This document shows positions 1-64,000 of a stretch of 64,000 nt of DNA, in pieces (the first letter of the stretch is position 1; the number at the start of each line of letters is the position of its first letter). The notes beneath the pieces were generated by a model. The model saw only the letters and a list, made by a program, of their open reading frames with translations. It made no database searches and had not been told where the DNA came from. Origin of the DNA: a virus. The stretch lies in IMG/VR virus record IMGVR_UViG_3300045988_124082. One strand, given 5' to 3'. Position numbers and translations under genes: made by a program.

Positions 1-1229
1 TCTGACTGTAAGATGTTCTTCTCAGTCATATTCTTACCTCGTAGGAAGAGCAGAGTCTTTCTGTAATCCATTCCAAGAATGTCTTTGATCTCTTTTATGG
101 TTGGCTCACAAAGCTCTCTTATTTGGTCGTCTGTAAGATAATAGCTTTGTAAGAACTGATAGTTAAGATTCCTTTCAGTATCACATTCTTGTTCGGCTGT
201 CTTGGCAAGAGCAAAGTGATAATCATACTTCTCAATGTTCTCTAAGTAGTCTTCCATAGACTCATATGCATCCCATAGCTTAAACATAGATGTTGTAAGT
301 ATCACCTGAGCGTCTCTAACGTCCCTAGGATGGCCCCAAGCATCAATAATGGTATAAGTCTTAGCTACGTCCTCTGCAAAGGCTCTAAAGTCCATACAGT
401 GAAGCATACCTTTACAGAATGGCCATCCTCTCATGTTGCCAGATGGAAGAGGAGTATCATAATCTCCATTCAGTTCACCGTTCCATTGTCTTGCAAGTTC
501 TGGAAGAACTAATCCTTCTCCATCAGATCCGTTGTGTACAAACTCTTGATCATCAAGAAGAGTTACTTCTGGCTCATCTGAGTTTGTATCATCCACATAA
601 AGAGCTTGTCCCTTAAAGATCGTCTCACAGTCTTGTACAACAATCACTCCTGATGGTGTAGTAACAACTGTAGAAGAAGAGCAGAAGAGTGCTTTGTACG
701 CTCCGAGCTTGTTTGGTATGATCGGAACTTCTTTATTTCTTCCGGCATCTACTTTCTCACAGAGAGCATCGTATACATTGTCACTGACAAAGATCACGAC
801 ACTATTCTTTAAACCTCCTGTGGTTCCTAAGAAGAGATTGTAGTGAAGATCGTTTACAATGAATCCATGCTTGCTGCAGTAGTCATAATCTTTCTTTGTG
901 TCGAAGACCACTGTGAGGTAGTCTGTTTGGAATCGACATTTGTACAGATCATTGTAGAGTAGTGAGATAAGTTCTTTGCTTCCTCTGTTGGCTGAAAGCT
1001 CTTTGATCTTCTTTCGGATTCTTTTTGCTCTTATGTCTGAATCATAGTCATGGATCAATGAGTCAATTGTTCTTAATGCTTCAGAACTTGAAAGAGTAAT
1101 AATGTCGTCTCCATTCTCCCTCGCTTCATTGAGTGGTAGAGAAAGTTTCCACTTCGCCTTTCTTAATCGGCTGCTGTGTAGTTTGTAAATATATTTCTGA
1201 CTCGTTTTTTGCTTAGAAATAATGATCAC
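1..1229 (-). CDS. Partial CDS (C-terminus lies beyond the window start); N-terminal ~409 aa of a putative eukaryotic-RdRP/YonO-like single-subunit RNA polymerase (tentative)
   Basis: My own translation shows an uninterrupted minus-strand frame from position 1 up to an AAGGAG RBS at 1229-1234. It is absent from the ORF track because there is no stop inside the window. Motifs read: LGAYKALFCSSST, NGSDGEGLVLPELA, MRGWPFCKGML, QVILTTSMFK, NLNYQFLQSY. Start codon is unclear (GTG at 1229 overlaps the RBS; ATT at 1223 or 1220 has better spacing). Confidence 0.5.
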   Translation of the reverse strand, partial: MIIISKQKTSQKYIYKLHSSRLRKAKWKLSLPLNEARENGDDIITLSSSEALRTIDSLIHDYDSDIRAKRIRKKIKELSANRGSKELISLLYNDLYKCRFQTDYLTVVFDTKKDYDYCSKHGFIVNDLHYNLFLGTTGGLKNSVVIFVSDNVYDALCEKVDAGRNKEVPIIPNKLGAYKALFCSSSTVVTTPSGVIVVQDCETIFKGQALYVDDTNSDEPEVTLLDDQEFVHNGSDGEGLVLPELARQWNGELNGDYDTPLPSGNMRGWPFCKGMLHCMDFRAFAEDVAKTYTIIDAWGHPRDVRDAQVILTTSMFKLWDAYESMEDYLENIEKYDYHFALAKTAEQECDTERNLNYQFLQSYYLTDDQIRELCEPTIKEIKDILGMDYRKTLLFLRGKNMTEKNILQS

Positions 1230-1335
1230 TCCTTTTTTGATTTTTTATGTGTTGAGTGGAGAGAAGTTTTTGTAATTTTTAGCCTCTCCAAAACTTAATC
1301 TCTTAGTATAAAAATTTCGGCGTCCATAATTTAAG

Positions 1336-1374
1336 TAATATTCTTAATGTTACTACGTAACATTAAAAATATTA
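1336..1374. promoter_or_regulatory. AT-rich imperfect palindrome between two minus-strand genes (operator or bidirectional terminator candidate)
   Basis: TAATATT-c-TTAATGTTAC-tac-GTAACATTAA-aa-AATATTA; the core 9-bp arms TAATGTTAC/GTAACATTA pair perfectly. Confidence 0.3.
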
Positions 1375-1472
1375 TTAAATCATTTATTTATTTTATAAAA
1401 CACTATTATTAAATAATATTTAATATTACTGTACCGCCCGATTTCGAAGACGGCATCGTAAGAATAGCGTAT

Positions 1473-2615
1473 TTATGCTGTTTGATACATAACAGAGGGT
1501 CTAAAACCTCTCCCAAAAAGAGGACTGATTTTACCATGTTTTTGAAGAAAAATGATAACTTTTCGAACATCTGTTTTGTACCGAACATGTTTCTTCTCAT
1601 AATACTCATGAATAAAATTCATTGATACATCACTTAACTCTTCTTCAGTCATATTAAGTCCATCGAGAAGTGGTTTACGAACCTTGTTCATATACTTTAT
1701 GGTGTAATTATTTATCAAATCATCTTTTCTACGCTGCGCAACTTTAATATACTTGTCAGTTAAATTATTCTGAACTCTTTTTTGATACATATAAAATTCA
1801 TACTCTCTTAGGTAGCTATGCTCTTGTGGGTAGAGATACTCTAAGTCGTATACAAACTTAAAGTATAAGTCTTGAAATTCAGGATATTTTTTTATCTCGT
1901 GCTTGAACTTAGAGAATACATTTGTATACATATGAGTTGAATATATGTCAACGTCAACATTCGTATGATATACAACACCTAAACAGTGTTTGTAGATTTC
2001 TTCTTCTCGAGGTGTGAATGGTCGCCATTCAGCTCCAGGATGATTTCTACAAATGATTTTCACATGTTTCTTAACTACACCTCTTTCTTGAAGAGATACA
2101 ATTGCATTCCTAAATCTTCCTTGAGCGCAATCTTTAATTGCTTCATATGCCGTATGGAAATATTCGACAGGGTATTTAAAATCGCTTAGGTCATAATCTT
2201 TTTTGTTTCCACAGATAAGTCCAAGTTTATTACACCAGTCATATTGGCTCCAGTTGTCATTAATATGATTGTCCAGAATATAGATGATCATCATTTCTAA
2301 CATGTATCCAGTACTCATGAAAGGACTTTTTAATTCCCATGAGAAGGGATTCTCAACATATTCTCCTCTTGCTTTTGTCACTTTAACTTGTCCATCTTTT
2401 TGTTTTTTTACATTTACGAAATGACTTAAATTAGCTTTATGGACTGCATAGTGACTCTTTCTGCCTTCCTTGTCGATTCCAACTAATTGAAGAATGTCAG
2501 AGTATTTGCTGTACTTGTGTCCTTCTTTCAGATTGGATAAATCGAAAAGATGTTGTCTCTCTTTCATGAACCAGAACTGTTCGTTTAGATATTCGTTTCT
2601 TTCTTGTAATGTCAT
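1473..2615 (-). CDS. Hypothetical protein (~380 aa)
   Basis: Track ORF 1473..2687. I start it at the internal ATG (MTLQERNEYL...), which is preceded by AAAGGAGG plus 8 nt. The longer N-terminus has no RBS and overlaps a repeat. Confidence 0.7.
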   Translation of the reverse strand: MTLQERNEYLNEQFWFMKERQHLFDLSNLKEGHKYSKYSDILQLVGIDKEGRKSHYAVHKANLSHFVNVKKQKDGQVKVTKARGEYVENPFSWELKSPFMSTGYMLEMMIIYILDNHINDNWSQYDWCNKLGLICGNKKDYDLSDFKYPVEYFHTAYEAIKDCAQGRFRNAIVSLQERGVVKKHVKIICRNHPGAEWRPFTPREEEIYKHCLGVVYHTNVDVDIYSTHMYTNVFSKFKHEIKKYPEFQDLYFKFVYDLEYLYPQEHSYLREYEFYMYQKRVQNNLTDKYIKVAQRRKDDLINNYTIKYMNKVRKPLLDGLNMTEEELSDVSMNFIHEYYEKKHVRYKTDVRKVIIFLQKHGKISPLFGRGFRPSVMYQTA

Positions 2616-2675
2616 TTTTTTGACCTCCTTTTCGTTGTTTGTTGTTGTTAATTTAATGAAAAAATGCATTTGTCT

Positions 2676-2781
2676 GAGTAATGACACTTTTCTTTCGATG
2701 AATTCACATTACCACAGATGTATGACAAAATCAATAGTTTTTTGAAGAAAAAAATAAAATTGTGAGAGTAATGACACTTTT
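2676..2781. repeat. Two exact 16-nt direct repeats GAGTAATGACACTTTT (2676-2691, 2766-2781)
   Basis: Read directly. They are spaced 90 nt apart, just upstream of the minus-strand gene start, so they may be operator or promoter elements. Confidence 0.6.
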
Positions 2782-2828
2782 TATTTCATTTAAGTACGTT
2801 TAAGGAGGCTTAGACTGGGATTTTTATG

Positions 2829-3024
2829 TCAAGTGTTTTTTGAAAATTTCTTAAAATGGTGCTTTCTTTGGCTGTTTTACTGGGGTTGTTCTGGATTTTT
2901 CTTTGATTTGTTGTACTTAGATGGGTAGGAATATGGCCGTTTTATGCGATTGTACAAAAATAAAATAAATTAATTTTTTATATGCTAAAGTATTGACTTT
3001 TGAAAAATCAAGTGTTTTTTGAAA
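2829..3024. repeat. Two exact 17-nt direct repeats TCAAGTGTTTTTTGAAA (2829-2845, 3008-3024)
   Basis: Read directly in the ORF-free divergent region. The second copy sits 8 nt after a TTGACT -35-like hexamer at 2994. Confidence 0.6.
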
Positions 3025-3039
3025 GAAATTTAAAAAAAT

Positions 3040-3300
3040 TTTTACCATGTGGAATTCTCAGAGAAGGGGTTTGCATTTATATAAGAAGAGCTTGGTTTTT
3101 GAAAAAATTTCAGAGAGATGGGTTTGCGGCAGAACAGGTGTTCTATATTTTAGAGTGTGCTGAGGGGTGTGTTTCTGGGGAAAGTTTTTATGAGGGGGGA
3201 GGAGTGTATGTGGGGTGTTTGGAAAGAAATATGGGGGATGTTTTTAGGGGGTTTTGAGGGGTTAAATGGCGTAGATGTGGGGTGGAGAAACGTCTGGCTG
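3040..3300 (+). other. C-depleted G/T-rich tract with about 10 runs of G3-G6 (G-quadruplex candidate)
   Basis: GGGG, GGGGGG and GGGGG runs at about 3066, 3164, 3176, 3194, 3212, 3233, 3246, 3258 and 3280. There are almost no C residues on the plus strand. The track ORFs here (3000..3257, 3157..3354) are low-complexity artefacts. Confidence 0.5.
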
Positions 3301-3544
3301 AACTTGTGGTATAGAATTACCAGCTATACAAATATCAGCAAAACTGCGATTTAAAAATAGTTTTAAGTAGCCCCATAAACACTTGTAAAAGTCCGTAAAT
3401 AACTATTTACTTGCGTTTTTGATCAGAAATAGATAGTCAAAAAAGCACGTATTTATGCGGGTTTGAGACCGTTTGAAAAGATTTTTAAAAATAATTTTTT
3501 TAGGGTATTGCAATATTTTCGTGGGCGTGGTCTTATACAGTTGT

Positions 3545-4440
3545 TCAAACGAACAGGGAACTTGATAAAGCAACAACCGGCAAGGGTTGTAAAACGTGCT
3601 TGCCAATGATTCAACATAAAAAGGGGGTAGCCCTACCCCTGTATAAAAATCGGGCGTGTACCTTGATAATTTCATAGCCTAAGGACTCTCGTTTTTCGGG
3701 AAGTCCGTTACTGTTCGACAAGTCTCCGAACAGGTTCAAAAAATCAGTTTCTTTGGAAACTGAACGACAGGCTAAAACTCTGCCCTGTTACTCATTCGTG
3801 ACAGGCAGACAAGTAAACCTTTGACTTATTGCCTGTACCCAACGTCACACGAACGTGGTACAGGATTTATAAGAAGTCGTTGCAAGTCCAAAGAAGTGTA
3901 GCAGATTTTTTGAATCGGTTCGCAAAAATACAGGTAGTGACAGCCTGTAGACAAACTACCGAACGGTTGAAAGGTTTCCTAAGCGATATATTTTATATTG
4001 CTTAGTATAGTCGATATGACAGGGTGTCAAACATTGACGGTTGACCCGAAACACGTCCATATACTATAAGTCCCTGTGGGGGTGGGGTCCTGTCTTTCAA
4101 GTGTTTGAAAAGCGTTGTTGTTGACACTATAACAGAGTACCGCCCACGGTAGAAAGTTCTAACAGGCACGACAACGGCTCTCATTCGAGCTGGGTATATT
4201 GTGCATTGAATACTACTACTTATCTAGTTCAACGGTAGGAGACTAGACTCTGTGAAATAATAGGCTATGACAGGTGCAACCCCTGTATAGTATCGAGTGA
4301 GTGCATGAACACTTGCGAGCGGTCAAAAGTCCCTTTAGGGATAATATTAGAACTCTGTGAGTTCATTAGAATACATCTAACAGGTGTGGTCTAATGAGTT
4401 CATAGGAACTCAATGCAACAAATACATATTTTTTAGGGTA
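3545..4440 (+). ncRNA. Candidate large structured ncRNA (class unknown); boundaries approximate
   Basis: About 0.9 kb with no credible ORF and visibly higher GC than its flanks. Dense local hairpins at 3711-3733, 3745-3762, 3780-3808, 3832-3864, 3930-3948 and 3979-4005. G-U-compatible mismatches favour the plus strand. A possible TTGCAA -35 lies at 3507. Confidence 0.4.
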
Positions 4441-4467
4441 CGACTGTATCCGGAATAGGAGTTTATC

Positions 4468-5445
4468 ATGAGTAGAAAATCAACAAAAACAACAACAGTA
4501 GCAAACATTACACTACCAGTCCGTAAAATGGACTTCACAGAAGCAACTAAAGAATTCCGTACTCTTTGTCGCAATTTCTATACAGATTTTGAGAAAGTCG
4601 CAGAGAACAGGGAAGCTCTACGAGCAGAGAAAACAGAGTGTGAAGAACACTTTGACACTCGAGTAAACAATGCTTTTGACGTATCCGAACCTGTGGATAC
4701 AGACAAAGAATTACCAACGGAGTATGCAGACCTTAGGAATATTCTAGAAAAATATTCCGTAATACAGGCTACAGGTCTGCTTTCTAAGGAAGATAATGAC
4801 TATCTTTCTGCACTTTGCGATAAGTGGAAAAAAGCTGACGCAAAGATTAGAAACTTAAAAAATCCAGTGCCTGAGAAGTCTCTAGTTGTAGATGCAATCT
4901 ATGACCTATACAAGGGATGCTCTACAGATATGAGTGAAAACCGTGACGGCTACGCTCGTAAAGTCAAGGGGTTCTTTGAATCTAAAGGCATGACACTAAC
5001 TTCTTATGGTTGGGATGTGTTCAATGCTTCCATTGGGTTCAATGTGAATAATGACAAAAACTTCTTAGAGACAGGTAAGTTCTTCAACCCTATTAAAAAG
5101 AGCAAGTTTGTAGAAAGATTCTATATGTTCTTCTGTGAGGGGTTTGTAAGTGCAGATTGCTTCCCTAAGACTAAGAAAGCACGTCATGTAGATGCAGAAG
5201 AACAGGCACCAGTGGCACCTCAGAAAGTTGAAACACCTGAGGAAGTACATGAAAAGTGTGCAGACGCTCGTGCTGAAATCTCAGCTCAGAAACTGGGTAC
5301 AACTGAGTCCAAACCAATGGACAAAATGACAGTGGCAGAGTTACGTACTTTCATTAAGAAACATGATACAACTGCCAAAGTATCTAAGTTGAAAAAAGCT
5401 GACTTAGTAGCTATGGCTACAAAGTTCACAAATGTAGCAGCTTAA
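4468..5445 (+). CDS. Hypothetical protein with a C-terminal SAP/HeH (Rho-N-like) DNA-binding motif
   Basis: RBS GGAATAGGAG. C-terminus MTVAELRTFIKKHDTTAKVSKLKKADLVAMA matches the helix-extension-helix pattern. Confidence 0.7.
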   Translation: MSRKSTKTTTVANITLPVRKMDFTEATKEFRTLCRNFYTDFEKVAENREALRAEKTECEEHFDTRVNNAFDVSEPVDTDKELPTEYADLRNILEKYSVIQATGLLSKEDNDYLSALCDKWKKADAKIRNLKNPVPEKSLVVDAIYDLYKGCSTDMSENRDGYARKVKGFFESKGMTLTSYGWDVFNASIGFNVNNDKNFLETGKFFNPIKKSKFVERFYMFFCEGFVSADCFPKTKKARHVDAEEQAPVAPQKVETPEEVHEKCADARAEISAQKLGTTESKPMDKMTVAELRTFIKKHDTTAKVSKLKKADLVAMATKFTNVAA

Positions 5446-5457
5446 TCTTACACAAAT

Positions 5458-5478
5458 AAATACCCATAGTGGGTATTT
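5458..5478 (+). terminator. Hairpin downstream of 4468..5445 (weak terminator; short T run)
   Basis: AAATACCC-atagt-GGGTATTT. Confidence 0.4.
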
Positions 5479-5484
5479 GTATAA

Positions 5485-5555
5485 GCCTGAGTGGGTACTC
5501 ACTTCCAACACCTCCAGAGTGAGTACGTCACAGGGTTCAACTCCCTGTACAGGCT
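5485..5555 (+). ncRNA. 71-nt tRNA-like element (acceptor-like stem plus canonical T arm, no D arm or anticodon loop)
   Basis: GCCTGAG pairs with TACAGGC (one A-A mismatch). An 8-bp hairpin spans 5495-5502/5519-5526 and is followed by a 4-nt linker. The T arm is CAGGG-TTCAACT-CCCTG (5531-5547). Confidence 0.35.
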
Positions 5556-5607
5556 ATAACTATCAATTTTTGAATTCCTAGTGACTGCTAGGAGAAAGGG
5601 GTATACC

Positions 5608-5904
5608 ATGATGTATACAAACAATTCAACAAATGACACGATGCACGAAAACTACGTCAACAGCTTACAGGCAGACATTGACAAGCTCAAAGTAACTCTG
5701 TCAACAACAACAGACCCAGATAAGAAATCTTGGTGTGAAGATTATATCAAAGCACTAGAAGAAGAGAAACAGGAATGTAAATACGAAACCTGTGCACTCT
5801 GTGGTGGAATCTGTGACCGTTGTTACTACACAGAAGCCTGTGAACGCTACAACGGAACAGGAACGGAAACACCTGTAGTCCGTAATGGGTTAGTAATTGG
5901 ATAA
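5608..5904 (+). CDS. Small Cys-rich hypothetical protein
   Basis: Started at ATG 5608 behind AGGAGAAAGGGG. Contains CALCGGICDRCYYTEAC. Confidence 0.65.
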   Translation: MMYTNNSTNDTMHENYVNSLQADIDKLKVTLSTTTDPDKKSWCEDYIKALEEEKQECKYETCALCGGICDRCYYTEACERYNGTGTETPVVRNGLVIG

Positions 5905-5916
5905 GGGGGTATAACC

Positions 5917-6234
5917 ATGAGGGATATAACCATGAGTAAGAAAATTAAAGTAGCTGTCTGCAAAGGCAGACACGAAATCCCACAGGCTACAGATGGGGCA
6001 ATCTTTGGAAACACAATAAAGGAAATGGATCCATTTAGCCTGTTATTAGAAGCATCAAAGAGATTGTTCTCTGACTTTGCTTTACGTAGTGGAGATAGAG
6101 TAGACCTGTATGTAACAGGTCTAACAATGGCGACTCTAGCCATAGTAAATGCTTGTCTTTCGACAGGCATAAGGATTGTATGCTATCACTATGATAGAGA
6201 AACAGGGAAATATATCCCACAGCCTATGCTGTAA
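5917..6234 (+). CDS. Hypothetical protein
   Basis: ORF with AAGGGGG RBS 7 nt upstream. Confidence 0.65.
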   Translation: MRDITMSKKIKVAVCKGRHEIPQATDGAIFGNTIKEMDPFSLLLEASKRLFSDFALRSGDRVDLYVTGLTMATLAIVNACLSTGIRIVCYHYDRETGKYIPQPML

Positions 6235-6256
6235 GACAAACTAAAACAGAAACCAA

Positions 6257-6292
6257 AAAAGCACGGAGAATAAAATAATTCCGTGCTTTTTT
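6257..6292 (+). terminator. Rho-independent terminator
   Basis: GCACGGA...TCCGTGC followed by T6. Confidence 0.75.
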
Positions 6293-6318
6293 CTATGTCT
6301 AAAGAAAGGAAATGAAAC

Positions 6319-6600
6319 ATGAATTTAAAAAGTACAATTTTATTAATTATTGGGGTCGTTATGATGATATGGGGGACGTTGGCAACAATGCAGAATATTA
6401 CTGACGCTCTCAGCACACGCACCACAATAGGCACATACAACAACGGAACCATCACGACCAAAGATGGAAACGTATGGAAAGTGTCTAATCACAACGGAAT
6501 CAGCACAAACAAATCTGTCAAAGTATCTGTCAAGTTTGATACAAAAGGAACTGACAGCGTACTTGATGACGAAATTGTAGAAATCACAGAAGCCAACTAA
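6319..6600 (+). CDS. Small membrane protein
   Basis: Hydrophobic N-terminal helix ILLIIGVVMMIWGTLA; RBS AAAGGAAATGAAAC. Confidence 0.65.
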   Translation: MNLKSTILLIIGVVMMIWGTLATMQNITDALSTRTTIGTYNNGTITTKDGNVWKVSNHNGISTNKSVKVSVKFDTKGTDSVLDDEIVEITEAN

Positions 6601-6617
6601 GAAAGGAAATAGGAATC

Positions 6618-7115
6618 ATGATAAAAATAACTGAAAATCTAGACAAGGCAAAGTTTGAAATGTTAAAAGCACACGTTGTAAATGTACTTTCAGCCCCAGA
6701 AAAATGGGTAGCAACAAAAGACCGGTCTAGAATGGTTACACACTGGGGTCGCAAGTGGGAGTTTGAATGTGAGTCAGATACAGAATGTTTTACAACGGAA
6801 AGTATCTTTGATGCTGTAGATTGGCTGTACGCAGAGCAAGACCCATACAAGGAAGAAAGCAAACCAGAACTAGAAGTGAAATTCTCAGCAGAAGTGAGTG
6901 TACAGGTTACAGATGAGTACATTGAGAAAGCGAAAAGAGGAGCCAAAAGAGAAATCTTGGAACATTTACAGGCTCATTTAGATGTAATGGCACAGCAGTC
7001 TTGGGAGCTTTACATAGACGAAGGTGTAGAACAAGGGAATGATATGCACTTAGGAGAGCAGAGAGCCTTTGCAATGACGCTCGCACAGGTAAACACAATT
7101 CTTAAAAACTTATAG
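6618..7115 (+). CDS. Hypothetical protein
   Basis: ORF with RBS GAAAGGAAATAGG. Confidence 0.65.
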   Translation: MIKITENLDKAKFEMLKAHVVNVLSAPEKWVATKDRSRMVTHWGRKWEFECESDTECFTTESIFDAVDWLYAEQDPYKEESKPELEVKFSAEVSVQVTDEYIEKAKRGAKREILEHLQAHLDVMAQQSWELYIDEGVEQGNDMHLGEQRAFAMTLAQVNTILKNL

Positions 7116-7132
7116 GAAAGGAAACTAAAACC

Positions 7133-7564
7133 ATGAGAACAAAAAGAGAATTAATGACAGAAATCTTAGAAACAGCTGTAATCGAATCTGTAAAATCAGA
7201 TTGTGAAGTTGTCCATTACGATGTAGAAGTACACGGGGAGATGCACAGATTACAAGTAATTACAGGTCAATTTTTTGTTGAGTTTCATCATCTGGAAGAT
7301 GGAGAATATAACTACAATTGTCCACACTTAGTCTATACTTTCGATCCATGGGAAATCGAAGAAGCGTTGGATACTTTCTTTATGATGGATGGAGAAACAG
7401 GAGAACTTCATGTTGACGAAAGCAAAATCGAACTTGGTATTGACTCTGATTTTACACCAGAAGCGAAACCAGAAATCACACGAGAAAATATTGAGGAAGC
7501 CTATAGTCATGCAACACAGTTAGCTTTCTTGCTTAAGGAAATTTACTTCGGAAACACTAATTAA
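7133..7564 (+). CDS. Hypothetical acidic protein
   Basis: ORF with RBS AGGAAAGGAAAC. Confidence 0.65.
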   Translation: MRTKRELMTEILETAVIESVKSDCEVVHYDVEVHGEMHRLQVITGQFFVEFHHLEDGEYNYNCPHLVYTFDPWEIEEALDTFFMMDGETGELHVDESKIELGIDSDFTPEAKPEITRENIEEAYSHATQLAFLLKEIYFGNTN

Positions 7565-7634
7565 TCAATACATAGAGGGGTAGTGATTTGATATATATCT
7601 AGTACAAATTATATATATTTGTAGCTAGAAAATC

Positions 7635-7675
7635 AGCCTTAGATAGCCAGTAAAGGAAATCTAAGGCTTTTTTTG
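7635..7675 (+). terminator. Rho-independent terminator
   Basis: AGCCTTAGAT...ATCTAAGGCT followed by T7. Confidence 0.8.
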
Positions 7676-7726
7676 TATCTATAAATATATTAATTCTTGT
7701 GGATGCACAAGAGAAAGGAAGAGCCT

Positions 7727-7999
7727 ATGGGATTAACAAAAAAAGAAATCTGTGAACGCTCAGAAACCATTGCATATTACAGTGGTTTATGTGGCGTAGA
7801 AGTGAAACAAATTACTTATGGAATTGAAGACTACATGTACTGTGAGTCTGGAGCTTGGGGTGGTGGTAAGAGCTATCACAAACTGAAAATCCAGACAGAC
7901 ATCAAAGGAAATATGTTCGTTAAATTACACGGGTATAGACTATTCTTAGATGAATTCATTCGTACAGGAAAGGAACAGACAAAGCTATGGGAACAATAA
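7727..7999 (+). CDS. Hypothetical protein
   Basis: Internal ATG behind GAGAAAGGAAGAG is preferred over the TTG/ATG at 7697. Confidence 0.6.
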   Translation: MGLTKKEICERSETIAYYSGLCGVEVKQITYGIEDYMYCESGAWGGGKSYHKLKIQTDIKGNMFVKLHGYRLFLDEFIRTGKEQTKLWEQ

Positions 8000-8274
8000 C
8001 ATCTTTAACATTGTTTGAACAACAATGTATGGAACAAAAGATATTCAAACTGAAAACACTAAAAGATTTTGGTCATGCAACTTACAAAGGATTTACACTT
8101 CGCAATGGTTATAGATACGGAATCACAGAGGAAGACGGAATCCATGTTGCGACTTCAAACTGGCAGCAAGGGAATTTCATTTACATGTACTTCTACAATG
8201 AATTAACAAACCAGTGGGAAGGATTGTGGATTGACTTAGAAGACGTAGAAATTGTGGAAGAGAAAGGAAATTAA
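7987..8274 (+). CDS. Hypothetical protein
   Basis: ORF overlapping the previous stop. Confidence 0.6.
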   Translation: MGTITSLTLFEQQCMEQKIFKLKTLKDFGHATYKGFTLRNGYRYGITEEDGIHVATSNWQQGNFIYMYFYNELTNQWEGLWIDLEDVEIVEEKGN

Positions 8275-8275
8275 G

Positions 8276-8728
8276 ATGGAAATTATAATTATTGCAAGTG
8301 CACTTTTTGGGATTATGACCGGATGGGTGTTAGGATACTCAATTAAAGAAGCTGAGGTAAAAGATACAAAGAACTTAGTCGATAATCTGAACAAGTTAAC
8401 CAGCAAAATAACCGAAGTCGAAAAGGAACTGGCAGAAACCAAAAAGGAAAGAGATTACGAAAAAAGCATGAACATTCATTGGTTCAATGAATATGAAAGA
8501 ATACGAGAAAAACATTATAGAGAAATGTCAAAACTCCGCCAGCAAACGGACTTTTTCGCAGCTGATGGAATAGACAAGTTTGTGGAAATGCGAAAACTAA
8601 AAAGCAAATGTTCAGAAGCTGTCAAGTATGCTATGAAAATGTCTCATCCAGACAACAATGGAAACGCCGAAGACTTTATGAAGTTCAGAAAGCTTTATAA
8701 AGAAATAACAGAGCAGAAAGGAAATTAA
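8276..8728 (+). CDS. Membrane-anchored coiled-coil protein with a C-terminal J-domain-like HPD segment
   Basis: N-terminal TM helix MEIIIIASALFGIMTGWVLGY. C-terminus AVKYAMKMSHPDNNGNAEDFMKFRKLYKEI. Paralog of 36283..36645. Confidence 0.6.
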   Translation: MEIIIIASALFGIMTGWVLGYSIKEAEVKDTKNLVDNLNKLTSKITEVEKELAETKKERDYEKSMNIHWFNEYERIREKHYREMSKLRQQTDFFAADGIDKFVEMRKLKSKCSEAVKYAMKMSHPDNNGNAEDFMKFRKLYKEITEQKGN

Positions 8729-8729
8729 G

Positions 8730-9026
8730 ATGTGGGAAATTGGAGATAGAGTGGTTGTTACTAAAGCCCCAGGTAGAACAATTGTAGCTAAGCTAGGCTA
8801 CAAGGGAACAGTTATTGATGTAGTAGATACAAGCGTACTTGTTGAATTTGATAAATACATTGGTGGACATAGTGGAAGTTGGAGTTCTCGTAACGGAAAG
8901 TTCGGACATTGTTATTGGCTACATCAGCTTGACGATGCAGACACAATTGGGGCTTATGTAGACTTTGCTTTAAGAGAAGAAGACTGTGTGTGTAAGAAAC
9001 TTAAAAAGAAAAACAACTTCTACTAA
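8730..9026 (+). CDS. NNYY-tail small protein (family I, MWEIGDRV small beta-barrel-like); tail KKKNNFY
   Basis: ORF plus RBS. The GDRVVV...GTV...VEFD...GGH...GHCYW pattern is shared with 7 paralogs. Confidence 0.75.
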   Translation: MWEIGDRVVVTKAPGRTIVAKLGYKGTVIDVVDTSVLVEFDKYIGGHSGSWSSRNGKFGHCYWLHQLDDADTIGAYVDFALREEDCVCKKLKKKNNFY

Positions 9027-9044
9027 AAGAAAGGCAGGGCAAAC

Positions 9045-9344
9045 ATGAGAGAACTTAAACTTGAAGATTGTAAAGTTGGGATGACTCTTAAGCTAAAGGA
9101 AGATTGTCCTTTTAGAAAGTATTGGGAAATAGATCCTAAGGAACCGGTAAAGTGCATTGTCCTAGAGGTGACCGAGAGTCAAATAGATAGCATTTTTGTA
9201 GATATCTACTATAAAAATGGGCGAAAATGTGTCCCGAGGAATTGGTATTTCTATACAGAAGATTCAATAATAGAGGCTAACGGTTATGAACTAATCTCAA
9301 AGAACTTAGAGTATCCGAACAAGCGAAAGAACAATTATTACTAA
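9045..9344 (+). CDS. NNYY-tail small protein (family II, LEDCKVG); tail KRKNNYY
   Basis: ORF plus RBS; N-terminal xEDCxVG motif. Confidence 0.75.
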   Translation: MRELKLEDCKVGMTLKLKEDCPFRKYWEIDPKEPVKCIVLEVTESQIDSIFVDIYYKNGRKCVPRNWYFYTEDSIIEANGYELISKNLEYPNKRKNNYY

Positions 9345-9354
9345 GAGGTGTAAT

Positions 9355-9681
9355 ATGCAGAAAGAAAGAGAAATTCAATTTGAAGATTGTCATATTGGCG
9401 ATGTTTTTAAGTTAGATAGACGCTCGCCATGGGTTGTGGAATGGATAATGGAATCAAATGGATACATCCCTAGAGAAGAAATCACAGCAGAGATTGTACA
9501 TATGATAAATAATGGTGACGTCAAAGAAGTTGGAATAAATGTTTATATAGGTAAAGCTTCATATGATCATTATGATACTTCTTATCTCCGAGAGGGAAGT
9601 AGGTATAAGGAAGACAATCTTGAAATGAATCTTAAAATGAAAAATCGTATCAAAGCAGGAAGAAAGAACAATTATTATTAG
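9355..9681 (+). CDS. NNYY-tail small protein (family II); tail GRKNNYY
   Basis: REIQFEDCHIGDVFKL; RBS GAGGTG. Confidence 0.75.
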   Translation: MQKEREIQFEDCHIGDVFKLDRRSPWVVEWIMESNGYIPREEITAEIVHMINNGDVKEVGINVYIGKASYDHYDTSYLREGSRYKEDNLEMNLKMKNRIKAGRKNNYY

Positions 9682-9691
9682 GAGTGGTTAT

Positions 9692-10000
9692 ATGAAGACA
9701 AAAGAAAGGGAAATTCGATTCGAAGATTGCCATGTTGGAGATGTACTTAGGTTAAAAACAAGATGTCCTTTTGTGGAATTTTACCTTACATCTGAAGAAA
9801 TTCCTGTAGCAAAAGAAGATAAGGTCACCGCAACAGTAGTTCACAAAGAAAAAGATATTCTTGATGTAATAGTACATATAAATGGAAAAAGATGTGAACT
9901 ATATTGGGATTGTTGGCTTACAAGTTCTACGGCTTATCGTGAACATAGTTTTCACATTAATGTCGATTCAAAGATTAATCGAAAGAACAACTATTATTAG
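9692..10000 (+). CDS. NNYY-tail small protein (family II); tail NRKNNYY
   Basis: REIRFEDCHVGDVLRL; RBS AGGAGTGG. Confidence 0.75.
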   Translation: MKTKEREIRFEDCHVGDVLRLKTRCPFVEFYLTSEEIPVAKEDKVTATVVHKEKDILDVIVHINGKRCELYWDCWLTSSTAYREHSFHINVDSKINRKNNYY

Positions 10001-10025
10001 ATATAAGAGAAAGGAAAATAAGACT

Positions 10026-10319
10026 ATGGGATATTTTAAAGTAGGAGATAGAGTAGAAGTTATTAAAAGCCATACCGAGGATTCATGTATTGATCACTAT
10101 GCTCCTGTAGGGCTTAAAGGAACTGTAGTTTATACAGAACCGAGACGTTTGACAAGGCAAATAGCTGTTGAGTTTGATAAGTCTTTTAAAGAAGGACACG
10201 GTTGTGATGGAAAAGTAAGAGGTAAGCGAGGGCAGTGGTATGAATATGATCCACATTCCAATATATATTGGAAAAATTGCTTAAAAATCTTATCCAAAAA
10301 GAAAAACAACTATTACTAA
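10026..10319 (+). CDS. NNYY-tail small protein (family I); tail KKKNNYY
   Basis: Track ORF 9882..10319 trimmed to MGYFKVGDRVEV behind AGAGAAAGGAAAA. The longer form overlaps the previous gene. Confidence 0.7.
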   Translation: MGYFKVGDRVEVIKSHTEDSCIDHYAPVGLKGTVVYTEPRRLTRQIAVEFDKSFKEGHGCDGKVRGKRGQWYEYDPHSNIYWKNCLKILSKKKNNYY

Positions 10320-10365
10320 AGGTATTTCAAAATCAGTGGAGTGATTTTTGTTAATACATGAAGAA

Positions 10366-10391
10366 AGGCGGGATTTATTCCCGTCTTTTTT
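10366..10391 (+). terminator. Rho-independent terminator
   Basis: GGCGGGA-tttat-TCCCGTC (one G-U pair) followed by T6. Confidence 0.7.
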
Positions 10392-10412
10392 CAAAATAGA
10401 AAGGAAATTAAG

Positions 10413-10808
10413 ATGAGCAAATTTAGATATTTAAATGAAGAAGAAACAAAAGTGTTATTACAGGTAACAGAATGGTTAGATAATCATTTCTTTAGTCCAG
10501 AAAATAAATTCGATGAAGAATATTTTGAGAAATACATGAGAGCAATCATTGACAACACAAGAGAAATGTACGAAGCGGTATACATTTGTGTGAACACAAA
10601 ACCTGTAACTGTAATGATTTATGACTATGTGCTTGACATTATTATTACCGATGCACAAGTTGACAAAGAAGATAGAGAGATTGTAGAGATTGCCTTTACA
10701 ACTTGGTTAATAAACATGACAGATAAACCATTTGAAAAGATTTTTGAATGGATGATTGAAGAAAGTTACAGGGGAAGAAAAGGAAGAGAGGATGAAGATA
10801 ATGAATAG
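10413..10808 (+). CDS. Hypothetical protein (no NNYY tail)
   Basis: ORF plus RBS AGAAAGGAAATTAAG. Confidence 0.65.
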   Translation: MSKFRYLNEEETKVLLQVTEWLDNHFFSPENKFDEEYFEKYMRAIIDNTREMYEAVYICVNTKPVTVMIYDYVLDIIITDAQVDKEDREIVEIAFTTWLINMTDKPFEKIFEWMIEESYRGRKGREDEDNE

Positions 10809-10944
10809 ATTTGAAACAGTAATGAAGTTAATTTGTTGGATTGCAGCAGTGACATTGGCATGGATGCACGTTTCAATTGTTGCAGTGATTGCACTTGCAT
10901 TGGTTGGAACTTTTGGAAGCGAGGTTGATTTGAGTGCAAAGTAG
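10801..10944 (+). CDS. Small membrane protein (47 aa)
   Basis: MNRFETVMKLICWIAAVTLAWMHVSIVAVIALALVG. Internal ATG with GGAAGAGAGG upstream. Confidence 0.5.
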   Translation: MNRFETVMKLICWIAAVTLAWMHVSIVAVIALALVGTFGSEVDLSAK

Positions 10945-11266
10945 AGAAACGAGAAGAAAAGTACACTTTGGAGATTGTCATGTAGGCGATGTTTTTGGAA
11001 TAGATAAAGATAGTCCTTATGTACGTAGAAAAAACAGCTTATATGATCTTGAACCATCAGATGTATTAAAGGCAAAAGTTATATATGTAGACAAAGAAGA
11101 TTCCTCCATTCGCATAAAGGCTTATGTAAATAATGAAGAGACTCCAAGATTTTCAGGTTGGCTTTACTCTTTGGTAAACAATTCAGGAATATTACTACAT
11201 AGGTCAGATTTGTTTATTGAGGACAATCTCAGATTCTTGTCAAAGAGAAAGAATAACTACTGGTAA
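10934..11266 (+). CDS. NNYY-tail small protein (family II); tail KRKNNYW
   Basis: GTG start; KVHFGDCHVGDVFGI. Confidence 0.7.
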   Translation: MQSRETRRKVHFGDCHVGDVFGIDKDSPYVRRKNSLYDLEPSDVLKAKVIYVDKEDSSIRIKAYVNNEETPRFSGWLYSLVNNSGILLHRSDLFIEDNLRFLSKRKNNYW

Positions 11267-11280
11267 AGAGAGGTGTAAGG

Positions 11281-11598
11281 ATGGAAGAGAAAAGAAAAGT
11301 ATGCTTCGATGATTGCGAAGTTGGCATGTTTTTTAGGATCGATAAAGACTGTCCATGGATGTATGACAATGAGTGGATGGATGGTTTTGATACATTGACA
11401 AACGCAGATGAGTTAAAAGTTAAAATTATCGATAAAGATGCTGATGATAGCAGTGTTGAGATAGAACTTTGGGCAGATGGTCAAAAGACACATATAACAG
11501 ATTGGCTCTATCAGTTTGAAGACGATCCAGAAGACAGAATTGGAAATAACCTTGAGTTTATATTAAAGAGGAAAAATAGAAAAAATAACTATTGGTGA
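11281..11598 (+). CDS. NNYY-tail small protein (family II); tail NRKNNYW
   Basis: KVCFDDCEVGMFFRI; RBS AGAGAGGTG. Confidence 0.75.
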   Translation: MEEKRKVCFDDCEVGMFFRIDKDCPWMYDNEWMDGFDTLTNADELKVKIIDKDADDSSVEIELWADGQKTHITDWLYQFEDDPEDRIGNNLEFILKRKNRKNNYW

Positions 11599-11608
11599 GG
11601 TGGTGTAA

Positions 11609-11869
11609 ATGGATAATGAATTAAAAATTGGAATGAAGTTCTTAGAAGTAAAAACCGGAATTGTCTGGAAGCTTACAGATATGAATTTTATACAAGAAGG
11701 GTTTTATATAATAGACAAATCATTGTGTTTTCAAGCTGTACGTATAAATACAGACGAGGATGATGTATGGAGAAGTACATCGTCAATGATACCTAAGACA
11801 ATGCTCGAAAGAAGATTGAAAAAAGGCGAATGGAAACAAATAAACAATAGAAAAAACAATTACTATTGA
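11609..11869 (+). CDS. NNYY-tail small protein (family IV); tail NRKNNYY
   Basis: ORF plus RBS GAGGTGGTG. Confidence 0.75.
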   Translation: MDNELKIGMKFLEVKTGIVWKLTDMNFIQEGFYIIDKSLCFQAVRINTDEDDVWRSTSSMIPKTMLERRLKKGEWKQINNRKNNYY

Positions 11870-11891
11870 TTGATAGTAGAAAGGACATATT

Positions 11892-13025
11892 ATGGAGGAT
11901 TTAAGATTAGTAACAACAGAAGAATTTAATGGGGTTGATTGCAACTTTTACAAGGCAGATAGTAACATGTGGATGACAAGAGGACAGATTGGTAAAGCTT
12001 TAGGGTATCACAATCCAAGGATTGCAATCGGGAAAATACATACTGCACATAGAGATAGACTTGATCCACTTTCAGTTGATACCAATTTAGTGTCTACTGA
12101 TGGAAAAGAATATTCTACTTATATATATAATGAAAGAGGCATCTTTGAAATCTGTAGATGGTCAAGACAACCAAAAGCAAATGAATTTATGGATTGGGTA
12201 TGGGACATTATAGAAGCATATAGACGTGGAGAATTCCAGAGAAAGCCTAGGGAAACAGCCATTACACCTGTTGAGAAATTCTTAGATGGAATGCAGAATA
12301 TGTTCTTAGAAATGAGAGAAGAGAACAAAATATTCAAAGATACTGTGTTGAAGATTTTAGAATCTCAGCAAGGACAGGAAGTACAAAAACCTGTTGAAAA
12401 ACTTGAAGCTCAAGAGAAAACTGTTAATCAAGTAAAAACAAAACCAGCTGTTAAGTCAGTTGTTAAGATTGAAAACCCTAGATTAGACACTTGGAAGTTC
12501 GAAATTGGTGCTAAAGCAGCCTATATTGTTTTTAATGGAAATGAATATAAAACAAAAGGAAAAGTATTCTCAGCATGTTATTCAAAAATGAAGAATGTGT
12601 ATGGAATTTGTTGGTCACAGGAAAATAAAGAATACAGGAGAGCTTTCGGATTAGAATCTCAGAGAGGTAGATTAAGTACTTTAGATGTTGTATTCAATGA
12701 TGAAAATTTGAAAGACCTGTTTGACAGTATTCTTGATGGAATATATGAAAACACAAAAAGAAAAGCTATAAAGAGAAATACGGGAACCAATCCAGAAAAA
12801 GATTGGCAATATTATAAAGAAAAGATTCAAAAACTTTGTGAGCAAACAGGCAACAAAAGTTTAGGCGGAAGCTCTATTTACTCAGGAATCATTAGAAAGA
12901 TGGATGTAGATTGGAGCAAGTATGAAACAAACAAAAAGAAAACTGAATTAGTTAAAAAATATCCAGAGTTGTTTGCAGAGTTCTCTAAGACAGCGGATAA
13001 ATATTTAGAGGAGAAGTTAAAATGA
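11892..13025 (+). CDS. Bro-N domain protein (phage antirepressor-like) with a long C-terminal extension
   Basis: N-terminus FNGVDCNFYKADSNMWMTRGQIGKALGY...ERGIFEICRWSRQPKANEFMDWVWDII fits the Bro-N pattern. Confidence 0.7.
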   Translation: MEDLRLVTTEEFNGVDCNFYKADSNMWMTRGQIGKALGYHNPRIAIGKIHTAHRDRLDPLSVDTNLVSTDGKEYSTYIYNERGIFEICRWSRQPKANEFMDWVWDIIEAYRRGEFQRKPRETAITPVEKFLDGMQNMFLEMREENKIFKDTVLKILESQQGQEVQKPVEKLEAQEKTVNQVKTKPAVKSVVKIENPRLDTWKFEIGAKAAYIVFNGNEYKTKGKVFSACYSKMKNVYGICWSQENKEYRRAFGLESQRGRLSTLDVVFNDENLKDLFDSILDGIYENTKRKAIKRNTGTNPEKDWQYYKEKIQKLCEQTGNKSLGGSSIYSGIIRKMDVDWSKYETNKKKTELVKKYPELFAEFSKTADKYLEEKLK

Positions 13026-13141
13026 GTATTAAAATTTTAGGACTTCGTCAAGATTGCTACAAAGTAATCATTGATGGAGTCCTTTTTAAATTCCCAACAG
13101 AACAAGAGTTTTTGGAATTCTTAGAGGAGATTGAGATATGA
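13022..13141 (+). CDS. Unlisted 39-aa ORF MSIKILGLRQDCYKVIIDGVLFKFPTEQEFLEFLEEIEI
   Basis: Below the track size cutoff. ATGA overlaps at both ends (13022-13025 and 13138-13141), which indicates translational coupling. Confidence 0.5.
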   Translation: MSIKILGLRQDCYKVIIDGVLFKFPTEQEFLEFLEEIEI

Positions 13142-13416
13142 GTTTTAGATTTGAAGTAGGTCAAGAGCTGGAATTACACAATAACTTGACGGATATGAAA
13201 GTTTACATGAGATCGGGAACGGTTGTTCGTATCTTAAGTAGAAAAACAAGAATGGATCATACACAAGGGGTTGAGAGAAATCGTTACAAGATTGCATATG
13301 AATTTCATACAAGCTTTTTGGAGATTGGAGATGGTTGTTACCACTGTGGAAAAGACTTTATCTGGGAAGAAGATTTAATTAGAGCTGTCGGTCAACGGAA
13401 GAATAATTATTATTAA
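13138..13416 (+). CDS. NNYY-tail small protein (family IV-like); tail QRKNNYY
   Basis: ORF coupled to the upstream small ORF. Confidence 0.75.
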   Translation: MSFRFEVGQELELHNNLTDMKVYMRSGTVVRILSRKTRMDHTQGVERNRYKIAYEFHTSFLEIGDGCYHCGKDFIWEEDLIRAVGQRKNNYY

Positions 13417-13428
13417 GAGGTGATTAAA

Positions 13429-13698
13429 ATGTGGAAAGTCGGAGATAGAGTCGTAATTATTCAAGATGCTAGAAGAAATTTAGAATCCTTTGTAGGTTTC
13501 AAGGGAACGGTTAACTTTGCAAGTAGAGATGAGATAAGTGTAGTTTTTGACAAATATGTAAACGGTCATGACTTACTAGGGGATTGTAAAAAAGGTTATG
13601 GATGGTTTTTGTCCTCAGACGGAGAGAACGAAAACGAAGCCGAAGCAAATGGAATGAGAGTCAAGAAAATTAACAACAGAAAAAATAATTATTGGTAG
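13429..13698 (+). CDS. NNYY-tail small protein (family I); tail NRKNNYW
   Basis: MWKVGDRVVII...GTV...VVFDKYVNGHD; RBS AAGAGGTGA. Confidence 0.75.
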   Translation: MWKVGDRVVIIQDARRNLESFVGFKGTVNFASRDEISVVFDKYVNGHDLLGDCKKGYGWFLSSDGENENEAEANGMRVKKINNRKNNYW

Positions 13699-13707
13699 GT
13701 GATAGGA

Positions 13708-13980
13708 ATGTGGGAAAAAGGTACAAGAGTTAGAATTATAAAATCAAACAGACTTATGACGCAAGTTGGTATCATGGGCACTGTGGTTTACATACATAAG
13801 GATGGAAATGATCGTTTTATAGTAGAGTTTGACGAACCTATGGATGGGAATTATATGACTACTTTTTGTGATTGCAAACCGAAGTGTTGGTGGTGGTTTG
13901 ATAATGTTCCGGGGAGAGTTGTTGAAACAGATGGTATAACAATTGAAAAAATAGGAAAAAGAAAAAACAATTATTACTAA
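13708..13980 (+). CDS. NNYY-tail small protein (family I); tail KRKNNYY
   Basis: MWEKGTRVRII...GTVVY...VEFDEPMDG...CWWWF. Confidence 0.75.
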   Translation: MWEKGTRVRIIKSNRLMTQVGIMGTVVYIHKDGNDRFIVEFDEPMDGNYMTTFCDCKPKCWWWFDNVPGRVVETDGITIEKIGKRKNNYY

Positions 13981-13992
13981 GGCGGTGAGAAC

Positions 13993-14340
13993 ATGTGGGA
14001 AATTGGAGATAGAGTGGCTGTTACAGACTTAGGCAAAGTCTCTCAAGAGAATTATGGAATTGAAATAAAGATTGGATACAAGGGAACTATTATCAACTTT
14101 TTAAAGATTGATGTCCCATGGAATTCTGATGAGATAATTAAATTCTTAGTAGAGTTTGACGAACCCATGGATGGACATGATGGAAATGATTTCGGTAAAA
14201 TAAGTGGGAAATCGGGACACTGTTGGTGGATGCGTGGAAACCAAGATAGTAATTTAATCAAATGGCGAGATAGCCGGGATTGTGAAGCACCATTAATATG
14301 TAAGAAAATCATGAAGAAAAGGAAAAACAATTTTTACTAA
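13993..14340 (+). CDS. NNYY-tail small protein (family I); tail KRKNNFY
   Basis: MWEIGDRVAV...VEFDEPMDGHDG...GHCWWM. Confidence 0.75.
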   Translation: MWEIGDRVAVTDLGKVSQENYGIEIKIGYKGTIINFLKIDVPWNSDEIIKFLVEFDEPMDGHDGNDFGKISGKSGHCWWMRGNQDSNLIKWRDSRDCEAPLICKKIMKKRKNNFY

Positions 14341-14355
14341 AAGGAGAATAAAGAA

Positions 14356-14946
14356 ATGTTTAAAGTTGGAGATAGTATTAAGATAACAAAAACAAAGATG
14401 GTTAATGATGGAATATTGGTAATAAATGATCGTTATATTCGGTTATGGTCTGTTTATGGAAAAGTAAAAAATCAACAGGAAGACGAAAAAGGTACTAAAA
14501 GCTTTATTGTAACTTTTGATAGTTGGAAAGAATTATTGGATAATGGGGATGGGGTATATAAAGAAGCGACAAATGAATGTGGATTAAATATAGTTATGTC
14601 AGAGAAAGGTGAAATATTTGATTCGGATGGAAAAGTTGTTGTTTGGTGTGAAAAACACTTACCATGGAAAGAGATAGAGGAAGGGGAAACCTATAAAATA
14701 AAACCAAATTCACGCTTATGTAAAGAAGTATTAGAATGGGTTGAATATAAATCAAAAGCTGAATTAAAAATAGACCCGAATGAACTGACTGCTATGGTTA
14801 AACACACAAATATTGCCCAGGGGCTTCTCTTAGCAGTTGTTGTTCCTCTTGTCAATGGTAAGAGAGTTACTGAACGTGGTTGGGAATTGTTTGAAAACAA
14901 TTATTCAGATCAACTTAACATAGATGACAGCATTGAAGAGTTATAA
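14356..14946 (+). CDS. Family I N-terminal domain fused to an extra domain, without the NNYY tail
   Basis: MFKVGDSIKI...; ends DDSIEEL. Confidence 0.7.
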   Translation: MFKVGDSIKITKTKMVNDGILVINDRYIRLWSVYGKVKNQQEDEKGTKSFIVTFDSWKELLDNGDGVYKEATNECGLNIVMSEKGEIFDSDGKVVVWCEKHLPWKEIEEGETYKIKPNSRLCKEVLEWVEYKSKAELKIDPNELTAMVKHTNIAQGLLLAVVVPLVNGKRVTERGWELFENNYSDQLNIDDSIEEL

Positions 14947-14959
14947 ATGATTTTTATTA

Positions 14960-14986
14960 AAAGCACAGGTTTTACTTGTGCTTTTT
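14960..14986 (+). terminator. Rho-independent terminator
   Basis: AAGCACA-ggttttact-TGTGCTT followed by T5. Confidence 0.7.
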
Positions 14987-15147
14987 ACATTGTATAGGAT
15001 GACCAAACATTGGTTGTCTTATAGAGTGTAAAAGCTCTAAATTACATATCTAAAATACATAACACTGCAAATTAATGGCTAGGGCAGGATCGTGTGTAAG
15101 AGATACATAGCTACAATAATATTTTATAAAAGAAAAGGAGAAACAAA

Positions 15148-15513
15148 ATGAAAGTAGTAATCGCAGAAAACAGATTAGAGGTAGTAACAGGAATCAAAAA
15201 GGCAGACTTCGACAAACAGGTAACAGACATGACTGTTAAAGATGACAAAGGAAATGTGACATTTAAGTTAAAAGTTGGAGAACAGCCTAACATTTCAGTA
15301 CTTGGTTTAACTTGCAACACAACTGTTGACAAAGAGTTAGCGGTAACAATGATTCTTCCAATGGAAACAGATGTTGAAGAAATCAAAATCAAGTATGGTA
15401 AGGCTTTAGTAGCAGCTGAAAAGAATCTGAAAGTAATTGCTGACAGAATCGTAGCAGATACAGAAGCAGTTGATGGAATCTTTGCAGACACAGAAGAAGC
15501 AACAGAAGCCTAG
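15148..15513 (+). CDS. Small protein A1 (121 aa), paralog of 16018..16362
   Basis: Strong RBS AAAAGGAGAAAC. Conserved LGLTCN(T/S)T(V/I)DK motif. Confidence 0.75.
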   Translation: MKVVIAENRLEVVTGIKKADFDKQVTDMTVKDDKGNVTFKLKVGEQPNISVLGLTCNTTVDKELAVTMILPMETDVEEIKIKYGKALVAAEKNLKVIADRIVADTEAVDGIFADTEEATEA

Positions 15514-15569
15514 GAACAGCCTTGAGTAAAGGTAAAACAATATAATCTAATATTAATTCATTCACTTAT

Positions 15570-15597
15570 AGGACGTCTCCCAAGGGCGTCCTTTTTA
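15570..15597 (+). terminator. Rho-independent terminator
   Basis: AGGACG-tctcccaagg-CGTCCT followed by T5. Confidence 0.7.
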
Positions 15598-15641
15598 GTT
15601 ACACATTTACATATTCAGGAGATTAAAAGGAGAACAAAATT

Positions 15642-15881
15642 ATGATGATCAATGTAACATTAGCAACAACAGCAGGTAAAAGTCTTGTAACAGTAGAAGG
15701 AAACCAGACTCCATCACAAGTACTTGAAGAGAACAGCGTAGCAACAACAGGAGCTACTGTATCACTCAATATGAGACCACTTGCAGATAATGAAAAAGGT
15801 AAAACTTTTGAAGAATTAGGATGCACAGATGGTGATTCCGTAATGTTATCAGCAGTTGTAAAAGCAGACTCAGCAATGTAG
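15642..15881 (+). CDS. Small protein B1 (79 aa), ThiS/MoaD/ubiquitin-like beta-grasp candidate
   Basis: The pattern V-TL....VTVEG..TPSQVLEE......GATVSLN.....L..LGCTDGDSVMLSAVVKA resembles sulfur-carrier/Ubl proteins. There is no C-terminal GG (it ends KADSAM). Confidence 0.7.
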   Translation: MMINVTLATTAGKSLVTVEGNQTPSQVLEENSVATTGATVSLNMRPLADNEKGKTFEELGCTDGDSVMLSAVVKADSAM

Positions 15882-16017
15882 TAGTAAATCAAATTAGATA
15901 GTAAATATTGAAAATCATAACGCCATGGGAAGTAATAAATTAGATGGGACAGGATGATTTGAGATTTTACATATAAAGAAACTTAAAAAAATCAATGAAT
16001 TAAAAAGGAGAACAAAC

Positions 16018-16362
16018 ATGAAAGTATCATTAAAAGAAAACGCATTAGAAATCAACACAGAAATCAAAAAAGCTGACTTTGACAAGAAAGTAAGCAACAT
16101 GACAGTAACAAACAAAGATGGTGTACCAACATTTGTTTTACGCTGTGGAAGAGAGGGAGAAATTTCTCAGTTAGGACTTACATGTAACTCTACAATTGAC
16201 AAGAACTTAGCTGTAACAATTGTGTTGCCTCCAGAAACAAAAATGGAAGACATCAAAGTTGAATATGGTAAAGCCCTTGTAAATGCAGAAAAGGGATTAA
16301 AAGTCCTTGCTGGGAGAATTGAAGCCGATACGAAAGCTATTGATGCGATTTTTGCGGAATAG
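16018..16362 (+). CDS. Small protein A2 (114 aa), paralog of A1
   Basis: RBS AAAAGGAGAACAAAC; aligns along its whole length with A1. Confidence 0.75.
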   Translation: MKVSLKENALEINTEIKKADFDKKVSNMTVTNKDGVPTFVLRCGREGEISQLGLTCNSTIDKNLAVTIVLPPETKMEDIKVEYGKALVNAEKGLKVLAGRIEADTKAIDAIFAE

Positions 16363-16467
16363 AAAGTAAAATAATATCTAATGTAATTTCACAACAAACA
16401 GGGACAGTCAACCCAATAAGTCCTACGAGTAACTGTTAACCAAGCAAAATATTTTCTCTTTCGACTC

Positions 16468-16510
16468 AAAAGCTTTGCAGGTAGGGGTTGGACAGCAAAG
16501 CTTTTGTTTT
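16468..16510 (+). terminator. Rho-independent terminator
   Basis: AAAAGCTTTGC...GCAAAGCTTTT followed by a T run. Confidence 0.75.
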
Positions 16511-16559
16511 AGTAACTATAGAACACAAGTATTAAAAGGATATAAAGGAGAACAAAATT

Positions 16560-16799
16560 ATGATGATCAATGTAACATTAGCAACAACAGCAGGTAAAAG
16601 TCTTGTAACAGTAGAAGGAAACCAGACTCCAAGTGAAGTGTTAGCTGAAAATAATGTAGCAACAACAGGAGCTACAATCTCTATGAATATGAGACCATTA
16701 AGTGTAGCTGAATTAACTGATACATTTGAAGAGCTTGGATGTAATGATGGTGATTCTATCATGTTATCAGCTGTAGTTAAAGCCGATTCTGCTTTCTAG
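16560..16799 (+). CDS. Small protein B2 (79 aa), paralog of B1 (beta-grasp candidate)
   Basis: The first 24 codons plus the RBS are 100 percent identical at nucleotide level to B1; the remainder has diverged. Ends KADSAF. Confidence 0.7.
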   Translation: MMINVTLATTAGKSLVTVEGNQTPSEVLAENNVATTGATISMNMRPLSVAELTDTFEELGCNDGDSIMLSAVVKADSAF

Positions 16800-16827
16800 T
16801 TCTAGCAGGTAAAGAGAGAAGAACATG

Positions 16828-16864
16828 AAGAGCGTAGGTGTCATAGCCTACGTTCTTATTTTTT
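16828..16864 (+). terminator. Rho-independent terminator
   Basis: AAGAGCGTAGG...CCTACGTTCTT followed by a T run. Confidence 0.7.
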
Positions 16865-16901
16865 ACTTATTAATTATATTCATAAGAAAGGAAAATACAT
16901 T

Positions 16902-18626
16902 ATGGAAGAAAGAAAATTTAAAACAAATGACTACGTGGTAGTAAAGAATTGGGATGAATTGGTTGAAGAATATGGATTGGTTGATCCCGAATCTGTTAGA
17001 GAACAGATGAGGAATGATGAGGATTGTTATTGGTCAGAAGAAGAGATTAATGAATACAATCCAGAAATCATTAATGTTCCATGGGGAGCAAGAAAAGCAA
17101 TGATTGATGAACTTGTAACTATGGGATTGATGAAGGTCAAAGAATATGGAGAAGATGGAAGTGTCCAGCTGGAAAGCGATACTTACATTGACAGTATTAT
17201 CCCAGAAGAGATTTTACAGCCTGTAAGCGAAGATGAGGTTAAGAATTATATCTTTTGGCTTAATAAAAAAGATGATGATTTTGTAATGCAGGACTACGAT
17301 TTTGCTCAAGCAAATGGATTATTAACTTATGTAGGATTGGTCAATGGAAGTATTGATTTTATCGGAGGAAACAAAGGTAATGAATTAATTGCTTATTTCT
17401 ATGCAGCATCAATTTTAAGATCAATTGATTTTAATGAGGGAGTTACAGAATATCTAAGCCATTGTCATGAAGTTAGTGTTCATACATTTGACCATTTTTA
17501 CACTGACAGAAAATCACATTTGCAGATTGTAGCGATAAAAGATGTTTCTGAGGATGGAGAAGAAGAACTTGTTAATATGTGGACAGAAAGAGGCTGGGAA
17601 GAAGTTGAATTCCACAACGATAAAGTTTTTAAGGTGTTTACTCATCCTGAGCAGAAAGGAACCACAATTTTCTTAAATGGAGAAAAAGAAGATTATAAAA
17701 AAGACTTTGAAGCTTATGAACTGATCATGCAGATTGTTAGCCATGTTTATGGAGATACAATGCAGGATGTTTTAGAAGTTGTTAGCAATAGAGATAGATC
17801 AGAAGCTATGAATATGATCCGTGATATTTTCTCAGAAGCGGATAAGCAGTATGTGAAAATCAAAAACAAAATTAATATTGAAAACTTCCTAAAGGTTGCA
17901 TCTAAAGGTCAGCAGAAACATTTAGAACGAGAAGTTCAGAATAATCAGGACAGAGTTAATAGCTATAAAGATAATCTCAGACACTCTCTTAAAACATTAA
18001 GAGAGTCACAAGAAAGACTCTTCGGATATTTACATATGAAAGATGATTCCCAGTTCAATGAAGTAAGAGAAATGTTAAACATGATGGGTGATGATTTAAG
18101 TGATTTTAGGTGTAATCCTAGCGGTGATTGGTTTAGCTTTGCAATCGTTCAGCCATTGTTATATTGGGATGATGATATTTACGAAAGAAACTTTGATGAT
18201 GAATACTTTGAAGAAGAGGCTGAATATGAAAAGACGAAAAAAGTATTCGACAAAATCTTTAAGACAAGAGAATACACTTTGTATCTACAGCAAGCAATAA
18301 TGATTGACTTGGTCAATAATAAACCAGTTGCAATGAGAGATTATAATTATACAAATGATATGTATATTCCTAATCCACATTTCCATGAGTTTAACTGTTG
18401 GGGAGCAAATGAAGCAAATTTAATTGAAGCGATTTCAAACAGAGATTATATGTCAATTTTCAATCTTGTTAGATCAGCTGTCGCTGGAATTTCTTTATAT
18501 GATACTTCTGTAGTAGGAGCTTTCTTTAATTATTGTGAAGACAGATTTACAAATAAAAAATGTCTTAAAGTTCCAGGAAGAGAAGAATTTATTTCATTCA
18601 AAGAAGCAAGAGCATTGGAGGATTAA
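16902..18626 (+). CDS. Large hypothetical protein (574 aa); possible E2-like Cys segment near the C-terminus (speculative)
   Basis: ORF plus RBS. Followed 3 nt later by the JAB gene. C-terminal IPNPHFHEFNCWG loosely recalls the E2 HPN...C motif. Confidence 0.7.
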   Translation: MEERKFKTNDYVVVKNWDELVEEYGLVDPESVREQMRNDEDCYWSEEEINEYNPEIINVPWGARKAMIDELVTMGLMKVKEYGEDGSVQLESDTYIDSIIPEEILQPVSEDEVKNYIFWLNKKDDDFVMQDYDFAQANGLLTYVGLVNGSIDFIGGNKGNELIAYFYAASILRSIDFNEGVTEYLSHCHEVSVHTFDHFYTDRKSHLQIVAIKDVSEDGEEELVNMWTERGWEEVEFHNDKVFKVFTHPEQKGTTIFLNGEKEDYKKDFEAYELIMQIVSHVYGDTMQDVLEVVSNRDRSEAMNMIRDIFSEADKQYVKIKNKINIENFLKVASKGQQKHLEREVQNNQDRVNSYKDNLRHSLKTLRESQERLFGYLHMKDDSQFNEVREMLNMMGDDLSDFRCNPSGDWFSFAIVQPLLYWDDDIYERNFDDEYFEEEAEYEKTKKVFDKIFKTREYTLYLQQAIMIDLVNNKPVAMRDYNYTNDMYIPNPHFHEFNCWGANEANLIEAISNRDYMSIFNLVRSAVAGISLYDTSVVGAFFNYCEDRFTNKKCLKVPGREEFISFKEARALED

Positions 18627-18629
18627 AAA

Positions 18630-19595
18630 ATGAGAAAAATTAGAATTGAAGAATTAGATGCACAGAGATTAGTACAAGAAGTGATAGCGAAAGCTATCAC
18701 TTCTATTGGTTTAACCCCAGAAAAATTACAGATGGAAATTAATCCTAATGTAAAACTTAAAGAAGAAGAGAAAATTGAGATTGCTTTTTCAGAAATGGCA
18801 GAAAAGAAAATGTATTATCTCATTCACGAATGTGAAAAAGAAATTGGTTGGCATGGACTTGTCAGTCGAAGCGAAAATGGATTCTATGTAGAAGACATTA
18901 TTGTATTCCCACAGGAAGTTACAGGAGCTACTGTAACATCAGATGATGAGCTATATCCAACTTGGATGCTTAGTCAGCCAGATGAGATTTACAATAAGAT
19001 TAGATTTCATGGACATTCACATGTAAATATGGCAACAAGTCCAAGTGGTGTAGATGATACGTATCAGGAGCAGATTATTCAACAGTTTATGTCTAGTCCA
19101 CTTGATGAAAATAATTTTTACATATTCGGCATTTTCAACAAAAAGGGAAGCTATTGGTTAAATATTTATGACATTTATAACAATAAATTTTATGAGACAG
19201 ATGATATTAGTTATGTTTTTTATCAGTCAGATGAACAGGCATGGGCTAAAGAACAGATTAAAGAGAATGTAAAAGAAGAAGTAGCTGTAAAAACAAGTGG
19301 ATATTATTCTAATGGATATGGTTATAGAGGCGGTGGATACGGAACAGAAGAGCTGTATGATACTTGGAAAAAGAACTATGATAAAAACAAAGGCAAAGAG
19401 AAGCCAAAAAAAGATGAAGCAGAGTTGCGAAAAGAATTAAGTGGAGCAATTATTGCAGATTTAACACCTCCAAAATGGCATAGTAAATGGAGTAAATGTT
19501 TACAGAGGATGATTAGCTGTGATGAAAGTCTTGATGATTTAATTGAAGAGTATTGTATTACTTATCCAGATTATAGTGGAACAAAAAAGAAATAG
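18630..19595 (+). CDS. JAB/MPN+ (JAMM) metallopeptidase domain protein
   Basis: Complete JAMM signature: E in HECEKEIGWHG, then HGHSHVNMATSPSGVDD, which fits H-x-H-x7-S-x2-D. Confidence 0.8.
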   Translation: MRKIRIEELDAQRLVQEVIAKAITSIGLTPEKLQMEINPNVKLKEEEKIEIAFSEMAEKKMYYLIHECEKEIGWHGLVSRSENGFYVEDIIVFPQEVTGATVTSDDELYPTWMLSQPDEIYNKIRFHGHSHVNMATSPSGVDDTYQEQIIQQFMSSPLDENNFYIFGIFNKKGSYWLNIYDIYNNKFYETDDISYVFYQSDEQAWAKEQIKENVKEEVAVKTSGYYSNGYGYRGGGYGTEELYDTWKKNYDKNKGKEKPKKDEAELRKELSGAIIADLTPPKWHSKWSKCLQRMISCDESLDDLIEEYCITYPDYSGTKKK

Positions 19596-19607
19596 AGGAG
19601 GATGATT

Positions 19608-20285
19608 ATGAATACAAGTAAAGTTTTAGAATTTTTTGATGCACAGACATTAGTTAAAAAACCAGTTCATGTAATTGGATGTGGAGCAATTGGCTCAAAT
19701 GTCGCAGAACAGCTTACAAGATTAGGAGTCTCAGTGATTCATCTCTGGGATTACGATCATGTTGAGCCTAAAAATGTAACTAATCAGATGTTCTTTGATG
19801 GGGATATCGGAAAAGCTAAGGTAGATGCAATTGAAAATTTGTGTAAGTCAATTAATCCACAGATTAAAATAATCAAACATGAAAGAGGGATTGATGATCC
19901 ATATATTCTTACAGGATATGTATTCTTATGTGTAGATAATATTGAGCTTAGAAAGAAAATCGTAGAGGCCAATAAGTTAAATCCAAACTGTATTGCGTTC
20001 TTTGATTTTAGAATGAGACTTACAGATGCACAGCATTATTTTGCTGATTGTTCAGTTAAAGAACAGGTTGAAAACTTAATTGGAACCATGAATTTTACCC
20101 ATGAAGAAGCGGCTGCAGCAACTCCTACAAGTGCTTGTGGAGTGGAATTAAGTGTATGCTATACAGTTAAGAATATTGTTTGTTATGGAATTGCAAATTT
20201 TGTTAACTTTTGCCTAGGGAATGAACCAAAACAGATGATTATTACAGATATGAAGACAATGGATGTGACAGTATTCCCTATGTAA
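19608..20285 (+). CDS. ThiF/MoeB/E1-like adenylyltransferase
   Basis: VHVIGCGAIGSNVAEQLTRLGV..IHLWDYDHVEPKNVTNQ: a Rossmann GxGxxG followed by the D-x-D-x-V-E-x-x-N motif. ATG 19608 is preferred over 19602 on RBS spacing. Confidence 0.8.
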   Translation: MNTSKVLEFFDAQTLVKKPVHVIGCGAIGSNVAEQLTRLGVSVIHLWDYDHVEPKNVTNQMFFDGDIGKAKVDAIENLCKSINPQIKIIKHERGIDDPYILTGYVFLCVDNIELRKKIVEANKLNPNCIAFFDFRMRLTDAQHYFADCSVKEQVENLIGTMNFTHEEAAAATPTSACGVELSVCYTVKNIVCYGIANFVNFCLGNEPKQMIITDMKTMDVTVFPM

Positions 20286-20291
20286 GAGGTG

Positions 20292-20567
20292 ATGATCTTG
20301 ATAGAAGAAAAATATAAAGCGGTACCTAAAAATTATAAGGGGATTGTAAGACTTAAGCCAACAATAGCACGTTTCCGCCCTTATTACCATGCGTATGTTA
20401 AGTTGGAGGAGGGCTATCACTATACGGGTAATCCAGATCACACAGTATACGTTGAGTTGTACAAGACTTATCAAGATTTAACAAACAATGGTAGGTGTAT
20501 AAGGGAAGGCCTTATAGAAGAAAGAAGCTTATATGTTCCAAGAGAACGTAAGAATAATTATTGGTAG
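20292..20567 (+). CDS. NNYY-tail small protein (family III, VPKxYKG); tail ERKNNYW
   Basis: Starts 4-7 nt after the E1 stop; the start codon is ambiguous (GTG 20289, ATG 20292 or TTG 20298). KAVPKNYKGIVRL...GNPDHTVYV. Confidence 0.7.
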   Translation: MILIEEKYKAVPKNYKGIVRLKPTIARFRPYYHAYVKLEEGYHYTGNPDHTVYVELYKTYQDLTNNGRCIREGLIEERSLYVPRERKNNYW

Positions 20568-20575
20568 GTGAGAAT

Positions 20576-20848
20576 ATGTGGGAAAAAGGTACAAGAGTTA
20601 AGATAATAGGGGGAGCAAAAATCGGCTTAATGGGGACAGTGGTTGTTAAGTGCACAGAAACCCCTGTCAATGACATTAGAGATCGCTTCTTAGTAGAGTT
20701 TGACGAATCCATGGGTGGACATAGTGGAAATGGAGCTTATGAAGGAAAGCGGGGACATTGTTGGTGGTTTGATTATTGTTTAGAAAAGGTTACTATCACA
20801 GATGGCATAAGCATTGAGCAAGTCAAAAGGAAAAATAATTTTTACTAG
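20576..20848 (+). CDS. NNYY-tail small protein (family I); tail KRKNNFY
   Basis: MWEKGTRVKII...VEFDESMGGHSG...GHCWWF. Confidence 0.75.
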   Translation: MWEKGTRVKIIGGAKIGLMGTVVVKCTETPVNDIRDRFLVEFDESMGGHSGNGAYEGKRGHCWWFDYCLEKVTITDGISIEQVKRKNNFY

Positions 20849-20861
20849 GGGGGGTGATTAG

Positions 20862-21077
20862 ATGTGGGAAGTTGGTGACAGAGTAGTAGTTAGTAGTGCA
20901 TTTAGGCCTAAAGTGAAAGGGACAGTCATTGCTATAGATGCGGAATCTACAATGCCTGTATTGGTTAAAATAGGTGGAATAGGAACAGGTATGTGGTTCT
21001 ATGAAAATGGTGATGATTTAGTTTGGAGTGACATTACTTGCACACGAGTGAAAAAGAGGAAAAACAATTATTATTGA
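20862..21077 (+). CDS. NNYY-tail small protein (family I, short); tail KRKNNYY
   Basis: MWEVGDRVVV...GTVIAID. Confidence 0.75.
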   Translation: MWEVGDRVVVSSAFRPKVKGTVIAIDAESTMPVLVKIGGIGTGMWFYENGDDLVWSDITCTRVKKRKNNYY

Positions 21078-21093
21078 GAAAGGATGATGACAG

Positions 21094-21381
21094 GTGTTTA
21101 AGGTTGGAGATAGGATCGTACTAACAGAAGAAAGCCGTCAAAGCTGCAATATATTTCATGAACATCCGGGAGATACTGCAACGGTTATTGGAGTTTCGAA
21201 AGTATCAAGTAGGTCTGATTATGAATGTGTTTTAGAATTTGATAGACATATTGGTGGACATGATGGGTTAACCGATGCCACAGGCAAGAACGGTCATTGT
21301 GTTATCTATTATTTTGATTCAACACAGTGGGATAAGTATTTTAGGAAAATCCAAAGTAAACGTAAGAATAATTATTATTAA
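21094..21381 (+). CDS. NNYY-tail small protein (family I); tail KRKNNYY
   Basis: GTG start; FKVGDRIVL...LEFDRHIGGHDG...GHCVIYY. Confidence 0.75.
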   Translation: MFKVGDRIVLTEESRQSCNIFHEHPGDTATVIGVSKVSSRSDYECVLEFDRHIGGHDGLTDATGKNGHCVIYYFDSTQWDKYFRKIQSKRKNNYY

Positions 21382-21396
21382 GAAAGAGGTGATCGT

Positions 21397-21713
21397 ATGC
21401 CAGAGGATGTAAAGTACCGTCCAGTTCCTAAAGGGTATACAGGTGTTTTTAGGCTAAGAGAAGATACGACGTCCTTAGCCAATGAGTTTTATGGAGCATG
21501 GGGCATTATAGACGACAAATTTTTAATCGATGAAGATTATTATAATGAAGAAAATGAATTTAAGGGAGATCCCGATCATGTAATTCGAGTAAGTTTTTAT
21601 CCTAGCCTTTTAGATCTGCAAAGAGGTGAAATCTTATTAGAGAAGTAGGAAGAGTGTCTGGGACAGAAAAGTATTGTTATATTCCTTTCAAAAGAAAAAA
21701 TAATTACTATTAA
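21397..21713 (+). pseudogene. Frameshifted family III NNYY-tail gene (or recoding site)
   Basis: Frame 0 stops at 21646-21648. Frame +2 continues ...EVGRVSGTEKYCYIPFKRKNNYY-stop (21711-21713) and aligns with its paralogs. The shift window is about 21628-21648. Confidence 0.6.
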
Positions 21714-21728
21714 GAAAGAGGTAATCAA

Positions 21729-22043
21729 ATGGAAAATAATGGTATATATCCTCCAGTACCTAAGGGATACAAGGGTGTTTTTAGAGTTAGACCTGATATG
21801 ATAGGATCAGATAATATGTTCTATGAAGCATATGGTATTACAGGAAAAGGTATTATAGAAGACATTGATTATTTAGAAGGCCAAGGAGAATTTACAGGAA
21901 ATCCACATCATATAATTAAAGCCATTTTTTATCAAACCTATGAAGACTTAAAGAACAGAGAATGTATGATACAAGGAAGGCCTGTTAAAATAAAAGAACA
22001 CTTACTTTACCCCGTGTCAAACAAGAAGAACAATTACTGGTAG
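21729..22043 (+). CDS. NNYY-tail small protein (family III); tail NKKNNYW
   Basis: YPPVPKGYKGVFRV...GNPHHIIKA. Confidence 0.75.
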   Translation: MENNGIYPPVPKGYKGVFRVRPDMIGSDNMFYEAYGITGKGIIEDIDYLEGQGEFTGNPHHIIKAIFYQTYEDLKNRECMIQGRPVKIKEHLLYPVSNKKNNYW

Positions 22044-22053
22044 GTGATTTAAG

Positions 22054-22323
22054 ATGATAGACGCAAAAGATATTAAAGAGGGTATGAAAATTAAGTATAA
22101 TGGTTGGGAATGGACTATAACAAAAGTGTTTGCAAAATATAATAATGTCTTGGATCTTCGGAATGATTGTATTAAAAAAATCATTGATCAAGATAGTTCA
22201 TTGATTTGGATTGAAGCATCGAAGAGACGCTTTGTGCCTGAATCTATGACTATGGAGTGGTTCTTTAAAGAACTGAAATATGGAACAATAAAGATTTTAA
22301 ATCGTAAAAATAATTATTATTGA
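22054..22323 (+). CDS. NNYY-tail small protein (family IV); tail NRKNNYY
   Basis: ORF plus RBS TAGGTGA. Confidence 0.75.
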   Translation: MIDAKDIKEGMKIKYNGWEWTITKVFAKYNNVLDLRNDCIKKIIDQDSSLIWIEASKRRFVPESMTMEWFFKELKYGTIKILNRKNNYY

Positions 22324-22332
22324 GGTGATGTG

Positions 22333-22623
22333 ATGTATTTAGAAGACATTAAAGTTGGTCAGAAAGTGAACTATCGAGGTCATTCCTACATAATAACTAA
22401 AAATGTTGTAAAGTATCGGGGAATAATTAGACCTTATTATTCTACATATTCGTATATCAAGGAAAGTACAAATTGTCATAGATCACGAATGTATTTTCGA
22501 AGAGTAGAAAATAAAAATGAACCGATTGATGGATTTTGGTTATTATATGACGAGATTGAAGAAAAAATGGATCGAGGGCTTATTAAATTTTTGAACATGT
22601 CAAAGAAAAATAATTATTATTAA
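22333..22623 (+). CDS. NNYY-tail small protein (family IV); tail SKKNNYY
   Basis: ATG 5 nt after GAGGTG. Confidence 0.75.
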   Translation: MYLEDIKVGQKVNYRGHSYIITKNVVKYRGIIRPYYSTYSYIKESTNCHRSRMYFRRVENKNEPIDGFWLLYDEIEEKMDRGLIKFLNMSKKNNYY

Positions 22624-22638
22624 AGGGGGTGCCACAAA

Positions 22639-23940
22639 GTGAATGGAATCAATAAAAGGAAATTAGAACTGTTTATGGATGATCAGCTATGGAGACAAAA
22701 TATTACACATCAGCAAAGCAAAGGTGTACATAGAGATGTATTAAGAATTGTGTGTGATCCAGAATACAAAGCACGGCTTTTAGGAATGATCTGGGATGGT
22801 AATTACAAAATTGCACCTCCGTATGTAGTAGAAATTCCTAAAGACAATGGAAAAGTAAGAGAAGTGTATGTTAATCAGCCAATTGACAGATTTGTTATGA
22901 CACAAATCAATTATGTTTATATGCAATTATATGGTCATATGATTCATCCAAGATGTGTGTCTTATCAGAAAGGAATTGGAGTTAAAAATATCGTAGATGA
23001 TATTTGTATGGAGCTTAAGAAACATCAAGGAGCTGTCGGGTATAAGGTAGACATTAGTAAGTATTTTGACAGTGTAAGCCGTGAGGTCCTTAATGAAATG
23101 ATTGATAAAATTGATACAGGAAGTCCTATTGATCAGATCGTAAGAGATTATTATATGGATGATTGTATCATTGATCAGAAAGGAAATGTTATTGAGAAAT
23201 ACAAAAGTATGACTCAGGGTTGTGCAGTGTCTACATTCTTTGCCAATTGTGTTTTAAAAGATGTTGATGAAGAGTTAAGCAAGATGGATATTATTTATTA
23301 CAGATATTCAGATGATATCTTGATGGTTGGTAAGGATGCAGATAAGGCTTTGAAGATGTTGGGAGAAATGTTAGAAACGAAAGGACTTACATTAAATCCT
23401 AAAAAGGTAGAAACAGTCAGTACAGATCAATGGTTTACATTCTTAGGAGTGCGAATTAATGGACAGAAAAGAAGTTTTTCTGAGAAGAGCTTAAAGGAAT
23501 TTCAGAAACATATTAGAGAATATGTAAATAAGAAAGCAGGAATTGGTAGCGTAAAAGTTGCAATCAGACAAATTAATAAATATCTGTATTTGAATTTCTT
23601 AAGGAATCCTAATGAGTTTGGTTGGGCTGAGTATTTCTTTAGTATTGTGAATGTCGAAGATGATATTAAGACATTAGATATGTGGATTAAAGATACACTC
23701 AGAGGTTTGTATACTGGTAAGAGAGGAAAAGAACAGATAGGTGGACTAGGTGTAAATAAAGTAACTAATGAATGTGGAGTATTAAGAGGGAAGGGCAACA
23801 AAGTAAGTTCAAATTTACGTAAAACAAGAAGTGATAAAGACATTTTAGAAGAAGCAGGATATATCAGTATGAATGAAATGTATCATCAGTTTAGATATAG
23901 CAAAGAATTGTACAGGGCTTCATTGACGGCTTTATCTTAA
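22639..23940 (+). CDS. Reverse transcriptase (free-standing, group-II-intron-like RT with a thumb/X-like C-terminus)
   Basis: RT motifs in order: IPKDNGKVREV (1), DRFVMTQI (2), YKVDISKYFDSV (3), TQGCAVSTFFANCVL (4), YYRYSDDILMVG (5, YxDD), KGLTLNPKKVE (6), FTFLGVRI (7). GTG start behind AAAGGGGGTG, 15 nt after the last NNYY gene. Confidence 0.85.
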   Translation: MNGINKRKLELFMDDQLWRQNITHQQSKGVHRDVLRIVCDPEYKARLLGMIWDGNYKIAPPYVVEIPKDNGKVREVYVNQPIDRFVMTQINYVYMQLYGHMIHPRCVSYQKGIGVKNIVDDICMELKKHQGAVGYKVDISKYFDSVSREVLNEMIDKIDTGSPIDQIVRDYYMDDCIIDQKGNVIEKYKSMTQGCAVSTFFANCVLKDVDEELSKMDIIYYRYSDDILMVGKDADKALKMLGEMLETKGLTLNPKKVETVSTDQWFTFLGVRINGQKRSFSEKSLKEFQKHIREYVNKKAGIGSVKVAIRQINKYLYLNFLRNPNEFGWAEYFFSIVNVEDDIKTLDMWIKDTLRGLYTGKRGKEQIGGLGVNKVTNECGVLRGKGNKVSSNLRKTRSDKDILEEAGYISMNEMYHQFRYSKELYRASLTALS

Positions 23941-23987
23941 GTGTAACCTAACACGAGGTACTTATGTGAAATGTTATAAGTCAAATC

Positions 23988-24075
23988 AGATCCCTAGGAT
24001 ACACGGGTGATTCCATGCATGGTTGATAACCAGCATTCCATCAACCCGTTCCTCCCTGGATCTTATCATCATAAA
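23988..24075 (+). repeat. Hairpin-box unit 1: imperfect ~76-nt hairpin plus ATCATAAA box (24068-24075)
   Basis: AGATCC..AGGA..ACGGGT...ACCCGT.TCCT..GGATCT, then TATC-ATCATAAA. Confidence 0.55.
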
Positions 24076-24160
24076 GGAAATTTAGAAACGTGTTATTAAC
24101 ATGAACATAAGAAAGTTACTATGGACGTTGTATGTGAGACAATGGAATTACATATAAGGC

Positions 24161-24235
24161 GCGTTGAAGCTGCAGGATGACTGGCAATACATTGACCAAG
24201 TCATCCCTGCAGCTCAACCGCTTTATAATCATAAA
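24161..24235 (+). repeat. Hairpin-box unit 2: ~61-nt hairpin plus ATCATAAA box (24228-24235)
   Basis: GCGgTTGAAGCTGCAGGATGACT-loop-AGTCATCCcTGCAGCTCAAcCGC with bulges, then TTTATA-ATCATAAA. Confidence 0.6.
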
Positions 24236-24318
24236 AGAATAAAGGAACATAGCATGATTGTGAGCATACAAACAAGCTAACATGGGCTAAACATACGAGA
24301 CGTTGAATCATACATAAT

Positions 24319-24422
24319 AAGGGCACAGCTGCCTTATGCAGCGGGAAATTAGTCTCCTCGACAATAATTTCACCGCTGCCACAGGCGTGCGTGCCCTTAT
24401 TAATCATAAACCAATAGAGAAA
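24319..24422 (+). repeat. Hairpin-box unit 3: ~80-nt three-segment hairpin plus a 20-nt box ATCATAAACCAATAGAGAAA
   Basis: AAGGGCAC/GTGCCCTT, GCAGCGG/CCGCTGC and GAAATTA/TAATTTC stems. The box at 24403-24422 is identical to 26662-26681. Confidence 0.6.
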
Positions 24423-24459
24423 ACATGTCGCCAATGTAGAGTATGTAGAAAGGAAAATC

Positions 24460-24996
24460 ATGAAAAGTTTATTTAAAGTATTGTATGAGCTGTCACAAGG
24501 AAACACCTTAATGATTAATAGTTGCATGTCTTTTAGAATGACAACTGATCTATACAAAAGACAAGTGAGATTTAAGAAGTATAAGGTTGTTGATCAAGGA
24601 AGCGTAGTAAGTGATGTGACATTGTGTAGTGGAGAGGTTATTGAGTATGATGACTTAATAAAGGAAGGAGATTTAGATTTTATATTACCAATTGAATTAA
24701 ACGAAAAAGAAAATCCATATGAGGTTATTGAATACCTGTATGGATTATTTTATTGTTCAGTTCCTGATAGATCTGCTGTTCAAAAGAAACAGAATTTTAT
24801 AGCAAAAGGATTAAATGATTTTGGGGCAAATGATTTTACAGGAATGAGAAGAAGTGAAATTCAGCCATTGTTAGAACTCTATGTGTTACTCGCTGGAATG
24901 AAAGGATGGATCACTTGGAAAGATGATAAGTTGTTCTTTTGGAAAGGTGAGCATAAGAGTTTGTATATATATAGAAAATGGATTTTAGGTTATTAG
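24460..24996 (+). CDS. Hypothetical protein (178 aa)
   Basis: ORF with RBS GAAAGGAAAATC. First gene after hairpin cluster 1. Confidence 0.65.
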   Translation: MKSLFKVLYELSQGNTLMINSCMSFRMTTDLYKRQVRFKKYKVVDQGSVVSDVTLCSGEVIEYDDLIKEGDLDFILPIELNEKENPYEVIEYLYGLFYCSVPDRSAVQKKQNFIAKGLNDFGANDFTGMRRSEIQPLLELYVLLAGMKGWITWKDDKLFFWKGEHKSLYIYRKWILGY

Positions 24997-25013
24997 GAAA
25001 GGAAGAACGTAAA

Positions 25014-25775
25014 ATGAATGTAGAAAAGAGTTTGGAAAAAGCAGGAGTAGACACAAAGAAATATCCTTCATTAGCTATGCAGAATATTTTAGGATATCAA
25101 GGGAAAGCGTTTGCAGAAAATTCATACCTGTATAGAAAGATCATGGGAGATGGGCATGTGTTTAATCCTTATATACACAGAAGATGGCTTCCATATCAGT
25201 TTATGAATGCTGTCCATTGGACAAGACAGTATTATGCAGAGACTATTGGTTATGTAAAGATGCTTGAAAAAGAATTGATGCGTGGCAATAATGTAGATAA
25301 TTGGAAATATATGTACGATAAATTTGGAAAAGAGCTTAATGCTTTATATACACTCTCAAAAAGAGATAAAAAAGCGTATAAAGAAAGATGGGCTGCTTTT
25401 GGAAGATTAGAAATTTTGAAATATTTCTCTCAAGGGTTTGATTGTGTAGGGATAAATCAAAATACATTTTTGGAAATGAAAAATTTATTAGCGGATGAAA
25501 GATTTGAAGCTGAACGATATTGGCGATATCCTAATTGTTTATTGTATAAACGGCCACAATTTAGAAAAGATTTGGTAACAACAACTTTCCATTCAGGAAT
25601 TTATTTTACATTAAAACATATTATGATGTTTGATTATGAAAAATTACATATGTCTTCATCCCAAAAAGAAAGCCTAAAACGGATTAGAGAAGATTTAATT
25701 AACGGAGATTTCAATTATGAGCAGGCTTTTACAATTATTGAAGATTACGTAGCAAGATATTACAATCCAAGATAG
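25014..25775 (+). CDS. Hypothetical protein (253 aa)
   Basis: Internal ATG behind AGGAAAGGAAG is preferred over 24978, which overlaps the previous gene. Confidence 0.6.
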   Translation: MNVEKSLEKAGVDTKKYPSLAMQNILGYQGKAFAENSYLYRKIMGDGHVFNPYIHRRWLPYQFMNAVHWTRQYYAETIGYVKMLEKELMRGNNVDNWKYMYDKFGKELNALYTLSKRDKKAYKERWAAFGRLEILKYFSQGFDCVGINQNTFLEMKNLLADERFEAERYWRYPNCLLYKRPQFRKDLVTTTFHSGIYFTLKHIMMFDYEKLHMSSSQKESLKRIREDLINGDFNYEQAFTIIEDYVARYYNPR

Positions 25776-25788
25776 AGAGGGGAATTAT

Positions 25789-26286
25789 ATGCCAGAAGAA
25801 GTAAAAGAATTAACTATTAAAGAAGCAGATGAGTTTATTAAAAAGAAAGTAATCGGAGTTCTCATAAAAGCAGATGTAACAATCATAGTAAATGAATTAG
25901 AAGCTATTTATGGAGATTCGTTAGCAAATGGAACGGTTGGAGATTCGTTTTATATTTATAACTGTCCAGAAAATTATGATGAATCAGATTATGAAGAGCT
26001 TGAGTATATTGATTATGATGATATGTATGAAGATGATATTCGTGAAGAGAGAGCTGAAGCAGGAGATTTTAATCTTAAAGTATATAAGTGGTTCATTGTT
26101 GATCCAAGATTTACAGAATTATTAAAAGATTTGGGCGAGATAGTTGCTCCAGATATTAACCTTTGGGGATGTTGTGAAGACATTGAAGACGCAAGCGAAG
26201 CAACTGTAATTGAAGAATTTTTTGAAAGAATGCAGATTCTGTATGGACAAAAGAATGCAATTATTACAGAAAAGCTGAGTGCTTAA
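25789..26286 (+). CDS. Highly acidic hypothetical protein (possible DNA mimic; speculative)
   Basis: ORF plus RBS GAGAGGGGAA. Contains the stretch ENYDESDYEELEYIDYDDMYEDDIREERAEAGD. Confidence 0.65.
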   Translation: MPEEVKELTIKEADEFIKKKVIGVLIKADVTIIVNELEAIYGDSLANGTVGDSFYIYNCPENYDESDYEELEYIDYDDMYEDDIREERAEAGDFNLKVYKWFIVDPRFTELLKDLGEIVAPDINLWGCCEDIEDASEATVIEEFFERMQILYGQKNAIITEKLSA

Positions 26287-26290
26287 ACCA

Positions 26291-26332
26291 ACAAAAGGGA
26301 GATGTACCCTTTGTAGAAATACTTATCATAAA
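26291..26332 (+). repeat. Hairpin-box unit 4a: short hairpin plus ATCATAAA box (26325-26332)
   Basis: ACAAAAGGG-agatgta-CCCTTTGT, then agaaatactt-ATCATAAA. Confidence 0.5.
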
Positions 26333-26337
26333 CCATC

Positions 26338-26454
26338 GAAGAAGGAGGATCTTCAGAACCCTCCGCATTGATTACGTTAAACATCACTTCGTAATGATTT
26401 AACAGCATCAACTGCGAGAGGAGTTCATGAAGATCCTCCTTCTTGAATCATAAA
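26338..26454 (+). repeat. Hairpin-box unit 4b: ~108-nt hairpin plus ATCATAAA box (26447-26454)
   Basis: The 16-bp basal stem pairs GAAGAAGGAGGATCTT with AAGATCCTCCTTCTT. An inner stem pairs ATTACG with CGTAAT. Confidence 0.6.
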
Positions 26455-26550
26455 TACATAGAGGAATACATCAAAGATAAGTTGTTCTACATTTTTTGCA
26501 AGAGATATACTTGCTGATTTAATGAATTGTGTTTGAATCACTCACATAAT

Positions 26551-26681
26551 CGGGAGAAAGGAGGCATAATCTCATCTCCTCCACTGGCAAGCCAGGGAGG
26601 ACTTGATGAGATTACATTCCGCTGCGGCGTCATTGTGCCTCCATTCTCCTGATCATGTTTGATCATAAACCAATAGAGAAA
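26551..26681 (+). repeat. Hairpin-box unit 5: ~99-nt hairpin plus the 20-nt box ATCATAAACCAATAGAGAAA
   Basis: Stems GGGAGAA.GGAGGCA/TGCCTCC.TTCTCC, AATCTCATC/GATGAGATT and CCTCC/GGAGG. Box at 26662-26681. Confidence 0.6.
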
Positions 26682-26742
26682 TATATCACCTCACAATGAG
26701 TTAAATCTGTAACTATTAATTTACATAGAAAAGGAGAAACAG

Positions 26743-27312
26743 ATGAAAGCGATTTTTAAAGGAGAAAAAGTTGTAAGAACTAAATTAACATTAGACACTG
26801 GACTTGAAAGACTGGAAGGATCGGATGTTAGCTATTTTGTGAGACGACCTAAGCTGACACATGAAGTAAGTGAAGAAAAGGGTGGAATCATTTTAGAAAA
26901 GGATCTTTCTTTTAATAAAATCTTACTCTTAAAAGATGCTAATGAAGTGACAGTTGATGAATTTACATTTGTATTATCAGGCATTATTGATTACAACTTA
27001 GATGAAGAATGTGTAGTTTTTTACACAGACGCTTGTTGTTCAATTGAAGATACAGATGGGCAGAACAAAATCGAAGCCTATCATAAACTTTTGGATGCAT
27101 ATGAAAAGCAGGTAGGAACGAAAGAAAGTCAAGAGGAAGAATGCGATTGTGCTTACTGTAATGGAGATTACGTTTGTGCTTTTTGTAGAGATGATGATGA
27201 ATCAGAATTAGATGATGAAGAGGACATCGGAAAGAAAGCAATGGATAATCTAGAAGATCTAAATAAAATTCTTGCAGAGTTCTTCGGGGATATTCCGGGA
27301 TTCAAGTGTTAG
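26743..27312 (+). CDS. Hypothetical acidic Cys-rich protein
   Basis: RBS AAAAGGAGAAAC; CDCAYCNGDYVCAFC. Confidence 0.65.
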   Translation: MKAIFKGEKVVRTKLTLDTGLERLEGSDVSYFVRRPKLTHEVSEEKGGIILEKDLSFNKILLLKDANEVTVDEFTFVLSGIIDYNLDEECVVFYTDACCSIEDTDGQNKIEAYHKLLDAYEKQVGTKESQEEECDCAYCNGDYVCAFCRDDDESELDDEEDIGKKAMDNLEDLNKILAEFFGDIPGFKC

Positions 27313-27328
27313 TTAAAGATTGATATTG

Positions 27329-27359
27329 AGAGAGACACTTCGTATGAGGTGTCTCTTTT
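27329..27359 (+). terminator. Rho-independent terminator
   Basis: AGAGACACT-tcgtatga-GGTGTCTCT followed by T4. Confidence 0.7.
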
Positions 27360-27397
27360 AGTATATAGATTTTTTAGAAAGGAGATGAAAAAGGAAA

Positions 27398-28192
27398 ATG
27401 GCAACAGAGTTTGACAAACGAATGAAAGCTTATGAATGTGTCTCAAGACAGTACTTAACAAGAAGAGTACCAGTTGCAATTAGGGTAGATGGAAAGGCAT
27501 TTCATACATTCACTAGAGGGTTTCAGAAACCATTTGATGAAGTGCTTAGCAACACAATGCAAGCCACAATGATGAAAATGTGTAGACAGATTCAGGGTTG
27601 TGTGTTTGCTTACACACAGAGTGATGAAATTACATTTATTCTTATCGATTATCAGAAGCTAAATTCTGATGGCTGGTTTAACTACCGTACTGATAAGATG
27701 TGTAGCATTGCAGCGAGTATGGCTACTATGGAGTTCAATAAGGCTTTTAGTGCTTTTGTTTATGGATTTAAGGTAAACAAGGGAGAAGACATATCAAGCG
27801 AAGATATGGAAGTGCTTAAGGCCTATGAGAAATCTAAGGAACGTGGAGCTATGTTTGATGCTAGAGCGTTCTCAATTCCAAAAGAAGAAGTCACAAACTT
27901 AATCTATTGGAGACAACAGGATGCTATGAGAAATGCAGTTCAGATGGTTGGACAAGCATTTTATTCTCACAAAGAACTTCAGGGTGTTAATTGTGAAATG
28001 CTTAAAGAAATGTTACTGGCTGATAAGGGAATTGAATGGGATAAGATTCCTGTGAAATACCAGAGAGGCAGTTGTTGTGTCAAGGTTGATGGTGAATGGA
28101 CTATTGACAATAACATTTCTATCTTCAGAGGTAGTGACAGAGAGCAAATTGATAAGCTTGTGTTTGTTGAGAGTGAAGAGGATCAGGAGTGA
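27398..28192 (+). CDS. Thg1-like protein (tRNA-His guanylyltransferase family, 3'-5' nucleotidyltransferase)
   Basis: FDKRMKAYE...RRVPVAIRVDGKAFHTFTRGFQKPFDE...VFAYTQSDEITFIL matches the Thg1/TLP N-terminal catalytic core pattern. Confidence 0.75.
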   Translation: MATEFDKRMKAYECVSRQYLTRRVPVAIRVDGKAFHTFTRGFQKPFDEVLSNTMQATMMKMCRQIQGCVFAYTQSDEITFILIDYQKLNSDGWFNYRTDKMCSIAASMATMEFNKAFSAFVYGFKVNKGEDISSEDMEVLKAYEKSKERGAMFDARAFSIPKEEVTNLIYWRQQDAMRNAVQMVGQAFYSHKELQGVNCEMLKEMLLADKGIEWDKIPVKYQRGSCCVKVDGEWTIDNNISIFRGSDREQIDKLVFVESEEDQE

Positions 28193-28214
28193 TCAGGAAG
28201 GAGAAATATGATTA

Positions 28215-28448
28215 GTGATTTATAAACATGAGAAAAGAACTGTAACGATAGAGGAAATTGAAATTAAATCATGCCCTTTTTGTGGTTCAGATGAAGTAAA
28301 ACCGATTTACTACAAAGAGCAATGGGGATGGTCAAATGCCGAAAACTTTGTTAAATGTTGCAGATGCGGAGCAAAAGGCCCTTTGATTTCAAGAGTTGAA
28401 GGTGACCATACCATTGAATCAATAAAAGCTTGGAATAGAAGAAACTAA
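28215..28448 (+). CDS. Lar-family restriction-alleviation-like zinc-ribbon protein
   Basis: CPFCGS...CCRCGAKGP...SIKAWNRR; GTG start. Confidence 0.6.
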   Translation: MIYKHEKRTVTIEEIEIKSCPFCGSDEVKPIYYKEQWGWSNAENFVKCCRCGAKGPLISRVEGDHTIESIKAWNRRN

Positions 28449-28464
28449 TCAGGAAGGAGGATAA

Positions 28465-29217
28465 ATGGGAGTAGAGACAAAAGAAATCCCATTCTATGAT
28501 GACACTTTGTTAGGTGTTAAAGATGAGGATGGTAAAGTTTGGTTGGCTGTTAGAAAAGCTTGTTTGGATATTGGGTTGTCAAATGAACAGGCTAAAAGAC
28601 AAATTAGAAATATTAGGAATTCCGAACTCTTTAAATCCAAGTGGGGCAAATTCGCCCCAGTTCAAAATGAGGGCGGAAGACAGGTGACTAGAGAAGTAAT
28701 TTGCATCCAAGAAAAATTTGTACCAATGTGGTTAGCTCAAATTACTCTTACGCCTAAGATGAAAAAAGAAAACCCAGAAGCGGTAAGCAAGTTACTCAGG
28801 TATCAGCTTGAAGCTGCTGATGTATTACATACGGCCTTCTATAAAACAGATAGACAGAAAGAGCTGTTACATGAGTCTTTAGGACTGGAAGGCAAAATTC
28901 TTAAAATGGAAGAGCAGATCGTAGCTTTTACAGAAACCATTAAAGAGCAAGCAGAAAGACTTGATAAAGTCATGGACAATATGACTATTGATACTAAAAA
29001 GCAGAGTCGTATTCAGAAAGCAGCAAAGGAAAGAGTAAGTGAATTACTTGGTGGAGCTCATTCAGGGCTTTATAAAGCTAAAGGTGCTTTGTATTTTGCA
29101 AATCTGTGGCATCAGTTTAGAGAACAGTTTGAATGTGGAACTTATAAAGATCTTAGTCCAAACGATTTTGAAGATGCAATTGATTTCATTGAGAGTTGGA
29201 CATATGTAGAAAGGTAG
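28465..29217 (+). CDS. Phage regulatory (antirepressor-like) protein with an ORF6C-type C-terminal domain
   Basis: C-terminal IQKAAKERVSELLGGAHSGLY...YFANLWHQFREQFECGTYKDL is paralogous to the C-terminus of 32793..33530. Confidence 0.6.
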   Translation: MGVETKEIPFYDDTLLGVKDEDGKVWLAVRKACLDIGLSNEQAKRQIRNIRNSELFKSKWGKFAPVQNEGGRQVTREVICIQEKFVPMWLAQITLTPKMKKENPEAVSKLLRYQLEAADVLHTAFYKTDRQKELLHESLGLEGKILKMEEQIVAFTETIKEQAERLDKVMDNMTIDTKKQSRIQKAAKERVSELLGGAHSGLYKAKGALYFANLWHQFREQFECGTYKDLSPNDFEDAIDFIESWTYVER

Positions 29218-29229
29218 AGGAAGTTTAAA

Positions 29230-30108
29230 ATGTTAATGTTTTTATTTAGAGTATTGTTGATTATTGCAACTATAGTGTTAATTGTTGTTGGGTGTTTTGA
29301 TTTCGATATACAGGAACCAAAGAAATCCAAGAAAGGTGCTTTATGGGCATTAGTTCCTATTGTGATTTTTGTACTTACATTGTGTGTTGTATATGTACCA
29401 TCTAATAATGTAGGAATCCGTTGGTCAGCGTTCAGTGGAACTAGCAGCAAGACATTAAATGAAGGAATTACATTCAAGAGTCCAATTGATAAGGTATTCC
29501 TTATTCCAACTACTGTAGAAGAGAGAACAATCAAAAACGTAAATGTGCAAACGAAAGATGCACAGTTTGTCAGAGCTGAAGTGAATGTTAAGTTCCGTGT
29601 TAATCAGAAAGACGCCTTTAAGGTATACAAGAGATACACAACACTTGACAACTTAAAGCAGAATATCATTAGCAACTATGCTCAGAAGAGTATTGAAACA
29701 GTTGTTACTCAGTACAATGTGATTGATACTCTTGGTGCTAAGAAAAATGAGATTTATGCTTTAGCTACAAAAGATTTACAGAATATGCTTAAAGATGAGG
29801 GTGTTGAGCTTGTGCAGCTGACTATCAAAGACATGAACGCAGGTAGTGAGATTGAAAAAGCGATCGCTGATGAGGCAGTTGCCAAGAAACGTGTAGAAAC
29901 AGCAGAGCAGAATCGTCTTAAGGCTAAGAAAGATGCTGAGACTAAGGTAGTTAATGCTAAAGCAGAAGCAGATGCAAACAAAATCTTAGAGAAACAGTTG
30001 ACAAATAAAATCTTAATTCAGCAGTGGATTGAGAAATGGAACGGAGAGGTTCCTAAAGTATCTGGTGATAGTAAATCTATGATCAATATTCAGGATCTCT
30101 TGAATTAG
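29230..30108 (+). CDS. SPFH/band-7 (prohibitin/HflC-like) membrane protein
   Basis: N-terminal TM helix, then VPSNNVGIRWSAFSG...FKSPIDKVFLIPTT...VQTKDAQFVRAEVNVKFRV, followed by a coiled coil. Confidence 0.7.
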   Translation: MLMFLFRVLLIIATIVLIVVGCFDFDIQEPKKSKKGALWALVPIVIFVLTLCVVYVPSNNVGIRWSAFSGTSSKTLNEGITFKSPIDKVFLIPTTVEERTIKNVNVQTKDAQFVRAEVNVKFRVNQKDAFKVYKRYTTLDNLKQNIISNYAQKSIETVVTQYNVIDTLGAKKNEIYALATKDLQNMLKDEGVELVQLTIKDMNAGSEIEKAIADEAVAKKRVETAEQNRLKAKKDAETKVVNAKAEADANKILEKQLTNKILIQQWIEKWNGEVPKVSGDSKSMINIQDLLN

Positions 30109-30114
30109 TATTGA

Positions 30115-30139
30115 GCCGGCTCGTAAGAGCTGGCATTTT
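30115..30139 (+). terminator. Rho-independent terminator abutting the tRNA-like gene
   Basis: GCCGGCTC-gtaa-GAGCTGGC followed by ATTTT. Confidence 0.7.
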
Positions 30140-30289
30140 GGGGACATAGCTTAATAGGTAAAGCAAAACTACATTCTTCCATAAAGAACTTAAAACTAAA
30201 ATTTTCATATTAAATATAAACATTTTGTACCTCCCTATTGTAATAAAATAACACTTATATTTATGTGGGTTCGAATCCCACTGTCCCCA
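30140..30289 (+). tRNA. tRNA-like gene with an aberrant ~95-nt AT-rich middle; anticodon not assignable
   Basis: 7-bp acceptor stem GGGGACA/TGTCCCC. D arm GCTT-AATAGGTA-AAGC (30149-30164). T arm GTGGG-TTCGAAT-CCCAC (30265-30281). Discriminator A, no encoded CCA. I could not fold a 5-bp anticodon stem in 30166-30259. Confidence 0.45.
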
Positions 30290-30331
30290 TTGTAGTTTTT
30301 AAATAAGTAAGTAAAGAAAGGAAGTAGAAGT

Positions 30332-30571
30332 ATGTTAATTGTAAGTCAGGAGAAATCTGAAGTCTATAATATACAGATGATGAAATGCTTGTATGTATCT
30401 CATTCTGGAGATTGGTTTTTTATCTCTATGGATCTCTTAGGAGATGGAAATGTAACCTTAGGAGATTTTGAATCATATGAAAGAGCGAATGAGGTATTAC
30501 TTAAAATTATAGAAGAATATAAGAACCGTATTCCAGATCAGAATACGGTTTTTTACATGCCACAGGAATAG
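30332..30571 (+). CDS. Hypothetical protein
   Basis: ORF plus RBS AAAGGAAGTAG. Confidence 0.6.
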   Translation: MLIVSQEKSEVYNIQMMKCLYVSHSGDWFFISMDLLGDGNVTLGDFESYERANEVLLKIIEEYKNRIPDQNTVFYMPQE

Positions 30572-30581
30572 AGGTGAGATT

Positions 30582-31076
30582 ATGGGAATTCGATATAAGT
30601 GTTTTTATCATTCAATTTATAAAAAAGACAACGGAGAATTAGACATAAGAACAAGAGATATATGTATAGGAGCTTTAGCTAGAGGTTATAAAAATTTAGA
30701 AGACTGTAAAACGAAATGTAGATCAAAAGGTATCTGTATTCCTATTATTCTCATTGAGAATATACTAATGGAATTTAAAGAACAGAAATTTACTTGGAAA
30801 GACATGGTTGAAATAGATGGGAAACATTATGAAGAAGAATTTCCCATTTCTGGATTAATGGATGATGAAAACACTTATCAAATTGATGAGTTTATAAATG
30901 CAGTTGCACTGAAACATAATGTATATCCAGAAAATATTAAAACGTATATAATGGATGGATTTAAACTATGTGGAAAAGATTTTGGATTCATTGACAGTGA
31001 TGATATAGATTATGCTCCACATAGAGCAGAATATGGATGTTATATCAATGGAACTCCAGAAGAGTGTTATGACTAG
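30582..31076 (+). CDS. Hypothetical protein
   Basis: ORF plus RBS GAGGTGAG. Confidence 0.6.
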   Translation: MGIRYKCFYHSIYKKDNGELDIRTRDICIGALARGYKNLEDCKTKCRSKGICIPIILIENILMEFKEQKFTWKDMVEIDGKHYEEEFPISGLMDDENTYQIDEFINAVALKHNVYPENIKTYIMDGFKLCGKDFGFIDSDDIDYAPHRAEYGCYINGTPEECYD

Positions 31077-31159
31077 AGAGGTGAGAGCAGTGGAAATGAT
31101 CGAAGTAGAAATTAGACCAGAAGTACGTGAACAGTGTAATAACTGAGAGAGGAGAATTT

Positions 31160-31459
31160 ATGAGAGTAAGAGAGCTTTTAGATAAAGTAATTGAGTTAAA
31201 TGGAGAATTTTTAGAGAAACAGATAAAAGGGGAAATTGATCATAGTTTTAGAGATCCTGATACTATTTTAGCAGATCTTATGGATGATCAGGATTTTGAA
31301 ACAAGTGCGACAGCAATTGAATTATTTTCAATTTACAGAGATCAAGAGAATGGGCATGAGACTTTTAATGACATGTTCAGATTCTTTACAGGAAAGGAAT
31401 TCGATGATTATCTGAAAGAATGTAAAGAAGTTTTAGAGCATGAGATCGATAGAAGTTAG
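31160..31459 (+). CDS. Hypothetical acidic protein
   Basis: Internal ATG behind GAGAGAGGAG is preferred over GTG 31127. Confidence 0.6.
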   Translation: MRVRELLDKVIELNGEFLEKQIKGEIDHSFRDPDTILADLMDDQDFETSATAIELFSIYRDQENGHETFNDMFRFFTGKEFDDYLKECKEVLEHEIDRS

Positions 31460-31472
31460 GAGAGTGACCAAA

Positions 31473-31709
31473 GTGAGTAAGTTACATGAACGTGCCTATT
31501 GTCAAGAATGTGGAAAGCTTGTTGACTATAGTATTCGTGATGAAGTGGTGGAAGAGAATTTCCATGGAACTATAGTTCATTTCCCTTTTAAAGTTGGTCG
31601 TTACAAAGAATGTGGAACAGAGGTTGCAACAGATAATGGGTATAATTTTAGAAGAGGAGATGCAGTGTGGGAAGCTTATAAGAAACTGAAAGGAGAATTC
31701 ATAAGATGA
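31473..31709 (+). CDS. MqsA/YgiT-like zinc-ribbon protein (start uncertain)
   Basis: CQECGKLVDYS...FKVGRYKECGTEV. Paralog of 35068..35292. GTG 31473 lies behind AGGAGAG. Confidence 0.55.
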   Translation: MSKLHERAYCQECGKLVDYSIRDEVVEENFHGTIVHFPFKVGRYKECGTEVATDNGYNFRRGDAVWEAYKKLKGEFIR

Positions 31710-31737
31710 GGTATCAGATGCGTACCTCATCTTTTTT
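31705..31737 (+). terminator. Rho-independent terminator
   Basis: GATGAGGTA...TACCTCATC followed by T6. Confidence 0.8.
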
Positions 31738-31786
31738 CTAACGTCGCAATTTGCGACTTTAGGCTATCAGAAAGGAAAATTTACAT

Positions 31787-32377
31787 ATGAGTAGAGTAAA
31801 AGAAATCAAAAAGCAGACAGATAACAAGTTTTTGAATCTGTATGACTATACTGTGGTCGATAAGAATGGAAATGAGCATCCATATTATGTAGCTAGCAGA
31901 CATAATGAAGAAGAGTTGGTAGCTAAAGTAGGAGAGCCTAAAGCAGACGCAGTGCTAATGTATGCTTATTATGGTGAGGAAAGAGATAAGCTGGTATTGA
32001 TCAGACAGTTTAGATATCCAGTAAATGATTACATATATGAACTTCCTGCGGGTCTTGTAGATGAGGGAGAGACAGTTGTAGAAGCTGCAATTAGAGAAAT
32101 GAAAGAAGAAACCGGTTTAGACTTTAAGCCATGTGATGATATGTCTGGATTAAATAGACCGTGTTTTTCAAGTGCTGGTATGACAGATGAATGTGTTAGT
32201 ACTGTGTATGGGATTGCAACTGGTGAGATTGATTTAAGTAAGTTAGAAGCGAATGAAGATTTGACAGTACAGATCGTAGATGTGGATGAAGCAGTGAGGA
32301 TATTAGCAGAAGAGAAGTTGGGAATCAGGACTTATTATCTTCTATTGTTGTTTATTGCTGGGTCTAAGGATAGATAG
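31787..32377 (+). CDS. Nudix hydrolase (ADP-ribose pyrophosphatase-like)
   Basis: Nudix box GLVDEGETVVEAAIREMKEETGL. Confidence 0.8.
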   Translation: MSRVKEIKKQTDNKFLNLYDYTVVDKNGNEHPYYVASRHNEEELVAKVGEPKADAVLMYAYYGEERDKLVLIRQFRYPVNDYIYELPAGLVDEGETVVEAAIREMKEETGLDFKPCDDMSGLNRPCFSSAGMTDECVSTVYGIATGEIDLSKLEANEDLTVQIVDVDEAVRILAEEKLGIRTYYLLLLFIAGSKDR

Positions 32378-32390
32378 GAGTGATTATGGT

Positions 32391-32777
32391 ATGAGATGTT
32401 ATGTAACAGGAAAGGCAAAAACGACATCAGATTCAATAGCAATAGATTTTATAGAAGCCAGAAGAGGCGAGGAACTTTTTGTACTGGATTGGGACGAAAC
32501 AGAACTAGGATTTGATACCGAATGCGATAAAAATGGTTATCGTACATTCTCTGGGAGATTAAAAGGAATTAAATTTAATGAGGAGTATGCAAATGGTAGA
32601 ATTGATGAAATTCGAGGTGCACAATTATCTGATGTACAGTTTTATATTCCAGATGATACTTGTTTGGTTGAAGATATTAGTTTTAATACTGTACAGCTAG
32701 ATGATGAAGGTGACTTATATGATTTCTGGATTGATAATCCTTATAGAAAGGTAAATTATACAGTGTGTTATGAATAG
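32391..32777 (+). CDS. Hypothetical protein
   Basis: ATG 32391 behind TAGGAG is preferred over TTG 32355. Confidence 0.6.
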   Translation: MRCYVTGKAKTTSDSIAIDFIEARRGEELFVLDWDETELGFDTECDKNGYRTFSGRLKGIKFNEEYANGRIDEIRGAQLSDVQFYIPDDTCLVEDISFNTVQLDDEGDLYDFWIDNPYRKVNYTVCYE

Positions 32778-32792
32778 AAAGGAAATTTACAT

Positions 32793-33530
32793 ATGGCAGA
32801 GTTAGTTAAGAAAGAAAGTACAGTGGATCAGTTACAACAGATGGTATTTGATAATGCTGATTTTGGAGAAGTGAGAACGGTTGTTATTGATGGTGAGCCG
32901 TGGTTTGTGAGCAAGGATGTTGCAGATTGTCTCGGATATTCAAACAGTAGAGATGCAATTAGTAAGCATGTTTTCTCTGAAGATAAGGATGTCGCAAAAT
33001 GCGACACCCCTTCAGGAAGACAGAATATGTCAATCGTAAACGAATCAGGATTATACGCATTGATCTTTGGAAGCAAGTTAGAGAAAGCAAGAGAATTCAA
33101 AAGATGGGTAACATCTGAAGTACTTCCTACATTAAGGAAAACAGGACATTATGAAGTTGCAGCAGATCAGAGTGTTAACCAACTTTTAGCAGAGTTTGGT
33201 GATTTTAAGGTTACATATGTTCAACAGATGGTTGAATTCAAAGATGCTTTAGAAAAGCAGACAAAGGCATTTGACAAGAGTATTTCAAACATGACTCTTT
33301 CAACAAGTCAGCAAAACAAAGTACATAGAGCAGTTAAAGATAGAGTGGGTTTACTGTTAGGTGGTGCCCACTCTGATTTATATAAAGAGAAAAGCAGAAT
33401 GTATTTTGCTAATCTCTGGAATGATCTTAAGGCTGAGTTTGAGTGCGGTAGTAGATGGCAGGATCTGAATCCAGCTTATATGGAAGAAGCTATGAGTTGG
33501 ATTAGATATTGGAACTATGAAGGGAGATAA
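32793..33530 (+). CDS. Bro-N plus ORF6C antirepressor-like protein
   Basis: FGEVRTVVIDGEPWFVSKDVADCLGYSNSRDAISKHV...ESGLYALIFGSKLEKAREFKRWVTSEVLPTLRKTG. Confidence 0.75.
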   Translation: MAELVKKESTVDQLQQMVFDNADFGEVRTVVIDGEPWFVSKDVADCLGYSNSRDAISKHVFSEDKDVAKCDTPSGRQNMSIVNESGLYALIFGSKLEKAREFKRWVTSEVLPTLRKTGHYEVAADQSVNQLLAEFGDFKVTYVQQMVEFKDALEKQTKAFDKSISNMTLSTSQQNKVHRAVKDRVGLLLGGAHSDLYKEKSRMYFANLWNDLKAEFECGSRWQDLNPAYMEEAMSWIRYWNYEGR

Positions 33531-33533
33531 GTT

Positions 33534-33818
33534 ATGACCAATGAAATGAAAGAAATGAAAATCTGGATTTCACAGCGAGATAAGAAGTATAGATATATGC
33601 TGTTAGATCGTATGAGACAAGATTGTGAGTACTATTTAAATGGTCATGAGTGTGTTAATCATTTGTGGGGCAAGACAGAAGAAGAACAGATTGATTATAT
33701 GTTATTCATTTGGGATTTGTTCACAGAGAATGAAAAGCCAGAATGGTTAAGTAGAGAGCAGATTATTGAGTTTGGGAAAAGAATGGGAGTAGAGGTGAAA
33801 GAAAATGAGTACATATAA
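33534..33818 (+). CDS. Hypothetical protein
   Basis: ORF plus RBS. Confidence 0.6.
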   Translation: MTNEMKEMKIWISQRDKKYRYMLLDRMRQDCEYYLNGHECVNHLWGKTEEEQIDYMLFIWDLFTENEKPEWLSREQIIEFGKRMGVEVKENEYI

Positions 33819-34128
33819 AATCGGAGAAATATTAGTATCAAAAAGAGAAACAGAAGTTGAAACAAACTGGGGAAGAAAAGAGATAATTCCTAAAGGGAAC
33901 AAAATTATTATCACCGCTCATGGACTTGGACATCACATAAGGAATGGTATGAAACAGCCTTTGAGAAAGGATGATGTTGTAAAAGGTTATGACACAGAAG
34001 GACTTGCAGAGTATTTGTTTACGTGTATGAAAAGTCATCTTCCGATGGATGATATGATGTATGATTATGACTTAACAGAAGAGAATATCAAAGAAGTTAT
34101 TGAAGAAGCATTGGATGAGATTTTTTAG
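33805..34128 (+). CDS. Hypothetical protein
   Basis: ORF plus RBS GAGGTGAAAG. Confidence 0.6.
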   Translation: MSTYKIGEILVSKRETEVETNWGRKEIIPKGNKIIITAHGLGHHIRNGMKQPLRKDDVVKGYDTEGLAEYLFTCMKSHLPMDDMMYDYDLTEENIKEVIEEALDEIF

Positions 34129-34144
34129 AAGAGGTGGTTAGGAA

Positions 34145-34540
34145 ATGATAACTGTATTGATCATATTTTCGATTGTGATAGTGTATGTAATTATTTACAA
34201 AACAAATCATTATTTACTAACACATAAAGAATCACCATGGACATATCCAAGATTGCATAAATGCAGATGTGGTGGAAAGCCACAAGTTAAATGGTCTTAT
34301 AGTCCAGATCTTAATTATGAAACACATAAATTATGTGGGTTGAGAGGAATATATGAAGTTAAAATCAATTGCCCAAAATGTGGCTTTTCTGTAACAGTAA
34401 ATAGGCATTACGATTTATCAACTAAGGGGAACAATTTTAAAACAATTCCCGATCCAGGAAGTATTAATAGGGCAAATATGAAAGCGATAAGAGCATGGAA
34501 TGAAACAAGTCCAGAAAAATGTGAGGAGTGTGACCGATGA
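34145..34540 (+). CDS. Membrane-anchored Lar-like zinc-ribbon protein
   Basis: N-terminal TM helix, then CRCGGKP...CPKCGF...MKAIRAWNE. Confidence 0.55.
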   Translation: MITVLIIFSIVIVYVIIYKTNHYLLTHKESPWTYPRLHKCRCGGKPQVKWSYSPDLNYETHKLCGLRGIYEVKINCPKCGFSVTVNRHYDLSTKGNNFKTIPDPGSINRANMKAIRAWNETSPEKCEECDR

Positions 34541-34890
34541 AAAATAAGAAATTAGACAAGTTCAATATGAAATATCCAGTGATTGTATTTCACGATAAGA
34601 TACCTAAAGAAATTCCATACATAGCCTATATTCCATATTTCCTATGTAATACACAGGGAAAAACCGAAAAAGAATTGGAGCTTATGGTAGATGATCTTAT
34701 TAAGATGTATTTGGAGGAAGATCATTGGCAATTACCAGACTATGCAGATCCTGATATCAGTGATTGGGAATTAAAACAAATTGCAGACAATTCCCTTAAA
34801 GATCAGGGAGTGACTGAGGAAGAAAGAAAACAAATTGAAGTATCTGTTTGGTGGTATGAAGTGAAAACAGAGCTTAGAAAGGAACGATGA
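34537..34890 (+). CDS. HicB-like (UPF0150 fold) protein
   Basis: YPVIVFHDK...YIAYIPYFLCNTQGKTEKELELMVDDLIKMYLEE. Confidence 0.5.
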   Translation: MKNKKLDKFNMKYPVIVFHDKIPKEIPYIAYIPYFLCNTQGKTEKELELMVDDLIKMYLEEDHWQLPDYADPDISDWELKQIADNSLKDQGVTEEERKQIEVSVWWYEVKTELRKER

Positions 34891-34900
34891 GATGGAAGTG

Positions 34901-35068
34901 ATGTTTTACATATTATGGGTTTTTGGTTTGATCGCAGCTCTGTGTGTGATTATTGGAATCCCATACATGTTAATTTATAACTACAAAAGAATCAGAGCTA
35001 TTGACAAGAAACTTGATGGGATGCTTAGGGGATTAAGCATTATGTTTGGTGAAGGAGATGATGAATAA
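34901..35068 (+). CDS. Unlisted 55-aa membrane protein MFYILWVFGLIAALCVIIGIPYML...
   Basis: Below the track cutoff. Fills the gap between neighbours; its stop TAA overlaps the next ATG (TAATG at 35066-35070). Confidence 0.5.
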   Translation: MFYILWVFGLIAALCVIIGIPYMLIYNYKRIRAIDKKLDGMLRGLSIMFGEGDDE

Positions 35069-35292
35069 TGGAAGAAAAATTATTATGTTCTCATTGTCGT
35101 GAAAGAGTGCCTTATGAGACTTTTTCCAAAGAAACAACTGAAGTAATAAAGGGAATAGAAGTTACTTACACAGAAAACTATGGTGTTTGTAAAATTTGTG
35201 GACATCGAATCTTTGTTCCAGAGTTTGAGGATGACAACATGGAAAGATTAGATGAAGCTTATTGGAGAGAAGCAAAAAAAGAAAAGGAGTGA
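35068..35292 (+). CDS. MqsA/YgiT-like zinc-ribbon protein
   Basis: CSHCRERVPYE...YGVCKICGHRIFVPEFED. Confidence 0.6.
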   Translation: MEEKLLCSHCRERVPYETFSKETTEVIKGIEVTYTENYGVCKICGHRIFVPEFEDDNMERLDEAYWREAKKEKE

Positions 35293-35298
35293 GCAATA

Positions 35299-35865
35299 AT
35301 GAAACCATATGATACAGGACTAGTGTGTGGGAGATTCCAGACATTTCATAAGGGACATGAGAGACTGGTTGATACCGGTCTTTTATTATGCGATCGTTTA
35401 TTGATTCTGATTGGATCAGCACAGGAGTGCGGGACTGAAAGGAATCCATTCAACATTAACACAAGAACAAAGATCTTAAAGGAAATCTATGGAGATCGAC
35501 CAGAAGTAATGATCTATGGATTAGCTGATATGACAGATGAGAATGATATTTGTCCTGAGTGGGGTAAATACTTATTAAATAATGTAGATCGTTATATCTA
35601 CAAGAACCCAGAGATCATGATTTATGGAAACGATGAAAGTCGAAGTGGCTGGTTTGATAAGAAAGACTTGGCCAATACAGCAGAACTGATCGTAAATAGA
35701 CAGGACTTGCCAATTAGTGCAACTATGGTAAGAGAAGCCATGGCAAAAGATGATCGCAAGAAATGGATGAGTTTAGTGAATCCAAGGTTACATAAAATGT
35801 ATGATGAGCTGCGAGCAGAGCTTATGAGTGTGCCATTTTATCAGGAGTTGAACAAAGGAGAGTGA
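35299..35865 (+). CDS. Nicotinamide/nicotinate mononucleotide adenylyltransferase-like (cytidylyltransferase superfamily)
   Basis: GRFQTFHKGH (HxGH motif) and ISATMVRE (ISxTxxR-type motif). Confidence 0.75.
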   Translation: MKPYDTGLVCGRFQTFHKGHERLVDTGLLLCDRLLILIGSAQECGTERNPFNINTRTKILKEIYGDRPEVMIYGLADMTDENDICPEWGKYLLNNVDRYIYKNPEIMIYGNDESRSGWFDKKDLANTAELIVNRQDLPISATMVREAMAKDDRKKWMSLVNPRLHKMYDELRAELMSVPFYQELNKGE

Positions 35866-35869
35866 TATA

Positions 35870-36277
35870 ATGAATGATTTTAGAATAGGAGATAAGGTAT
35901 ATTTTCATCCATACTGTTATGATGATTATAGCATTAAATATGGCACGATTTCTAGATTTGAACAATCGTTAGACCCAGAAAGGCAATATGCAATTATATC
36001 ATGTAAAAGAGGAGAGGGCCAGAATAAATATCATATGTTTCCTGAGGATTTATATCGTACAAAGGGGAAAGTAGAAGAAATTCTAAAACAGGAGTTTCGC
36101 GCCAGAGTAGATGAAGTTAAAAAAGATATTCACACATTAGAGGACCTTTTGAATTTTTTATATGACAATGATGTTGCTATTGACATAGATGAGGACGATG
36201 ATTATACAGATTGGGTAGATCGTGTTGCTGTTCAAGAATTAGCAAAAGAAATCTGTGGGATTGAATTAGGAGAGTAG
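35870..36277 (+). CDS. Hypothetical protein
   Basis: ORF plus RBS AAAGGAGAG. Confidence 0.6.
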   Translation: MNDFRIGDKVYFHPYCYDDYSIKYGTISRFEQSLDPERQYAIISCKRGEGQNKYHMFPEDLYRTKGKVEEILKQEFRARVDEVKKDIHTLEDLLNFLYDNDVAIDIDEDDDYTDWVDRVAVQELAKEICGIELGE

Positions 36278-36282
36278 TACTT

Positions 36283-36645
36283 ATGAGCTTATTAGAATTT
36301 ATTTACTCACTTACAGTACTTGGTATGGGATTTTTCTTAGGCTGGGGTCTTCATGATACTAGGACAGAGGATAAGGCTGACGAATATAAAAGAAAACTTA
36401 CTTATGCAGAATATGAAATATCTGAATTAATACGAGAAAATCGTAAATTACGATTGCAGGTAAGTGTTTTAAATGATGATCTTATATCACTTAGAAAAGG
36501 AAATGCTACATATACTCAGGGACATAAGGAATCGCCTGAAGTTAAAGAGGCTGTTAAATATGCAATGAAATCTGCACATCCTGATAATGGTGGAGATGCA
36601 AAAGACTTCGTGAAGTTTAGAGAGTTATATAACAAGATTAAGTAA
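36283..36645 (+). CDS. Membrane-anchored coiled-coil protein with a J-domain-like HPD segment (paralog of 8276..8728)
   Basis: TM helix FIYSLTVLGMGFFLGWGL. C-terminus AVKYAMKSAHPDNGGDAKDFVKFRELYNKIK. Confidence 0.6.
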   Translation: MSLLEFIYSLTVLGMGFFLGWGLHDTRTEDKADEYKRKLTYAEYEISELIRENRKLRLQVSVLNDDLISLRKGNATYTQGHKESPEVKEAVKYAMKSAHPDNGGDAKDFVKFRELYNKIK

Positions 36646-36712
36646 ATACATAAAGAAACTAATCGAGTATCAGATTTAGGATACAAGGCAGTATTAACCA
36701 CAAAGTAATTAG

Positions 36713-36766
36713 AAAACCGGCGATTGGAATCTACCACAGGAAACATTCCAATCGCCGGTTTTTTTC
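36713..36766 (+). terminator. Strong Rho-independent terminator
   Basis: 14-bp stem CCGGCGATTGGAAT/ATTCCAATCGCCGG followed by T7. Confidence 0.85.
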
Positions 36767-36846
36767 TAATTACTAAGATCATAAACAAAATAAAGGAAGA
36801 TACCACACTGATGAGTATTCTGTTTAAAAGAAAAGGAGATTACATA

Positions 36847-38016
36847 ATGAGAGTAGTAGAATCAGGAAGAAAATACAAATTTTACAATAACGCAATTACA
36901 ACATATGAGCAGTTGCCAGCAAAAACATATAGGGTAGCTTTTAATGATCAGGAAGGTTTTTCATTGGTTGAAACACATGACTTAGAAATGACAGAAACAA
37001 AAGTTTATGGTCAACATTTAGAAAAAGTAGATAAGGTTCTAAATGCATTAGATAAGATGAAACGTAATTTAGGAGTGATCTTAAGTGGTGACAAAGGAAT
37101 TGGTAAGTCATTGTTCTCTAAGATGTTAGGAATCAAAGCGAAAGAAAGTGGAGTGCCAGTTATCTTAGTAGACGAGTATATTCCAGGAATTGCAAATTTC
37201 TTAGACGATATTGAACAGACTGTAATGGTATTGTTTGATGAATACGACAAGACTTTTGATGAAAACAAATATAATTGTCAGGCAGAAATGCTGTCATTGT
37301 TTGATGGGATGAGTGCAGGCAAAAAGCTATTTGTTATTACTTGTAATAAGATTGATGAGCTAAGTTCCTTCTTATTAAATAGACCAGGAAGATTTCATTA
37401 TCATTTTAGATTTGCTTACCCTACAGTAGATGAGATTCAAGCATATATGGAAGACAAACTTGAAGAACAGTACTATGGAGAAATTGAAAATGTAATTGCC
37501 TTTAGTCTACGAATGAAATTGAATTATGATTGTCTTAGAGCAATTGCATTTGAGCTAAATACTGGGTCAAGCTTTAAAGAGGCGATTGAGGATCTTAATA
37601 TTTTAAGAATGTATAGTACCGAATATATAGATATCGTTGTTGAATTTGAAAATGGGAAAATATTAGAAGGAAGTGTACCAGAAAATGAACTATATGACGG
37701 TTCAGGATATGATATGGATTTGCATATTCCTTTGACTATTTCTAAATTATACAATGATAGAGACATTGGAGAAATGAGATTAAATTTCACAGACAATTAC
37801 GTAGATCCTGAGGAAAAATTAATTATGTTTAATTTTGAAGGTAATGAAGTCAAATTTTATGATACTTATACACCACATAAAATGCCAGATGAGGCCAAGT
37901 CTGAGGTTGCTAGAGAAATTACTAAAATTATTGAGGAAAATTATTCAGAACAGCAGGTTAAACGTATTTTTATGGCACCAAAAGAAAACAAAGATGAATA
38001 TAGATTTTTTGGTTAG
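36847..38016 (+). CDS. AAA+ ATPase
   Basis: Walker A GDKGIGKS and Walker B VLFDEYD. ATG 36847 behind AAAAGGAG; the track start 36724 lies inside the terminator. Confidence 0.75.
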   Translation: MRVVESGRKYKFYNNAITTYEQLPAKTYRVAFNDQEGFSLVETHDLEMTETKVYGQHLEKVDKVLNALDKMKRNLGVILSGDKGIGKSLFSKMLGIKAKESGVPVILVDEYIPGIANFLDDIEQTVMVLFDEYDKTFDENKYNCQAEMLSLFDGMSAGKKLFVITCNKIDELSSFLLNRPGRFHYHFRFAYPTVDEIQAYMEDKLEEQYYGEIENVIAFSLRMKLNYDCLRAIAFELNTGSSFKEAIEDLNILRMYSTEYIDIVVEFENGKILEGSVPENELYDGSGYDMDLHIPLTISKLYNDRDIGEMRLNFTDNYVDPEEKLIMFNFEGNEVKFYDTYTPHKMPDEAKSEVAREITKIIEENYSEQQVKRIFMAPKENKDEYRFFG

Positions 38017-38030
38017 AGAGGAGTGATTGA

Positions 38031-38945
38031 ATGAAGTGTTTTTATCATTTAGATTTAGATGGGAAGTGTGCGGGCTATTTAGTATGGCATTATGCTTGTT
38101 TAGGAGAGGAAGATGAAAACCCAGAGAATTTTATTAAGATTAATTATGGCATGGAGTTTCCATTAGACAAAATTAAAAGAGATGAAAGAGTGTTTATTGT
38201 TGATTTTAGCATTGAACCGGAAGATATGAAAGAACTCTTAAAAATTACAAAAAATGTAGTTTGGATTGATCATCATAAAACGACTATTGAAAAATATAAG
38301 GATTTTGAAAGCTATATTCCAGGGATAAGAATGACAGGGCCTGGAATATCAGGGGCTTCATTGACATGGTGGTATTTCAATAATAATGCTCTCTTCGATG
38401 GAATGGAAAGGGTACAAGGGTTACAGCCAAAAGAAGATGAAGATTGGGATGAAGATATGCCCCTTGCTCTTTTATTAGTAGCTGACTGGGATACATGGAC
38501 ATTCAATTATAGAGAGAAAACTAAATACTTTCATACAGCATTTGAAATGTTGGAATATGAGCCTTGGCAATTTGGCGAATGGTTCGAGCTTATAAAAGAT
38601 CCTTATGTTCTTATTGAGCAAGGACGACTTCTTTATAAGTACAAACAGAAACAGGCAGAAGAATATATCAGTTCAAAGGGATTCGCTGTAGAGTTTGAGG
38701 GATATAAGTGTTTCGCTGTGAATCATGGATTGATTAATTCAGATTTCTTCGAGTCAGTTGATGATAAGTATGATATCTATATTGGATTTGCTTATAATGG
38801 TGGAAGCAAGAGATGGAGCTATAGCTTGAGAGCTGCGAATGATGATGTGGACGTAAGTGAGATCGCTATTAAGTACGGTGGTGGCGGACACAAAGGAGCT
38901 GCAGGATTCGCAAGTGATAAGTATGTTTTAGGAGAGATGAGCTAA
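38031..38945 (+). CDS. DHH/DHHA1 phosphoesterase (NrnA/RecJ-like)
   Basis: HLDLDG, DHHKT and GGGHKGAAGF motifs. Confidence 0.8.
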   Translation: MKCFYHLDLDGKCAGYLVWHYACLGEEDENPENFIKINYGMEFPLDKIKRDERVFIVDFSIEPEDMKELLKITKNVVWIDHHKTTIEKYKDFESYIPGIRMTGPGISGASLTWWYFNNNALFDGMERVQGLQPKEDEDWDEDMPLALLLVADWDTWTFNYREKTKYFHTAFEMLEYEPWQFGEWFELIKDPYVLIEQGRLLYKYKQKQAEEYISSKGFAVEFEGYKCFAVNHGLINSDFFESVDDKYDIYIGFAYNGGSKRWSYSLRAANDDVDVSEIAIKYGGGGHKGAAGFASDKYVLGEMS

Positions 38946-39475
38946 TGAAAAAGTTAAATGATGAACAGAGGAAGTTGATTGAAAATAACTACAAGTTGAT
39001 TAGGTTCCTATATAGAAGAAGTTATACTAGAGTGTGCTCTTGGGAGGTCTTTCAAGGGTTAGGACATGAAGCAATATGTAAAGCTGCTTTAGGATATGAT
39101 CCTTCAAAAGGCAAGTTTACTACATATTTTACTTGGAAAATTAAACAAGCAATTGAACATTATTTTCGCTGTAACAACTATGATGTTCGAAAAGCCAATG
39201 ATGGAGCAATGTCACTATATACACCACTTGAAGATTGTAAGAAGAAGGAAATAACCATATTAGATACATTACAAGCAAGCGATAATATCGCAGATACGGT
39301 AACAGAAGAAATTTATTGGAAAGAAAAGATAAGTAAATTACCCGATAAAATTAAAAAGATGATCCAATTGACTTATGAAGGATACGGGCGAGAAGAGGTT
39401 GCCAAGAAGTTAAATGTCAGTAGATCTCTTGTTAGTGTGCGTATCATTGAATTTAAAAAGTCCATGGGGTATTAG
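38945..39475 (+). CDS. Sigma-70 family (ECF-like) RNA polymerase sigma factor
   Basis: Region-2-like GHEAICKAALGYDPSKGKFTTYFTWKIKQAI and region-4 HTH GREEVAKKLNVSRSLVSVRI. Confidence 0.7.
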   Translation: MKKLNDEQRKLIENNYKLIRFLYRRSYTRVCSWEVFQGLGHEAICKAALGYDPSKGKFTTYFTWKIKQAIEHYFRCNNYDVRKANDGAMSLYTPLEDCKKKEITILDTLQASDNIADTVTEEIYWKEKISKLPDKIKKMIQLTYEGYGREEVAKKLNVSRSLVSVRIIEFKKSMGY

Positions 39476-39493
39476 AAAGGGGAGATGTGAAGA

Positions 39494-39958
39494 ATGGGTT
39501 TTTATCAGTATGGTCGTTATTGGGAGAACACGGAAGATGCTCACAATAGTGACTATTGGAAACACGAGGCAGCAAAAGATTTAAGAAGAAAGGGGATTGA
39601 GTGTATCTGGTTTGGTGTAGACAATAGAACACCTGAGATGTGGGCAGAAATACAGGAAGACATTGCCAGAGAAGAAAGAGAAAAAGAAGAAGACCGCAAA
39701 TATATGGAAGAGCATATTGGAGAATATATATGGGCTTTTATTAAAGGAATTGTTATAGTCTGTACGTTCCCTTGTTTGTGCTGGCTATACTTAGGTGTTA
39801 GGTATGGCCATATGAACTACCAACAAAAAAATGCGTATAAGCTGGCTTGGGTGTTTAGTTTATTAGCATTAATATTTGGCCCTGTAGGATTTATGATGGT
39901 GTTTACACTGTTTGGATTGTATATCATCTTTGATGCAGGGCATGGGATGATGCCATAG
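39494..39958 (+). CDS. Membrane protein
   Basis: Two C-terminal hydrophobic helices. Confidence 0.6.
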   Translation: MGFYQYGRYWENTEDAHNSDYWKHEAAKDLRRKGIECIWFGVDNRTPEMWAEIQEDIAREEREKEEDRKYMEEHIGEYIWAFIKGIVIVCTFPCLCWLYLGVRYGHMNYQQKNAYKLAWVFSLLALIFGPVGFMMVFTLFGLYIIFDAGHGMMP

Positions 39959-39973
39959 AAAGGAGACGATTAA

Positions 39974-40963
39974 GTGAGCAATAGGGAAGGACACGAACAA
40001 GAAATTGAAGCAAAGACCAGAGAAAAACTTAAGGATTTGCCAGACTATTTGAACCAGTTCTATTATAGAATGACAGCAAATGGAATGCAGGCAACTACGA
40101 AAAGAAGTTACATTGGTTATTGTGTAAATTTCTTAAAGTATTTTTCTCCTGATTTGAGCATAGATCCAAACGATATAACAGATAGTGATATTGACAAATA
40201 TATGGATTCAATCACTTATATAAATGGTAAGAAAGCTTCGGTGTCTAGTAGGGCAACGAAGCTTTCTGCTTTAAAAACATTCTTTGGATTTATGAAAGAA
40301 AGGGGAATTATAGAAAGAGATCCAACTAAAAGTATTAGGCCACCTAAGAATAAAGGACTTAATCCTGTTGTATACTTAACAGAAACAGAAATTAAGATGG
40401 TTGAGCACACAATTCGTACTGGAGCAGGATCTCATAAAGCAAAAGCCAAACAAAAGAAATGGCGGAATAGAGATTTAGCCATTTACTTTTTATTCTTATC
40501 AACCGGGATAAGGGTAGAAGCCTTGTCTGAGATTGATGTCGAAGACATTGACTTTCACGATAAAAAACTAATTGTTATAGACAAAGGTGAGAAAGAAATA
40601 ATACATTTTTTGTCTGACCAGTTGATAGAATATATACAGATTTGGCTCGAAGATAGAGAAAAGTTTTTAACAGAAAAAGGTAAAGAAGAAAAAGCGTTAT
40701 TTCTTAATACTTCTTTAAACAGGTTGGGAGCAACAGGTATAAGAAGAATGATAAAGAAATATACAGCAAATTTAGATAAAAAAATCACTCCACATAAATT
40801 AAGAAGTACATTTGCAACTATGATTTATCAAAAGACAGGGGACATTTATTTAGCTTCTCAGATGATAGCTCACGAAAATATTAACACAACAAAGCGATAT
40901 GCAGCTTGTGTTGAAGAGAGCAAGAGAGAAGCATCAGATATGATAGGAGATGTCCTTTTTTAA
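39974..40963 (+). CDS. Tyrosine recombinase/integrase (XerC/D-like)
   Basis: Catalytic pattern TGIRVEAL ... HKLRSTFAT ... HENINTTKRY; N-terminal SAM-like domain. Confidence 0.8.
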   Translation: MSNREGHEQEIEAKTREKLKDLPDYLNQFYYRMTANGMQATTKRSYIGYCVNFLKYFSPDLSIDPNDITDSDIDKYMDSITYINGKKASVSSRATKLSALKTFFGFMKERGIIERDPTKSIRPPKNKGLNPVVYLTETEIKMVEHTIRTGAGSHKAKAKQKKWRNRDLAIYFLFLSTGIRVEALSEIDVEDIDFHDKKLIVIDKGEKEIIHFLSDQLIEYIQIWLEDREKFLTEKGKEEKALFLNTSLNRLGATGIRRMIKKYTANLDKKITPHKLRSTFATMIYQKTGDIYLASQMIAHENINTTKRYAACVEESKREASDMIGDVLF

Positions 40964-40979
40964 TAAGGAGGAGTGCTTT

Positions 40980-41321
40980 ATGTGCATGAGGGGAGATATT
41001 TATTGTGTTGAATTAAAGAGTTATGAAAAACACGTACAAAAAGGAAAGCGACCAGTATTGGTCATCAGTAATAACAAAAACAACTTTAATAGTCCAGTCG
41101 TTACCGTGGTGCCTTTTACATCTGTAACAAAGAAAATGGATTTGGACACACATGTAGTTATTTATAAGAGCTTTGGATTACGATTGGATTCTATGGCTCT
41201 TGGTGAACAGATTATGCCTATCGATAAAAGCAGGCTTACAGAAGATAATTTGATAGGTCACATAGACGACAAAAGGCTTTTAGAGAAAATAAAAGAAGCA
41301 TGTATTTGCCAGATTTCATAG
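40980..41321 (+). CDS. PemK/MazF-family toxin-like endoribonuclease
   Basis: RGDIYCVEL...GKRPVLVISNN...VVTVVPFTS; RBS AAGGAGGAG. Confidence 0.75.
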   Translation: MCMRGDIYCVELKSYEKHVQKGKRPVLVISNNKNNFNSPVVTVVPFTSVTKKMDLDTHVVIYKSFGLRLDSMALGEQIMPIDKSRLTEDNLIGHIDDKRLLEKIKEACICQIS

Positions 41322-41377
41322 AATCATTATAAATTATATGGTAAGATAAGAAAAGATATATAGAAAGTTGGTGGAAC

Positions 41378-42172
41378 ATGATTATTACAGAGACCAATAA
41401 TGAAACAATTGTAGAAAATTTGAAAAAGCTTCTTGAATACAGGGTTGGGTTGACAAAGTATTTAAGAAAAATAGTTAGTAATTTTGATATAGACTTGGTT
41501 AGATTGTCACAAATTGTATCAGGTCAGGTTAAGCTAAATGAAATAACATTATATGAATATTATGCAATTTGTTGGGGATTCATAGCTTTTAATAAAGAAA
41601 GACATAACTTTTTTAAGACTATTGATCTAAAAGAAGCGACTATTGATTTAAGTTCAAAAACAATAAAGATTTCTCACCATGTAGAAAAAAATAGAATATT
41701 AGAGGTTGTGCCTCAAAAGTATTACACAATCAGATCTTCTATTAAAGAATTAAATATGTTGACTCACAATGGACTGATAAAAGAAACAGATGTTATAAAA
41801 CAAACATTGATATCTCATGATGGTAGATCAGGGTCTTTAGGTTATGGAAGCAAACGTAGCATAGATGAAATCAGAAATATGATACTAAAGGGAACATATT
41901 GGAGTGTTCCGATCACCATAGGCACAATTAAGAATGACATCAAAATAGAAAATGGTGATTTGGTAATTGCCGGAACCTATGAGGTGATAGATGGATACCA
42001 TACTTTCATGGCATTTAAGGGAATCAGCGAAGAAAAAGATTTTCCAGTGATATTAAATGTAGTAAAGCTAGAAGATCAGAATGAAATGGAAAGCATCATT
42101 CTTCAAATGGATCATAAAAATACTGTTTGGAAAAATAGTTATGCAAAGAAAGGGGATCCCTATGGAGAATAA
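41378..42172 (+). CDS. Hypothetical protein (N-terminal HTH-like segment; IDGYHTF ParB/Srx-like motif, weak)
   Basis: ORF; motif reading only. Confidence 0.5.
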   Translation: MIITETNNETIVENLKKLLEYRVGLTKYLRKIVSNFDIDLVRLSQIVSGQVKLNEITLYEYYAICWGFIAFNKERHNFFKTIDLKEATIDLSSKTIKISHHVEKNRILEVVPQKYYTIRSSIKELNMLTHNGLIKETDVIKQTLISHDGRSGSLGYGSKRSIDEIRNMILKGTYWSVPITIGTIKNDIKIENGDLVIAGTYEVIDGYHTFMAFKGISEEKDFPVILNVVKLEDQNEMESIILQMDHKNTVWKNSYAKKGDPYGE

Positions 42173-43028
42173 GACTTTTATTGATCAGATGGGAGAGAAT
42201 GGATACACAATTAATGATGTAACATTCTTTTTAGATATGGTTAAATTATACGAAGAACATTACCAGATGTCTATTGCAGATTTTGATATAAATAAAATCA
42301 ACAGTATGCTTAATATTTTAAGTCCTAAAAATTCATTAGAAATCAATGGTCTAAAAGGCTTGTTGGAGTGCTATTTTAAATATCTAAACGCAAGTATGAA
42401 ATTCAATCCAAAAGATATAAAGATTAAAATTCCTTACTATCTTATGTGTGAAGATAAAATACAAAGCGAAGAAGAGATTTTAAGCCAGATTCGCAAGTTG
42501 GATAATCCAATAGATAAAGTTATCTTGGCATGTCCTTATTATGGGATAGGTGGAACAGGCATGAGCGAGCTTTTAGGAATAATGAGCTATGATATGGACT
42601 ATGAAAATAATCAGGTTGCTGTGTATAAACAAAAAATTGATCCAAACAAAAGAGTGGTTATTGATTTACCAAAGGAAACAATTTTATGGATGAAAGAGGC
42701 TATAGAATGTGTTGAATGTAATGGAGAAATGTTTATACAAGATGATCATCTTATTAAGAAAAGAGTTACAAGCAAAGGAGATGATCGAAAGAAATGGATT
42801 GATCAAAGAATGAAGCGAATCAATGAAGAGCTAGGCACTCAGTATTCATTTGCATTATTAAGGCGAACAGGATTGATCAATTCTTTTAGAGCTGCGGCAG
42901 AACAATATCATATCAACTTGGATGCGATACTTAATTCAGAAATTGGTGTGAGGATTATGACACAATACTCGTATCAGACTCGAAGAAAGGCAGTGTTGTT
43001 AAATAAATACAAAGAATATGTTGATTAA
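42162..43028 (+). CDS. Hypothetical protein
   Basis: ATG 42162 (MENKTFIDQ) overlaps the previous stop and is preferred over 42081. Confidence 0.55.
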   Translation: MENKTFIDQMGENGYTINDVTFFLDMVKLYEEHYQMSIADFDINKINSMLNILSPKNSLEINGLKGLLECYFKYLNASMKFNPKDIKIKIPYYLMCEDKIQSEEEILSQIRKLDNPIDKVILACPYYGIGGTGMSELLGIMSYDMDYENNQVAVYKQKIDPNKRVVIDLPKETILWMKEAIECVECNGEMFIQDDHLIKKRVTSKGDDRKKWIDQRMKRINEELGTQYSFALLRRTGLINSFRAAAEQYHINLDAILNSEIGVRIMTQYSYQTRRKAVLLNKYKEYVD

Positions 43029-43031
43029 CTT

Positions 43032-43063
43032 GGAAGTGGTAAATATTACCACTTCCTTTTTTT
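43032..43063 (+). terminator. Rho-independent terminator
   Basis: GGAAGTGGTA-aatat-TACCACTTCC followed by T7. Confidence 0.85.
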
Positions 43064-43139
43064 ATGCAAATGCTTCACAATATGAATGGAACATGGTAAT
43101 ATATAAAAAGAACATACGTTCGATAGGAGGTGCTACGAT

Positions 43140-43520
43140 ATGAAAGAAGCAAAAATAAACATCAGAGTGGTAACAGAAGAGGGGGACTACATTGTCGCTG
43201 GAAATGTTAGCACAGATTTTAAATTAGCTGCACAAATAAAACGATTATATAATGAAGTTTTATCTGAAAGCGAATTGGTCAAAGTTAAATATAAAAGTGA
43301 GGATGATAGTGTTCTAGTTGAACAGGATTATTATTATCCAACTATTAATATAGAAGAGAACATTGTAAGTATATTTGATTCAAGAGGCGGAAAAGATATG
43401 TCAATCCAATTGCCCGCAATAACAGATATGATTTTTAAAGAAGGAAATGGGCGTTTTGATTATACTATAACATTAAAATTACATAGTGGTAAGATTATTT
43501 TTAGTGGAATTTTAGAATAG
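43140..43520 (+). CDS. Hypothetical protein
   Basis: RBS TAGGAGGTG. Confidence 0.65.
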   Translation: MKEAKINIRVVTEEGDYIVAGNVSTDFKLAAQIKRLYNEVLSESELVKVKYKSEDDSVLVEQDYYYPTINIEENIVSIFDSRGGKDMSIQLPAITDMIFKEGNGRFDYTITLKLHSGKIIFSGILE

Positions 43521-43627
43521 TCGAGCAGACTTCCCACATTAATTGAAGCTGAATATCGTAGGCACAGCCTAGTGTTTTATGGGGGTAGTAAAATACTCAT
43601 ATATGCATAGAAGGATAAGGCAACAAC

Positions 43628-43659
43628 AAGCAGTCATGAATTGTTCATGGCTGCTTTTG
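43628..43659 (+). terminator. Rho-independent terminator
   Basis: AAGCAGTCATGAA-ttg-TTCATGGCTGCTT followed by T's. Confidence 0.7.
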
Positions 43660-43786
43660 TTATATAAAAATTTATTTTAAAGAAAGGAGACAAAAGAAAT
43701 GAAAAGGAACAAAGCAAGAGGTTCAGTCCCAATTGGAGACTAAGCAGAAGGAAATTCTTAATGGTAACCAATCGGGGATTGGAACA

Positions 43787-43984
43787 ATGATGGATAGCAC
43801 AAGAGTAATTAAACCAAGTGTAAATTATCGATACAAAAAGAAATGGCAGTGCAAAAAATGTGGTCATATCTTTAGAGCTGGAGAAGCTCATAAAAAGTAT
43901 CGTAATTATGCAGGTATTCAATTATTTGATATGTGTTGCCCAAAGTGCGAATCAAAAGATTTGTACTCAATGATTCATAACTAA
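43787..43984 (+). CDS. Zinc-ribbon protein (start uncertain)
   Basis: CKKCGH...CCPKCES. The strong RBS upstream serves a 14-codon ORF in another frame (43699-43743). Confidence 0.45.
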   Translation: MMDSTRVIKPSVNYRYKKKWQCKKCGHIFRAGEAHKKYRNYAGIQLFDMCCPKCESKDLYSMIHN

Positions 43985-44015
43985 AAACTATTTAAGAAAC
44001 AAGGAGAAAAAATTA

Positions 44016-44927
44016 ATGGAACAGACAACAATCTTTTTATCACAGGCAACAGCAAAAGCTTACACAGAAGGAGTTTTATCCGAAATCAAACTTGAAATTG
44101 TTAAAGATGAGAAAGATGGAGGAAATAAAGTAGAAGGATACATCACAATTAAAACAGATGATATCAATTATACTACTTACAATATCAGTGCAAAAGCTAC
44201 AACAAAAGCAGGTAAGCCAAGTAAATCTTATGAAAATCTGGTTGCATTTATGGGAAGAGCTCACTCTATCGCTGAAGTTGGAGAAGAGGAAGCTACAAAA
44301 GTAAGAGTTAATGGACAGGTAAATCCATGGACATCTTTTAACCAGATGGGTGCAAAAACTCATAAAGTAGGATACAAAACGGGATTTGTTTCAATTATCT
44401 CAGAACTAAAAGATCCACGTAGCACATTTGAAGTTGAGTGTTTCGTTCAGAGTGTTGATGATGAGTTTGATAAAGAAACTCAGGTTCCAACAGGAAGAGC
44501 AATTTTACATACGTTATTACCTATTTACAACAATGGAATTGAGCCATTAGATATTGTGGTACCTCAGGAATATGCAATGGCTTGTAAGCAGCTGTTTACT
44601 CAGCCAGGATGTCAGAGTGCCCATATTGTTGGTAATATTGGCAATACAAAAGAAGAAAAGAAAACTACAGTTGAATATCAGATTGGAGGAGCTGTAACAA
44701 AAACTCAGACGAAGAATGTTAATGAGCTTATCTTAACACATGCGGGAACAATGGAACAGCAGTATGAGTTGGAAACAATCCAGAGAGCAATTGCTGAATA
44801 TGATCTTGTCCTTGAATCCAAAAAGAAACGTGCAATGGAAAGCAATAAAGCAGGTGGCAATAAGACTATTGGTGGAACAACAATTGGTGCTAGTGCAGCT
44901 GCTGGACATAGAAACTTTGGATTTTAG
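44016..44927 (+). CDS. Hypothetical protein; candidate ssDNA-binding/recombination partner by position only
   Basis: RBS CAAGGAGAAAA. Sits immediately upstream of the Sak4-like ATPase. Confidence 0.6.
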   Translation: MEQTTIFLSQATAKAYTEGVLSEIKLEIVKDEKDGGNKVEGYITIKTDDINYTTYNISAKATTKAGKPSKSYENLVAFMGRAHSIAEVGEEEATKVRVNGQVNPWTSFNQMGAKTHKVGYKTGFVSIISELKDPRSTFEVECFVQSVDDEFDKETQVPTGRAILHTLLPIYNNGIEPLDIVVPQEYAMACKQLFTQPGCQSAHIVGNIGNTKEEKKTTVEYQIGGAVTKTQTKNVNELILTHAGTMEQQYELETIQRAIAEYDLVLESKKKRAMESNKAGGNKTIGGTTIGASAAAGHRNFGF

Positions 44928-44946
44928 TCAATAGGAGGATAAGTGA

Positions 44947-45939
44947 ATGCAGATTTTAGATATTTTTAATCCACAGGTAAGTCAGGTAGCTCATGGTTTA
45001 GAAGGAAAAATTATTATGCTTTATGGTGGTAACTCAACCGGTAAAACATATCAGTCAGTTAGGATGGACAAACCATTTGTACTGGCGTGTGAATCTGGAT
45101 TGAATGCTCAGAATGGGGTACCTTATGCAAACATTCATACATGGGCAGATTTCTTGAATGTTATTAATCAGCTGACAAACCCAACAACAATTGATAAAGC
45201 AAAAGAATTATACTCAACCATTATTATAGATGAAGTTTATGCATCAGCTCAGTTCTGTCAGACTTACATCTGTAATAAACACAACTCTCCAAGCATTGGA
45301 GAAGGAAATGGTGGATATGGACTTTGGCAGTACTATGAAACTGAGTATTGGAAAGCAGTAAACTCAATTGTATCTTCTGGTTACACAGTAGTATTCATTG
45401 CTCATGCATCTGAAAACAAAGATGGAAAGATTATTCCTAAAGGAGATAAGAGGTCTATCACACCAATCATGGATAACTGTGATATTATCGCTTTCTTAAA
45501 TTCTAATGGAGTAGATGAACATGGTAAAGTTGTTCATTCTTCTGCTTACTTCGCAGAGACAGATGCTTACTTTGCAAGAAGTAGATTTGATTACATTGTG
45601 CCTTACATTGAAGATTTTACAGCTGAAAATCTAAGCAAAGCTATTCAGGATGCAATTGAAGCTCAGGAAGAAGCTGAAGGATTTGAGAGTGTATCATATG
45701 AAGTTCAGACACAGAATAAAACAATTGATAAGATTCCTTTTGATAAATTAAAAGAAGATGTAGTTGCTTTAGGAATGAATTTCTGTGAGGCAGGTCATCA
45801 AGAACGTCTACAGGAATTAATTGCTGATTGCCTAGGTGAAGGAAATTCAGTACAGGAAGCGACAGAGAGACAGTATGAATCATTAGAAATCTTACTGGCT
45901 AAATTAGAAGAACAGAAACAGAAGTTAGGTGTAGCTTAG
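44947..45939 (+). CDS. Sak4-like/AAA_24-type RecA-fold ATPase
   Basis: KIIMLYGGNSTGKTY (Walker A) and TIIIDEV (Walker B). Confidence 0.7.
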   Translation: MQILDIFNPQVSQVAHGLEGKIIMLYGGNSTGKTYQSVRMDKPFVLACESGLNAQNGVPYANIHTWADFLNVINQLTNPTTIDKAKELYSTIIIDEVYASAQFCQTYICNKHNSPSIGEGNGGYGLWQYYETEYWKAVNSIVSSGYTVVFIAHASENKDGKIIPKGDKRSITPIMDNCDIIAFLNSNGVDEHGKVVHSSAYFAETDAYFARSRFDYIVPYIEDFTAENLSKAIQDAIEAQEEAEGFESVSYEVQTQNKTIDKIPFDKLKEDVVALGMNFCEAGHQERLQELIADCLGEGNSVQEATERQYESLEILLAKLEEQKQKLGVA

Positions 45940-45955
45940 GCTACGCTTTTTTAGT

Positions 45956-46558
45956 TTGGAGGCAAATAGCTTGAGTAAAAGGAAATGTGTTATTTGCTCA
46001 AACTGGATAGAAAAAGGAGATGAGACGGTTCCTTATAAGAATCGTCTCGCCCATGTCCAGTGCTTTAATTCAATGATGAAAATGGCTGTAAAAAGCAATT
46101 CTGAGAAGAAAGCAGCTAAGAGTAAAAAGACTAAGAAAATTAATCCTAAGTCTACGGTCTTGGGAGATTGCTTGACAGAAGAGGAAAGCAAGCAAAAAAG
46201 ATCTTTGATCAATTATATTGAAGAGTTGTTTGGTGAAAGAGCAAACGCTAAGACATATACACAGATCAAAAATCTTATGAGAGATTATCCCTATTTTACT
46301 TATGTGGGATTGGAACAATCGATAAGGTTTTTCTATGAGATTAAAGAGAATCCGATTACTAATCAAGGTTTGGGAATAGTTCCCTATGTCTATGATCAGG
46401 CTCAGGAATACTTTAAGAATCTCTGCGAAGTACAGGCCCACAATGCTTCCATATCAAATATAAATGAGTTATACACTCATAAAAAAGTGAGAATAGCACC
46501 ACCTAAGATAGTGGAAGAAGAAAGTATAGAAAGAACTGGAGGTGGTTACGATTGGTAG
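45956..46558 (+). CDS. Hypothetical zinc-finger protein (possible helicase loader by position)
   Basis: TTG start; CVICSNW...HVQC. Confidence 0.5.
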   Translation: MEANSLSKRKCVICSNWIEKGDETVPYKNRLAHVQCFNSMMKMAVKSNSEKKAAKSKKTKKINPKSTVLGDCLTEEESKQKRSLINYIEELFGERANAKTYTQIKNLMRDYPYFTYVGLEQSIRFFYEIKENPITNQGLGIVPYVYDQAQEYFKNLCEVQAHNASISNINELYTHKKVRIAPPKIVEEESIERTGGGYDW

Positions 46559-47784
46559 GATTAATTAATAAGCGAGCCATTGTACAGGTGTTAGGCTGCT
46601 TATTAAATAAACCAGACCTGTTAGATACCTATTATATAGAAGAAATAGATGTTGACGAAGACTTTTATGTGTATATTTTGAATACGATTAAAGTTTTACA
46701 TAAGCAAAATGTACCAGTGATTGATGCATTTGCAATTGATTCTTATCTATCGTCTTATGATGCTCAGTATAAGATCTTTTCGATGAATAATGGTGTGGAT
46801 TACATAGAGAACGCTAAGAAAATAGCTGTTCTTGAGAACTTTGAGTACAACTACAAGACTCTTAAGAAGTTCACATTATTGAGATATTACGACTATAAGG
46901 GAACTGATATTAAATTCATTTATGATCCAACAAAGTTGAATCCTGAGGATCAGGAGAGAGAGACAAGGAAATTAGATGAATATACAGTAGATGAGATTAT
47001 CGAGCTTGTTGAGCTGGAAATGGTTACAAAGCCTAAGTTACATTTTAATACAGTTCAATCAGAACAGGGACAGTTAGCTGGATCTGGACTGAAAGAACTA
47101 AAAGAGAAATGGAAACAAGAGCCAGAGTTCGGTATTTCATTACAAAGTCCAACAATGAACACAATTGCTAGAGGAGCTCGATTGAAAAAGTTTTATTTGA
47201 GATCGGGTGGAACAGCTTCAGGTAAAACAAGAATGGCTGTTGGAGATGTTTGTACGTATTCTGTACCATGGTTTTATGATACTTTCGAGTGCGAATGGAA
47301 ATTTACAGGTTTCTCAGAGCCAGCTTTGTTTATCTCAACAGAATTAGAGGCAGATGAGATCCAGAGTATGATCATAGCTTTTGTAAGTGGTGTAAACGAA
47401 TCTAAAATCTTGGATGGTAAATATTCAGGAGATGAAGAAGAACGTGTAGATAAAGCTATTCAGTTTATTGAGAGCGCCCCTTTATATATTGAACACATTG
47501 ATGATTTTGATATTAACGATATTGAGAATCTGATCAAGAGATATAAAAAAGAAAAAGGTGTGCTGTATGTGAGCTTTGACTACATTCATACATCAGTAAA
47601 GTTGATCATGCAAATTGCCAGTATGTCAAAGGGAATGAAGTTACAAGAACATCAGATCTTATATATGTTTGCTATAAAGCTAAAAGAACTCTGCAATAAG
47701 TTGGGAGTACATATTGATTCAAGTACACAGCTTAATGGAGAGTATAAAAATGCAAGAGATAAAGATGAGACTCTCTTGCGAGGT
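46552..47784 (+). CDS. dnaB: DnaB-type replicative helicase, exon 1
   Basis: Walker A GGTASGKT. The exon is exactly 411 codons and ends ...ETLLRG. The track ORF reads 16 further codons into the intron before a stop. Confidence 0.75.
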
Positions 47785-48749
47785 ACAGAAGTGCCTGTAA
47801 CTCCTTATCCGTTTATCAGCGGGGTATTTTAATAATGCTAACGGGGAAGTCTTACCATGTAAAGATGAAGATAATCCCGTGTCATGGCTAATGTGTAAGG
47901 AAGGAGTAAAATTTGTACAATAAAAAATTAAATATATCTGGGATATATGTTATAACGAATGACGTAAATGGAAAACAGTATGTGGGAGCGTCAAAAAATA
48001 TAGAGAAAAGGTGGAGCGACCATAGGTCTAAGTCCATCCATCCTAGAAAAAAGGATGAATTTGACAGTAAATTTTACAAAGCCATTAGAGAATATGGATT
48101 GGAACATTTTGACATAGAAGTGTTAGAGCAGTGTAGTGAAACAGAAATGTTTGATAGAGAAATATACTGGGTTAAAAAATTAAATACTTTCCAAAATGGC
48201 TACAACAATGACTACGGTGGGTATAAAGTTTGTGAAACACATATCCATAGAGGAGAAGACCATGGAAGGGCAGCACTAACTAAACAGGAAGTGATAGACT
48301 GTAGAAAATTATACGCCCAAGGAGAATCTTCAAGAGAGGTATATGAAAAATCTTATAAAGATAAAATTACATATAGTGGCTTCCAAAGAATGTGGCATGG
48401 AAAGAGCTGGAAAGATGTAATGCCAGAAGTGTTCCGAAATAATCCAAGACCCAAAAAGAAAGCAACAGATGATGATATTAGAACTATTAGACAGAGATTT
48501 GACAATGGAGAAGGTTGTTATTCAATTTCTAAAGATTATAAAGGTAAATTGGCTTATGCAACAGTTTACGATATTGCACATAGGAACAGATTTAAAGACG
48601 TAAATTAAAAATTGTACACATTAGCAGCGATGTATCGACTAACCCAGCAATGGGAGTAGGAGAGCTATTGATACGCTTTCCCAAACAGGGTTCTTACGGA
48701 AACGTAAGTAAGAGATAGTCAGCGCTCATAGAAATATGGGATTAACGTG
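47785..48749 (+). mobile_element. Group I intron (965 nt) carrying a GIY-YIG homing endonuclease
   Basis: The 5' exon ends in T and the intron ends in G. The P1 candidate pairs AGGT with GCCT (47794-47797). GCTAACGG at 47837 and GAGATAGTC at 48711 are shared with the polymerase introns. Joining the exons gives LLRG-AKSIADKIDIG, which fits the DnaB LRxSGxIEQDAD region. Confidence 0.7.
47913..48608 (+). CDS. GIY-YIG homing endonuclease (intron-encoded)
   Basis: SGIYVITNDVNGKQYVGAS...RWSDH...YGLEHFDIEVLE...EIYWVKKLNT. TTG start behind AAGGAAGGAG. Confidence 0.8.
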   Translation: MYNKKLNISGIYVITNDVNGKQYVGASKNIEKRWSDHRSKSIHPRKKDEFDSKFYKAIREYGLEHFDIEVLEQCSETEMFDREIYWVKKLNTFQNGYNNDYGGYKVCETHIHRGEDHGRAALTKQEVIDCRKLYAQGESSREVYEKSYKDKITYSGFQRMWHGKSWKDVMPEVFRNNPRPKKKATDDDIRTIRQRFDNGEGCYSISKDYKGKLAYATVYDIAHRNRFKDVN

Positions 48750-49115
48750 GCAAAAAGTATAGCAGATAAGATAGATATAGGTATTATATCAATGCCTCCG
48801 ACAAGAGAGGAACTCAAAGCAGTAGAACCAATCTTAGAAGACAGAGGCGTAACGATGAATCCAAACTTAATTTACCATATATATAAGGTAAGAAGAGGAA
48901 AGATTTCACGAGTTCGATTGTGGCTTCATGCAGATCTAGGCACATGTAGGTCATATGATTTGTTTGTAACAAACAATGATAATGAGCTTATACCGGTCGA
49001 ACAAATAACAATTGAAAATGTAGAACAGATTCTTGAAGATAACTCAGTAGAGCATGACGACATTCCATTAAATGAAGAAGAACACGATGAAGCTATTAAG
49101 CAGTTTTTCTTTTAG
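48750..49115 (+). CDS. dnaB: DnaB-type helicase, exon 2
   Basis: In frame when spliced to 47784 (AKSIADKIDIGIIS...). Confidence 0.7.
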   Translation, partial: AKSIADKIDIGIISMPPTREELKAVEPILEDRGVTMNPNLIYHIYKVRRGKISRVRLWLHADLGTCRSYDLFVTNNDNELIPVEQITIENVEQILEDNSVEHDDIPLNEEEHDEAIKQFFF

Positions 49116-49127
49116 GAGGTGTTTAAC

Positions 49128-50234
49128 ATGCAGAGTTTAGATAAGGATTTGATCAAGGAGAGCTTAACTCTTGATGATATTAGAGCAATCCTAAGGGATT
49201 TAGGATCGGAAGAACCGATCTTAGATGATAAAGGAAATTTAATTGCTCAGACAATATGTCATCATGGAAGCAAATTTAAGCTATATTATTATCCAGATTC
49301 TCGAATGTTTCATTGCTACACAGATTGTGGTGACTCATTTGACATTTATGAACTGGTAATTAGAAGCAAAAGAAGTGTAGGTATTACAATATCTTTTCCT
49401 CAAGCAGTGAGATACGTAGCAAATATATCTAATTTATTATTGTTTGAGAATGATGAGTTGGAACAATTCAAGGAACAGAAAATAGATGATTGGGGTTGGT
49501 TATCTAAGTTTACTCAAAAAGAAAAGAAATTTAGAAATCCAGGAGCAATCAGTGAGAATATACTTGAAATGTTTTGTTACAGACCTCATGAATTATGGAT
49601 TAAAGACAATATTAGTCCAGAATCCATGAAGAAATTTGAAATTAGCTATTGGGGCAAAGAGAATAAAATAATCATTCCTCATAGAGATATTTGTGGAAAT
49701 CTAATAGGTATCAGAGGAAGAAACTTAAATGAAGAAGAATTAGCAGCTGGACGAAAATATATGCCAATTACGGTGGAAGGAAAGACTTTGAAGCATAATT
49801 TGGGAGATACATTATATGGATTGTATCAAAACAAAGATGCAATTGTCCGATCTGGAAGATTGTTTTTGGTTGAAAGTGAAAAGTCTGTGTTGCAAATTGA
49901 AACAATGTATCCAGATTATAATTATGCATTGGCGGTATGTGGATCAAATCTGACAGATCATCAATGTGAGATTATAAAAAGCTTAGGTGTTGATCGATGT
50001 TATATTGCTTTTGATAAGGAATATATCGATCACAAAAGCAAAAGAGCATTGCTGTACTATGAAAAATTGTGCAAGCTTGCTGAGAAACTAAACCCATATA
50101 TGTCAGTTTACCTGATTATGGATCGACAGAATTTACTTCAAGAAAAAGATAGTCCTTCTGATAGAGGGAAAGAAATCTTTGAAAAGCTCTTAGATGATAA
50201 GATTGGAGTAAAGCCAAAAGAGAGAAAGGAGTAA
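49128..50234 (+). CDS. dnaG: DNA primase (DnaG-type; CHC2 zinc finger plus TOPRIM)
   Basis: CHHGSKFKLYYYPDSRMFHCYTDCG; LVESEKSVLQ; AFDKE. Confidence 0.8.
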   Translation: MQSLDKDLIKESLTLDDIRAILRDLGSEEPILDDKGNLIAQTICHHGSKFKLYYYPDSRMFHCYTDCGDSFDIYELVIRSKRSVGITISFPQAVRYVANISNLLLFENDELEQFKEQKIDDWGWLSKFTQKEKKFRNPGAISENILEMFCYRPHELWIKDNISPESMKKFEISYWGKENKIIIPHRDICGNLIGIRGRNLNEEELAAGRKYMPITVEGKTLKHNLGDTLYGLYQNKDAIVRSGRLFLVESEKSVLQIETMYPDYNYALAVCGSNLTDHQCEIIKSLGVDRCYIAFDKEYIDHKSKRALLYYEKLCKLAEKLNPYMSVYLIMDRQNLLQEKDSPSDRGKEIFEKLLDDKIGVKPKERKE

Positions 50235-50236
50235 CC

Positions 50237-50452
50237 ATGAGAAGATTAGCATTTCTTGATTATGGTACAAAAGTAGTAGATACAATTACTGGTTATTGTG
50301 GTATTGTGACTGCTGCTGCACATTATTATGACAAGTGTCCGAATCGGTATTACATTGAAGGTATCGACAGTACAGGGAGACCTTGTGGAGATTGGTTTGA
50401 TGCAGAAAGGTTAGAAGTAGAAGAGGAAGTAAACAATGATAGTTCAAAATGA
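50237..50452 (+). CDS. Hypothetical protein
   Basis: RBS AAAGGAG. Confidence 0.6.
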   Translation: MRRLAFLDYGTKVVDTITGYCGIVTAAAHYYDKCPNRYYIEGIDSTGRPCGDWFDAERLEVEEEVNNDSSK

Positions 50453-51434
50453 TTTAATTGAATTGATCAAAGACTCTGTAGTGAACATGACCAAAGATGA
50501 GGCAAAAGAGTCTGGGCTACCACAGTTTAGTTATTCCAAACTTGATGTATTACACCAATGTAATAGAAGATATAAACTGAAATACGTAGACAAAAACTAT
50601 TCAAAAAGTTCAACAATCCCTTTGGAATTTGGTAGTTTATTACATAGAGTTTTAGAAGAAAAAGGAAATATGATTCTCTCTGGGGAAGAAGTTGATTATG
50701 GAAAGCTTAGAGAGATGCTTAATGATGGGGTTCCAGATGAAGAACTCCTTGGAGTTAAGGGTCTTGCAGGTAAATATTTAATGGACTTCTATGAGGGAGA
50801 CAATGCAACTGGAAGGAACTATCCTGAAAAGGCATACTTGTTTGAGACACAGGTATTGCCAAGTAGAATGGAATCAGAAGAATGGCATCCGATTTGTACG
50901 GAACAGCCATTCTTTTTTAGTTTCGATGGGAAAATCGTTTTACATGGATTCATTGATAGAGTGGATCAGGATGCAGATGGGAATCTAAAAGTTATTGATT
51001 ATAAGACATCCAAGAAGGTGTTTTCAGAAGACAAATTGAAGACTCCATTACAGATGTTTATATATGATCTGGCCTGTTATGCATTATTTGATAAGATTCC
51101 AGTTGCTCACGAGTATGACTTTATTTGTATTGATCAACAAGTAACAGAAGAAGATGGTGTGTGTACAAAAGGCTATTTCAAGAGAGGACTTAAGAAATTG
51201 AGAAACCTTCTTGAACATGAGGAACAGATCACAAAAGATAATGATTTTGCTCCAAATGCAACTCCATTATGTTACTGGTGTGATTTTGCAGGTCATACAC
51301 CGAACGCTGATCCGACATTGAAAGGTATGTGCCCTTATTATTCTTTATGGACGCCTACTCAGAAGACGTTTAAGGTTAATGCTCGGTATGAAGAGAAGCA
51401 AGATATTAGTTCAAATAGAAAGTTTATTTTCTAG
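50436..51434 (+). CDS. PD-(D/E)XK nuclease, Cas4/RecB-like, with a C-terminal Cys cluster
   Basis: GFIDRVDQDADGNLKVIDYKTSKK; QMFIYD; CYWCDFAGH...CPYY. Confidence 0.75.
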   Translation: MIVQNDLIELIKDSVVNMTKDEAKESGLPQFSYSKLDVLHQCNRRYKLKYVDKNYSKSSTIPLEFGSLLHRVLEEKGNMILSGEEVDYGKLREMLNDGVPDEELLGVKGLAGKYLMDFYEGDNATGRNYPEKAYLFETQVLPSRMESEEWHPICTEQPFFFSFDGKIVLHGFIDRVDQDADGNLKVIDYKTSKKVFSEDKLKTPLQMFIYDLACYALFDKIPVAHEYDFICIDQQVTEEDGVCTKGYFKRGLKKLRNLLEHEEQITKDNDFAPNATPLCYWCDFAGHTPNADPTLKGMCPYYSLWTPTQKTFKVNARYEEKQDISSNRKFIF

Positions 51435-51442
51435 GAGATAAC

Positions 51443-52845
51443 ATGGCAGATTTAGAATTTTATTCATTACACAATCATACTGAGTATTCAAATATCAGGT
51501 TAATTGATTGTATCAATAAGATTCCTATGTTAATCAAAAGAGCGGTTAAATTGGGCATGAAAGGAATTGCAATCACTGATCATGAAACATTAAGTGGTCA
51601 TATTCAGGCAATGATTTATGTTCGTGATGAGAAAAAGAAAGGTAACATTCCCAAGGATTTTAAATTGATTCTTGGGAATGAAATCTATCTAGTCAATGGA
51701 ACCGCAGATTACATAAAGGAAAATTTTAAAGCTGGAAATGGAAAGTTGTTTTATCATTACATTCTTTTAGCAAAGGATGAAATTGGTCATAGACAGCTTA
51801 GAGAATTGAGTTCAAATGCATGGGACAGGTCTTTTCAAACAGGAAAAATGACAAGAGTTCCAACTGAGAAATCAGACCTTGAGAAGATCATAAGAGAGGA
51901 ACCGGGTCATTTGATTGCATCGACAGCTTGCTTAGGCGGAGAGCTTCCTACTTTGATTATGCAGATGGAAGAAGCTCAAAACGAATTGGAATTATATGAA
52001 GCCAAATGTAAAATTGATGATTTCGTTCGATGGAACATTGATTTGTTTGGTGAAGATTTCTTCTTTGAAATGCAACCAGGAGCATCTGAAGAACAGGAAA
52101 AGGTTAACAAGTGGTTACTTAAATTATCAGAAGTTTATGGTGTTAAGTGTATCATAACAACCGATTCACATTATTTATCTAAGAATTCTCAGATGATTCA
52201 TAAAGCGTATTTGCAAAGTAAAGAGGAAGAAAGAGAAGTAGATGATTTCTATCAGACTACATATTTAATGGAAATTCCAGAAATGTACGATTACATGAAG
52301 TACTTTGACAAAGAAACTGTAACAGAAGCTATCAACAATACAGCGATCATTGGGAACAAGATTAAAGAGTATTCATTAAGTTGTTCTACGATCGTCCCTG
52401 AAGCAGAAGTACCAAAATTTGAAATAGAAAATTATTTTGAAAAATATTATCAGAGATTTACAACACTGCAGGAATACGCAAATAGCAGCAACATCTATGA
52501 CAGATATCTGTTGTACTTAATTGAAAAGGGATATCAGAAGAAAGAAATTCATGCAAAAGTTCGCAGGAATGACTTTACCGAAGAGCAAAAAGTAGAACGA
52601 ATAGCTATTGAATTACAAGAGATGGCATTAGTTACAGAGAAGATTAAGTCAAGTATTTCTTCCTATTATATATCAACCTTAGAACTAATCAATATCATGT
52701 GGGAAGAGGGAGATAGTTTAGTAGGAGTAGCCAGAGGATCAGTTACTGGTATGTATACAATGTATTTAATTGATTTAATACAGATGAATCCTTTAGATTG
52801 GGGATTGCCTCATTGGAGACATATTTCCCATGAGAAAGCAGAGTT
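51443..52845 (+). CDS. dnaE: DnaE-type DNA polymerase III alpha subunit, exon 1 (PHP domain)
   Basis: HNHTEYSNIRLIDC...GIAITDHETLSGH. The exon ends within ...HEKAELS. Confidence 0.75.
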
Positions 52846-53878
52846 ATCGGATTTGAAAAAGTCCGCTTATATAGTGATATATATGACAAAATGTGGTGAA
52901 CTTACAAATGTAAGGTGTGCGAAAGTGCTAACGGTATCAGTTAAATAAGGCAAGGCTCGAATACGCTGACTAAGAGAACCTACGGTCTTGAAAGAGATAG
53001 CAGGCAATACCGTGCTAAGAATAATGTTAAATCTGTCAAAAGGCAGGTGTTAAGAAATAGAAGATTCAATAAGTTATATTTATTCTATTACAAATAAAGT
53101 TACAGGATATATTTATGTAGGATCAACATCAAGAAGTGTTGAAGAAAGAACGAATGAACACTTTAGACAAGGAATGTTACAAAAATGTCCTAATTCAGAA
53201 TTTTATAAAGATATTCAAAAATATGGAAAAGAAAATTTTGAAATAAAACAATTAGACGAATGCTTTACAAGACATCGTTATGTAATAGAAGAATATTGGT
53301 GGAAGAAATTATATAAAGAAAATTATTTAATGTATGAAATTAAGATGGGAAATAGCCATAGCAAAAATACAAAACAACGGATTGCGATTGCTAGGAACCG
53401 TCAAGACAGAATTGACTTTTATAATTCAGAAGAGTTTAAGGTTAAAACCAGTTTGAAGACTTCAGGAGAATTAAATGGTATGTGGGGCAAGAAAGATGAA
53501 CAAGCCATAAACGGAAGAATGATATGTGCATTCCATGATAAAGAACATACACAAGTTTTTAAGATTTTCAATTCTGTAAAGACTGCATTAAATTACATAG
53601 GCATAAAAGGACATGCTGGGCTATTAAAAGCTTGTAGAGGAAATGAATTATACCATGGTTACTATTGGACGAAAGAATGGATTGATAGATAGATTTAACA
53701 TTATTAAAGTGTAACGACTAAATTGGACAAACTTATAAAACTGTCCTAAGAGGAATAAGGTGAAAGTCCTTATCTGTAGTGCCACACACGAGAAATCCTT
53801 GTATAAGCAAGCCAATGGATTAACATTGGGTGATGAGATAGTCTAGTCCGTACAGAAATATCACGAAAGTGACGGTAG
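52846..53878 (+). mobile_element. Group I intron (1033 nt) with a GIY-YIG endonuclease ORF
   Basis: ATCGG is duplicated at both junctions. Only the 52845|52846 and 53878|53879 pair gives a 5' exon ending in T and an intron ending in G. GCTAACGG at 52927 and GAGATAGTC at 53835. The spliced product reads AELS-VDIDSQKNR (compare the DnaE PDIDIDF motif). Confidence 0.65.
53054..53692 (+). CDS. GIY-YIG homing endonuclease (intron-encoded); start codon unresolved
   Basis: The GIY-YIG core SYIYSITNKVTGYIYVGSTSRSVEERTNEH lies upstream of the first ATG (53174) but in the same open frame, which begins after the stop at 53051. Only ATA/ATT candidates follow AGGTG. Confidence 0.6.
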   Translation, partial: EIEDSISYIYSITNKVTGYIYVGSTSRSVEERTNEHFRQGMLQKCPNSEFYKDIQKYGKENFEIKQLDECFTRHRYVIEEYWWKKLYKENYLMYEIKMGNSHSKNTKQRIAIARNRQDRIDFYNSEEFKVKTSLKTSGELNGMWGKKDEQAINGRMICAFHDKEHTQVFKIFNSVKTALNYIGIKGHAGLLKACRGNELYHGYYWTKEWIDR

Positions 53879-55017
53879 ATCGGTTGATATTGACTCACAA
53901 AAGAATCGTAGAGAACAAATTATCTCTGCTGTAAAAGATCGAAAAGGAGAAAGAAGAGTATTAAATTGTTGTACATTCAAAACAGAAGGTAGCAAATCGG
54001 CTATTTTAACTTCATGTAGAGCTTTAGGAATTGATCCAGATACTTCTAGTTATTTGGCTGGAATGGTGCCAGTAACAAGAGGTGCTACATGGAGTTTACA
54101 TGATTGTATATACGGAAACGAAGAAAAAGAACGAGAAGCAGTGCCGGGGTTTGAGAATGAAATGAGAAGTCATGATCAATTACTTGATATTGCAATGGGA
54201 ATTGAAGGACTAATTTGTGGAAGATCTATTCATGCTTCTGCAGTATATGTCTTTAATGAAGATTTTATTGCTCACAATGCTCGAATGAAAGCCCCAAATG
54301 GAGTGTTAACCACTCAGTTTAATATGGCTGATTCAGATGAGTGTGGTGGGTTAAAGATGGATTTCTTAACGATTGAAGCGCTTGACAAGATCCGCCTGAC
54401 AATGGAACAGCTCATTGATGCAGGGTATATGGAATGGCAAGGATCTTTAAGAGAAACGTATGATAAATATCTTCATCCAGATGTTCTTGATTATGAAACT
54501 AGAGAAATGTGGGATTGGGTAGCAGAAAACAAAGTTGTGGATCTGTTCCAGTTTAATACACAGACTGGGTTACAGGCCGCAAGGCGTATCCAACCTCATA
54601 GTTTAGAAGAATTGGCTGCAGCAAACTCTATTATGAGACTTATGGTAACAGAAGAGGGAGCTGAACAGCCGATTGATACTTATATTAGATTTAAAAATGA
54701 TATTGGCCAATGGTATGACTTGATGAAAACGAAGTATCATTTGACTGATCATGAAATTGAAATTTTAGAGAAATACCTCAAATCCAATTATGGTGTAGGT
54801 GATACTCAGGAAATTGTAATGGAAATCAGTATGGATAAAGAGATTGCTGATTTTAGTGTTGCTGATAGCAATAAGCTGAGGAAAAGTATTGCAAAGAAGA
54901 AACCAGCTTTACAGCAAGCAATGAAAGAGCAATTTTTTGAGAGAGGAAAAGAAAACCATGCTTCAGATAATCTGTTGAACTACGTTTGGAAAGAAGTTGT
55001 AGGGAAACAGCTTGGGT
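53879..55017 (+). CDS. dnaE: DnaE-type polymerase, exon 2
   Basis: The frame is open from the junction (the track starts it only at 54054). Ends ...VVGKQLG. Confidence 0.7.
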
Positions 55018-55268
55018 TAAATGAAGGCTCAAGTAAAACTCAGGAAACACAAGCAAAAGTGGTGTCTGTTGTATACAGGCTAACGGTGGACAACCAGTAT
55101 TGGTCAATACCGTGCCGAGCTTAATTGAAGGTGTAGAGACTGAAGTAGGCAGAGATTAGCACTGTTGAATGCGCTGAGATAGGGTGATCAATGTCTGAAG
55201 CAATAAATATGATCACTCAAGATAGAGTCCAATCCCTTTAAAATACTAGGTAACTAGGGGTATTAATG
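55018..55268 (+). mobile_element. ORF-less group I intron (251 nt)
   Basis: P1 pairs exon CTTGGGT with GCTCAAG (55027-55033), including the terminal U-G pair. AGAGACTGAA is R-like and AAGATAGAGTCC (55219-55230) is S-like. The intron ends in G. Splicing restores QLG-Y-SFSKNHTYPYSAIGLQELNLAYHYP (compare the DnaE GYGFNKSH motif). Confidence 0.75.
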
Positions 55269-56707
55269 ATTCATTTTCTAAGAATCATACCTATCCATAC
55301 AGTGCTATAGGATTGCAGGAGTTAAATCTTGCATACCATTATCCGATTATTTATTGGAATACAGCTTGCTTAACCGTAAATGCAGGAGCTGATGAAGAAT
55401 CCAAAGGATCTAAGCAGTCCACAGATTACGGAAAAGTAGCAACGTCTATAGCACAGATGCAGAAGAGAGGTATTAAAATTCAAGCTCCACTGATTAACAA
55501 AGCGGAATTAGGATTTAAAGCCGATGAAGAGAACAATGCAATCTTATTTGCATTAAAGAGTATTTCAGGAATCGGTGATGATGTAGTAGAAATTATAAGA
55601 CAAGCAAGGCCATTCGCTTCATTCGAAGATTTTTATGAAAGAATGGTTGCCACAAAGCTAGTCAAAACAGGTCAGATGATTCAGTTGATTAAAGCAGGTT
55701 GCTTTGATGAATTTGATGAAAACAGAGTAGATTTACTTTATACGATCGTAAGATTATGTAAATGTAATCTAATCTCAAGTCTGACTAAATCACAATTGAA
55801 TCGTATGCAGGAATTACAATTTATGTATCCAGAGCTTAATCTTATTCCAGATGAAGTTTTAGATGGAATTCAAGTATACAATTTCTCACAGTATGTAAAA
55901 GAATTGAAAGTTGTAAAGAAATATATTGATCCGTCAAGAAAAATGTTGAAGTGTGGCTATCATGATGAAATCATTGAACTAGATGATAGAGCAATGCAAT
56001 TTTTCATAAATCACTACACAGAAGATTCCATCTATGACGTTAAAGATGAACATTACTTGATTTACAAAAAGAAATTCAATAAAGAAACTGAAAAGAAATT
56101 AGAGTCTCTTAGAGAATATCTGGCTAACCCGAATACATTACTTAAGTATAATAAAGCTCTCGTGAAAGATGAAGCCAAAAAAGTGGTTACAGGAACCACA
56201 TCTCATATGGAAATGGAATCACTGTGTGTTTATGTACATGAACATGAATTGGCAGACCTTAACAGAGATGAATTTAATATTGTCAATTTCTTTAATCTTT
56301 CAGAAGAACCAGTAGTTGCATCTACGTATAAAAGAAAGGTTAAGAGGGTTGAGAACGGACAAGAGATTCAAGAAGTCAAAGAGTTTCCTAAGTATTTCAT
56401 TAGTAAAATCTGGGGAACTGTCTTAGACAAGAATAAAGATCGACATACGGTTACATTATTGACCCCTGAGGGAGTTGTAAATGTGAAATATACTAAAGGA
56501 GCTTTCCTACATTATAACAAGAAGACCTCAATGGAAGAGTCTTGGTTCAAGAGAGGTCAAATGATAATGGTTACGGGGTATCGCAATGGCGATATGTTCA
56601 GATGCTATAACTATGGAGACACAATCTTCAAACATACTACATCATTGATTACAAACATCGGAGAGAAAGGAGTAGAGGTAATGACAGAAAGGATGAGAGA
56701 AGCATGA
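55269..56707 (+). CDS. dnaE: DnaE-type polymerase, exon 3
   Basis: The total spliced length is 3981 nt, i.e. 1326 codons plus a stop, with all frames consistent. Confidence 0.75.
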
Positions 56708-59004
56708 GATGTATAGGAAAAGCAGTTAAAACTATACATAGGAACAATGATTCTTATTTTACAATTGCTTCCTTTGATCTTGTAAAAGAGATCGATGGTG
56801 AAGTTGAAATTCATCCAATATATAAAACATTTACAGTAGTCGGTATCATGCCATATTTAATGGAAGATGCCGACTATGAAATTTCAGCCACAGAAGTAGA
56901 AAATAAGAAATATGGAAAGCAGTATCAAGTTAATTCGATCAATTTATATTTACCAAATGGAATTGAAAGTAAAGAAGGTCAAAAAGAATTTTTAGATATT
57001 ATCTTTACAAAACTTCAGGTAAAAGAAATGTATGAGGCATTAGATGATCCATACATGACATTGAAAGATGGTGATATATCTTCATTGGTCAAAGTTAAAA
57101 ATTGTGGTATGAAGACAGCAGTTGCTTGGATTGATAAGTTCAAAACATATATGCCATTATCAAACGCAATGAAAGAGCTTAGTGAATATGGTTTGACAGA
57201 AGCGTTATTAAGAAGAATTGTAAATCATTATAAATCATCTGATATTGCAGTTGAGATTATTCAAAATAAACCATATAAGCTTATTGAAGTCAATGGTGTT
57301 GGATGGCACAAGTGTGATGAGATTGCTATGAAAGGTGGCTTAAAGCCCGATTCACCAGAAAGAATTGGTACTTACATATTATATTATCTCCAAGAGAGAG
57401 CGAATGAGGGATATTCATATATTCCTGCGGATGCTAATACAGAGATAGAGAATGGTATTGTCTCAAAAACTCAAAAGCCAATCAATTTTATTGATACAAT
57501 GATAGAGTTTTTTGGAGATGATATTTCAGATGAGGCACTAAAAGGTGGTTTAGATTATGTAAATGATCAACTATGGTTTAGTGACGATCGTAAGTTTGTA
57601 GGACTAAAAAGGATCTATGATCTAGAAATGAGCGTTGCTGAGAACCTAATTAGGATAAGAGATGGAGAAAACGATTTCAAGTATTCTAATTGGGAAGACA
57701 TCATTAAGCAAAAGGAAATTGATCAAGGTTGGGAGTACAATGAACAACAGATTAAAGGTATTAAAGCAGTCTTAGAGAATCAAGTAGTTGTTATCACAGG
57801 TAAAGCTGGTACTGGTAAATCATCAATTGTAGATGCTATGATCGCTGTTTTACAGGGTTATTCATATGCACAAACGGCCTTAAGTGGACGAGCTGCAGCA
57901 AGAATGGCTGAAATTACACATGAAGAAGGATATACAATCCACCGTTTGTTAGGATTTCCTAAAGGAGATCGTGATCACGGTGGTTTTGTTTTTCACGAAG
58001 ATAATAAATTACCAAGAGATATCATCATTTTGGATGAAGTGTCAATGGTAGACGGAGAATTGTTTAACAGGCTTGTAAAAGCAATTAAAACAGGATCAAA
58101 GTTAATCATGTTAGGAGACACAGGACAGCTTGAATGTATTGGTTGTATGAACATAGCGGCTGATTTAATTGCATCAAAGGAAATTGTTTCTATTGAATTA
58201 AGCCAGATCCACAGACAGGCTGCTAATTCAGGAATTATTACAGAGAGCATAAAAGCCAGAGAGGGTATTCAACTTATCGAAAAAGATTGGATTGGAACCG
58301 AGGTTAGAGGTAAACTTAATGACTTGGTTTTAGATTGCTTCTCAGATAAAAGTAATACGTTTTATAAGATAATGCAACATGCTTCATCCGAACTTGAAGA
58401 TGGAACAGACATTATGGATCTTATGGTAATTGCTCCATCGTATAAAAATGAGTCAGGTGTAGACAATTTAAATGCAGCTTTACAATCACTGTACAATCCA
58501 GATAGTCCTGAAAAGAAGGAAGTGTTTGTACAAAAGAGTTCTAAAGCTTGGATACTTCGTGAGGGAGACAAGATCATCAATGTGCAGAATGATTATTATG
58601 CAAAGAATAAATTTACTGCAGGAATCTTCAATGGGAATATAGGAGTTGTTAAAAACATTGATATAGATGCTAATACAATTGCTGTTGATTTTCAGGATAT
58701 TCCGGGAATTATGATTCTTCCAAAGAAAAATTGGAAAGATTTAGAACTAGGATATGCAATCACTTGTCATAAAGCACAGGGATCTCAGTGTAAGAAAGTA
58801 ATTGTTGGATTGGATTTTGGATCATTTATACAGCTTTCAAGAGAATGGGTATATACAGCAATGACAAGAGCTATTGATAAGTGCTATATGGTTGCACAGA
58901 ATAATGCTCTTAGATATGCAGTAAGCAAGAATAGCATTTCTGTAAAGAGAACTCATTTAGTAAAGCTGTTGACCTATAAAGCTGCTAATAAATTTTCATT
59001 TTAG
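56704..59004 (+). CDS. RecD-like SF1 DNA helicase
   Basis: ITGKAGTGKSS; IIILDEVSMVD; MLGDTGQLECIG; AITCHKAQGSQ. Confidence 0.8.
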   Translation: MRCIGKAVKTIHRNNDSYFTIASFDLVKEIDGEVEIHPIYKTFTVVGIMPYLMEDADYEISATEVENKKYGKQYQVNSINLYLPNGIESKEGQKEFLDIIFTKLQVKEMYEALDDPYMTLKDGDISSLVKVKNCGMKTAVAWIDKFKTYMPLSNAMKELSEYGLTEALLRRIVNHYKSSDIAVEIIQNKPYKLIEVNGVGWHKCDEIAMKGGLKPDSPERIGTYILYYLQERANEGYSYIPADANTEIENGIVSKTQKPINFIDTMIEFFGDDISDEALKGGLDYVNDQLWFSDDRKFVGLKRIYDLEMSVAENLIRIRDGENDFKYSNWEDIIKQKEIDQGWEYNEQQIKGIKAVLENQVVVITGKAGTGKSSIVDAMIAVLQGYSYAQTALSGRAAARMAEITHEEGYTIHRLLGFPKGDRDHGGFVFHEDNKLPRDIIILDEVSMVDGELFNRLVKAIKTGSKLIMLGDTGQLECIGCMNIAADLIASKEIVSIELSQIHRQAANSGIITESIKAREGIQLIEKDWIGTEVRGKLNDLVLDCFSDKSNTFYKIMQHASSELEDGTDIMDLMVIAPSYKNESGVDNLNAALQSLYNPDSPEKKEVFVQKSSKAWILREGDKIINVQNDYYAKNKFTAGIFNGNIGVVKNIDIDANTIAVDFQDIPGIMILPKKNWKDLELGYAITCHKAQGSQCKKVIVGLDFGSFIQLSREWVYTAMTRAIDKCYMVAQNNALRYAVSKNSISVKRTHLVKLLTYKAANKFSF

Positions 59005-59016
59005 AGAGGCAATTGT

Positions 59017-59223
59017 ATGAATATAAATATACCTGAGGATGTTCTTATGTATGACCCTTTTTGCATTGCTTTAGTATACGATGTCTCAGCAAATGAGGTA
59101 CAAAAAATATTTCATAATTATGTAAAAAAATATGGGAACATGCTTTCACGTAAGGAAATATATGACCTTGTCAACTCGTATGTAAGTCTACATAAAGAAG
59201 ACATGGAAAAATTAAATTTTTAA
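59017..59223 (+). CDS. Hypothetical protein
   Basis: RBS AGAGAGG. Confidence 0.6.
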   Translation: MNINIPEDVLMYDPFCIALVYDVSANEVQKIFHNYVKKYGNMLSRKEIYDLVNSYVSLHKEDMEKLNF

Positions 59224-59231
59224 ACAAATTA

Positions 59232-59263
59232 GGACTCGATGTAAATACATCGGGTTCTTTTTT
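59232..59263 (+). terminator. Rho-independent terminator
   Basis: ACTCGATGTA-aa-TACATCGGGT followed by TCTTTTTT. Confidence 0.75.
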
Positions 59264-59289
59264 AATTTACAAAGAAAAGGAGAAGAAAC

Positions 59290-59424
59290 ATGACAACAGA
59301 AACAAAAATCACATTACTAAAAAGCAGAGTGGAACTTTTAAAGAGTAGAGGTACTCAGTGTAGTAGAATCATTGCTAAACTTCAGAGAAAAATTAGAAGT
59401 CTGGAGGGTTGTGCAAATGATTAA
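59290..59424 (+). CDS. Unlisted 44-aa ORF MTTETKITLLKSRVELLKSRG...
   Basis: RBS AAAAGGAGAAG. Overlaps the next gene's start (ATGATTAA). Confidence 0.45.
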   Translation: MTTETKITLLKSRVELLKSRGTQCSRIIAKLQRKIRSLEGCAND

Positions 59425-60700
59425 AATTGAACATCCAGTATTTCCAAGTCCTGAGCAGATGGATTTTATTATTGAAGGTATGCGTAATGCAAAGAACAGT
59501 TGGAAGCTAAGTGATAGTTTCAAATGTACAGACACTAATGCGTGTCAAGACTGTCCCTCAAATGGCGGAGATAGATGCAGATCTTTCGATCCTATTAGAG
59601 GAATGGTTTTAGGAGACAAAGATTTCGCTTTAATGGAAAAATTAGCCAAAGCAGGTACCGATCACAGAAAATACCTAAGAATGATGCAGGTAGGAGTAAG
59701 AATTACAGCACCCTTGTATTTTTATAAAGAACTAGATACATACAAGGTTGGTACGGTATGTAATTCATGTAGTACAATGCATAAAATCGAAGCAAAAGAA
59801 TTTACCTTAGATGATTTTAGCTGTGAGCATCTTGTAGAAGATAATGATATACATGAAGATATCAGTGTTCCAGACGGAGAAGAATATATTTATTATGCTC
59901 CAAAAGATATATTACAGGAATGGATTATACCAAGTCTAAACAAATGCAGAAACGTGTTCCTTGACACAAAGAATAAAGTTTGGTGGTGGCAGATGATTCA
60001 ACTACTTCCATCAAGCTATAATCAGACACGTAATTACACGTTTACATACGAAAATCTAATTAACATGTACTTCGCAAGAAGAAATCATAAATTGGATGAG
60101 TGGAGAATCTTCTGTCAGTGGATGTTAGACAATGTGCCATACTTCAAAGAATTAGTAGATTACATAGAAAAAGGAGACAACAAAGTGAGCAAAGGAATTA
60201 AGTTTAGTTACGTAGGAAAAGACGAAAAAGTAAAATCATTAAAAGAGTTCTTCTCTGCAGAAGGATTTAAAGTACCAGATGAGGAATTAGCTGCAATGAC
60301 CGTAGAACTTCCTAAGAGAGCTACAAAAGGATCTGCAGGATATGATTGCTATAGTCCAATTGGTTTCTGCTTAGAACCTGGACAGGAAATTAAATTACCT
60401 ACATTGCTTAAGGCATATATGCCTCAGGATATTTTCTTAGGAGCTTATCCAAGAAGTGGATTAGGATTTAAGTATTATGCAAGATTAGCTAACACAGTTG
60501 GTATCGTTGACAGCGACTATGCTGATAATGAAGGCAATGAGGGTCATATCTTTGTAAAGATCAGAAATGAAGGAGACAAGCCTATGAGTATTAATCCGGG
60601 AGATGGTATTTGTCAGTTTATTTTCCAGAAGTATTTTACAACAGAAGACGATGAAGCTGAAGGAACTAGAGAAGGCGGTTTTGGTAGTACAGATAAATAG
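59417..60700 (+). CDS. dut: Fusion protein: diverged ThyX-like N-terminal domain (tentative) plus a C-terminal dUTPase
   Basis: dUTPase motifs GSAGYDCYS, PRSGLG, GIVDSDY, GDGICQFIF and REGGFGSTD. The N-terminal ~270 aa resembles the ThyX layout but lacks RHR/SxRY. An internal GTG at 60186 behind AAAGGAG could also start a stand-alone dUTPase. Confidence 0.7.
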   Translation: MIKIEHPVFPSPEQMDFIIEGMRNAKNSWKLSDSFKCTDTNACQDCPSNGGDRCRSFDPIRGMVLGDKDFALMEKLAKAGTDHRKYLRMMQVGVRITAPLYFYKELDTYKVGTVCNSCSTMHKIEAKEFTLDDFSCEHLVEDNDIHEDISVPDGEEYIYYAPKDILQEWIIPSLNKCRNVFLDTKNKVWWWQMIQLLPSSYNQTRNYTFTYENLINMYFARRNHKLDEWRIFCQWMLDNVPYFKELVDYIEKGDNKVSKGIKFSYVGKDEKVKSLKEFFSAEGFKVPDEELAAMTVELPKRATKGSAGYDCYSPIGFCLEPGQEIKLPTLLKAYMPQDIFLGAYPRSGLGFKYYARLANTVGIVDSDYADNEGNEGHIFVKIRNEGDKPMSINPGDGICQFIFQKYFTTEDDEAEGTREGGFGSTDK

Positions 60701-60708
60701 GAGGCCTT

Positions 60709-60921
60709 ATGGACAATCATGAAAGAAATGATATCCATATAGGCTGTGCTATGGCTCTAGTTTTAGGAATCATTTGGATATTAATCTGGTTTGCAATCTA
60801 TTCTATATTAGCAGCAGGAATGTTGTGGGTACTTACATTGATTGCACCAACTGTTACATTTTCAATTAAATTTGTACTTATAGTCGGAGTGTTGTTGGCA
60901 ATCCTTCGATTTATTTTGTAA
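60709..60921 (+). CDS. Small membrane protein
   Basis: Two hydrophobic helices; RBS TAGGAGG. Confidence 0.65.
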   Translation: MDNHERNDIHIGCAMALVLGIIWILIWFAIYSILAAGMLWVLTLIAPTVTFSIKFVLIVGVLLAILRFIL

Positions 60922-60936
60922 GAAAGAAGTGATCAA

Positions 60937-61209
60937 GTGCTCAAGATTAAAAAGGCACATAAAGACAAAGATGAATGGATTTTATACAATCCAGACAACT
61001 TTGCATTACATACACATTGTAGGAGTTTCAGGGTCGCTTTGAGCATTAAAAAGAATGTAGAGAAGAAGCGATTACCAAGAAGCAGGAATTTACGGACATT
61101 AGAGAGTCATAGGAGAGTAACTGGTAATCGCAAATACATTCGTCAATTGGATGCACTAATAGAAGAAGTTAAAAGTGAGAAAGGAGAAAAAAAGAATGAT
61201 AATTGCTAG
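60937..61209 (+). CDS. Basic hypothetical protein
   Basis: GTG start. Confidence 0.55.
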   Translation: MLKIKKAHKDKDEWILYNPDNFALHTHCRSFRVALSIKKNVEKKRLPRSRNLRTLESHRRVTGNRKYIRQLDALIEEVKSEKGEKKNDNC

Positions 61210-61402
61210 CGTAATTAATATTATCGCAATTCTGATCTGGATTTCACTTATTGGATCGGGAGCTTATTTAATGCATACAGGTAAAAAATTAGGAGACAAA
61301 GAAAAACGAGAAAAAGGTCGTAGAACCGTCACAACAGGCTGTGTCTTTTGGTGCATTTATTATCCAATTTCAATCATTATTAGATTATTAGGAGGATTCT
61401 AA
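61196..61402 (+). CDS. Small membrane protein
   Basis: ATG behind AAAGGAGAAAAAAAG. Confidence 0.6.
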   Translation: MIIASVINIIAILIWISLIGSGAYLMHTGKKLGDKEKREKGRRTVTTGCVFWCIYYPISIIIRLLGGF

Positions 61403-61581
61403 TGAGTAAAGAAACAATTAAAATGTTTTGTATTCTTATATGGGGTTGCACTTTTATCCCCGGACTCTTTATTGAACATAAAGGAGATGTAAAAGGTGAT
61501 ATAAAATTGTCAACGATAGGTGCATTCCTCAGAATGATTGGAAGCATTTCACTATTCGTTGCGGTATTAATGAATTTTTAA
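61402..61581 (+). CDS. Unlisted 59-aa membrane protein MSKETIKMFCILIWGCTFIPGLF...
   Basis: One residue below the track cutoff. RBS AGGAGG; TAATG overlap with the previous stop. Confidence 0.55.
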   Translation: MSKETIKMFCILIWGCTFIPGLFIEHKGDVKGDIKLSTIGAFLRMIGSISLFVAVLMNF

Positions 61582-61593
61582 AAGGAGAGTCAA

Positions 61594-62127
61594 ATGAGTA
61601 AAGTATTATTAGTTTTACTTGGAGAAAGTGGAACAGGTAAAACAACAATTGCAAATGAATTAAGAAATAAGTATAACATGAAAGTTCTTCAGAGCTATAC
61701 GACTCGACCTAAAAGAGATGAAAATGAAGATGGTCATACATTCGTTTCTTTAGGAGAATATTTATTGCTAAAAGACAAAGTCGCTGAAAATAAATACAGC
61801 GGCTATTTTTATTGTGCAACTGAAGAGCAGGTTAATGAGAATGACATCTATGTATGTGACTGCGAAGGTATTAAGATGCTTCGAGAAACATATAAGGGAG
61901 ACAAAAAGATTATTGTTGTTAGACTAACATGTCCAAGAGATGAACGTATTAAGAGAATGGAGAAAGATAGAAGAACATCTCAGACCATTCTTTTAAGAGA
62001 TCTTTATGATGAGAAGGCTTTTCAGTATGCAGATATGTTAGCAGATTACATGTTAGACAATGATAATCTTGAAGAAACTGTTGATGCTGTTCGTTATATT
62101 TACGAGAAAGAATGTGAGGAAGGCTAA
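61594..62127 (+). CDS. Guanylate-kinase-like nucleoside monophosphate kinase
   Basis: GESGTGKTT P-loop; SYTTRPKRDENEDGHTFVS. Confidence 0.7.
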   Translation: MSKVLLVLLGESGTGKTTIANELRNKYNMKVLQSYTTRPKRDENEDGHTFVSLGEYLLLKDKVAENKYSGYFYCATEEQVNENDIYVCDCEGIKMLRETYKGDKKIIVVRLTCPRDERIKRMEKDRRTSQTILLRDLYDEKAFQYADMLADYMLDNDNLEETVDAVRYIYEKECEEG

Positions 62128-62687
62128 TGGAATACATAGTAGAATATCGTGCCGTTCTTAAAGAAAATAAGAGTGGGAATATTTTAGTAGAAATTCCAGA
62201 TTTGCATATGTTTTGTTATGGATCATCTATGACAGAGGCCATGGACGAAACAGAGAGATGTATTACAGAAGAGTGTATTGAGAGGCTGAGTACTAATCAG
62301 CCTCTTCCAATGGTTACAGCAAAAAAAGAAGATCTGGATTCTTACATATTGAAGAATTTTGAACAGACAATGGTGATTCCAATGTTTGTGAAATTTGATT
62401 ATACAAGACCTACTGAGATTGCAGATGTTAAAGAAAAGGCTGCTTCTTTAGGGGAGAGTGTTAAAAGATTAGGTTCTAAACTGAAAAAGTTATATGAGAT
62501 TAAAAGAGATACTCGGAAGTTGAAGAAAAAATTACATAAAGAATCTGAACAAAATCTTAAAGAAATGAAACAGATCTTTGATGAATGGCATGGAATTATT
62601 GACAAGGATATTAAAGGATCTAAAGGGAGAGCAGATGAAATTTTAGCAGAACTTAAAAATGTAGAAGATTTTGATGAGGAGGAATAA
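62127..62687 (+). CDS. HicB-like N-terminal domain protein with a charged C-terminal coiled coil
   Basis: YIVEYRAVLKENKSGNILVEIPDLHMFCYGSSMTEAMDE. Confidence 0.55.
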   Translation: MEYIVEYRAVLKENKSGNILVEIPDLHMFCYGSSMTEAMDETERCITEECIERLSTNQPLPMVTAKKEDLDSYILKNFEQTMVIPMFVKFDYTRPTEIADVKEKAASLGESVKRLGSKLKKLYEIKRDTRKLKKKLHKESEQNLKEMKQIFDEWHGIIDKDIKGSKGRADEILAELKNVEDFDEEE

Positions 62688-62690
62688 ACA

Positions 62691-64000
62691 GTGCAGGTAG
62701 TTAAGAGAGATTGTTCTTTAGTAGATTTTGATAGGACAAAAATTTATAATGCCATTATGAAAGCGATGAAAAATGGGTCAGGAATTGTCAAACCTGTTAT
62801 CGCAAAACAGATTGCGGAAGAAATTGAAGCAGAGTGTAGAGAAAAAGCAGATGATGTTGATATTTCTACAATTGAATCAAGAGTATTTTTAAAGTTAATT
62901 GAGAAAGATCAAGGACTTACAGCTAAAGCATACGAAGGGTATAGGAAAGTAAGAGAATTCCAGAGAGAAAATAATACCATAGATGATGAAATTTTTCGTT
63001 TGATCGAAGATTGTGATGATTACATTAAAGATGAAAACGCAAATAAAAATTCAGTTTTAAATCCTACAAAAAGAGATTACATAGCAGGATCAGTTAGCAA
63101 AGATGCGACAGTAAGATATTTGCTTTCTCCAGAGATTGTACAAGCACATAAAGAGGGAATTATTCATTTCCATGATACAGATTATTTTATTCAAAAGATG
63201 CACAATTGTGGATTAATTAATTTAGAAGACATGCTTCAGAATGGAACAGTGATCAGTGAAACATTGATCGAGAAGCCACATTCTTTTTCAACAGCCTGCA
63301 ATATATCAACACAAATTATTGCTCAGGTTGCAAGTTCTCAATATGGTGGACAGAGTATTTCATTGGCTCATTTGGCACCATTTGTAGAAGTTAGTAGGAA
63401 GAAAATACAAACAGAAGTTGAAAAAGAATGGGAAGGAGTTATTGTTGATGACAAAGAAGAACGATTAAGAAGAATTGTATCCGATAGATTACGTTTAGAG
63501 ATTAAAAAGGGTGTACAAACAATTCAATATCAGCTAGTGACTTTAATGACAACGAACGGGCAATCACCTTTTATTACAATCTTTATGTATTTAAACGAAG
63601 CAAGAAACGAACAAGAGAAAAAAGATCTTGCCATGCTTATTGAAGAAATGATAGTACAACGAACAGAAGGTGTTAAAAACGAAGATGGTGTATTTATTGC
63701 ACCAGCATTTCCAAAATTAATTTATGTCCTAGAAGACGATAATTGCGATGAATCTACAGAGTATTGGTATCTGACAAAATTAGCAGCAAAATGTTCTGCA
63801 AAAAGATTAGTGCCAGACTATATTTCTGAAAAGGTTATGAAAGAGCTAAAAGGAGATGTTTATACTTGCATGGGGTGCAGGTCATTCTTAACCCCTGATC
63901 GTTTCACAGACAAAGGAATTGGCAATATTGCTAACGCAAAAAATTATGATCCTAAAGAACATAAATATTATGGAAGATTTAACCAAGGTGTCGTTACTAT
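62691..64000 (+). CDS. nrdD: Anaerobic ribonucleoside-triphosphate reductase (class III), N-terminal part; runs off the window
   Basis: GTG start behind GAGGAGGAA. ATP-cone VVKRDCSLVDFDRTKIYNAIMKA; GIIHFHDTDYF. The frame is open to 64000 and is not in the track. Confidence 0.75.
   Translation, partial: MQVVKRDCSLVDFDRTKIYNAIMKAMKNGSGIVKPVIAKQIAEEIEAECREKADDVDISTIESRVFLKLIEKDQGLTAKAYEGYRKVREFQRENNTIDDEIFRLIEDCDDYIKDENANKNSVLNPTKRDYIAGSVSKDATVRYLLSPEIVQAHKEGIIHFHDTDYFIQKMHNCGLINLEDMLQNGTVISETLIEKPHSFSTACNISTQIIAQVASSQYGGQSISLAHLAPFVEVSRKKIQTEVEKEWEGVIVDDKEERLRRIVSDRLRLEIKKGVQTIQYQLVTLMTTNGQSPFITIFMYLNEARNEQEKKDLAMLIEEMIVQRTEGVKNEDGVFIAPAFPKLIYVLEDDNCDESTEYWYLTKLAAKCSAKRLVPDYISEKVMKELKGDVYTCMGCRSFLTPDRFTDKGIGNIANAKNYDPKEHKYYGRFNQGVVT

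Follow-up and report, generated by a model that had tools for sequence, protein, structure and literature searches.

The locus studied here raises the question of what is carried by a long stretch of phage DNA that codes for no credible protein and is packed with hairpins. A first-pass annotation had placed the feature at positions 3545-4440 and had suggested a giant structured RNA, either of the GOLLD or ROOL type or of a new class, with a replication origin or packaging site in the DNA as the alternative. In this paper we compare the locus with its relatives, describe its predicted fold and its flanking signals, and weigh the possible explanations. The best reading of these comparisons is a new family of large multi-domain structured RNA, predicted to lie on the plus strand at about 3545-4461.

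The divergent gap and its genomic setting

By the window we mean the whole stretch of DNA that was analysed, which is 64,000 nucleotides long. It belongs to an SPbeta-like gut phage of about 130 kb that is found in metagenomes only (IMG/VR contigs of 122-131 kb). Metagenomes containing the phage are IMG 3300045988 and 3300029610 as well as ERZ772901 and ERZ824978. The gene content of the phage includes a RecD2-type helicase, a PolIII-alpha PHP protein, a dUTPase and a reverse transcriptase, and its closest cultured relatives by protein are SPbeta-like phages and phages of Thomasclavelia and Enterocloster, at about 30% identity. The divergent gap measures 1.85 kb and is bordered on the left by a 380-aa gene on the minus strand (ATG at 2615) and on the right by a 325-aa gene on the plus strand (ATG at 4468). 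This 325-aa gene is the first rightward gene of the phage.

In the closely related locus L058, the next gene beyond the 380-aa gene encodes a 930-aa homolog of SPbeta YonO, the phage's own RNA polymerase. Because a yonO homolog sits beside the gap, synteny makes its position equivalent to that of the yonP-yonR gap of SPbeta. Judged by this gene order, the structured element adjoins the YonO-RNA-polymerase operon within the divergent gap.

The absence of a credible ORF from 2616 to 4467, noted in the first-pass annotation, was confirmed: every ORF in the gap between the 380-aa and 325-aa genes has at most 90 aa, and none keeps its frame or length across the lineages compared. The sequence had also been described as less AT-rich from about 3545 and dense in stable helices, and both descriptions are accurate. 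GC content is 42.3% in 3545-4440, against 34.6% in the whole 64-kb window and 32.9% in the left part of the gap. The minimum free energy of the plus strand of 3530-4450 is -307.5 kcal/mol compared with -238±9 for shuffled sequences (z = -7.9), and the minus strand of the same stretch gives z = -4.5. When the region was set beside 64 tiled controls of 921 nt from the same phage in a regression on GC content, it was the most extreme of the 65, with a residual of -51.6 against -35.3 for the worst control (z = -3.2).

Relatives of the element

Near-identical copies (L001-L007, 95-99%) were located via the downstream protein, and more distant copies were obtained from Logan assemblies, namely L008, whose protein is 82% identical, and L009, where the value is 56%. 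The loci of two further protein clusters (L058-L063 and L064-L069) have the same layout as the window: a gene of about 380-430 aa on the minus strand, an ORF-free gap of 1.6-1.9 kb and then a homolog of the 325-aa protein. The element itself is about 920 nt long in the window and 770-1000 nt in relatives. In L070, which carries a distant homolog of the 325-aa protein, a small ORF is found directly upstream instead of the RNA. Every RNA of the family that we found precedes a 325-aa homolog, an association that is partly built in because most relatives were found through the protein.

Among 50,697 cultured phages no match was obtained with blastn in near and distant modes, nor did tblastn with the 325-aa and 380-aa proteins find one in cultured phages. 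Scans for exact motifs, among them the invariant G-rich block, across IMG/VR, GTDB genomes and JGI/ENA metagenomes returned only members of the same phage cluster together with chance or coding matches. The matches to TGGGGGTGGGGTCCTG in other phages represent a coding motif.

Covariation and the folded strand

A consensus fold was calculated with RNAalifold on ten sequences, and 233 pairs were predicted, across which 96.7% of the cells are paired. Changes on both sides were counted in 56 of the 233 pairs, in a structure derived from the same alignment, against 10.9±2.9 after column shuffling (0 of 500 shuffles reached 56). A slid control, in which the partners were moved by 1-3 columns, gave only 3-10 pairs changed on both sides. 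Compensatory changes beyond such controls are the generic test for a conserved structured RNA. Thus the covariation that the first-pass annotation had proposed to look for across homologous phage regions is present and strong, although the statistics rest on few events because there are only about four independent lineages. All three hairpins that it had named (helices 8, 10 and 12) are part of the consensus structure, and each of them contains compensatory changes.

The same annotation had noticed stems that need G-U pairs on the plus strand, and this asymmetry is clear in the consensus structure: the window sequence forms 30 G-U pairs and 1 A-C pair, and therefore the folded strand is taken to be the plus strand. 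Together with the z-scores (-7.9 for the plus strand against -4.5 for the minus strand), this is the strand specificity expected of a structured RNA. The alignment shows perfectly kept islands between variable stems, and this pattern continues up to the ribosome-binding site. At the level of sequence, then, the element has a conserved plus-strand secondary structure, and its promoter position, its continuity with the gene and its inheritance together with the gene as a cassette, all described below, have the same standing.

Architecture of the element

The features of the element and of its flanks are collected in Table 1.

Table 1. Positions of the structured element, its putative upstream signals and the downstream gene in the window
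Feature	Position	Strand	Description
Upstream box AAAAAGCACGTATTTATGCGG	3440-3460	+	66-68 nt upstream of the -35 hexamer
Putative sigma-A-type promoter	3508-3536	+	-35 TTGCAA (3508-3513), 17-nt spacer, -10 TCTTAT (3531-3536)
Variable 5' segment	3545-3700	+	exchangeable between alleles
5' domain	3701-4005	+	hairpins 8 and 10 lie inside nested long-range helices 4-6; then hairpins 11 and 12
Helix 8	3779-3809	+	hairpin named in the first-pass annotation; compensatory changes
Helix 10	3832-3864	+	hairpin named in the first-pass annotation; compensatory changes
Helix 12	3979-4005	+	hairpin named in the first-pass annotation; compensatory changes
Domain A	4006-4131	+	single long irregular hairpin; helices 13-18
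Domain B	4135-4411	+	multi-helix junction; helices 19-31
3' end	4429-4461	+	U6 run (4429-4434), hairpin Hf (4436-4451), ribosome-binding site AGGAG (4457-4461)
325-aa protein gene	4468-5445	+	all-helical protein; co-inherited with the RNA

The 5' segment contains a hairpin insertion of 25 nt (3677-3701) found in the window only, and despite the variability of the segment the block GUACCUUGA at 3658-3666 is kept. The 5' domain opens with the hairpin Ha (3713-3731, loop RRCAAGU), which is retained in L008 and L059 with its stems fully changed. Helices 3-12 are 88-100% paired; compensatory pairs occur in at least 8 of these 10 (among helices 3-10 and 12), with none in helix 11.

The apex of domain A (about 75 nt) hardly varies among the window's cluster, L008 and L009. 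This domain holds GUCCCUGUGGGGGUGGGGUCCUGUC and the Hb hairpin (loop ACUAYAAGU), and four consecutive compensatory pairs are found in its helix 15. Domain B is closed by the helices GAGU/ACUC (4135-4138 with 4408-4411) and ACCGCCC/GAGCGGU (4139-4145 with 4317-4323). It includes the modules Hc (4166-4204, GCAC-GA-CAA-hairpin) and He (4290-4323, GUAUYGA-stem-GAG), the hairpins 25 and 27 and the 25-bp hairpin 31 (4354-4406); in helix 24 (4175-4192) compensatory changes affect 6 of 6 pairs.

The hairpin Hf at the 3' end (GGGUAC-GACU-GUAUCC) ends 5 nt before the ribosome-binding site, which itself lies 6 nt upstream of the ATG of the 325-aa gene. Hf is conserved in four lineages with compensatory and G-U changes (GGAUAC/GUAUCC, GGGUAC/GUACUC, GGGUGC/GCACUC), and hairpin, U-run and ribosome-binding site are conserved as a set. 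With nhmmer the 3' end matches L059 at E = 8e-8. Of the originally proposed extent of 3545-4440 the start can therefore be kept and the end has to be moved, as the element reaches the ribosome-binding site at 4457-4461. A candidate long-range pairing of 3701-3706 with 4458-4463, which would involve the ribosome-binding site, is weak (5 pairs, 86% paired).

Recurrence of ACAGG and CCTGT words

A recurrence of at least ten (T)GACAGG/CCTGT words had been pointed out at the start, and the count is indeed higher: 10 copies of ACAGG and 7 of CCTGT add up to 17, where about 2 are expected, and 0 of 2000 Markov simulations reach this number. An A precedes every CAGG and a T follows every CCTG. This excess is confined to the cluster of the window itself, with ACAGG/CCTGT counts of 7/0 in L008, 2/3 in L009 and 0/0 in L059, and for this reason we dropped the idea that the words are a conserved binding site. 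Mostly they are the two strands of local RNA helices. The suggestion that they might mark a DNA origin or packaging site within 3545-4440 is not borne out either, given this role in helices and the lack of the words in the L059 allele, whose flanking backbone is 93-99% identical on each side.

Promoter and continuity with the downstream gene

Transcription of the element probably starts at about 3543-3550, as judged from the putative promoter listed in Table 1. A -35/-10 pair with a spacer of 16-17 nt is found at the equivalent position in every lineage, and the hexamer sequences differ (TTGACA/TCTTAT in L009, TTGCTT/TATATT in L008, TTGCAA/TAGTAT in L064 and TTGTGT/TATAGT in L001 and L059). 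The AAAAAGCACGTATTTATGCGG box is equally spaced in the window, L001, L009, L059 and the distant L064 lineage, and probably binds a regulator of the RNA promoter. A reading of TTTTTTAGGGTACGACTGTA as a phage-specific promoter was dropped because the motif is not repeated within the window.

From domain B to the gene (4193-4467, plus strand) no terminator-like site was detected. The element thus lies between a promoter and a start codon without an intervening terminator, which is the position of a leader. With the promoter upstream and no terminator before the gene, the simplest explanation is that the mRNA of the 325-aa gene begins with this RNA.

Exchange of the RNA and the gene as a cassette

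The comparison with L059 shows how the locus evolves. Positions 1-3510 of the window are 96% identical to L059, and 5448-12000 is covered to about 72% by six blocks of 73-99% identity, four of them at 93-99%. The part between, 3510-5448, has been exchanged in one piece: blastn fails to align the RNA, and the two proteins share 35% identity. The sole blastn match in the L059 RNA is 43 nt long (84%) and runs from the U-run through the ribosome-binding site to the start codon. Because RNA and gene both diverge between near-identical flanks, they form an exchangeable cassette. L001-L004 are recombinants, which have an L059-type promoter and first 170 nt followed by window-type RNA from about 3713.

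Five modules (Ha, Hb, Hc, He and Hf) are nevertheless kept in the unalignable L059 RNA, in the same order, with similar spacing and conserved loops and with stems that are fully changed. The shared features are the loop GGCAAGU of Ha, the loop ACUAYAAGU of Hb, GCRYAC-CAA-hairpin in Hc, GUAUYGA-stem-GAG in He, and the loop GACY of Hf followed by the ribosome-binding site. That the modules are kept while their stems are fully changed is the strongest single argument for selection on the fold of the RNA. The covariance model of domain A (R1) has no matches beyond the window, L008 and L009; when the filters are disabled, the one addition is the Hb hairpin of L059 (E = 0.2), which folds alike there, and nothing credible appears in L064. 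The L064 leader is of similar length (z = -4.4); upstream box and promoter spacing are retained there, and none of the five modules is.

The 325-aa partner protein

When 1.8 billion representative proteins were searched exhaustively with an HMM, homologs of the 325-aa protein turned up in only 4 clusters, its own and three more, and the protein has no relative in Pfam, PHROG, PADLOC, PDB or BFVD. A C-terminal HeH/LEM match is weak and below threshold (E = 0.0035). Its AlphaFold model reaches a moderate pLDDT of 67, and with it Foldseek found no PDB or BFVD match at E <= 0.001. Domain searches revealed no repressor or antirepressor signature in the protein.

Comparison with known RNA families

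Membership of the large RNA classes named in the first-pass annotation was not supported. GOLLD (RF01998), a family marked by a conserved 3' half with a pseudoknotted core, and ROOL (RF03087) gave no cmscan match in window positions 2600-4600, L008, L009 or L059, whether the gathering threshold was applied or permissive filters and E <= 10, and the same four lineages gave no Rfam 15 match to OLE, HEARO, raiA or other large Rfam ncRNAs. The sole Rfam matches are at chance level and to the unrelated families IS128, TD-1 and bxd_1 (E = 0.22-4.6). Group I and II introns, RNase P, tmRNA, riboswitches, T-box and pRNA had no Rfam match in the region, and ARAGORN detected no tRNA or tmRNA.

Because no lineage matches Rfam 15, we regard the RNA as new rather than as a member of GOLLD, ROOL, OLE, HEARO or raiA. 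Of the earlier proposal, a large new structured RNA stands, on the evidence of covariation, G-U pairs and promoter, and the GOLLD/ROOL assignment falls. The word new applies relative to Rfam 15; two published catalogues list unnamed RNA candidates from phages and microbiomes (PMC10690425, PMC8040213), and given their bit-score filter it is unlikely that the locus was captured in them.

The packaging site

In SPbeta-like phages the packaging start, or genome opening point, lies between yonP and yonR (Kohm et al., bioRxiv 10.1101/2021.11.22.469490). Synteny therefore predicts a pac site for this gap, and to this extent the origin or packaging alternative of the first-pass annotation is supported. 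Its placing inside 3545-4440 is not, since an array of eight G4-G6 runs at 3164-3282 suits the role better. The gap of SPbeta also has G-runs, and the array falls within 1-3510, which stays 96% identical to L059 while the RNA is replaced. Conservation along with the packaging machinery among close relatives, as expected of a pac site, is thus not found for 3510-5448. From these sequence features the G-tract array seems a likelier pac candidate than the RNA stretch.

Weighing the explanations

The explanation that we prefer, with a probability of about 0.5, is that the RNA is a cis-acting leader which forms a unit, possibly a ribonucleoprotein, with the downstream 325-aa protein. Transcription would start from the sigma-A-type promoter at 3508-3536, and the RNA would be the 5' part of a transcript that runs without a terminator into the 325-aa gene. 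RNA and protein may then be one functional unit, in which the RNA would act in cis as a giant leader controlling the expression of the gene. The likely control point would be the conserved U-run and hairpin that abut the ribosome-binding site, and the binding partner might well be the 325-aa protein itself, resulting in autoregulation or a ribonucleoprotein. Another possibility, which we find less convincing, is that the RNA is a free-standing ornate ncRNA acting in trans, an analogue of GOLLD and ROOL unrelated to them in sequence. Early synthesis from 3508-3536 would be followed possibly by release from the operon transcript through cleavage, and its adjacency to the gene would reflect shared transcription only; it could serve, for example, in an assembly of RNA alone or of RNA with protein, or as a decoy for host defence or an RNase. 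The size, the multi-domain build and the near-invariant loops and junctions are typical of large ncRNAs and not of leaders, and about 0.9 kb with several autonomous domains far exceeds any known cis-regulatory leader. The RNA is phage-borne, as GOLLD and ROOL often are (PMC5737381, PMC12286853), the cassette-like replacement of alleles fits arms-race loci, and a position at the start of the rightward cluster, near the expected pac, would suit an immediate-early role, as may be deduced from the SPbeta work (bioRxiv 10.1101/2021.11.22.469490). Against this reading, RNA and gene are separated by neither a terminator nor a recognisable processing site, and the conserved 3' module runs directly into the ribosome-binding site. 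In addition, the RNA was never found away from the protein gene, in a search that is biased towards this outcome.

The exchange of RNA and gene as an allele between near-identical phages resembles that of immunity regions, and together with the operon-head position in a temperate-type phage and the many complementary ACAGG/CCUGU words of the window allele it raises the question whether the element is an RNA immunity leader in the manner of P1/P7 immI c4 or P4 CI. In such a system a processed leader RNA pairs with sites on the same transcript and blocks the downstream gene, and allelic cassettes would mean heteroimmunity. We consider this improbable, as the complementary words are not family-wide (the L059 allele has none), are already engaged in local helices, and the protein is without a repressor or antirepressor signature. 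Known RNA immunity leaders also measure a few hundred nt and have no conserved fold of comparable intricacy. A cis site at the DNA level (pac, genome opening, replication or single-strand origin), with the hairpins formed in DNA, appears quite improbable as well. G-T wobbles form in single-stranded DNA too, so that strand asymmetry alone would be compatible with a plus-strand ssDNA structure, and the packaging start of SPbeta-like phages does fall in the syntenic yonP-yonR gap (bioRxiv 10.1101/2021.11.22.469490). About 30 short imperfect helices over 0.9 kb with compensatory changes and conserved loops are nevertheless unlike known pac or ori sites, and the element is flanked by a conserved promoter and ribosome-binding site. 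Moreover, it is the G-tract array at 3164-3282 that resembles the G-runs of the SPbeta gap and stays conserved, whereas the RNA is replaced. What a DNA-type signal can look like is illustrated by the equivalent gap of Enterocloster phage PMBT24, where a giant perfect AT-rich palindrome (z = -21.6) is quite different from this region. Finally, ORFs of 25-60 aa on both strands might suggest a decayed coding region or small-protein genes, with structure by chance and no function. This is hardly credible, because no ORF is conserved in length or frame across lineages, the substitutions are compensatory pairs and not a codon pattern, and the folding energy is an outlier.

We think it unlikely that the RNA and its co-evolving partner protein are a new phage ribonucleoprotein acting at the genome end. 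This idea is derived from the cassette adjoining the predicted pac, where, by analogy with SPbeta-like headful packaging, the end of the genome would enter first. If it were true, the locus would encode a large immediate-early RNA machine, such as an anti-defence decoy or scaffold, or a packaging or ejection RNA like the pRNA of phi29, and the diversification of its alleles would reflect an arms race with the host. The locus also shows that modular exchange takes place in the divergent control region beside the YonO operon of SPbeta-like gut phages, and it divides this region into a probable DNA element (the G-tract array, as a candidate pac) and an RNA element.

Comparison with known systems

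The gap of SPbeta in the same syntenic position is likewise divergent, lies beside the yonO operon and has G-runs. It measures about 950 bp, shows no excess structure (z = -0.04) and precedes yonR rather than a homolog of the 325-aa protein; this RNA is absent from it and from the equivalent gap of PMBT24. The pRNA of phi29 (RF00044) is also a structured phage RNA beside a genome end or packaging start, a position that is predicted here, but it is about 170 nt long and has no match in this region, and a packaging role would be pure speculation from position. With P1/P7 immI (c4 RNA) and P4 CI RNA the element shares its place as a leader in front of an operon, its occurrence in a phage of temperate type and allelic cassettes exchanged among close relatives. 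Those RNAs are much smaller and act via short antisense boxes, and no conserved antisense box was found here.

A structured 5' leader that abuts the ribosome-binding site, with co-evolution of RNA and protein, is also known from ribosomal-protein leaders and from the regA and gene 32 operators of T4. In such autoregulatory leaders the gene product may bind its own leader, as we suggest for the 325-aa protein. They are tens to about 200 nt in length, whereas this RNA has about 900 nt and several domains.

In size and style the RNA resembles GOLLD and ROOL, which Firmicutes phages and prophages often carry. Like them (about 580-800 nt) it is large, phage-borne and intricately folded, and it combines a variable with a highly conserved part. 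GOLLD and ROOL usually stand alone near tRNAs, whereas this RNA abuts the ribosome-binding site of a protein gene and is swapped together with that gene. To our knowledge only a handful of bacterial and phage ncRNA classes exceed 500 nt, namely OLE, GOLLD, ROOL, HEARO and raiA. Each of these has proved structurally or mechanistically unusual, and the RNA described here would add a further class. A protein is inherited with it, and its promoter and ribosome-binding-site context are both defined, so that its function, unlike that of GOLLD and ROOL, should be directly testable.

Exchange of the RNA and its downstream gene

When window 3510-5448 is compared with 8978-10993 of L059, the predicted structured RNA and the 325-aa gene that follows it are seen to be swapped as a single block for a highly divergent allele. 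The two alleles of the 325-aa protein share 35% identity, and the flanks of the block are mostly 93-99% identical. Four of the near-identical relatives (L001-L004) are recombinants, with a breakpoint at about 3713 in window numbering. In the window, a 25-nt insertion (3677-3701) lies within the RNA's variable 5' segment; it is found in none of the aligned relatives L001-L009 and results in one more hairpin (GGACU...AGUCC). The box upstream of the RNA is kept even in the distant L064 lineage, despite the otherwise dissimilar leader and flanking proteins there.

Features of the window and of L058, a closely related locus
Feature	Location	Strand	Context
Upstream box AAAAAGCACGTATTTATGCGG	window 3440-3460		66-68 nt 5' of the -35 hexamer
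Exact direct repeat AGTAATGACACTTTT	window 2677-2691 and 2767-2781		left half of divergent gap
Exact direct repeat CAAGTGTTTTTTGAAA	window 2830-2845 and 3009-3024		left half of divergent gap
YonO-type single-chain RNA polymerase homolog	window 1-1229	-	extends past left end; next gene after 380-aa gene
YonO-type single-chain RNA polymerase homolog	L058 4048-6840		next gene after 380-aa gene
Reverse transcriptase (RVT_1, 433 aa)	window 22639-23940

Other features of the window

Rfam gives a tRNA match of 43.7 bits at 30140-30289, in which the acceptor, D and T arms are intact and the anticodon arm is replaced by a 93-nt AT-rich insert. ARAGORN called no tRNA at this locus, possibly a tRNA gene that has been disrupted or that carries an intron. 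Ahead of the reverse transcriptase, a 595-nt stretch from 22044 is without any ORF of at least 100 aa and folds only marginally better than shuffled sequences (z = -1.96); it may contain small ORFs or an RT-associated RNA.

The divergent gap and its counterparts

Both pairs of direct repeats look like operators, and could possibly be control sites for the leftward operon of the 380-aa and YonO-type genes. The YonO-type homolog shares 26% identity with SPbeta YonO and 37-38% with proteins of Enterocloster phage and of C. botulinum phage c-st, and in L059 it is found in two pieces, as ORFs of 556 aa and 356 aa.

In Enterocloster phage PMBT24, the divergent gap adjoining the YonO homolog (L073 6184-6997) consists of a giant palindrome, near-perfect and extremely rich in AT, with a folding z of -21.6. 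This is probably an element that works as DNA, for instance an origin or a pac site.

The plus strand of the window gap carries eight G4-G6 runs at 3164-3282, spaced 11-21 nt apart, with a GC skew of up to 0.76. We consider this array a candidate for the pac region of the window phage. The syntenic yonP-yonR gap of SPbeta likewise has G-runs (RGGGGR), and the SPbeta pac or genome opening point maps to that gap (bioRxiv 10.1101/2021.11.22.469490).

Follow-up and report, generated by a model that had tools for sequence, protein, structure and literature searches.

A C-terminal hexapeptide conserved as a peptide on apparently unrelated small proteins of a phage lineage

Twenty genes for small proteins (71–115 aa) in the 64-kb stretch of phage DNA that we analysed (hereafter the window) share the ending [RK]-K-N-N-[YF]-[YW]-COOH, and this hexapeptide is under strong purifying selection as a peptide. 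Because the tail is conserved at that level, it is most likely an address tag. We consider it probable that it acts as a lineage-specific short linear recognition motif, which would be bound and read by one common partner that co-evolves with it.

The original prediction placed twelve such endings between 8730 and 14340, and all twelve are present there on the + strand. Eight more genes ending in [RK]KNN[YF][YW]-stop lie at 20289–22623 on the same strand. The tailed genes are as follows.

8730..9026, + strand: T01, family A (SH3-like), end KKKNNFY
9045..9344, + strand: T02, family B (EDCxVG), end KRKNNYY
9355..9681, + strand: T03, family B, end GRKNNYY
9692..10000, + strand: T04, family B, end NRKNNYY
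10026..10319, + strand: T05, family A, end KKKNNYY
10934..11266, + strand: T06, family B, end KRKNNYW
11281..11598, + strand: T07, family B, end NRKNNYW
11609..11869, + strand: T08, IKxGMK type, a separate BLAST cluster, end NRKNNYY
13138..13416, + strand: T09, a separate BLAST cluster, end QRKNNYY
13420..13698, + strand: T10, family A, end NRKNNYW
13699..13980, + strand: T11, family A, end KRKNNYY
13993..14340, + strand: T12, family A, end KRKNNFY
20289..22623, + strand: array 2, eight tailed genes between ThiF and RT
20289–20567, 20576–20848, 20862–21077 and 21094–21381, + strand: array 2 genes 1–4
21397–21713, 21729–22043, 22054–22323 and 22330–22623, + strand: array 2 genes 5–8

Compared with related contigs, the array 2 gene at 21397–21713 lacks one nucleotide, which splits it and puts its tail in another frame. 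Untailed genes are interspersed as claimed: a Bro-N protein (11892–13025), a 62-aa hydrophobic ORF (10756–10944) and a 196-aa protein (14356–14946). The next ribosome-binding site was also said to follow immediately after each stop; this holds for most tailed genes but not for 10026–10319, after which there is a 93-nt gap.

Across the whole window, NN[YF][YW] stands directly before a stop codon twenty times on the + strand and is internal only once; on the − strand the counts are zero and one. The chance expectation from amino-acid composition is 2.2e-5 such endings per 100 ORFs. With twenty terminal occurrences against one internal, chance is excluded as the origin of the shared tails, and the tailed ORFs are real genes.

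With the tails removed, the bodies of the proteins fall into eleven BLAST clusters, and the hhalign probability between families is at most 1.1%. The claim that several unrelated families share one tail agrees with this result, the bodies appearing to form at least five to seven families without detectable mutual homology in what are shallow family alignments. A single divergent paralogue family for all bodies is unsupported by the same BLAST and hhalign results, though very remote ancestry could escape alignments of this depth. Family A is the largest family. Its MWEIGDRV-type members had been credited with an SH3-like look, which is borne out for T05 by a match to Pfam SH3_12 (PF18129) at 30.1 bits (gathering cut-off 26.2). 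T10 (23.6), T01 (21.6) and T12 (14.3) score under the 26.2-bit cut-off, and the other members have no match. Judged by these profile scores, family A is probably a divergent SH3-like small barrel. The domain has 2149 representative homologues, often as tandem repeats within larger proteins (2–6 copies per polypeptide in other genomes), and the tail ending is absent from all retrieved multidomain family A proteins (42 of those listed). Since the domain is common elsewhere in tail-less form, the tail is an addition particular to this lineage.

For family B, an AF2 model of T02 has four strands plus helices, and tail residues 94–99 have pLDDT below 50; the tail is thus predicted to be disordered and to lie outside the folded domain. 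The model had no significant fold match in the PDB. PDB sequence searches with family A, the JAB peptidase and the 574-aa protein described below found nothing, as did megablast against INPHARED phages. A PHROGs search returned only two weak matches, both for T01.

Shared C-terminal motifs in phage arrays sometimes prove to be the next gene's ribosome-binding site; they should be read as peptide signals only after a check at the codon level. The tail might be a by-product of a 3′ nucleotide signal (a ribosome-binding or standby site for the next gene, or a recombination joint) or of a nascent-peptide effect on termination or re-initiation. The next start codon does lie within 10–20 nt of the tails, and in two control phage loci (L065 and L092), as partly in L212, L134 and L147, the tail codons contain the downstream gene's Shine–Dalgarno sequence (SD) or start codon. 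In this window, however, the SD (GAGGTG, GGTGAT and similar) is located 3′ of the stop codon. The tail codons vary synonymously, as predicted (Arg AGA/AGG/CGA/CGT/CGG; Lys AAA/AAG; Asn AAT/AAC; Tyr TAT/TAC), and all three stop codons are used. Position by position, synonymous codon choice is that of the genome (Fisher p = 0.04–1), with Arg alternating between AGR and CGN. Among 524 pairs of close relatives, nonsynonymous and synonymous counts are 27/148 in the tail (ratio 0.18) and 4870/1719 in the fifty-four codons preceding it (ratio 2.8); the synonymous rates are similar, but nonsynonymous changes accumulate 20 times more slowly in the tail than in these fast-evolving bodies. The codon usage and the substitution counts agree in upholding the earlier claim of selection at the peptide level. 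The tail is also retained on the gene with the 93-nt gap downstream (10026–10319), and coupling is equally tight for untailed genes of the same arrays. Since the lineages share a conserved ribosome, a nascent-peptide effect should be the same in all of them. A DNA or RNA signal as the explanation is already largely refuted, and we regard by-product origins of either kind as very improbable. Specifically, a ribosome-binding site or nucleotide element as the source of the tail is rejected for this window, where the tail codons carry no SD or start codon for the next gene and synonymous sites are unconstrained.

The source is an abundant gut phage. The lineage has genomes of ~130 kb and its host is probably Anaerostipes; the tailed genes lie on the early or replication side of the genome. 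The tail is retained in relatives with as little as 48–65% identity in the 574-aa protein, and in a more distant lineage it is shortened to KRKNNY. Gene content varies between strains, with four extra tailed genes in L004. When IMG/VR was scanned for the tail pattern, ~100 of 113 matches were not at ORF ends, and the pattern stood at ORF ends only in contigs of this lineage, in both cases among the matches listed. A common C-terminus of AT-rich genomes is rejected on this distribution, and by the same scan the tail is confined to one lineage.

The two tailed arrays flank a conserved island with the following genes.

15148..16799, + strand: two gene pairs (a ~120-aa protein, then a 79-aa Ubl candidate)
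16902..18626, + strand: 574-aa protein, fold not recognised
18630..19595, + strand: JAB/JAMM-type peptidase
19602..20285, + strand: ThiF-type E1-like adenylyltransferase
22639..23940, + strand: UG27 reverse transcriptase (RT), directly downstream of array 2

By sequence pattern, the 79-aa proteins are candidate ThiS-like Ubls, with a conserved KADSA-type end (...AVVKADSAM and ...AVVKADSAF). The 574-aa protein is the fastest-diverging component of the island, and its AF2 model is poor (pLDDT 55.6). The JAB motif E...HxH...S..D is invariant in an alignment of eighteen sequences drawn from 199 homologues. ThiF, at 227 aa, matches PADLOC E1-E2 models (6e-16), though no E2 domain was detected, and TIGR03736 at 34 bits (cut-off 144.75). 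Apart from this weak ThiF match, no PRTRC model matched any of the eight island and RT proteins scanned, and ParB is absent from the cassette. The RT matches PADLOC RT_UG27 over its full length (1.3e-164, profile positions 2–419 of 420), and the 519 nt that follow it (23941–24459) contain three long hairpins (folding z = −7.7). This full-length profile match together with adjacent structured non-coding hairpins places 22639–23940 in the UG27 RT systems.

Ubl substrates of E1 enzymes have a beta-grasp fold and an exposed C-terminal Gly or Gly-Gly for adenylation. The tailed proteins were rejected as ubiquitin-like modifiers: they end in Y, W or F without Gly, family A is SH3-like and family B has no significant fold match. 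In the MccA/MccB pathway, a short precursor ending in Asn is adenylated by a ThiF-like enzyme with an N-terminal peptide-clamp domain. Peptide adenylation of this type was likewise rejected for proteins of 71–115 aa with aromatic ends, and since the Pfam ThiF match begins at residue 15, ThiF has no room for an extra N-terminal domain of this sort.

We surveyed further loci chosen solely for a JAB homologue, with 10 kb on each side, and defined lineages by clustering ThiF at 70% identity (n = 29); given this selection and the 10-kb limit, the sample itself accounts for part of the adjacency of array and island. In six of the twenty-nine lineages there are arrays whose small proteins share a C-terminal motif of their own. 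About three quarters of the island-bearing lineages lack an array, so tails are not needed for the island to function. The motifs include EC.C[ED]SLL, F..EL..LL, K.FN[GS]LE, F.GV[ED][ED]LI and ELD.FF. The cleanest alternative tail is EC.C[ED]SLL-stop, with a nonsynonymous/synonymous ratio of 0.21 in the tail and 1.69 in the body. Where gene order was examined (the NNYY lineage, L134, L147, L159, L170 and L212), tailed genes interleave with island genes, lying upstream, between JAB and ThiF, between ThiF and RT, or after the RT. Every array-bearing lineage examined has SH3-like members of the GD.V type. Clustering all proteins of eighty-three loci revealed no array-lineage-specific protein cluster or receptor family. 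Among ninety-eight unrelated viral loci, only two arrays with shared tails were found, both explained by the next gene's ribosome-binding site or start codon.

Some motifs of the other lineages overlap the next gene's SD (the GG of LLGG, the LE of FNGLE). The ubiquitin-like LLGG tail of L212, first taken as support for E1/JAB processing, was discarded on this ground: its GG is part of the next gene's GGAGG SD, and L212 genes with the SD after the stop have tails ending in GI or DN instead. Broader sampling of UG27 loci without JAB yielded only one extra lineage (L226–L229); no array was seen in L226, the member examined, and neither JAB nor ThiF was matched in L226, L227 or L229.

For a link of the tails to ThiF and JAB, whose co-occurrence the original prediction proposed to check, the evidence is mixed. 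In its favour, several lineages have tailed arrays interleaved with the ThiF/JAB/RT island. Against it, no island protein is better conserved than ThiF, yet the tails change completely from one lineage to the next, and the island has its own KADSA-ended Ubl. In addition, contig IMGVR_UViG_3300029610_000357 is a natural deletion variant without the Ubl pairs, 574-aa protein, JAB and ThiF that retains eighteen intact tailed genes adjoining the UG27 RT.

The idea of a common recognition tag is the best fit to these data, and is strengthened by the similar arrays of related phages, whose tails differ from lineage to lineage. Through the tail, many variable and exchangeable bodies would be connected to a single shared partner, which would co-evolve with the phage lineage. 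We infer that this partner is most likely a phage-encoded protein of the adjacent island (Ubl, 574-aa protein, JAB, ThiF or UG27 RT), among which the fast-diverging 574-aa protein would be a better candidate reader than the conserved ThiF. Binding might result in recruitment, modification, turnover or assembly. More tentatively, the tailed arrays could supply exchangeable adaptors or substrates to a phage system not described before, made up of Ubl, ThiF, JAB, large fast-evolving protein and UG27 RT, in which the lineage-specific tail would dock each small, quickly diversifying domain onto the large protein or another island component. Such a system would direct one enzymatic activity at many host targets, much like the F-box and PRANC receptor families but through a six-residue tag.

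The tail could instead be a ligand for a host factor. It might act as a C-terminal degron or adaptor-binding peptide through which a host AAA+ or PDZ protease keeps early proteins short-lived, or it might bring a host machine to whatever target the body binds. C-terminal degrons (ssrA, MuA, lambda cII) and aromatic-ended PDZ ligands are established. The C-terminus modelled here as exposed and disordered, with a free carboxylate, is conserved to its last residue; the genes lie on the early side of the genome, and the variant without Ubl, JAB and ThiF keeps its tails intact. If conserved host hubs were the partners, however, one would expect the tails to resemble each other, and those of related lineages are wholly different (basic-aromatic, acidic-hydrophobic, CxC). 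We also know of no degron that the motif matches, and it is unlike the LAA type of ssrA or the RRKKAI type of MuA, the classes to which ClpX or SspB binds. On balance, a host ligand is possible but doubtful. A role in packaging or assembly, with the tail loading a variable set of small proteins into the capsid or some other phage structure, is improbable. Such tags have precedents in the T4 internal proteins and in encapsulin cargo peptides, the tagged proteins are unrelated, fast-evolving and variable between strains (the additional genes of L004), and the body ratio of ~2.8 would suit arms-race cargo; yet the genes form an early, replication-side block far from any structural genes seen, and the arrays cluster with the Ubl/JAB/ThiF/RT island rather than with morphogenesis genes. 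The tails might also link the array proteins to each other, by insertion into a neighbour's SH3-like barrel or by tail–tail zipping, and so build non-covalent chains like the tandem-repeat proteins of other phages. The SH3-like fold of family A with its tandem copies elsewhere, the GD.V-type members in all array lineages examined and the lack of an array-lineage-specific receptor cluster fit this picture, which is otherwise purely inferential; tail chemistry varies widely across lineages, and we judge self-association to be decidedly improbable.

If the tail is an address tag, its six residues give direct access to some twenty early proteins of this abundant gut phage that have yet to be characterised, and to the conserved Ubl/E1/JAB island beside UG27 RTs. 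In the available parts of the literature, UG27 systems of gut phages consist of an RT, two accessory proteins and an ncRNA array (10.1101/2021.12.02.470933; 10.64898/2026.09.22.753630), and the full-length UG27 RT followed by a hairpin region in our window resembles what is described there. The available parts of these two papers describe no tailed small-protein arrays; the text of neither mentions ThiF, JAB or ubiquitin, and that of 10.64898/2026.09.22.753630 does not mention 'C-terminal'. Our literature search on the tail motif and on a phage system of ThiF, JAB and RT found nothing relevant, and we found no published description of the tails or of the island–UG27 link.

Several known systems resemble parts of this arrangement. 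PRTRC-type cassettes of mobile elements also combine a small ThiF-family E1, a JAB peptidase and a small Ubl without a Gly-Gly end; unlike them, the island has no ParB, gives only the weak ThiF model match and is tied to an RT. In Type II CBASS, an E1-like enzyme (the E1-E2 protein Cap2) and a JAB peptidase (Cap3) both handle the very C-terminal end of the CD-NTase, which is not a beta-grasp Ubl. CD-NTase tails end in small residues, whereas two aromatic residues end the tail here, no E2 was detected and ThiF conservation does not track the tail changes. The internal proteins of T4 (IPI-III, Alt) carry an N-terminal capsid-targeting sequence of ~10 residues that is cleaved by the prohead protease and directs them to the scaffold core, and they are found in virions. 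There too, a short terminal tag is common to unrelated hypervariable small proteins of plastic loci, and the tag is conserved while the bodies diversify; the tag here is at the extreme C-terminus and has no evident protease site or link to capsid genes. In poxviruses, ankyrin proteins bind host Skp1 through a PRANC/F-box-like C-terminal domain, helical and ~40 residues long. The phage tail is a disordered six-residue peptide with a candidate partner, and the neighbouring E1 and JAB are phage-encoded, but in both cases viral proteins with variable binding domains carry a common C-terminal motif, which in poxviruses leads into one ubiquitin-type machine and here belongs to arrays that flank a Ubl/E1/JAB island. 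One invariant tail on unrelated, rapidly changing bodies within each lineage, with a different tail in the next, is an evolutionary pattern like that of viral receptor and adaptor families in arms races, and would be new for phages.

Twelve plus-strand ORFs between 8730 and 14340 (array 1) carry the shared C-terminal tail as originally predicted, and every one of them ends in [RK]KNN[YF][YW] directly before the stop codon. Eight further tailed ORFs lie at 20289-22623 (array 2). Across the whole 64-kb window, NN[YF][YW] occurs on the plus strand at twenty ORF ends and once internally, and at no minus-strand ORF end. The chance expectation for such endings, based on amino-acid composition and 100 long plus-strand ORFs, is 2.2e-5. 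The sole internal plus-strand copy (window 19110, ENNFYIFG) falls within the conserved [FY]YIF.I.NK block of a JAB peptidase and is probably a coincidence. One tailed gene (21397-21713) has its tail out of frame through a 1-nt deletion in an A-run compared with related contigs. The change, at about 21630, is GAAAATC to GAAATC relative to the related loci L001 and L003, and may reflect a genuine mutation or an error in sequencing the homopolymer. The untailed genes among array 1 match the earlier description too: one encodes a Bro-N protein, one is a small hydrophobic ORF, and one encodes a protein of 196 aa (14356-14946). This last protein has an N-terminus like that of the SH3-like bodies of family A (MFKVGDSIKI) and ends in ELFENNYSDQLNIDDSIEEL; its internal NNY might be what is left of a tail that read-through has extended. 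The 196-aa gene is missing from a more distant relative (L014).

The tail is conserved as a peptide and not as a nucleotide element. Its synonymous codons follow genome-wide usage at every position (Fisher P = 0.64, 0.036, 1.0, 1.0, and 0.22 at five positions), its arginines appear as AGA, AGG, CGA, CGT, or CGG, and each of the three stop codons is used. The next gene has its Shine-Dalgarno site downstream of the stop codon, outside the tail. We counted substitutions across 524 close-relative pairs from the window and fifteen related loci; as these pairs are non-independent, the following figures are descriptive and carry no formal test. The six tail codons show 27 nonsynonymous and 148 synonymous differences (ratio 0.18), as opposed to 4870 and 1719 in the 54 codons before the tail (ratio 2.83). 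Per-codon synonymous rates are alike (0.047 in the tail, 0.061 in the body). Because the counts differ in this way, the bodies are seen to change rapidly while the tail stays constant as a peptide. A conserved 3′ nucleotide element, which would have left the synonymous sites of the tail invariant, is thus not what we find, and the central inference of the original prediction, selection on a peptide shared across unrelated bodies, is borne out. No Rfam family matched within the arrays, which show no enrichment of promoter-like sites either.

That the bodies belong to unrelated families also holds at the level of detectable homology. With tails removed, profile-profile comparison of four family alignments gave a between-family homology probability of at most 1.1 per cent, and the 198 distinct tailed proteins of this lineage fall into eleven clusters by BLAST single linkage, seven of them represented in the window. 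One member of family A exceeds the curated cut-off for Pfam SH3_12, and the others fall under it. A full search with HMMER, over 1.84 billion representatives, returned 2149 sequences related to the family A domain, many of them proteins of 200-900 aa in which it is repeated two to six times in tandem. Of the forty-two multidomain relatives examined among the matches listed, none ends in the tail, and single-domain relatives without it were also found; the tail was therefore added onto a widespread domain. Elsewhere this domain (GDRV...GTV...VEFD...GGH...GHCWW) is found in tandem in several hundred larger proteins, which often contain additional domains (P0167-P0304). The AF2 model of family B (EDCxVG bodies) has four strands plus helices, with a mean pLDDT of 68.7 and tail residues below 50, and no significant match in the PDB. 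Since several bodies open with a similar h-x-x-G-D/M-x-h strand, very remote common ancestry is conceivable. Even under shared ancestry, the contrast between tail and body needs a functional explanation.

The window covers the early or replication-side part of a phage genome of ~130-175 kb, and its genes include DnaB, a split PolIII-alpha, NrdD, and a YorF-like protein. Identical small proteins occur in MAGs labelled Anaerostipes hadrus and Caudoviricetes sp. The tail is kept in all relatives found. These include nine IMG/VR contigs whose 574-aa protein (coordinates below) is 91-100 per cent identical, as well as contigs at 65, 49, and 48 per cent identity, with minor variants such as KKNNYW, TKNNYW, and KTNNYY. 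In a more distant lineage (JAB 48 per cent identical) it is shortened to KRKNNY. From a set of 5.8 billion proteins we retrieved 120 family A homologues; the ending NN[YF][YW] is present in 112 of them, and the other eight look truncated. A degenerate DNA pattern for the tail matched at least 113 IMG/VR stretches; among the matches listed, it sits at ORF ends only in contigs of this lineage, so the tail is not a general feature of AT-rich C-termini, an objection that had been anticipated. In the related locus L011, the stretch matching roughly window 28-48 kb holds many accessory genes (among them Thg1-like, Band_7, NUDIX, LPD11, PemK-type toxin, tyrosine recombinase, and P22 antirepressor-like). 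At window 30140-30289, an Rfam tRNA match (43.7 bits) spans 150 nt and the full 71-position model, implying a large insertion; ARAGORN called no tRNA there.

The two arrays flank a gene island, and array 2 separates its ThiF gene from a reverse transcriptase (RT):

15148-16799: two pairs, each a ~120-aa protein and a 79-aa protein ending in AVVKADSA plus one variable residue
16902-18626: 574-aa protein with no detectable family
18630-19595: JAB/JAMM peptidase; E...HxH...S..D motif invariant in an 18-sequence homologue alignment
19602-20285: ThiF E1-like enzyme, 227 aa (Pfam 1e-21)
22639-23940: RT, full-length UG27 member (PADLOC RT_UG27 1.3e-164)
23941-24459: 519 nt 3′ of the RT with three long hairpins (fold z = -7.7)
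after the hairpins, within 22639-25775: a 178-aa ORF, then a 265-aa ORF

From its sequence, we read the 79-aa protein as a candidate ThiS-like ubiquitin-like protein (Ubl). The hairpins match the ncRNA descriptions of phage-borne UG27 systems in two papers (10.1101/2021.12.02.470933; 10.64898/2026.09.22.753630), and by position the 178-aa and 265-aa ORFs are probably the small and large accessory proteins published there. The segment 22639-25775 is a complete-looking UG27 retroelement. ThiF, JAB, and ubiquitin do not appear in the searched text of either paper. We gathered eighty-three viral loci (L132-L214) with the presence of a JAB homologue as the sole criterion. The island is conserved across these JAB-selected loci: the ~120-aa protein, large protein, JAB, ThiF, and RT are near-universal, and the island lies directly 5′ of the RT in nearly all of them. 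The candidate Ubl varies from 75 to 80 aa, ending in K.[DS][NS]A, and the large protein from 450 to 580 aa.

These loci form twenty-nine lineages (ThiF clusters at 70 per cent identity). Scanning them for C-terminal segments common to small ORFs identified arrays with their own shared motif in six lineages, while mid-protein control segments showed almost no sharing:

NNYY or NNY: lineage of the window
EC.C[ED]SLL-stop: 12 loci, 4-12 genes per locus
[DE]F[ES].[EQ]L..LL: one lineage
K.FN[GS]L[EI], with 0-7 extra residues after: one lineage
F.GV[ED][ED]LI: one lineage
ELD.[FM]F: one lineage

EC.C[ED]SLL is a clean second case of a peptide tail. Its serine switches between TCN and AGY and its leucine between CTN and TTR, the Shine-Dalgarno site lies past the stop codon, the nonsynonymous/synonymous ratio reaches only 0.21 in the tail against 1.69 in the body, and two unrelated body families bear it. 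The tailed proteins of its twelve loci (L155-L200; e.g. L159 13860-20197) have two conserved cysteines just before the C-terminus. In those array lineages for which gene order was examined, tailed genes are intermixed with island genes: they occur upstream of the island, between JAB and ThiF, in the interval from ThiF to the RT, or past the RT. Among ninety-eight unrelated viral loci (788 kb), we found only two arrays with shared tails, both on the minus strand (L065 and L092). Their motifs, LNARKEE and ESYE, are common to adjacent small genes, and we rejected them as peptide signals, as they are encoded by the AAGGAG Shine-Dalgarno site or overlapping ATGAA start of the next gene. Such motifs are a trap for motif hunters, and the same caveat covers parts of some motifs in the array lineages. 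A seemingly ubiquitin-like LLGG tail was likewise discarded as evidence of E1/JAB processing: its GG is the GGAGG site of the next gene.

One invariant tail per lineage, common to unrelated families and wholly different between lineages (basic-aromatic, acidic-hydrophobic, or CxC), is the pattern expected of a tag co-evolving with one receptor. We therefore favour, with moderate confidence, a recognition tag that is specific to the lineage and would be read by one common partner. The leading alternative is a ligand for a host protease or adaptor, but tails that differ by lineage argue against a conserved host hub. We rank a packaging signal next and self-association of the tailed proteins after it. 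A cis effect on translation comes last, and the lineage differences again argue against an effect within the conserved ribosome.

With low confidence, we place the partner of the tag in the adjacent island, where the tailed proteins would serve it as adaptors or substrates. Of the island proteins, ThiF shows the strongest conservation (93 to 40 per cent identity across lineages) and the candidate Ubl keeps its K-x-[DS]-[NS]-A end throughout, so the Ubl, rather than the tails, is probably what ThiF serves. Divergence is fastest in the large protein (from 65 down to about 20 per cent identity), which on that basis would be the best candidate reader; the AF2 model of the 574-aa protein was of poor quality and matched no known fold. 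Arrays are missing from about three quarters of island lineages, and the eighty-three loci yielded no protein cluster specific to array lineages. Furthermore, IMGVR_UViG_3300029610_000357 (L217) has lost window 14188-20687 (~6.5 kb) and keeps eighteen intact tailed genes beside its UG27 RT. Two family A paralogues recombined at an FLVEFDE stretch common to both (L046 1173-1499), which produced the deletion. It removed the 196-aa gene, both Ubl pairs, the 574-aa protein, JAB, ThiF, and one tailed gene, and left a chimeric gene with a premature stop. Together, these three observations weigh against strict dependence of the tails on the island.

The literature searched holds no description of the tag, the arrays, or the association of the island with UG27. 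Reading the tail as a tag is directly testable and of high interest, and the general principle, diverse proteins marked by one terminal tag, is already known from other systems.

Follow-up and report, generated by a model that had tools for sequence, protein, structure and literature searches.

A candidate ubiquitin-like conjugation cassette beside a UG27 retroelement and two batteries of shared-tail genes in a phage early region

Introduction

Why would a phage line up, on one strand, enzymes of ubiquitin-like (Ubl) conjugation, many small proteins ending in the same peptide, a reverse transcriptase (RT) and an array of RNA hairpins? The question is raised by a 64,000-nucleotide stretch of the IMG/VR virus record IMGVR_UViG_3300045988_124082, here called the window, which is the early region of a phage of ~130 kb whose host probably belongs to the gut Clostridia. 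An earlier note had drawn up an inventory of four linked elements and had named no described system of this composition. The features that it reported are real, but the anatomy of the locus needs revision: the enzymes, the tails, the RT and the hairpin boxes stand, whereas the gene counts, the limits of the cassette and the free-standing nature of the RT do not. We consider it reasonably probable that a Ubl conjugation cassette, a UG27 retroelement and two batteries of tail genes lie side by side in this region (Table 1).

Results

The family assignments, motifs and synteny given here are direct observations. Every gene from 16902 to 23940 is on the plus strand, with gaps of 3-16 nt or overlaps, in agreement with the gap-free packing first described. 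The stretch from the hairpin at 16828 to the array had also been called terminator-free, and indeed the only convincing plus-strand terminator-like sites nearby are the two listed in Table 1 and a third at 27323-27364. Starting the cassette at the 574-aa protein, however, had cut off half of it, and had overlooked E and C, which are duplicated at 15148-16799. The cassette consists of five genes in the order E (about 120 aa), C (79 aa), F (574 aa), JAB and ThiF, and here the E-C pair is present twice.

Table 1. Features of the locus in window coordinates
Feature	Position	Strand	Remarks
Upstream battery, 12 small genes (86-145 aa)	8709-14340	+	[KR]KNN[YF][YW]-stop
E protein, copy 1, 121 aa	15148-15513	+	Cassette gene 1; C-terminal coiled-coil helix
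Terminator-like hairpin after E copy 1	15570-15592	+	
C protein, copy 1, 79 aa	15642-15881	+	Ubl (beta-grasp) candidate; end ...VVKADSAM
E protein, copy 2, 114 aa	16018-16362	+	
C protein, copy 2, 79 aa	16560-16799	+	End ...VVKADSAF
Terminator-like hairpin after C copy 2	16828-16857	+	
F protein, 574 aa	16902-18626	+	Fast-evolving; central coiled coil
JAB/JAMM metallopeptidase, Rpn11/CSN5-like, 321 aa	18630-19595	+	Invariant residues, AF2 fold match
Minimal ThiF/E1-like adenylyltransferase, 227 aa	19602-20285	+	PF00899, E 1e-21
Second battery, 8 intact tail genes and one frameshifted	20289-22623	+	
UG27 reverse transcriptase, 433 aa	22639-23940	+	PADLOC RT_UG27, full length
UG27 ncRNA array, units 1-3	23941-24459	+	Long hairpin, then ATC-N9-TANAG
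178-aa ORF (p178), probable UG27 accessory protein	24460-24996	+	13/13 UG27-type loci
265-aa ORF, probable second UG27 accessory protein	24978-25775	+	13/13 UG27-type loci
165-aa acidic ORF between array halves	25789-26286	+	12/13 UG27-type loci
UG27 ncRNA array, units 4-6	26287-26742	+	Unit 4 short or degenerate

The pairing of a JAMM peptidase with a ThiF/E1 enzyme was borne out. In addition to its Pfam match, ThiF carries the conserved motifs GCGxxGS, CVD and TPxSACG, the last with a conserved cysteine. The JAB protein has no match in Pfam; residues E71, H129-S-H131, S139 and D142 are invariant among 40-56 homologues, and its AF2 model (pLDDT 79.8) matches Rpn11/CSN5 (E 1e-8) and also BubCD. 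E and F are new families. E was found in 86 of 91 sources, each time 5' of C and F, and has no known domain, Pfam and PDB comparisons having given no match. F, the fastest-evolving protein of the cassette (13-19% identity between lineages), retains as invariant residues only H493 and C499, both within PNPH-x5-C-x-G; no fold, Pfam or PDB match was obtained for it, and no E2 fold is recognisable in an AF2 model that is poor (pLDDT 55.6). F may act as an E2-like transfer factor or a ligase.

C is a candidate beta-grasp, ubiquitin-like protein on the basis of weak profile matches: nine of the ten best PDB matches of its profile are Ubls, all of them weak (E 0.05-1.2). The protein terminates in ...VKADSA plus 0–3 residues, K74 being invariant and D76 and A78 at least 90% conserved, and members of the family end at ...DNA or ...DSA or else with 1-3 variable residues beyond. 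Moreover, in three loci (L045, L061 and L075) C is fused directly upstream of an E domain, an arrangement that resembles a ubiquitin fusion precursor. Because it is a 79-aa, apparently beta-grasp-like protein encoded in the same cassette, with an invariant ...K-x-D-x-A end and with fusions to E, C is the expected substrate of E1 and JAB, and it, not the NNYY tails on which one or the other enzyme had been suggested to act, is most likely the cognate one.

The tails themselves form a more extensive set than the ten genes originally counted. The interval from ThiF to the RT holds eight intact tail genes and one that is split by a frameshift (21397-21713; ORFs 21397-21648 and 21630-21713) and intact in relatives, and 12 more are found upstream, among which lie a Bro-N-like gene (11892-13025; assignment taken from its L011 orthologue) and tail-less ORFs such as 10413-10808. 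In the window, 20 ORFs end in the tail, a count that includes the tail-bearing piece of the split gene. The [KR]KNN[YF][YW] sequence is conserved at the protein level, and it was correctly recognised as one C-terminal peptide on unrelated small proteins, being common to at least six families without detectable similarity. The bodies of these proteins are hypervariable (median 72-94%, minimum 43%), where the cassette genes of the same phages are 94-100% identical (medians 98-100%). The shared tail differs between lineages (NNYY, C.C.SLL, D...LL or EELI), and in at least five lineages batteries, each with its own tail, adjoin or interleave the cassette.

Adenylation by ThiF, or cleavage by JAB, of the KNN[YF][YW]-COOH tail, with the battery proteins as modifiers or substrates, would suit the position of the tail genes (after ThiF and ahead of the RT in this phage; L022 has them there and also between JAB and ThiF), the location of the peptide at the extreme C-terminus and its conservation. 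It also has a precedent in type II CBASS, where the C-terminus of a protein other than a Ubl can be the target of an E1. We nevertheless judge this very improbable. In nearly all loci the core genes of the cassette include one for the Ubl-like C protein, with its conserved C-terminus of small residues, ThiF is well conserved over lineages with unrelated tails, and many cassette phages have no shared-tail battery in the available sequence, within 10 kb. Furthermore, known E1 substrates have Gly or Ala as their last residue, and none is known with the bulky ends YY, YW or LL.

The same observations bear on an adaptor function, in which the variable bodies would bind diverse host targets and the constant tail would dock on F or E1, leading to tagging of the targets, by analogy with the poxvirus ankyrin/PRANC families. 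The association of batteries with the cassette in lineages with differing tails, the rapid evolution of F, the hypervariable bodies and the presence of one tail on dissimilar families are all consistent with it; yet the batteries might be no more than a hallmark of the early region, and the cassette phages lacking one within 10 kb include L014, which outside the lineage with tails is the closest relative of UG27 type. An adaptor function is in our view unlikely. The batteries are a lineage-specific addition whose coupling to the cassette or the RT is unproven, and the constant peptide most likely serves for docking or as a degron, and not as an E1 substrate.

The RT and the hairpin-box array, on the other side of the second battery, are a UG27 system, already described. 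The RT matches the PADLOC model RT_UG27 over its full length (546 bits, E 1e-164) and RVT_1 (E 6e-21). A retron-type identity was rejected, the retron model scoring 71.6 bits where the cut-off is 235. The six hairpin-box elements reported before were recovered: six ATCATAAA boxes occur in 2.7 kb (24068, 24228, 24403, 26325, 26447 and 26662; 17 over the whole window, with 8.9 expected), and a long hairpin precedes five of them (z -2.9 to -9.7), the exception being the short unit 4 (z -1.4). All six units show the published AUC…UANAG start motif. The proposal that the RT uses these RNAs agrees with work in which the hairpin at the centre of each array unit was shown to be copied by UG27 RTs into single-stranded DNA of 50-100 nt (2026 preprint 10.64898/2026.09.22.753630). 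The RT is not free-standing, since the ORFs at 24460-25775 accompany it in every UG27-type locus; p178 has a homologue (E 1e-8) in Bacteroides phage BS-TP1, gp80, which lies 3' of the array of that phage, and the 265-aa ORF has no Pfam domain.

Synteny of RT, JAB and ThiF in related phages is highly conserved: an RT lies downstream of the cassette in all 89 viral loci, UG27-type in 13 and retron-like in 76, and in 26 of the 30 MAG loci with enough downstream sequence, the other four having no RT within 6-7 kb. The order E-C-F-JAB-ThiF-RT is found in 67 of 91 viral sources, with E-C doubled in 11 more; the other 13 are truncated loci, C-E fusions and rearranged or duplicated variants. The retron-like loci contain arrays of 1-8 msr–msd-type units with covarying a1/a2 repeats, and compensatory changes affect 8/8 pairs of the unit hairpin. 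Thus, since an RT-plus-ncRNA array is almost always found 3' of the cassette, in more than 100 related phages, the two most likely serve one pathway, and cassette and RT are probably functionally coupled.

Mere juxtaposition of cassette, RT system and battery, as independent early-region modules in an order inherited from a common ancestor, is a minor but real possibility. UG27 functions in E. coli with just its own three proteins ('Minerva' preprint 10.64898/2026.09.22.753630), and it occurs without the cassette in phage BS-TP1, as the cassette does without a nearby RT in the four MAG loci. In addition, the phages with cassette loci all belong to one broad group and are of gut or faecal origin, so that the synteny could in part reflect common descent. 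Against this, the order persists even where JAB identity falls to about 30% and F identity to the low values given above, and two unrelated RT families fill the slot after ThiF, which is not predicted by inheritance alone and argues for selection on the presence of an RT at this position.

Discussion

In the reading that we favour, cassette, UG27 retroelement and tail batteries side by side, the C protein of the cassette (15148-20285) would be made as the precursor of a beta-grasp modifier. The Rpn11-like JAB would cut this precursor behind ...KAD[S/N]A, and may undo conjugates as well; the exposed alanine would then be adenylated by the minimal ThiF E1, whose conserved cysteine would probably carry the modifier before this is handed to a target. 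Cys499 of F is a possible intermediate carrier and the E protein a possible partner or target. We infer that C is trimmed, that a thioester relay follows, what the target is and how the cassette would be coupled to the RT. In the UG27 retroelement (22639-26742), the RT and two accessory proteins would make short hairpins of single-stranded DNA by copying the central hairpin of each of some six ncRNA units. The two batteries comprise 20 genes in all for small hypervariable proteins with one constant C-terminal peptide.

With the bacterial Ubl systems of defence, type II CBASS (Cap2/Cap3), Bil and Bub, the cassette shares an E1-like adenylating enzyme and a JAB acting on a protein C-terminus, and its JAB model also matches BubCD. 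Unlike them, it is phage-encoded and not in a defence island, its E1 is minimal and has no fused E2, it lacks a CD-NTase and a recognisable UBC-fold E2, its modifier has a K-x-D motif and then a terminal Ala in place of Gly-Gly, and it includes the new families E and F. Sulfur carriers of the ThiS/ThiF, MoaD/MoeB and QbsE/QbsD type likewise combine a small beta-grasp protein with a minimal E1, and in some a JAMM peptidase trims a C-terminal extension. The cassette differs from these in its non-Gly-Gly modifier C-terminus, in having no sulfur-transfer or cofactor genes nearby and in its setting in a phage early region with an RT.

The PRTRC systems of plasmids and ICEs (TIGR03734-03742; E-C-F-B-A-ThiF) have the same order and sizes (E-like protein, C of about 70 aa, large protein, ThiF) and a mobile-element context, and in a true PRTRC locus, L092, E (173 aa) and C (65 aa) are followed by a protein of 447 aa and then by B, A and ThiF. 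The ThiF of the window also weakly matches PRTRC_ThiF (34 bits), albeit far under the 145-bit cut-off. That the phage cassette has diverged from PRTRC and shares its function is, however, quite unlikely: even with the threshold relaxed to E <= 10, none of the cassette proteins was hit by the PRTRC_A, B, C, E or F models, comparison of the phage profiles with the proteins of L092 by hhalign gave no match, and similarity in sequence or profile is limited to the generic ThiF fold. PRTRC has two proteins, B and A, in the place of the single phage JAB, and PRTRC has a ParB and no RT.

The RTs after ThiF in the 76 retron-like viral loci score best against retron RT models, and their ncRNA units combine inverted repeats (a1/a2) and msr-like hairpins with an msd-like part that is variable; unlike retrons, the units are arranged in arrays (up to 8 per locus) and are phage-borne, with no known retron effector alongside. 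With the UG27 systems (Mestre et al. 2022, bioRxiv 10.1101/2021.12.02.470933; 'Minerva' 10.64898/2026.09.22.753630), the locus shares the full-length RT match, an array of hairpin units with AUC...UANAG, two domain-less accessory ORFs and a gut phage setting. The motif spacer is N9 here and N7 in the published motif and in BS-TP1, and three ORFs divide the array into two parts. The claim of novelty held in part: the RT/RNA half is published, and among the papers searched we found none linking a Ubl cassette with UG27 or retron-like RT modules. The published three-protein definition of UG27 excludes the cassette, which is absent from both UG27 papers; in this phage, a Ubl/JAB/E1 cassette lies directly upstream, and its adjoining a UG27 RT offers a testable lead to the role of these phage retroelements.

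A probable ubiquitin-like cassette larger than an enzyme pair

The window has the look of phage sequence, with ~34% G+C and nearly all genes on the plus strand, and near-identical IMG/VR contigs measure 131-134 kb; a search of the phage database gave no near-DNA match to it. An earlier note, made from the sequence alone, had described tight gene packing from 16902 to 23940, and we find the same, with spacers of 3-16 nt or overlapping genes. It had also recognised a JAB peptidase and a ThiF/E1-like protein as an enzyme pair. Both assignments hold, but the unit to which they belong is larger, and the limit drawn in that note removed half of the cassette. For a survey of 91 sources, 80 IMG/VR loci were gathered with a JAB profile and ORFs were labelled by phmmer and hmmsearch. 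The order E (~115-150 aa), C (~75-80 aa), F (~430-730 aa), JAB, ThiF, RT (reverse transcriptase) is found in 67 of the 91; E-C is doubled in eleven more, which form the lineage of the window, and the remainder are truncated loci, fusions, and rearranged or duplicated variants. The phage database yielded a single relative, MT835544.1, which encodes proteins of 141, 78 and 491 aa, then JAB, ThiF and RT.

Features of the window and of compared loci (handles beginning with L), with positions in each sequence
Sequence	Feature	Position	Remark
Window	Tail battery	8709-14340	12 ORFs
Window	E, copies 1 and 2	15148-15513, 16018-16362	missed in the earlier note
Window	Terminator-like hairpin	15570-15592	after E copy 1
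Window	C, copies 1 and 2	15642-15881, 16560-16799	missed in the earlier note
Window	Terminator-like hairpin	16828-16857	after C copy 2
Window	Tail battery	20286-22623	8 ORFs, including one tail fragment
Window	Split tail gene	21397-21713	83-aa ORF and 27-aa ORF with ...KRKNNYY
Window	ORF, 189 aa	26743-27312	
Window	Terminator-like site	27323-27364	
Window	ORF, 264 aa	27398-28192	just downstream of the UG27 block
Window	Rfam tRNA call	30140-30289	43.7 bits
L045	C-E fusion	5941-6582	
L061	C-E fusion	6462-7082	
L075	C-E fusion	6776-7393	
L086	Retron-type array	11316-16830	up to 8 units around a retron-like RT
L124	Second RT, 347 aa	4469	upstream of the E gene

ThiF matches PF00899 (E 1e-21) and conserves GCGxxGS, D-x-D, NQMF and CVD (ATP site, catalytic Asp). 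TPxSACG contains a cysteine conserved at 90% or more, which is the putative thioester-forming residue. The 321-aa protein, for which Pfam gave no match, is a JAMM peptidase: E71, H129-S-H131, S139 and D142 are invariant among 40-56 homologues, giving the E...HxH-x7-S-xx-D zinc site of MPN+ enzymes, and a confident AF2 model (pLDDT 79.8) with the MPN fold matches Rpn11 (E 1.2e-8), CSN5, an archaeal Rpn11-ubiquitin complex and bacterial BubCD in Foldseek. F is the fastest-evolving member of the cassette, with 13-19% identity between lineages, and its only invariant residues are H493 and C499, in PNPH-x5-C-x-G. In most of the large protein searches no more than six homologues of F came up, all close, even with a 43-sequence profile, and the AF2 model is therefore poor (pLDDT 55.6) and Foldseek uninformative. 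F was considered as an E2, an enzyme with a UBC fold and an HPN...Cys site; this poor model gave no fold match, and Pfam and PDB gave none either. No residue of E is invariant, Pfam and PDB profile searches gave it no known domain, and the PDB searches with F and E returned coiled-coil noise alone. One SH3_12 match was the only useful result when the small proteins, E, C and F were compared with Pfam, NCBIfam, PHROGs and PADLOC.

The only convincing plus-strand terminator-like sites nearby are those in the table. The hairpins after E copy 1 and C copy 2 may act as attenuators, raising the output of E and C relative to F, JAB and ThiF. Further downstream, the 189-aa ORF has only ~56% identity in six of eight relatives. 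The 264-aa ORF has an orthologue in the related locus L011 that carries PF04446, the family of Thg1, a tRNA-His guanylyltransferase-like 3'-5' polymerase. The Rfam tRNA call covers model positions 1-71 stretched over 150 nt; ARAGORN calls no tRNA there, and one possibility is a tRNA gene interrupted by ~79 nt of insert or intron.

The C protein as the probable modifier

The natural reading of the cassette is that C is a ubiquitin-like protein (Ubl), ThiF the E1 of C, and JAB a processing or deconjugating peptidase, with E and F as two partners. After ...VKAD[N/S]A, C carries 0-3 further, variable residues, an arrangement that, as sequence, appears typical of beta-grasp modifiers. The pattern fits trimming of the variable extension, a predicted cleavage that would expose the conserved end. 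Three loci carry C fused before the E domain (...VVKADNA, then E), reversing the usual E-then-C order, and these fusions resemble a ubiquitin fusion precursor. When the C profile (A4) was compared with the PDB, Ubls made up nine of the ten best matches (ubiquilin UBL, ThiS, SAMP2, PF1061 and ubiquitin among them), all of them weak (E 0.05-1.2). We consider it probable that C is the substrate of the E1 and JAB. The earlier note had proposed that one of these enzymes may act on the C-terminal NNYY tails of the small proteins; the reading of C, ThiF and JAB as Ubl, E1 and peptidase displaces that proposal.

The reverse transcriptase and its array belong to UG27

The 433-aa RT matches the PADLOC RT_UG27 profile with E 1.3e-164 and 546 bits, residues 5-431 aligning to positions 2-419 of 420, and we are highly confident that it forms, with the hairpin-box array, a UG27 system. 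Mestre et al. (10.1101/2021.12.02.470933) describe UG27 as an RT group carried by phages among the viruses of the human gut, to which two associated proteins and a predicted ncRNA belong. In a September 2026 preprint, UG27 loci are described as carrying variable arrays of ~135-167-nt units, on which reverse transcription begins at the AUC of AUCNNNNNNNUANAG and yields ssDNA hairpins of 50-100 nt; RT-dependent ssDNA of this length was reported from the central hairpins of five UG27 systems other than ours (10.64898/2026.09.22.753630). The RT and both accessory proteins are needed, UG27 is active in E. coli with its own three proteins alone, and its biological role is unknown according to the same preprint that shows the cDNA output (10.64898/2026.09.22.753630). 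The earlier note had suggested that the RT may use the hairpin-box RNAs as primer or template, and a template role is in line with these published data; this half of the finding is real and has already been described.

In the window, six ATCATAAA boxes lie inside 2.7 kb (17 in the whole window vs 8.9 expected), and long hairpins (z -2.9 to -9.7) precede five of the six, unit 4 being short. ATC-N9-TANAG is read in units 2, 3, 5 and 6, unit 1 is N9-type, and the same box stands at orthologous places in three related loci (L011, L012, L014). The published motif is AUC-N7-UANAG, whereas the spacer here is N9, 2 nt longer. ORFs of 178 and 265 aa accompany 13 of 13 UG27-type RTs of the survey and are candidates for the accessory proteins, published as sORF and bORF. 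In the cultured Bacteroides phage BS-TP1 (L136, PQ571274.1, 9986-12598), gp79 is a UG27 RT, 38% identical to that of the window; the unannotated 1.35 kb 3' of it holds eight ATC-N7-TANAG units with a period of ~165 nt and then the homologue of the 178-aa ORF, gp80 (E 1e-8). The annotation of gp79 as 'tail protein' is a misannotation.

Other identities for the window RT were tried and rejected. As a retron RT it scores 71.6 bits with the St85 model against a cut-off of 235, and model R1 is without a match in the window. As part of a diversity-generating retroelement (DGR) it would be expected near a TR/VR-like repeat, and none was found; the repeats are short paralogue stretches and tail codons, and the tail codons vary synonymously. 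As a group II intron RT it reaches 124 bits against a cut-off of 300, and Rfam models gave no intron RNA, whether at the gathering threshold or at E <= 1.

Retron-type arrays in the same slot of related phages

The physical linkage of RT, JAB and ThiF to which the earlier note had pointed is conserved in related phages, an RT following ThiF in 89 of 89 viral loci that reach past ThiF. An independent search through GTDB genomes located the cassette mostly in Clostridia MAGs; 26 of these loci have the RT and four (L099, L100, L118, L120) lack one in the 6-7 kb after ThiF. Bro-N, PD-(D/E)XK, RRXRR-HNH or LRR genes stand in its place in these four. One locus, L124, has a second RT besides that after ThiF.

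The RT after ThiF is of UG27 type in 13 viral loci (the window, L002-L012 and L014), and in the other 76 it belongs to a mutually related retron-like family. An ORF-free stretch of ~300 nt lies beside these retron-like RTs, and the units run in the order a1 repeat, G, two hairpins, GTAACAAnTTGA, ~200 variable nt, TAGAT and a2 repeat. One hairpin of the unit has compensatory changes in 8 of 8 pairs, the a1/a2 pairs (8-13 nt) covary from unit to unit, and a locus has 1-8 units. The retron feature, a retron-clade RT with an a1/a2-flanked msr-msd, is present in 76 related viral loci, and the units have the classical msr-msd layout, but arrayed. A conserved 5' motif in the relatives, considered as a promoter plus leader, is better explained as the a1 and msr of such units, because covarying a2 partners were found. 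In the array of L086 the msr-like hairpins of each unit are conserved, and ~200 nt in its middle vary; arrays of this type were also seen in L019, L020, L025, L057 and L058. We found no description of multi-unit retron arrays.

That two unrelated ssDNA-producing RT systems occupy one slot is an argument that inheritance alone does not explain the arrangement and that the RT is functionally tied to the cassette. UG27, however, needs only its own three proteins to work in E. coli, and occurs without the cassette in BS-TP1, so that the tie is not obligatory for cDNA synthesis. On balance we lean towards a functional link between cassette and RT. A search of the literature for ThiF, JAB or ubiquitin together with retrons, UG27 or RTs found nothing relevant.

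Protein batteries with constant tails

Twenty ORFs of the window end in [KR]KNN[YF][YW]-stop. Five Arg codons as well as Lys are used before the constant Lys; AAA:AAG is 12:8 for Lys, and AAC:AAT is 10:10 and 5:15 for the two Asn positions. The tail codons show protein-level selection, and a DNA- or RNA-level element is ruled out by this synonymous variation, by the use of all three stop codons and by the alternation of Tyr, Phe and Trp. Without their tails the proteins sort into six or more families between which no similarity can be detected, and some look SH3-like. The N-terminus of F is not similar to the tail proteins, and tblastn of a tail protein against the phage database gave no match. 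The split tail gene is a single 105-aa gene in L002-L010; its split is a frameshift, either a pseudogene or an assembly error.

Between eight phages (the window vs L002-L010) the tail genes have median identities of 72-94% and minima of 43-83%, with the tail unchanged; the cassette, RT and Thg1 genes of the same phages are 94-100% identical (medians 97-100%, those of the cassette 98-100%). Such hypervariable proteins with a constant tail are a clear arms-race signature. Other lineages share tails of their own: EC.C.SLL (L001, L031-L054), D[VI]..LL (L023 and L048, with 15-24 genes per 20 kb), F.GV[ED][ED]LI(A) (L022) and [VI]SI..LI (L073), each of which closes with a pair of bulky hydrophobic residues. 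In many cassette phages, L014 among them, no battery was seen in up to 10 kb examined on either side. The battery is thus real, odd and placed around the cassette, but not a required part of it, and it is unlikely that the tail proteins belong to the cassette machine. We favour the view that the tail would have a docking or degron function, directed at either a host factor or one of the cassette proteins.

What the arrangement may mean

Several elements appear to be new. The phage encodes a Ubl/E1/JAB cassette that includes two new protein families, and this cassette is almost always paired with an RT-plus-ncRNA array, of one kind or the other. To these are added the arrays of retron-type units in phages and the batteries of hypervariable proteins that share constant tails. 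UG27 is common in human-gut phages, and a conserved neighbour whose chemistry is of a familiar type (activation, trimming and conjugation of a Ubl) offers a concrete handle on its role. The retron-type arrays extend the idea of ncRNA arrays beyond UG27, and the constant-tail batteries call for an explanation. Possibly, cassette, RT and batteries form one counter-host machine, in which the tails would dock on the F/E1 complex and direct Ubl tagging of diverse host proteins, for example those of defence, or in which the Ubl would be joined to RT-made DNA hairpins or their protein partners. We regard this as speculative and quite improbable. If true, each of the two versions would represent a viral effector system of a new kind and would give a function to UG27 and phage retron cDNAs; the DNA-hairpin version would tie protein conjugation to reverse-transcribed DNA.

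Comparison with known systems

The RT half is closest to UG27, and the system in the window belongs to that group, although the spacer in its start motif is N9 rather than N7. The cassette is closest to bacterial Ubl systems (CBASS Cap2/Cap3, Bil and Bub), to sulfur-carrier systems with JAMM trimming, and to PRTRC. PRTRC has the same gene order as the cassette, without sequence or profile similarity: E, C, F and JAB do not match the NCBIfam PRTRC models even at E <= 10, ThiF reaches 34 bits against a cut-off of 145, and hhalign of the phage cassette profiles against a true PRTRC locus (L092) was negative. A type II CBASS was rejected, as no CD-NTase or effector is present among the window ORFs; the Cap2 models describe an E1-E2 fusion, and the match of the 227-aa ThiF to them is confined to the E1 part. 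The characterised bacterial Ubl systems, CBASS Cap2/3, Bil and Bub, are host defences, whereas the cassette would be a ubiquitin-like system encoded by the phage.
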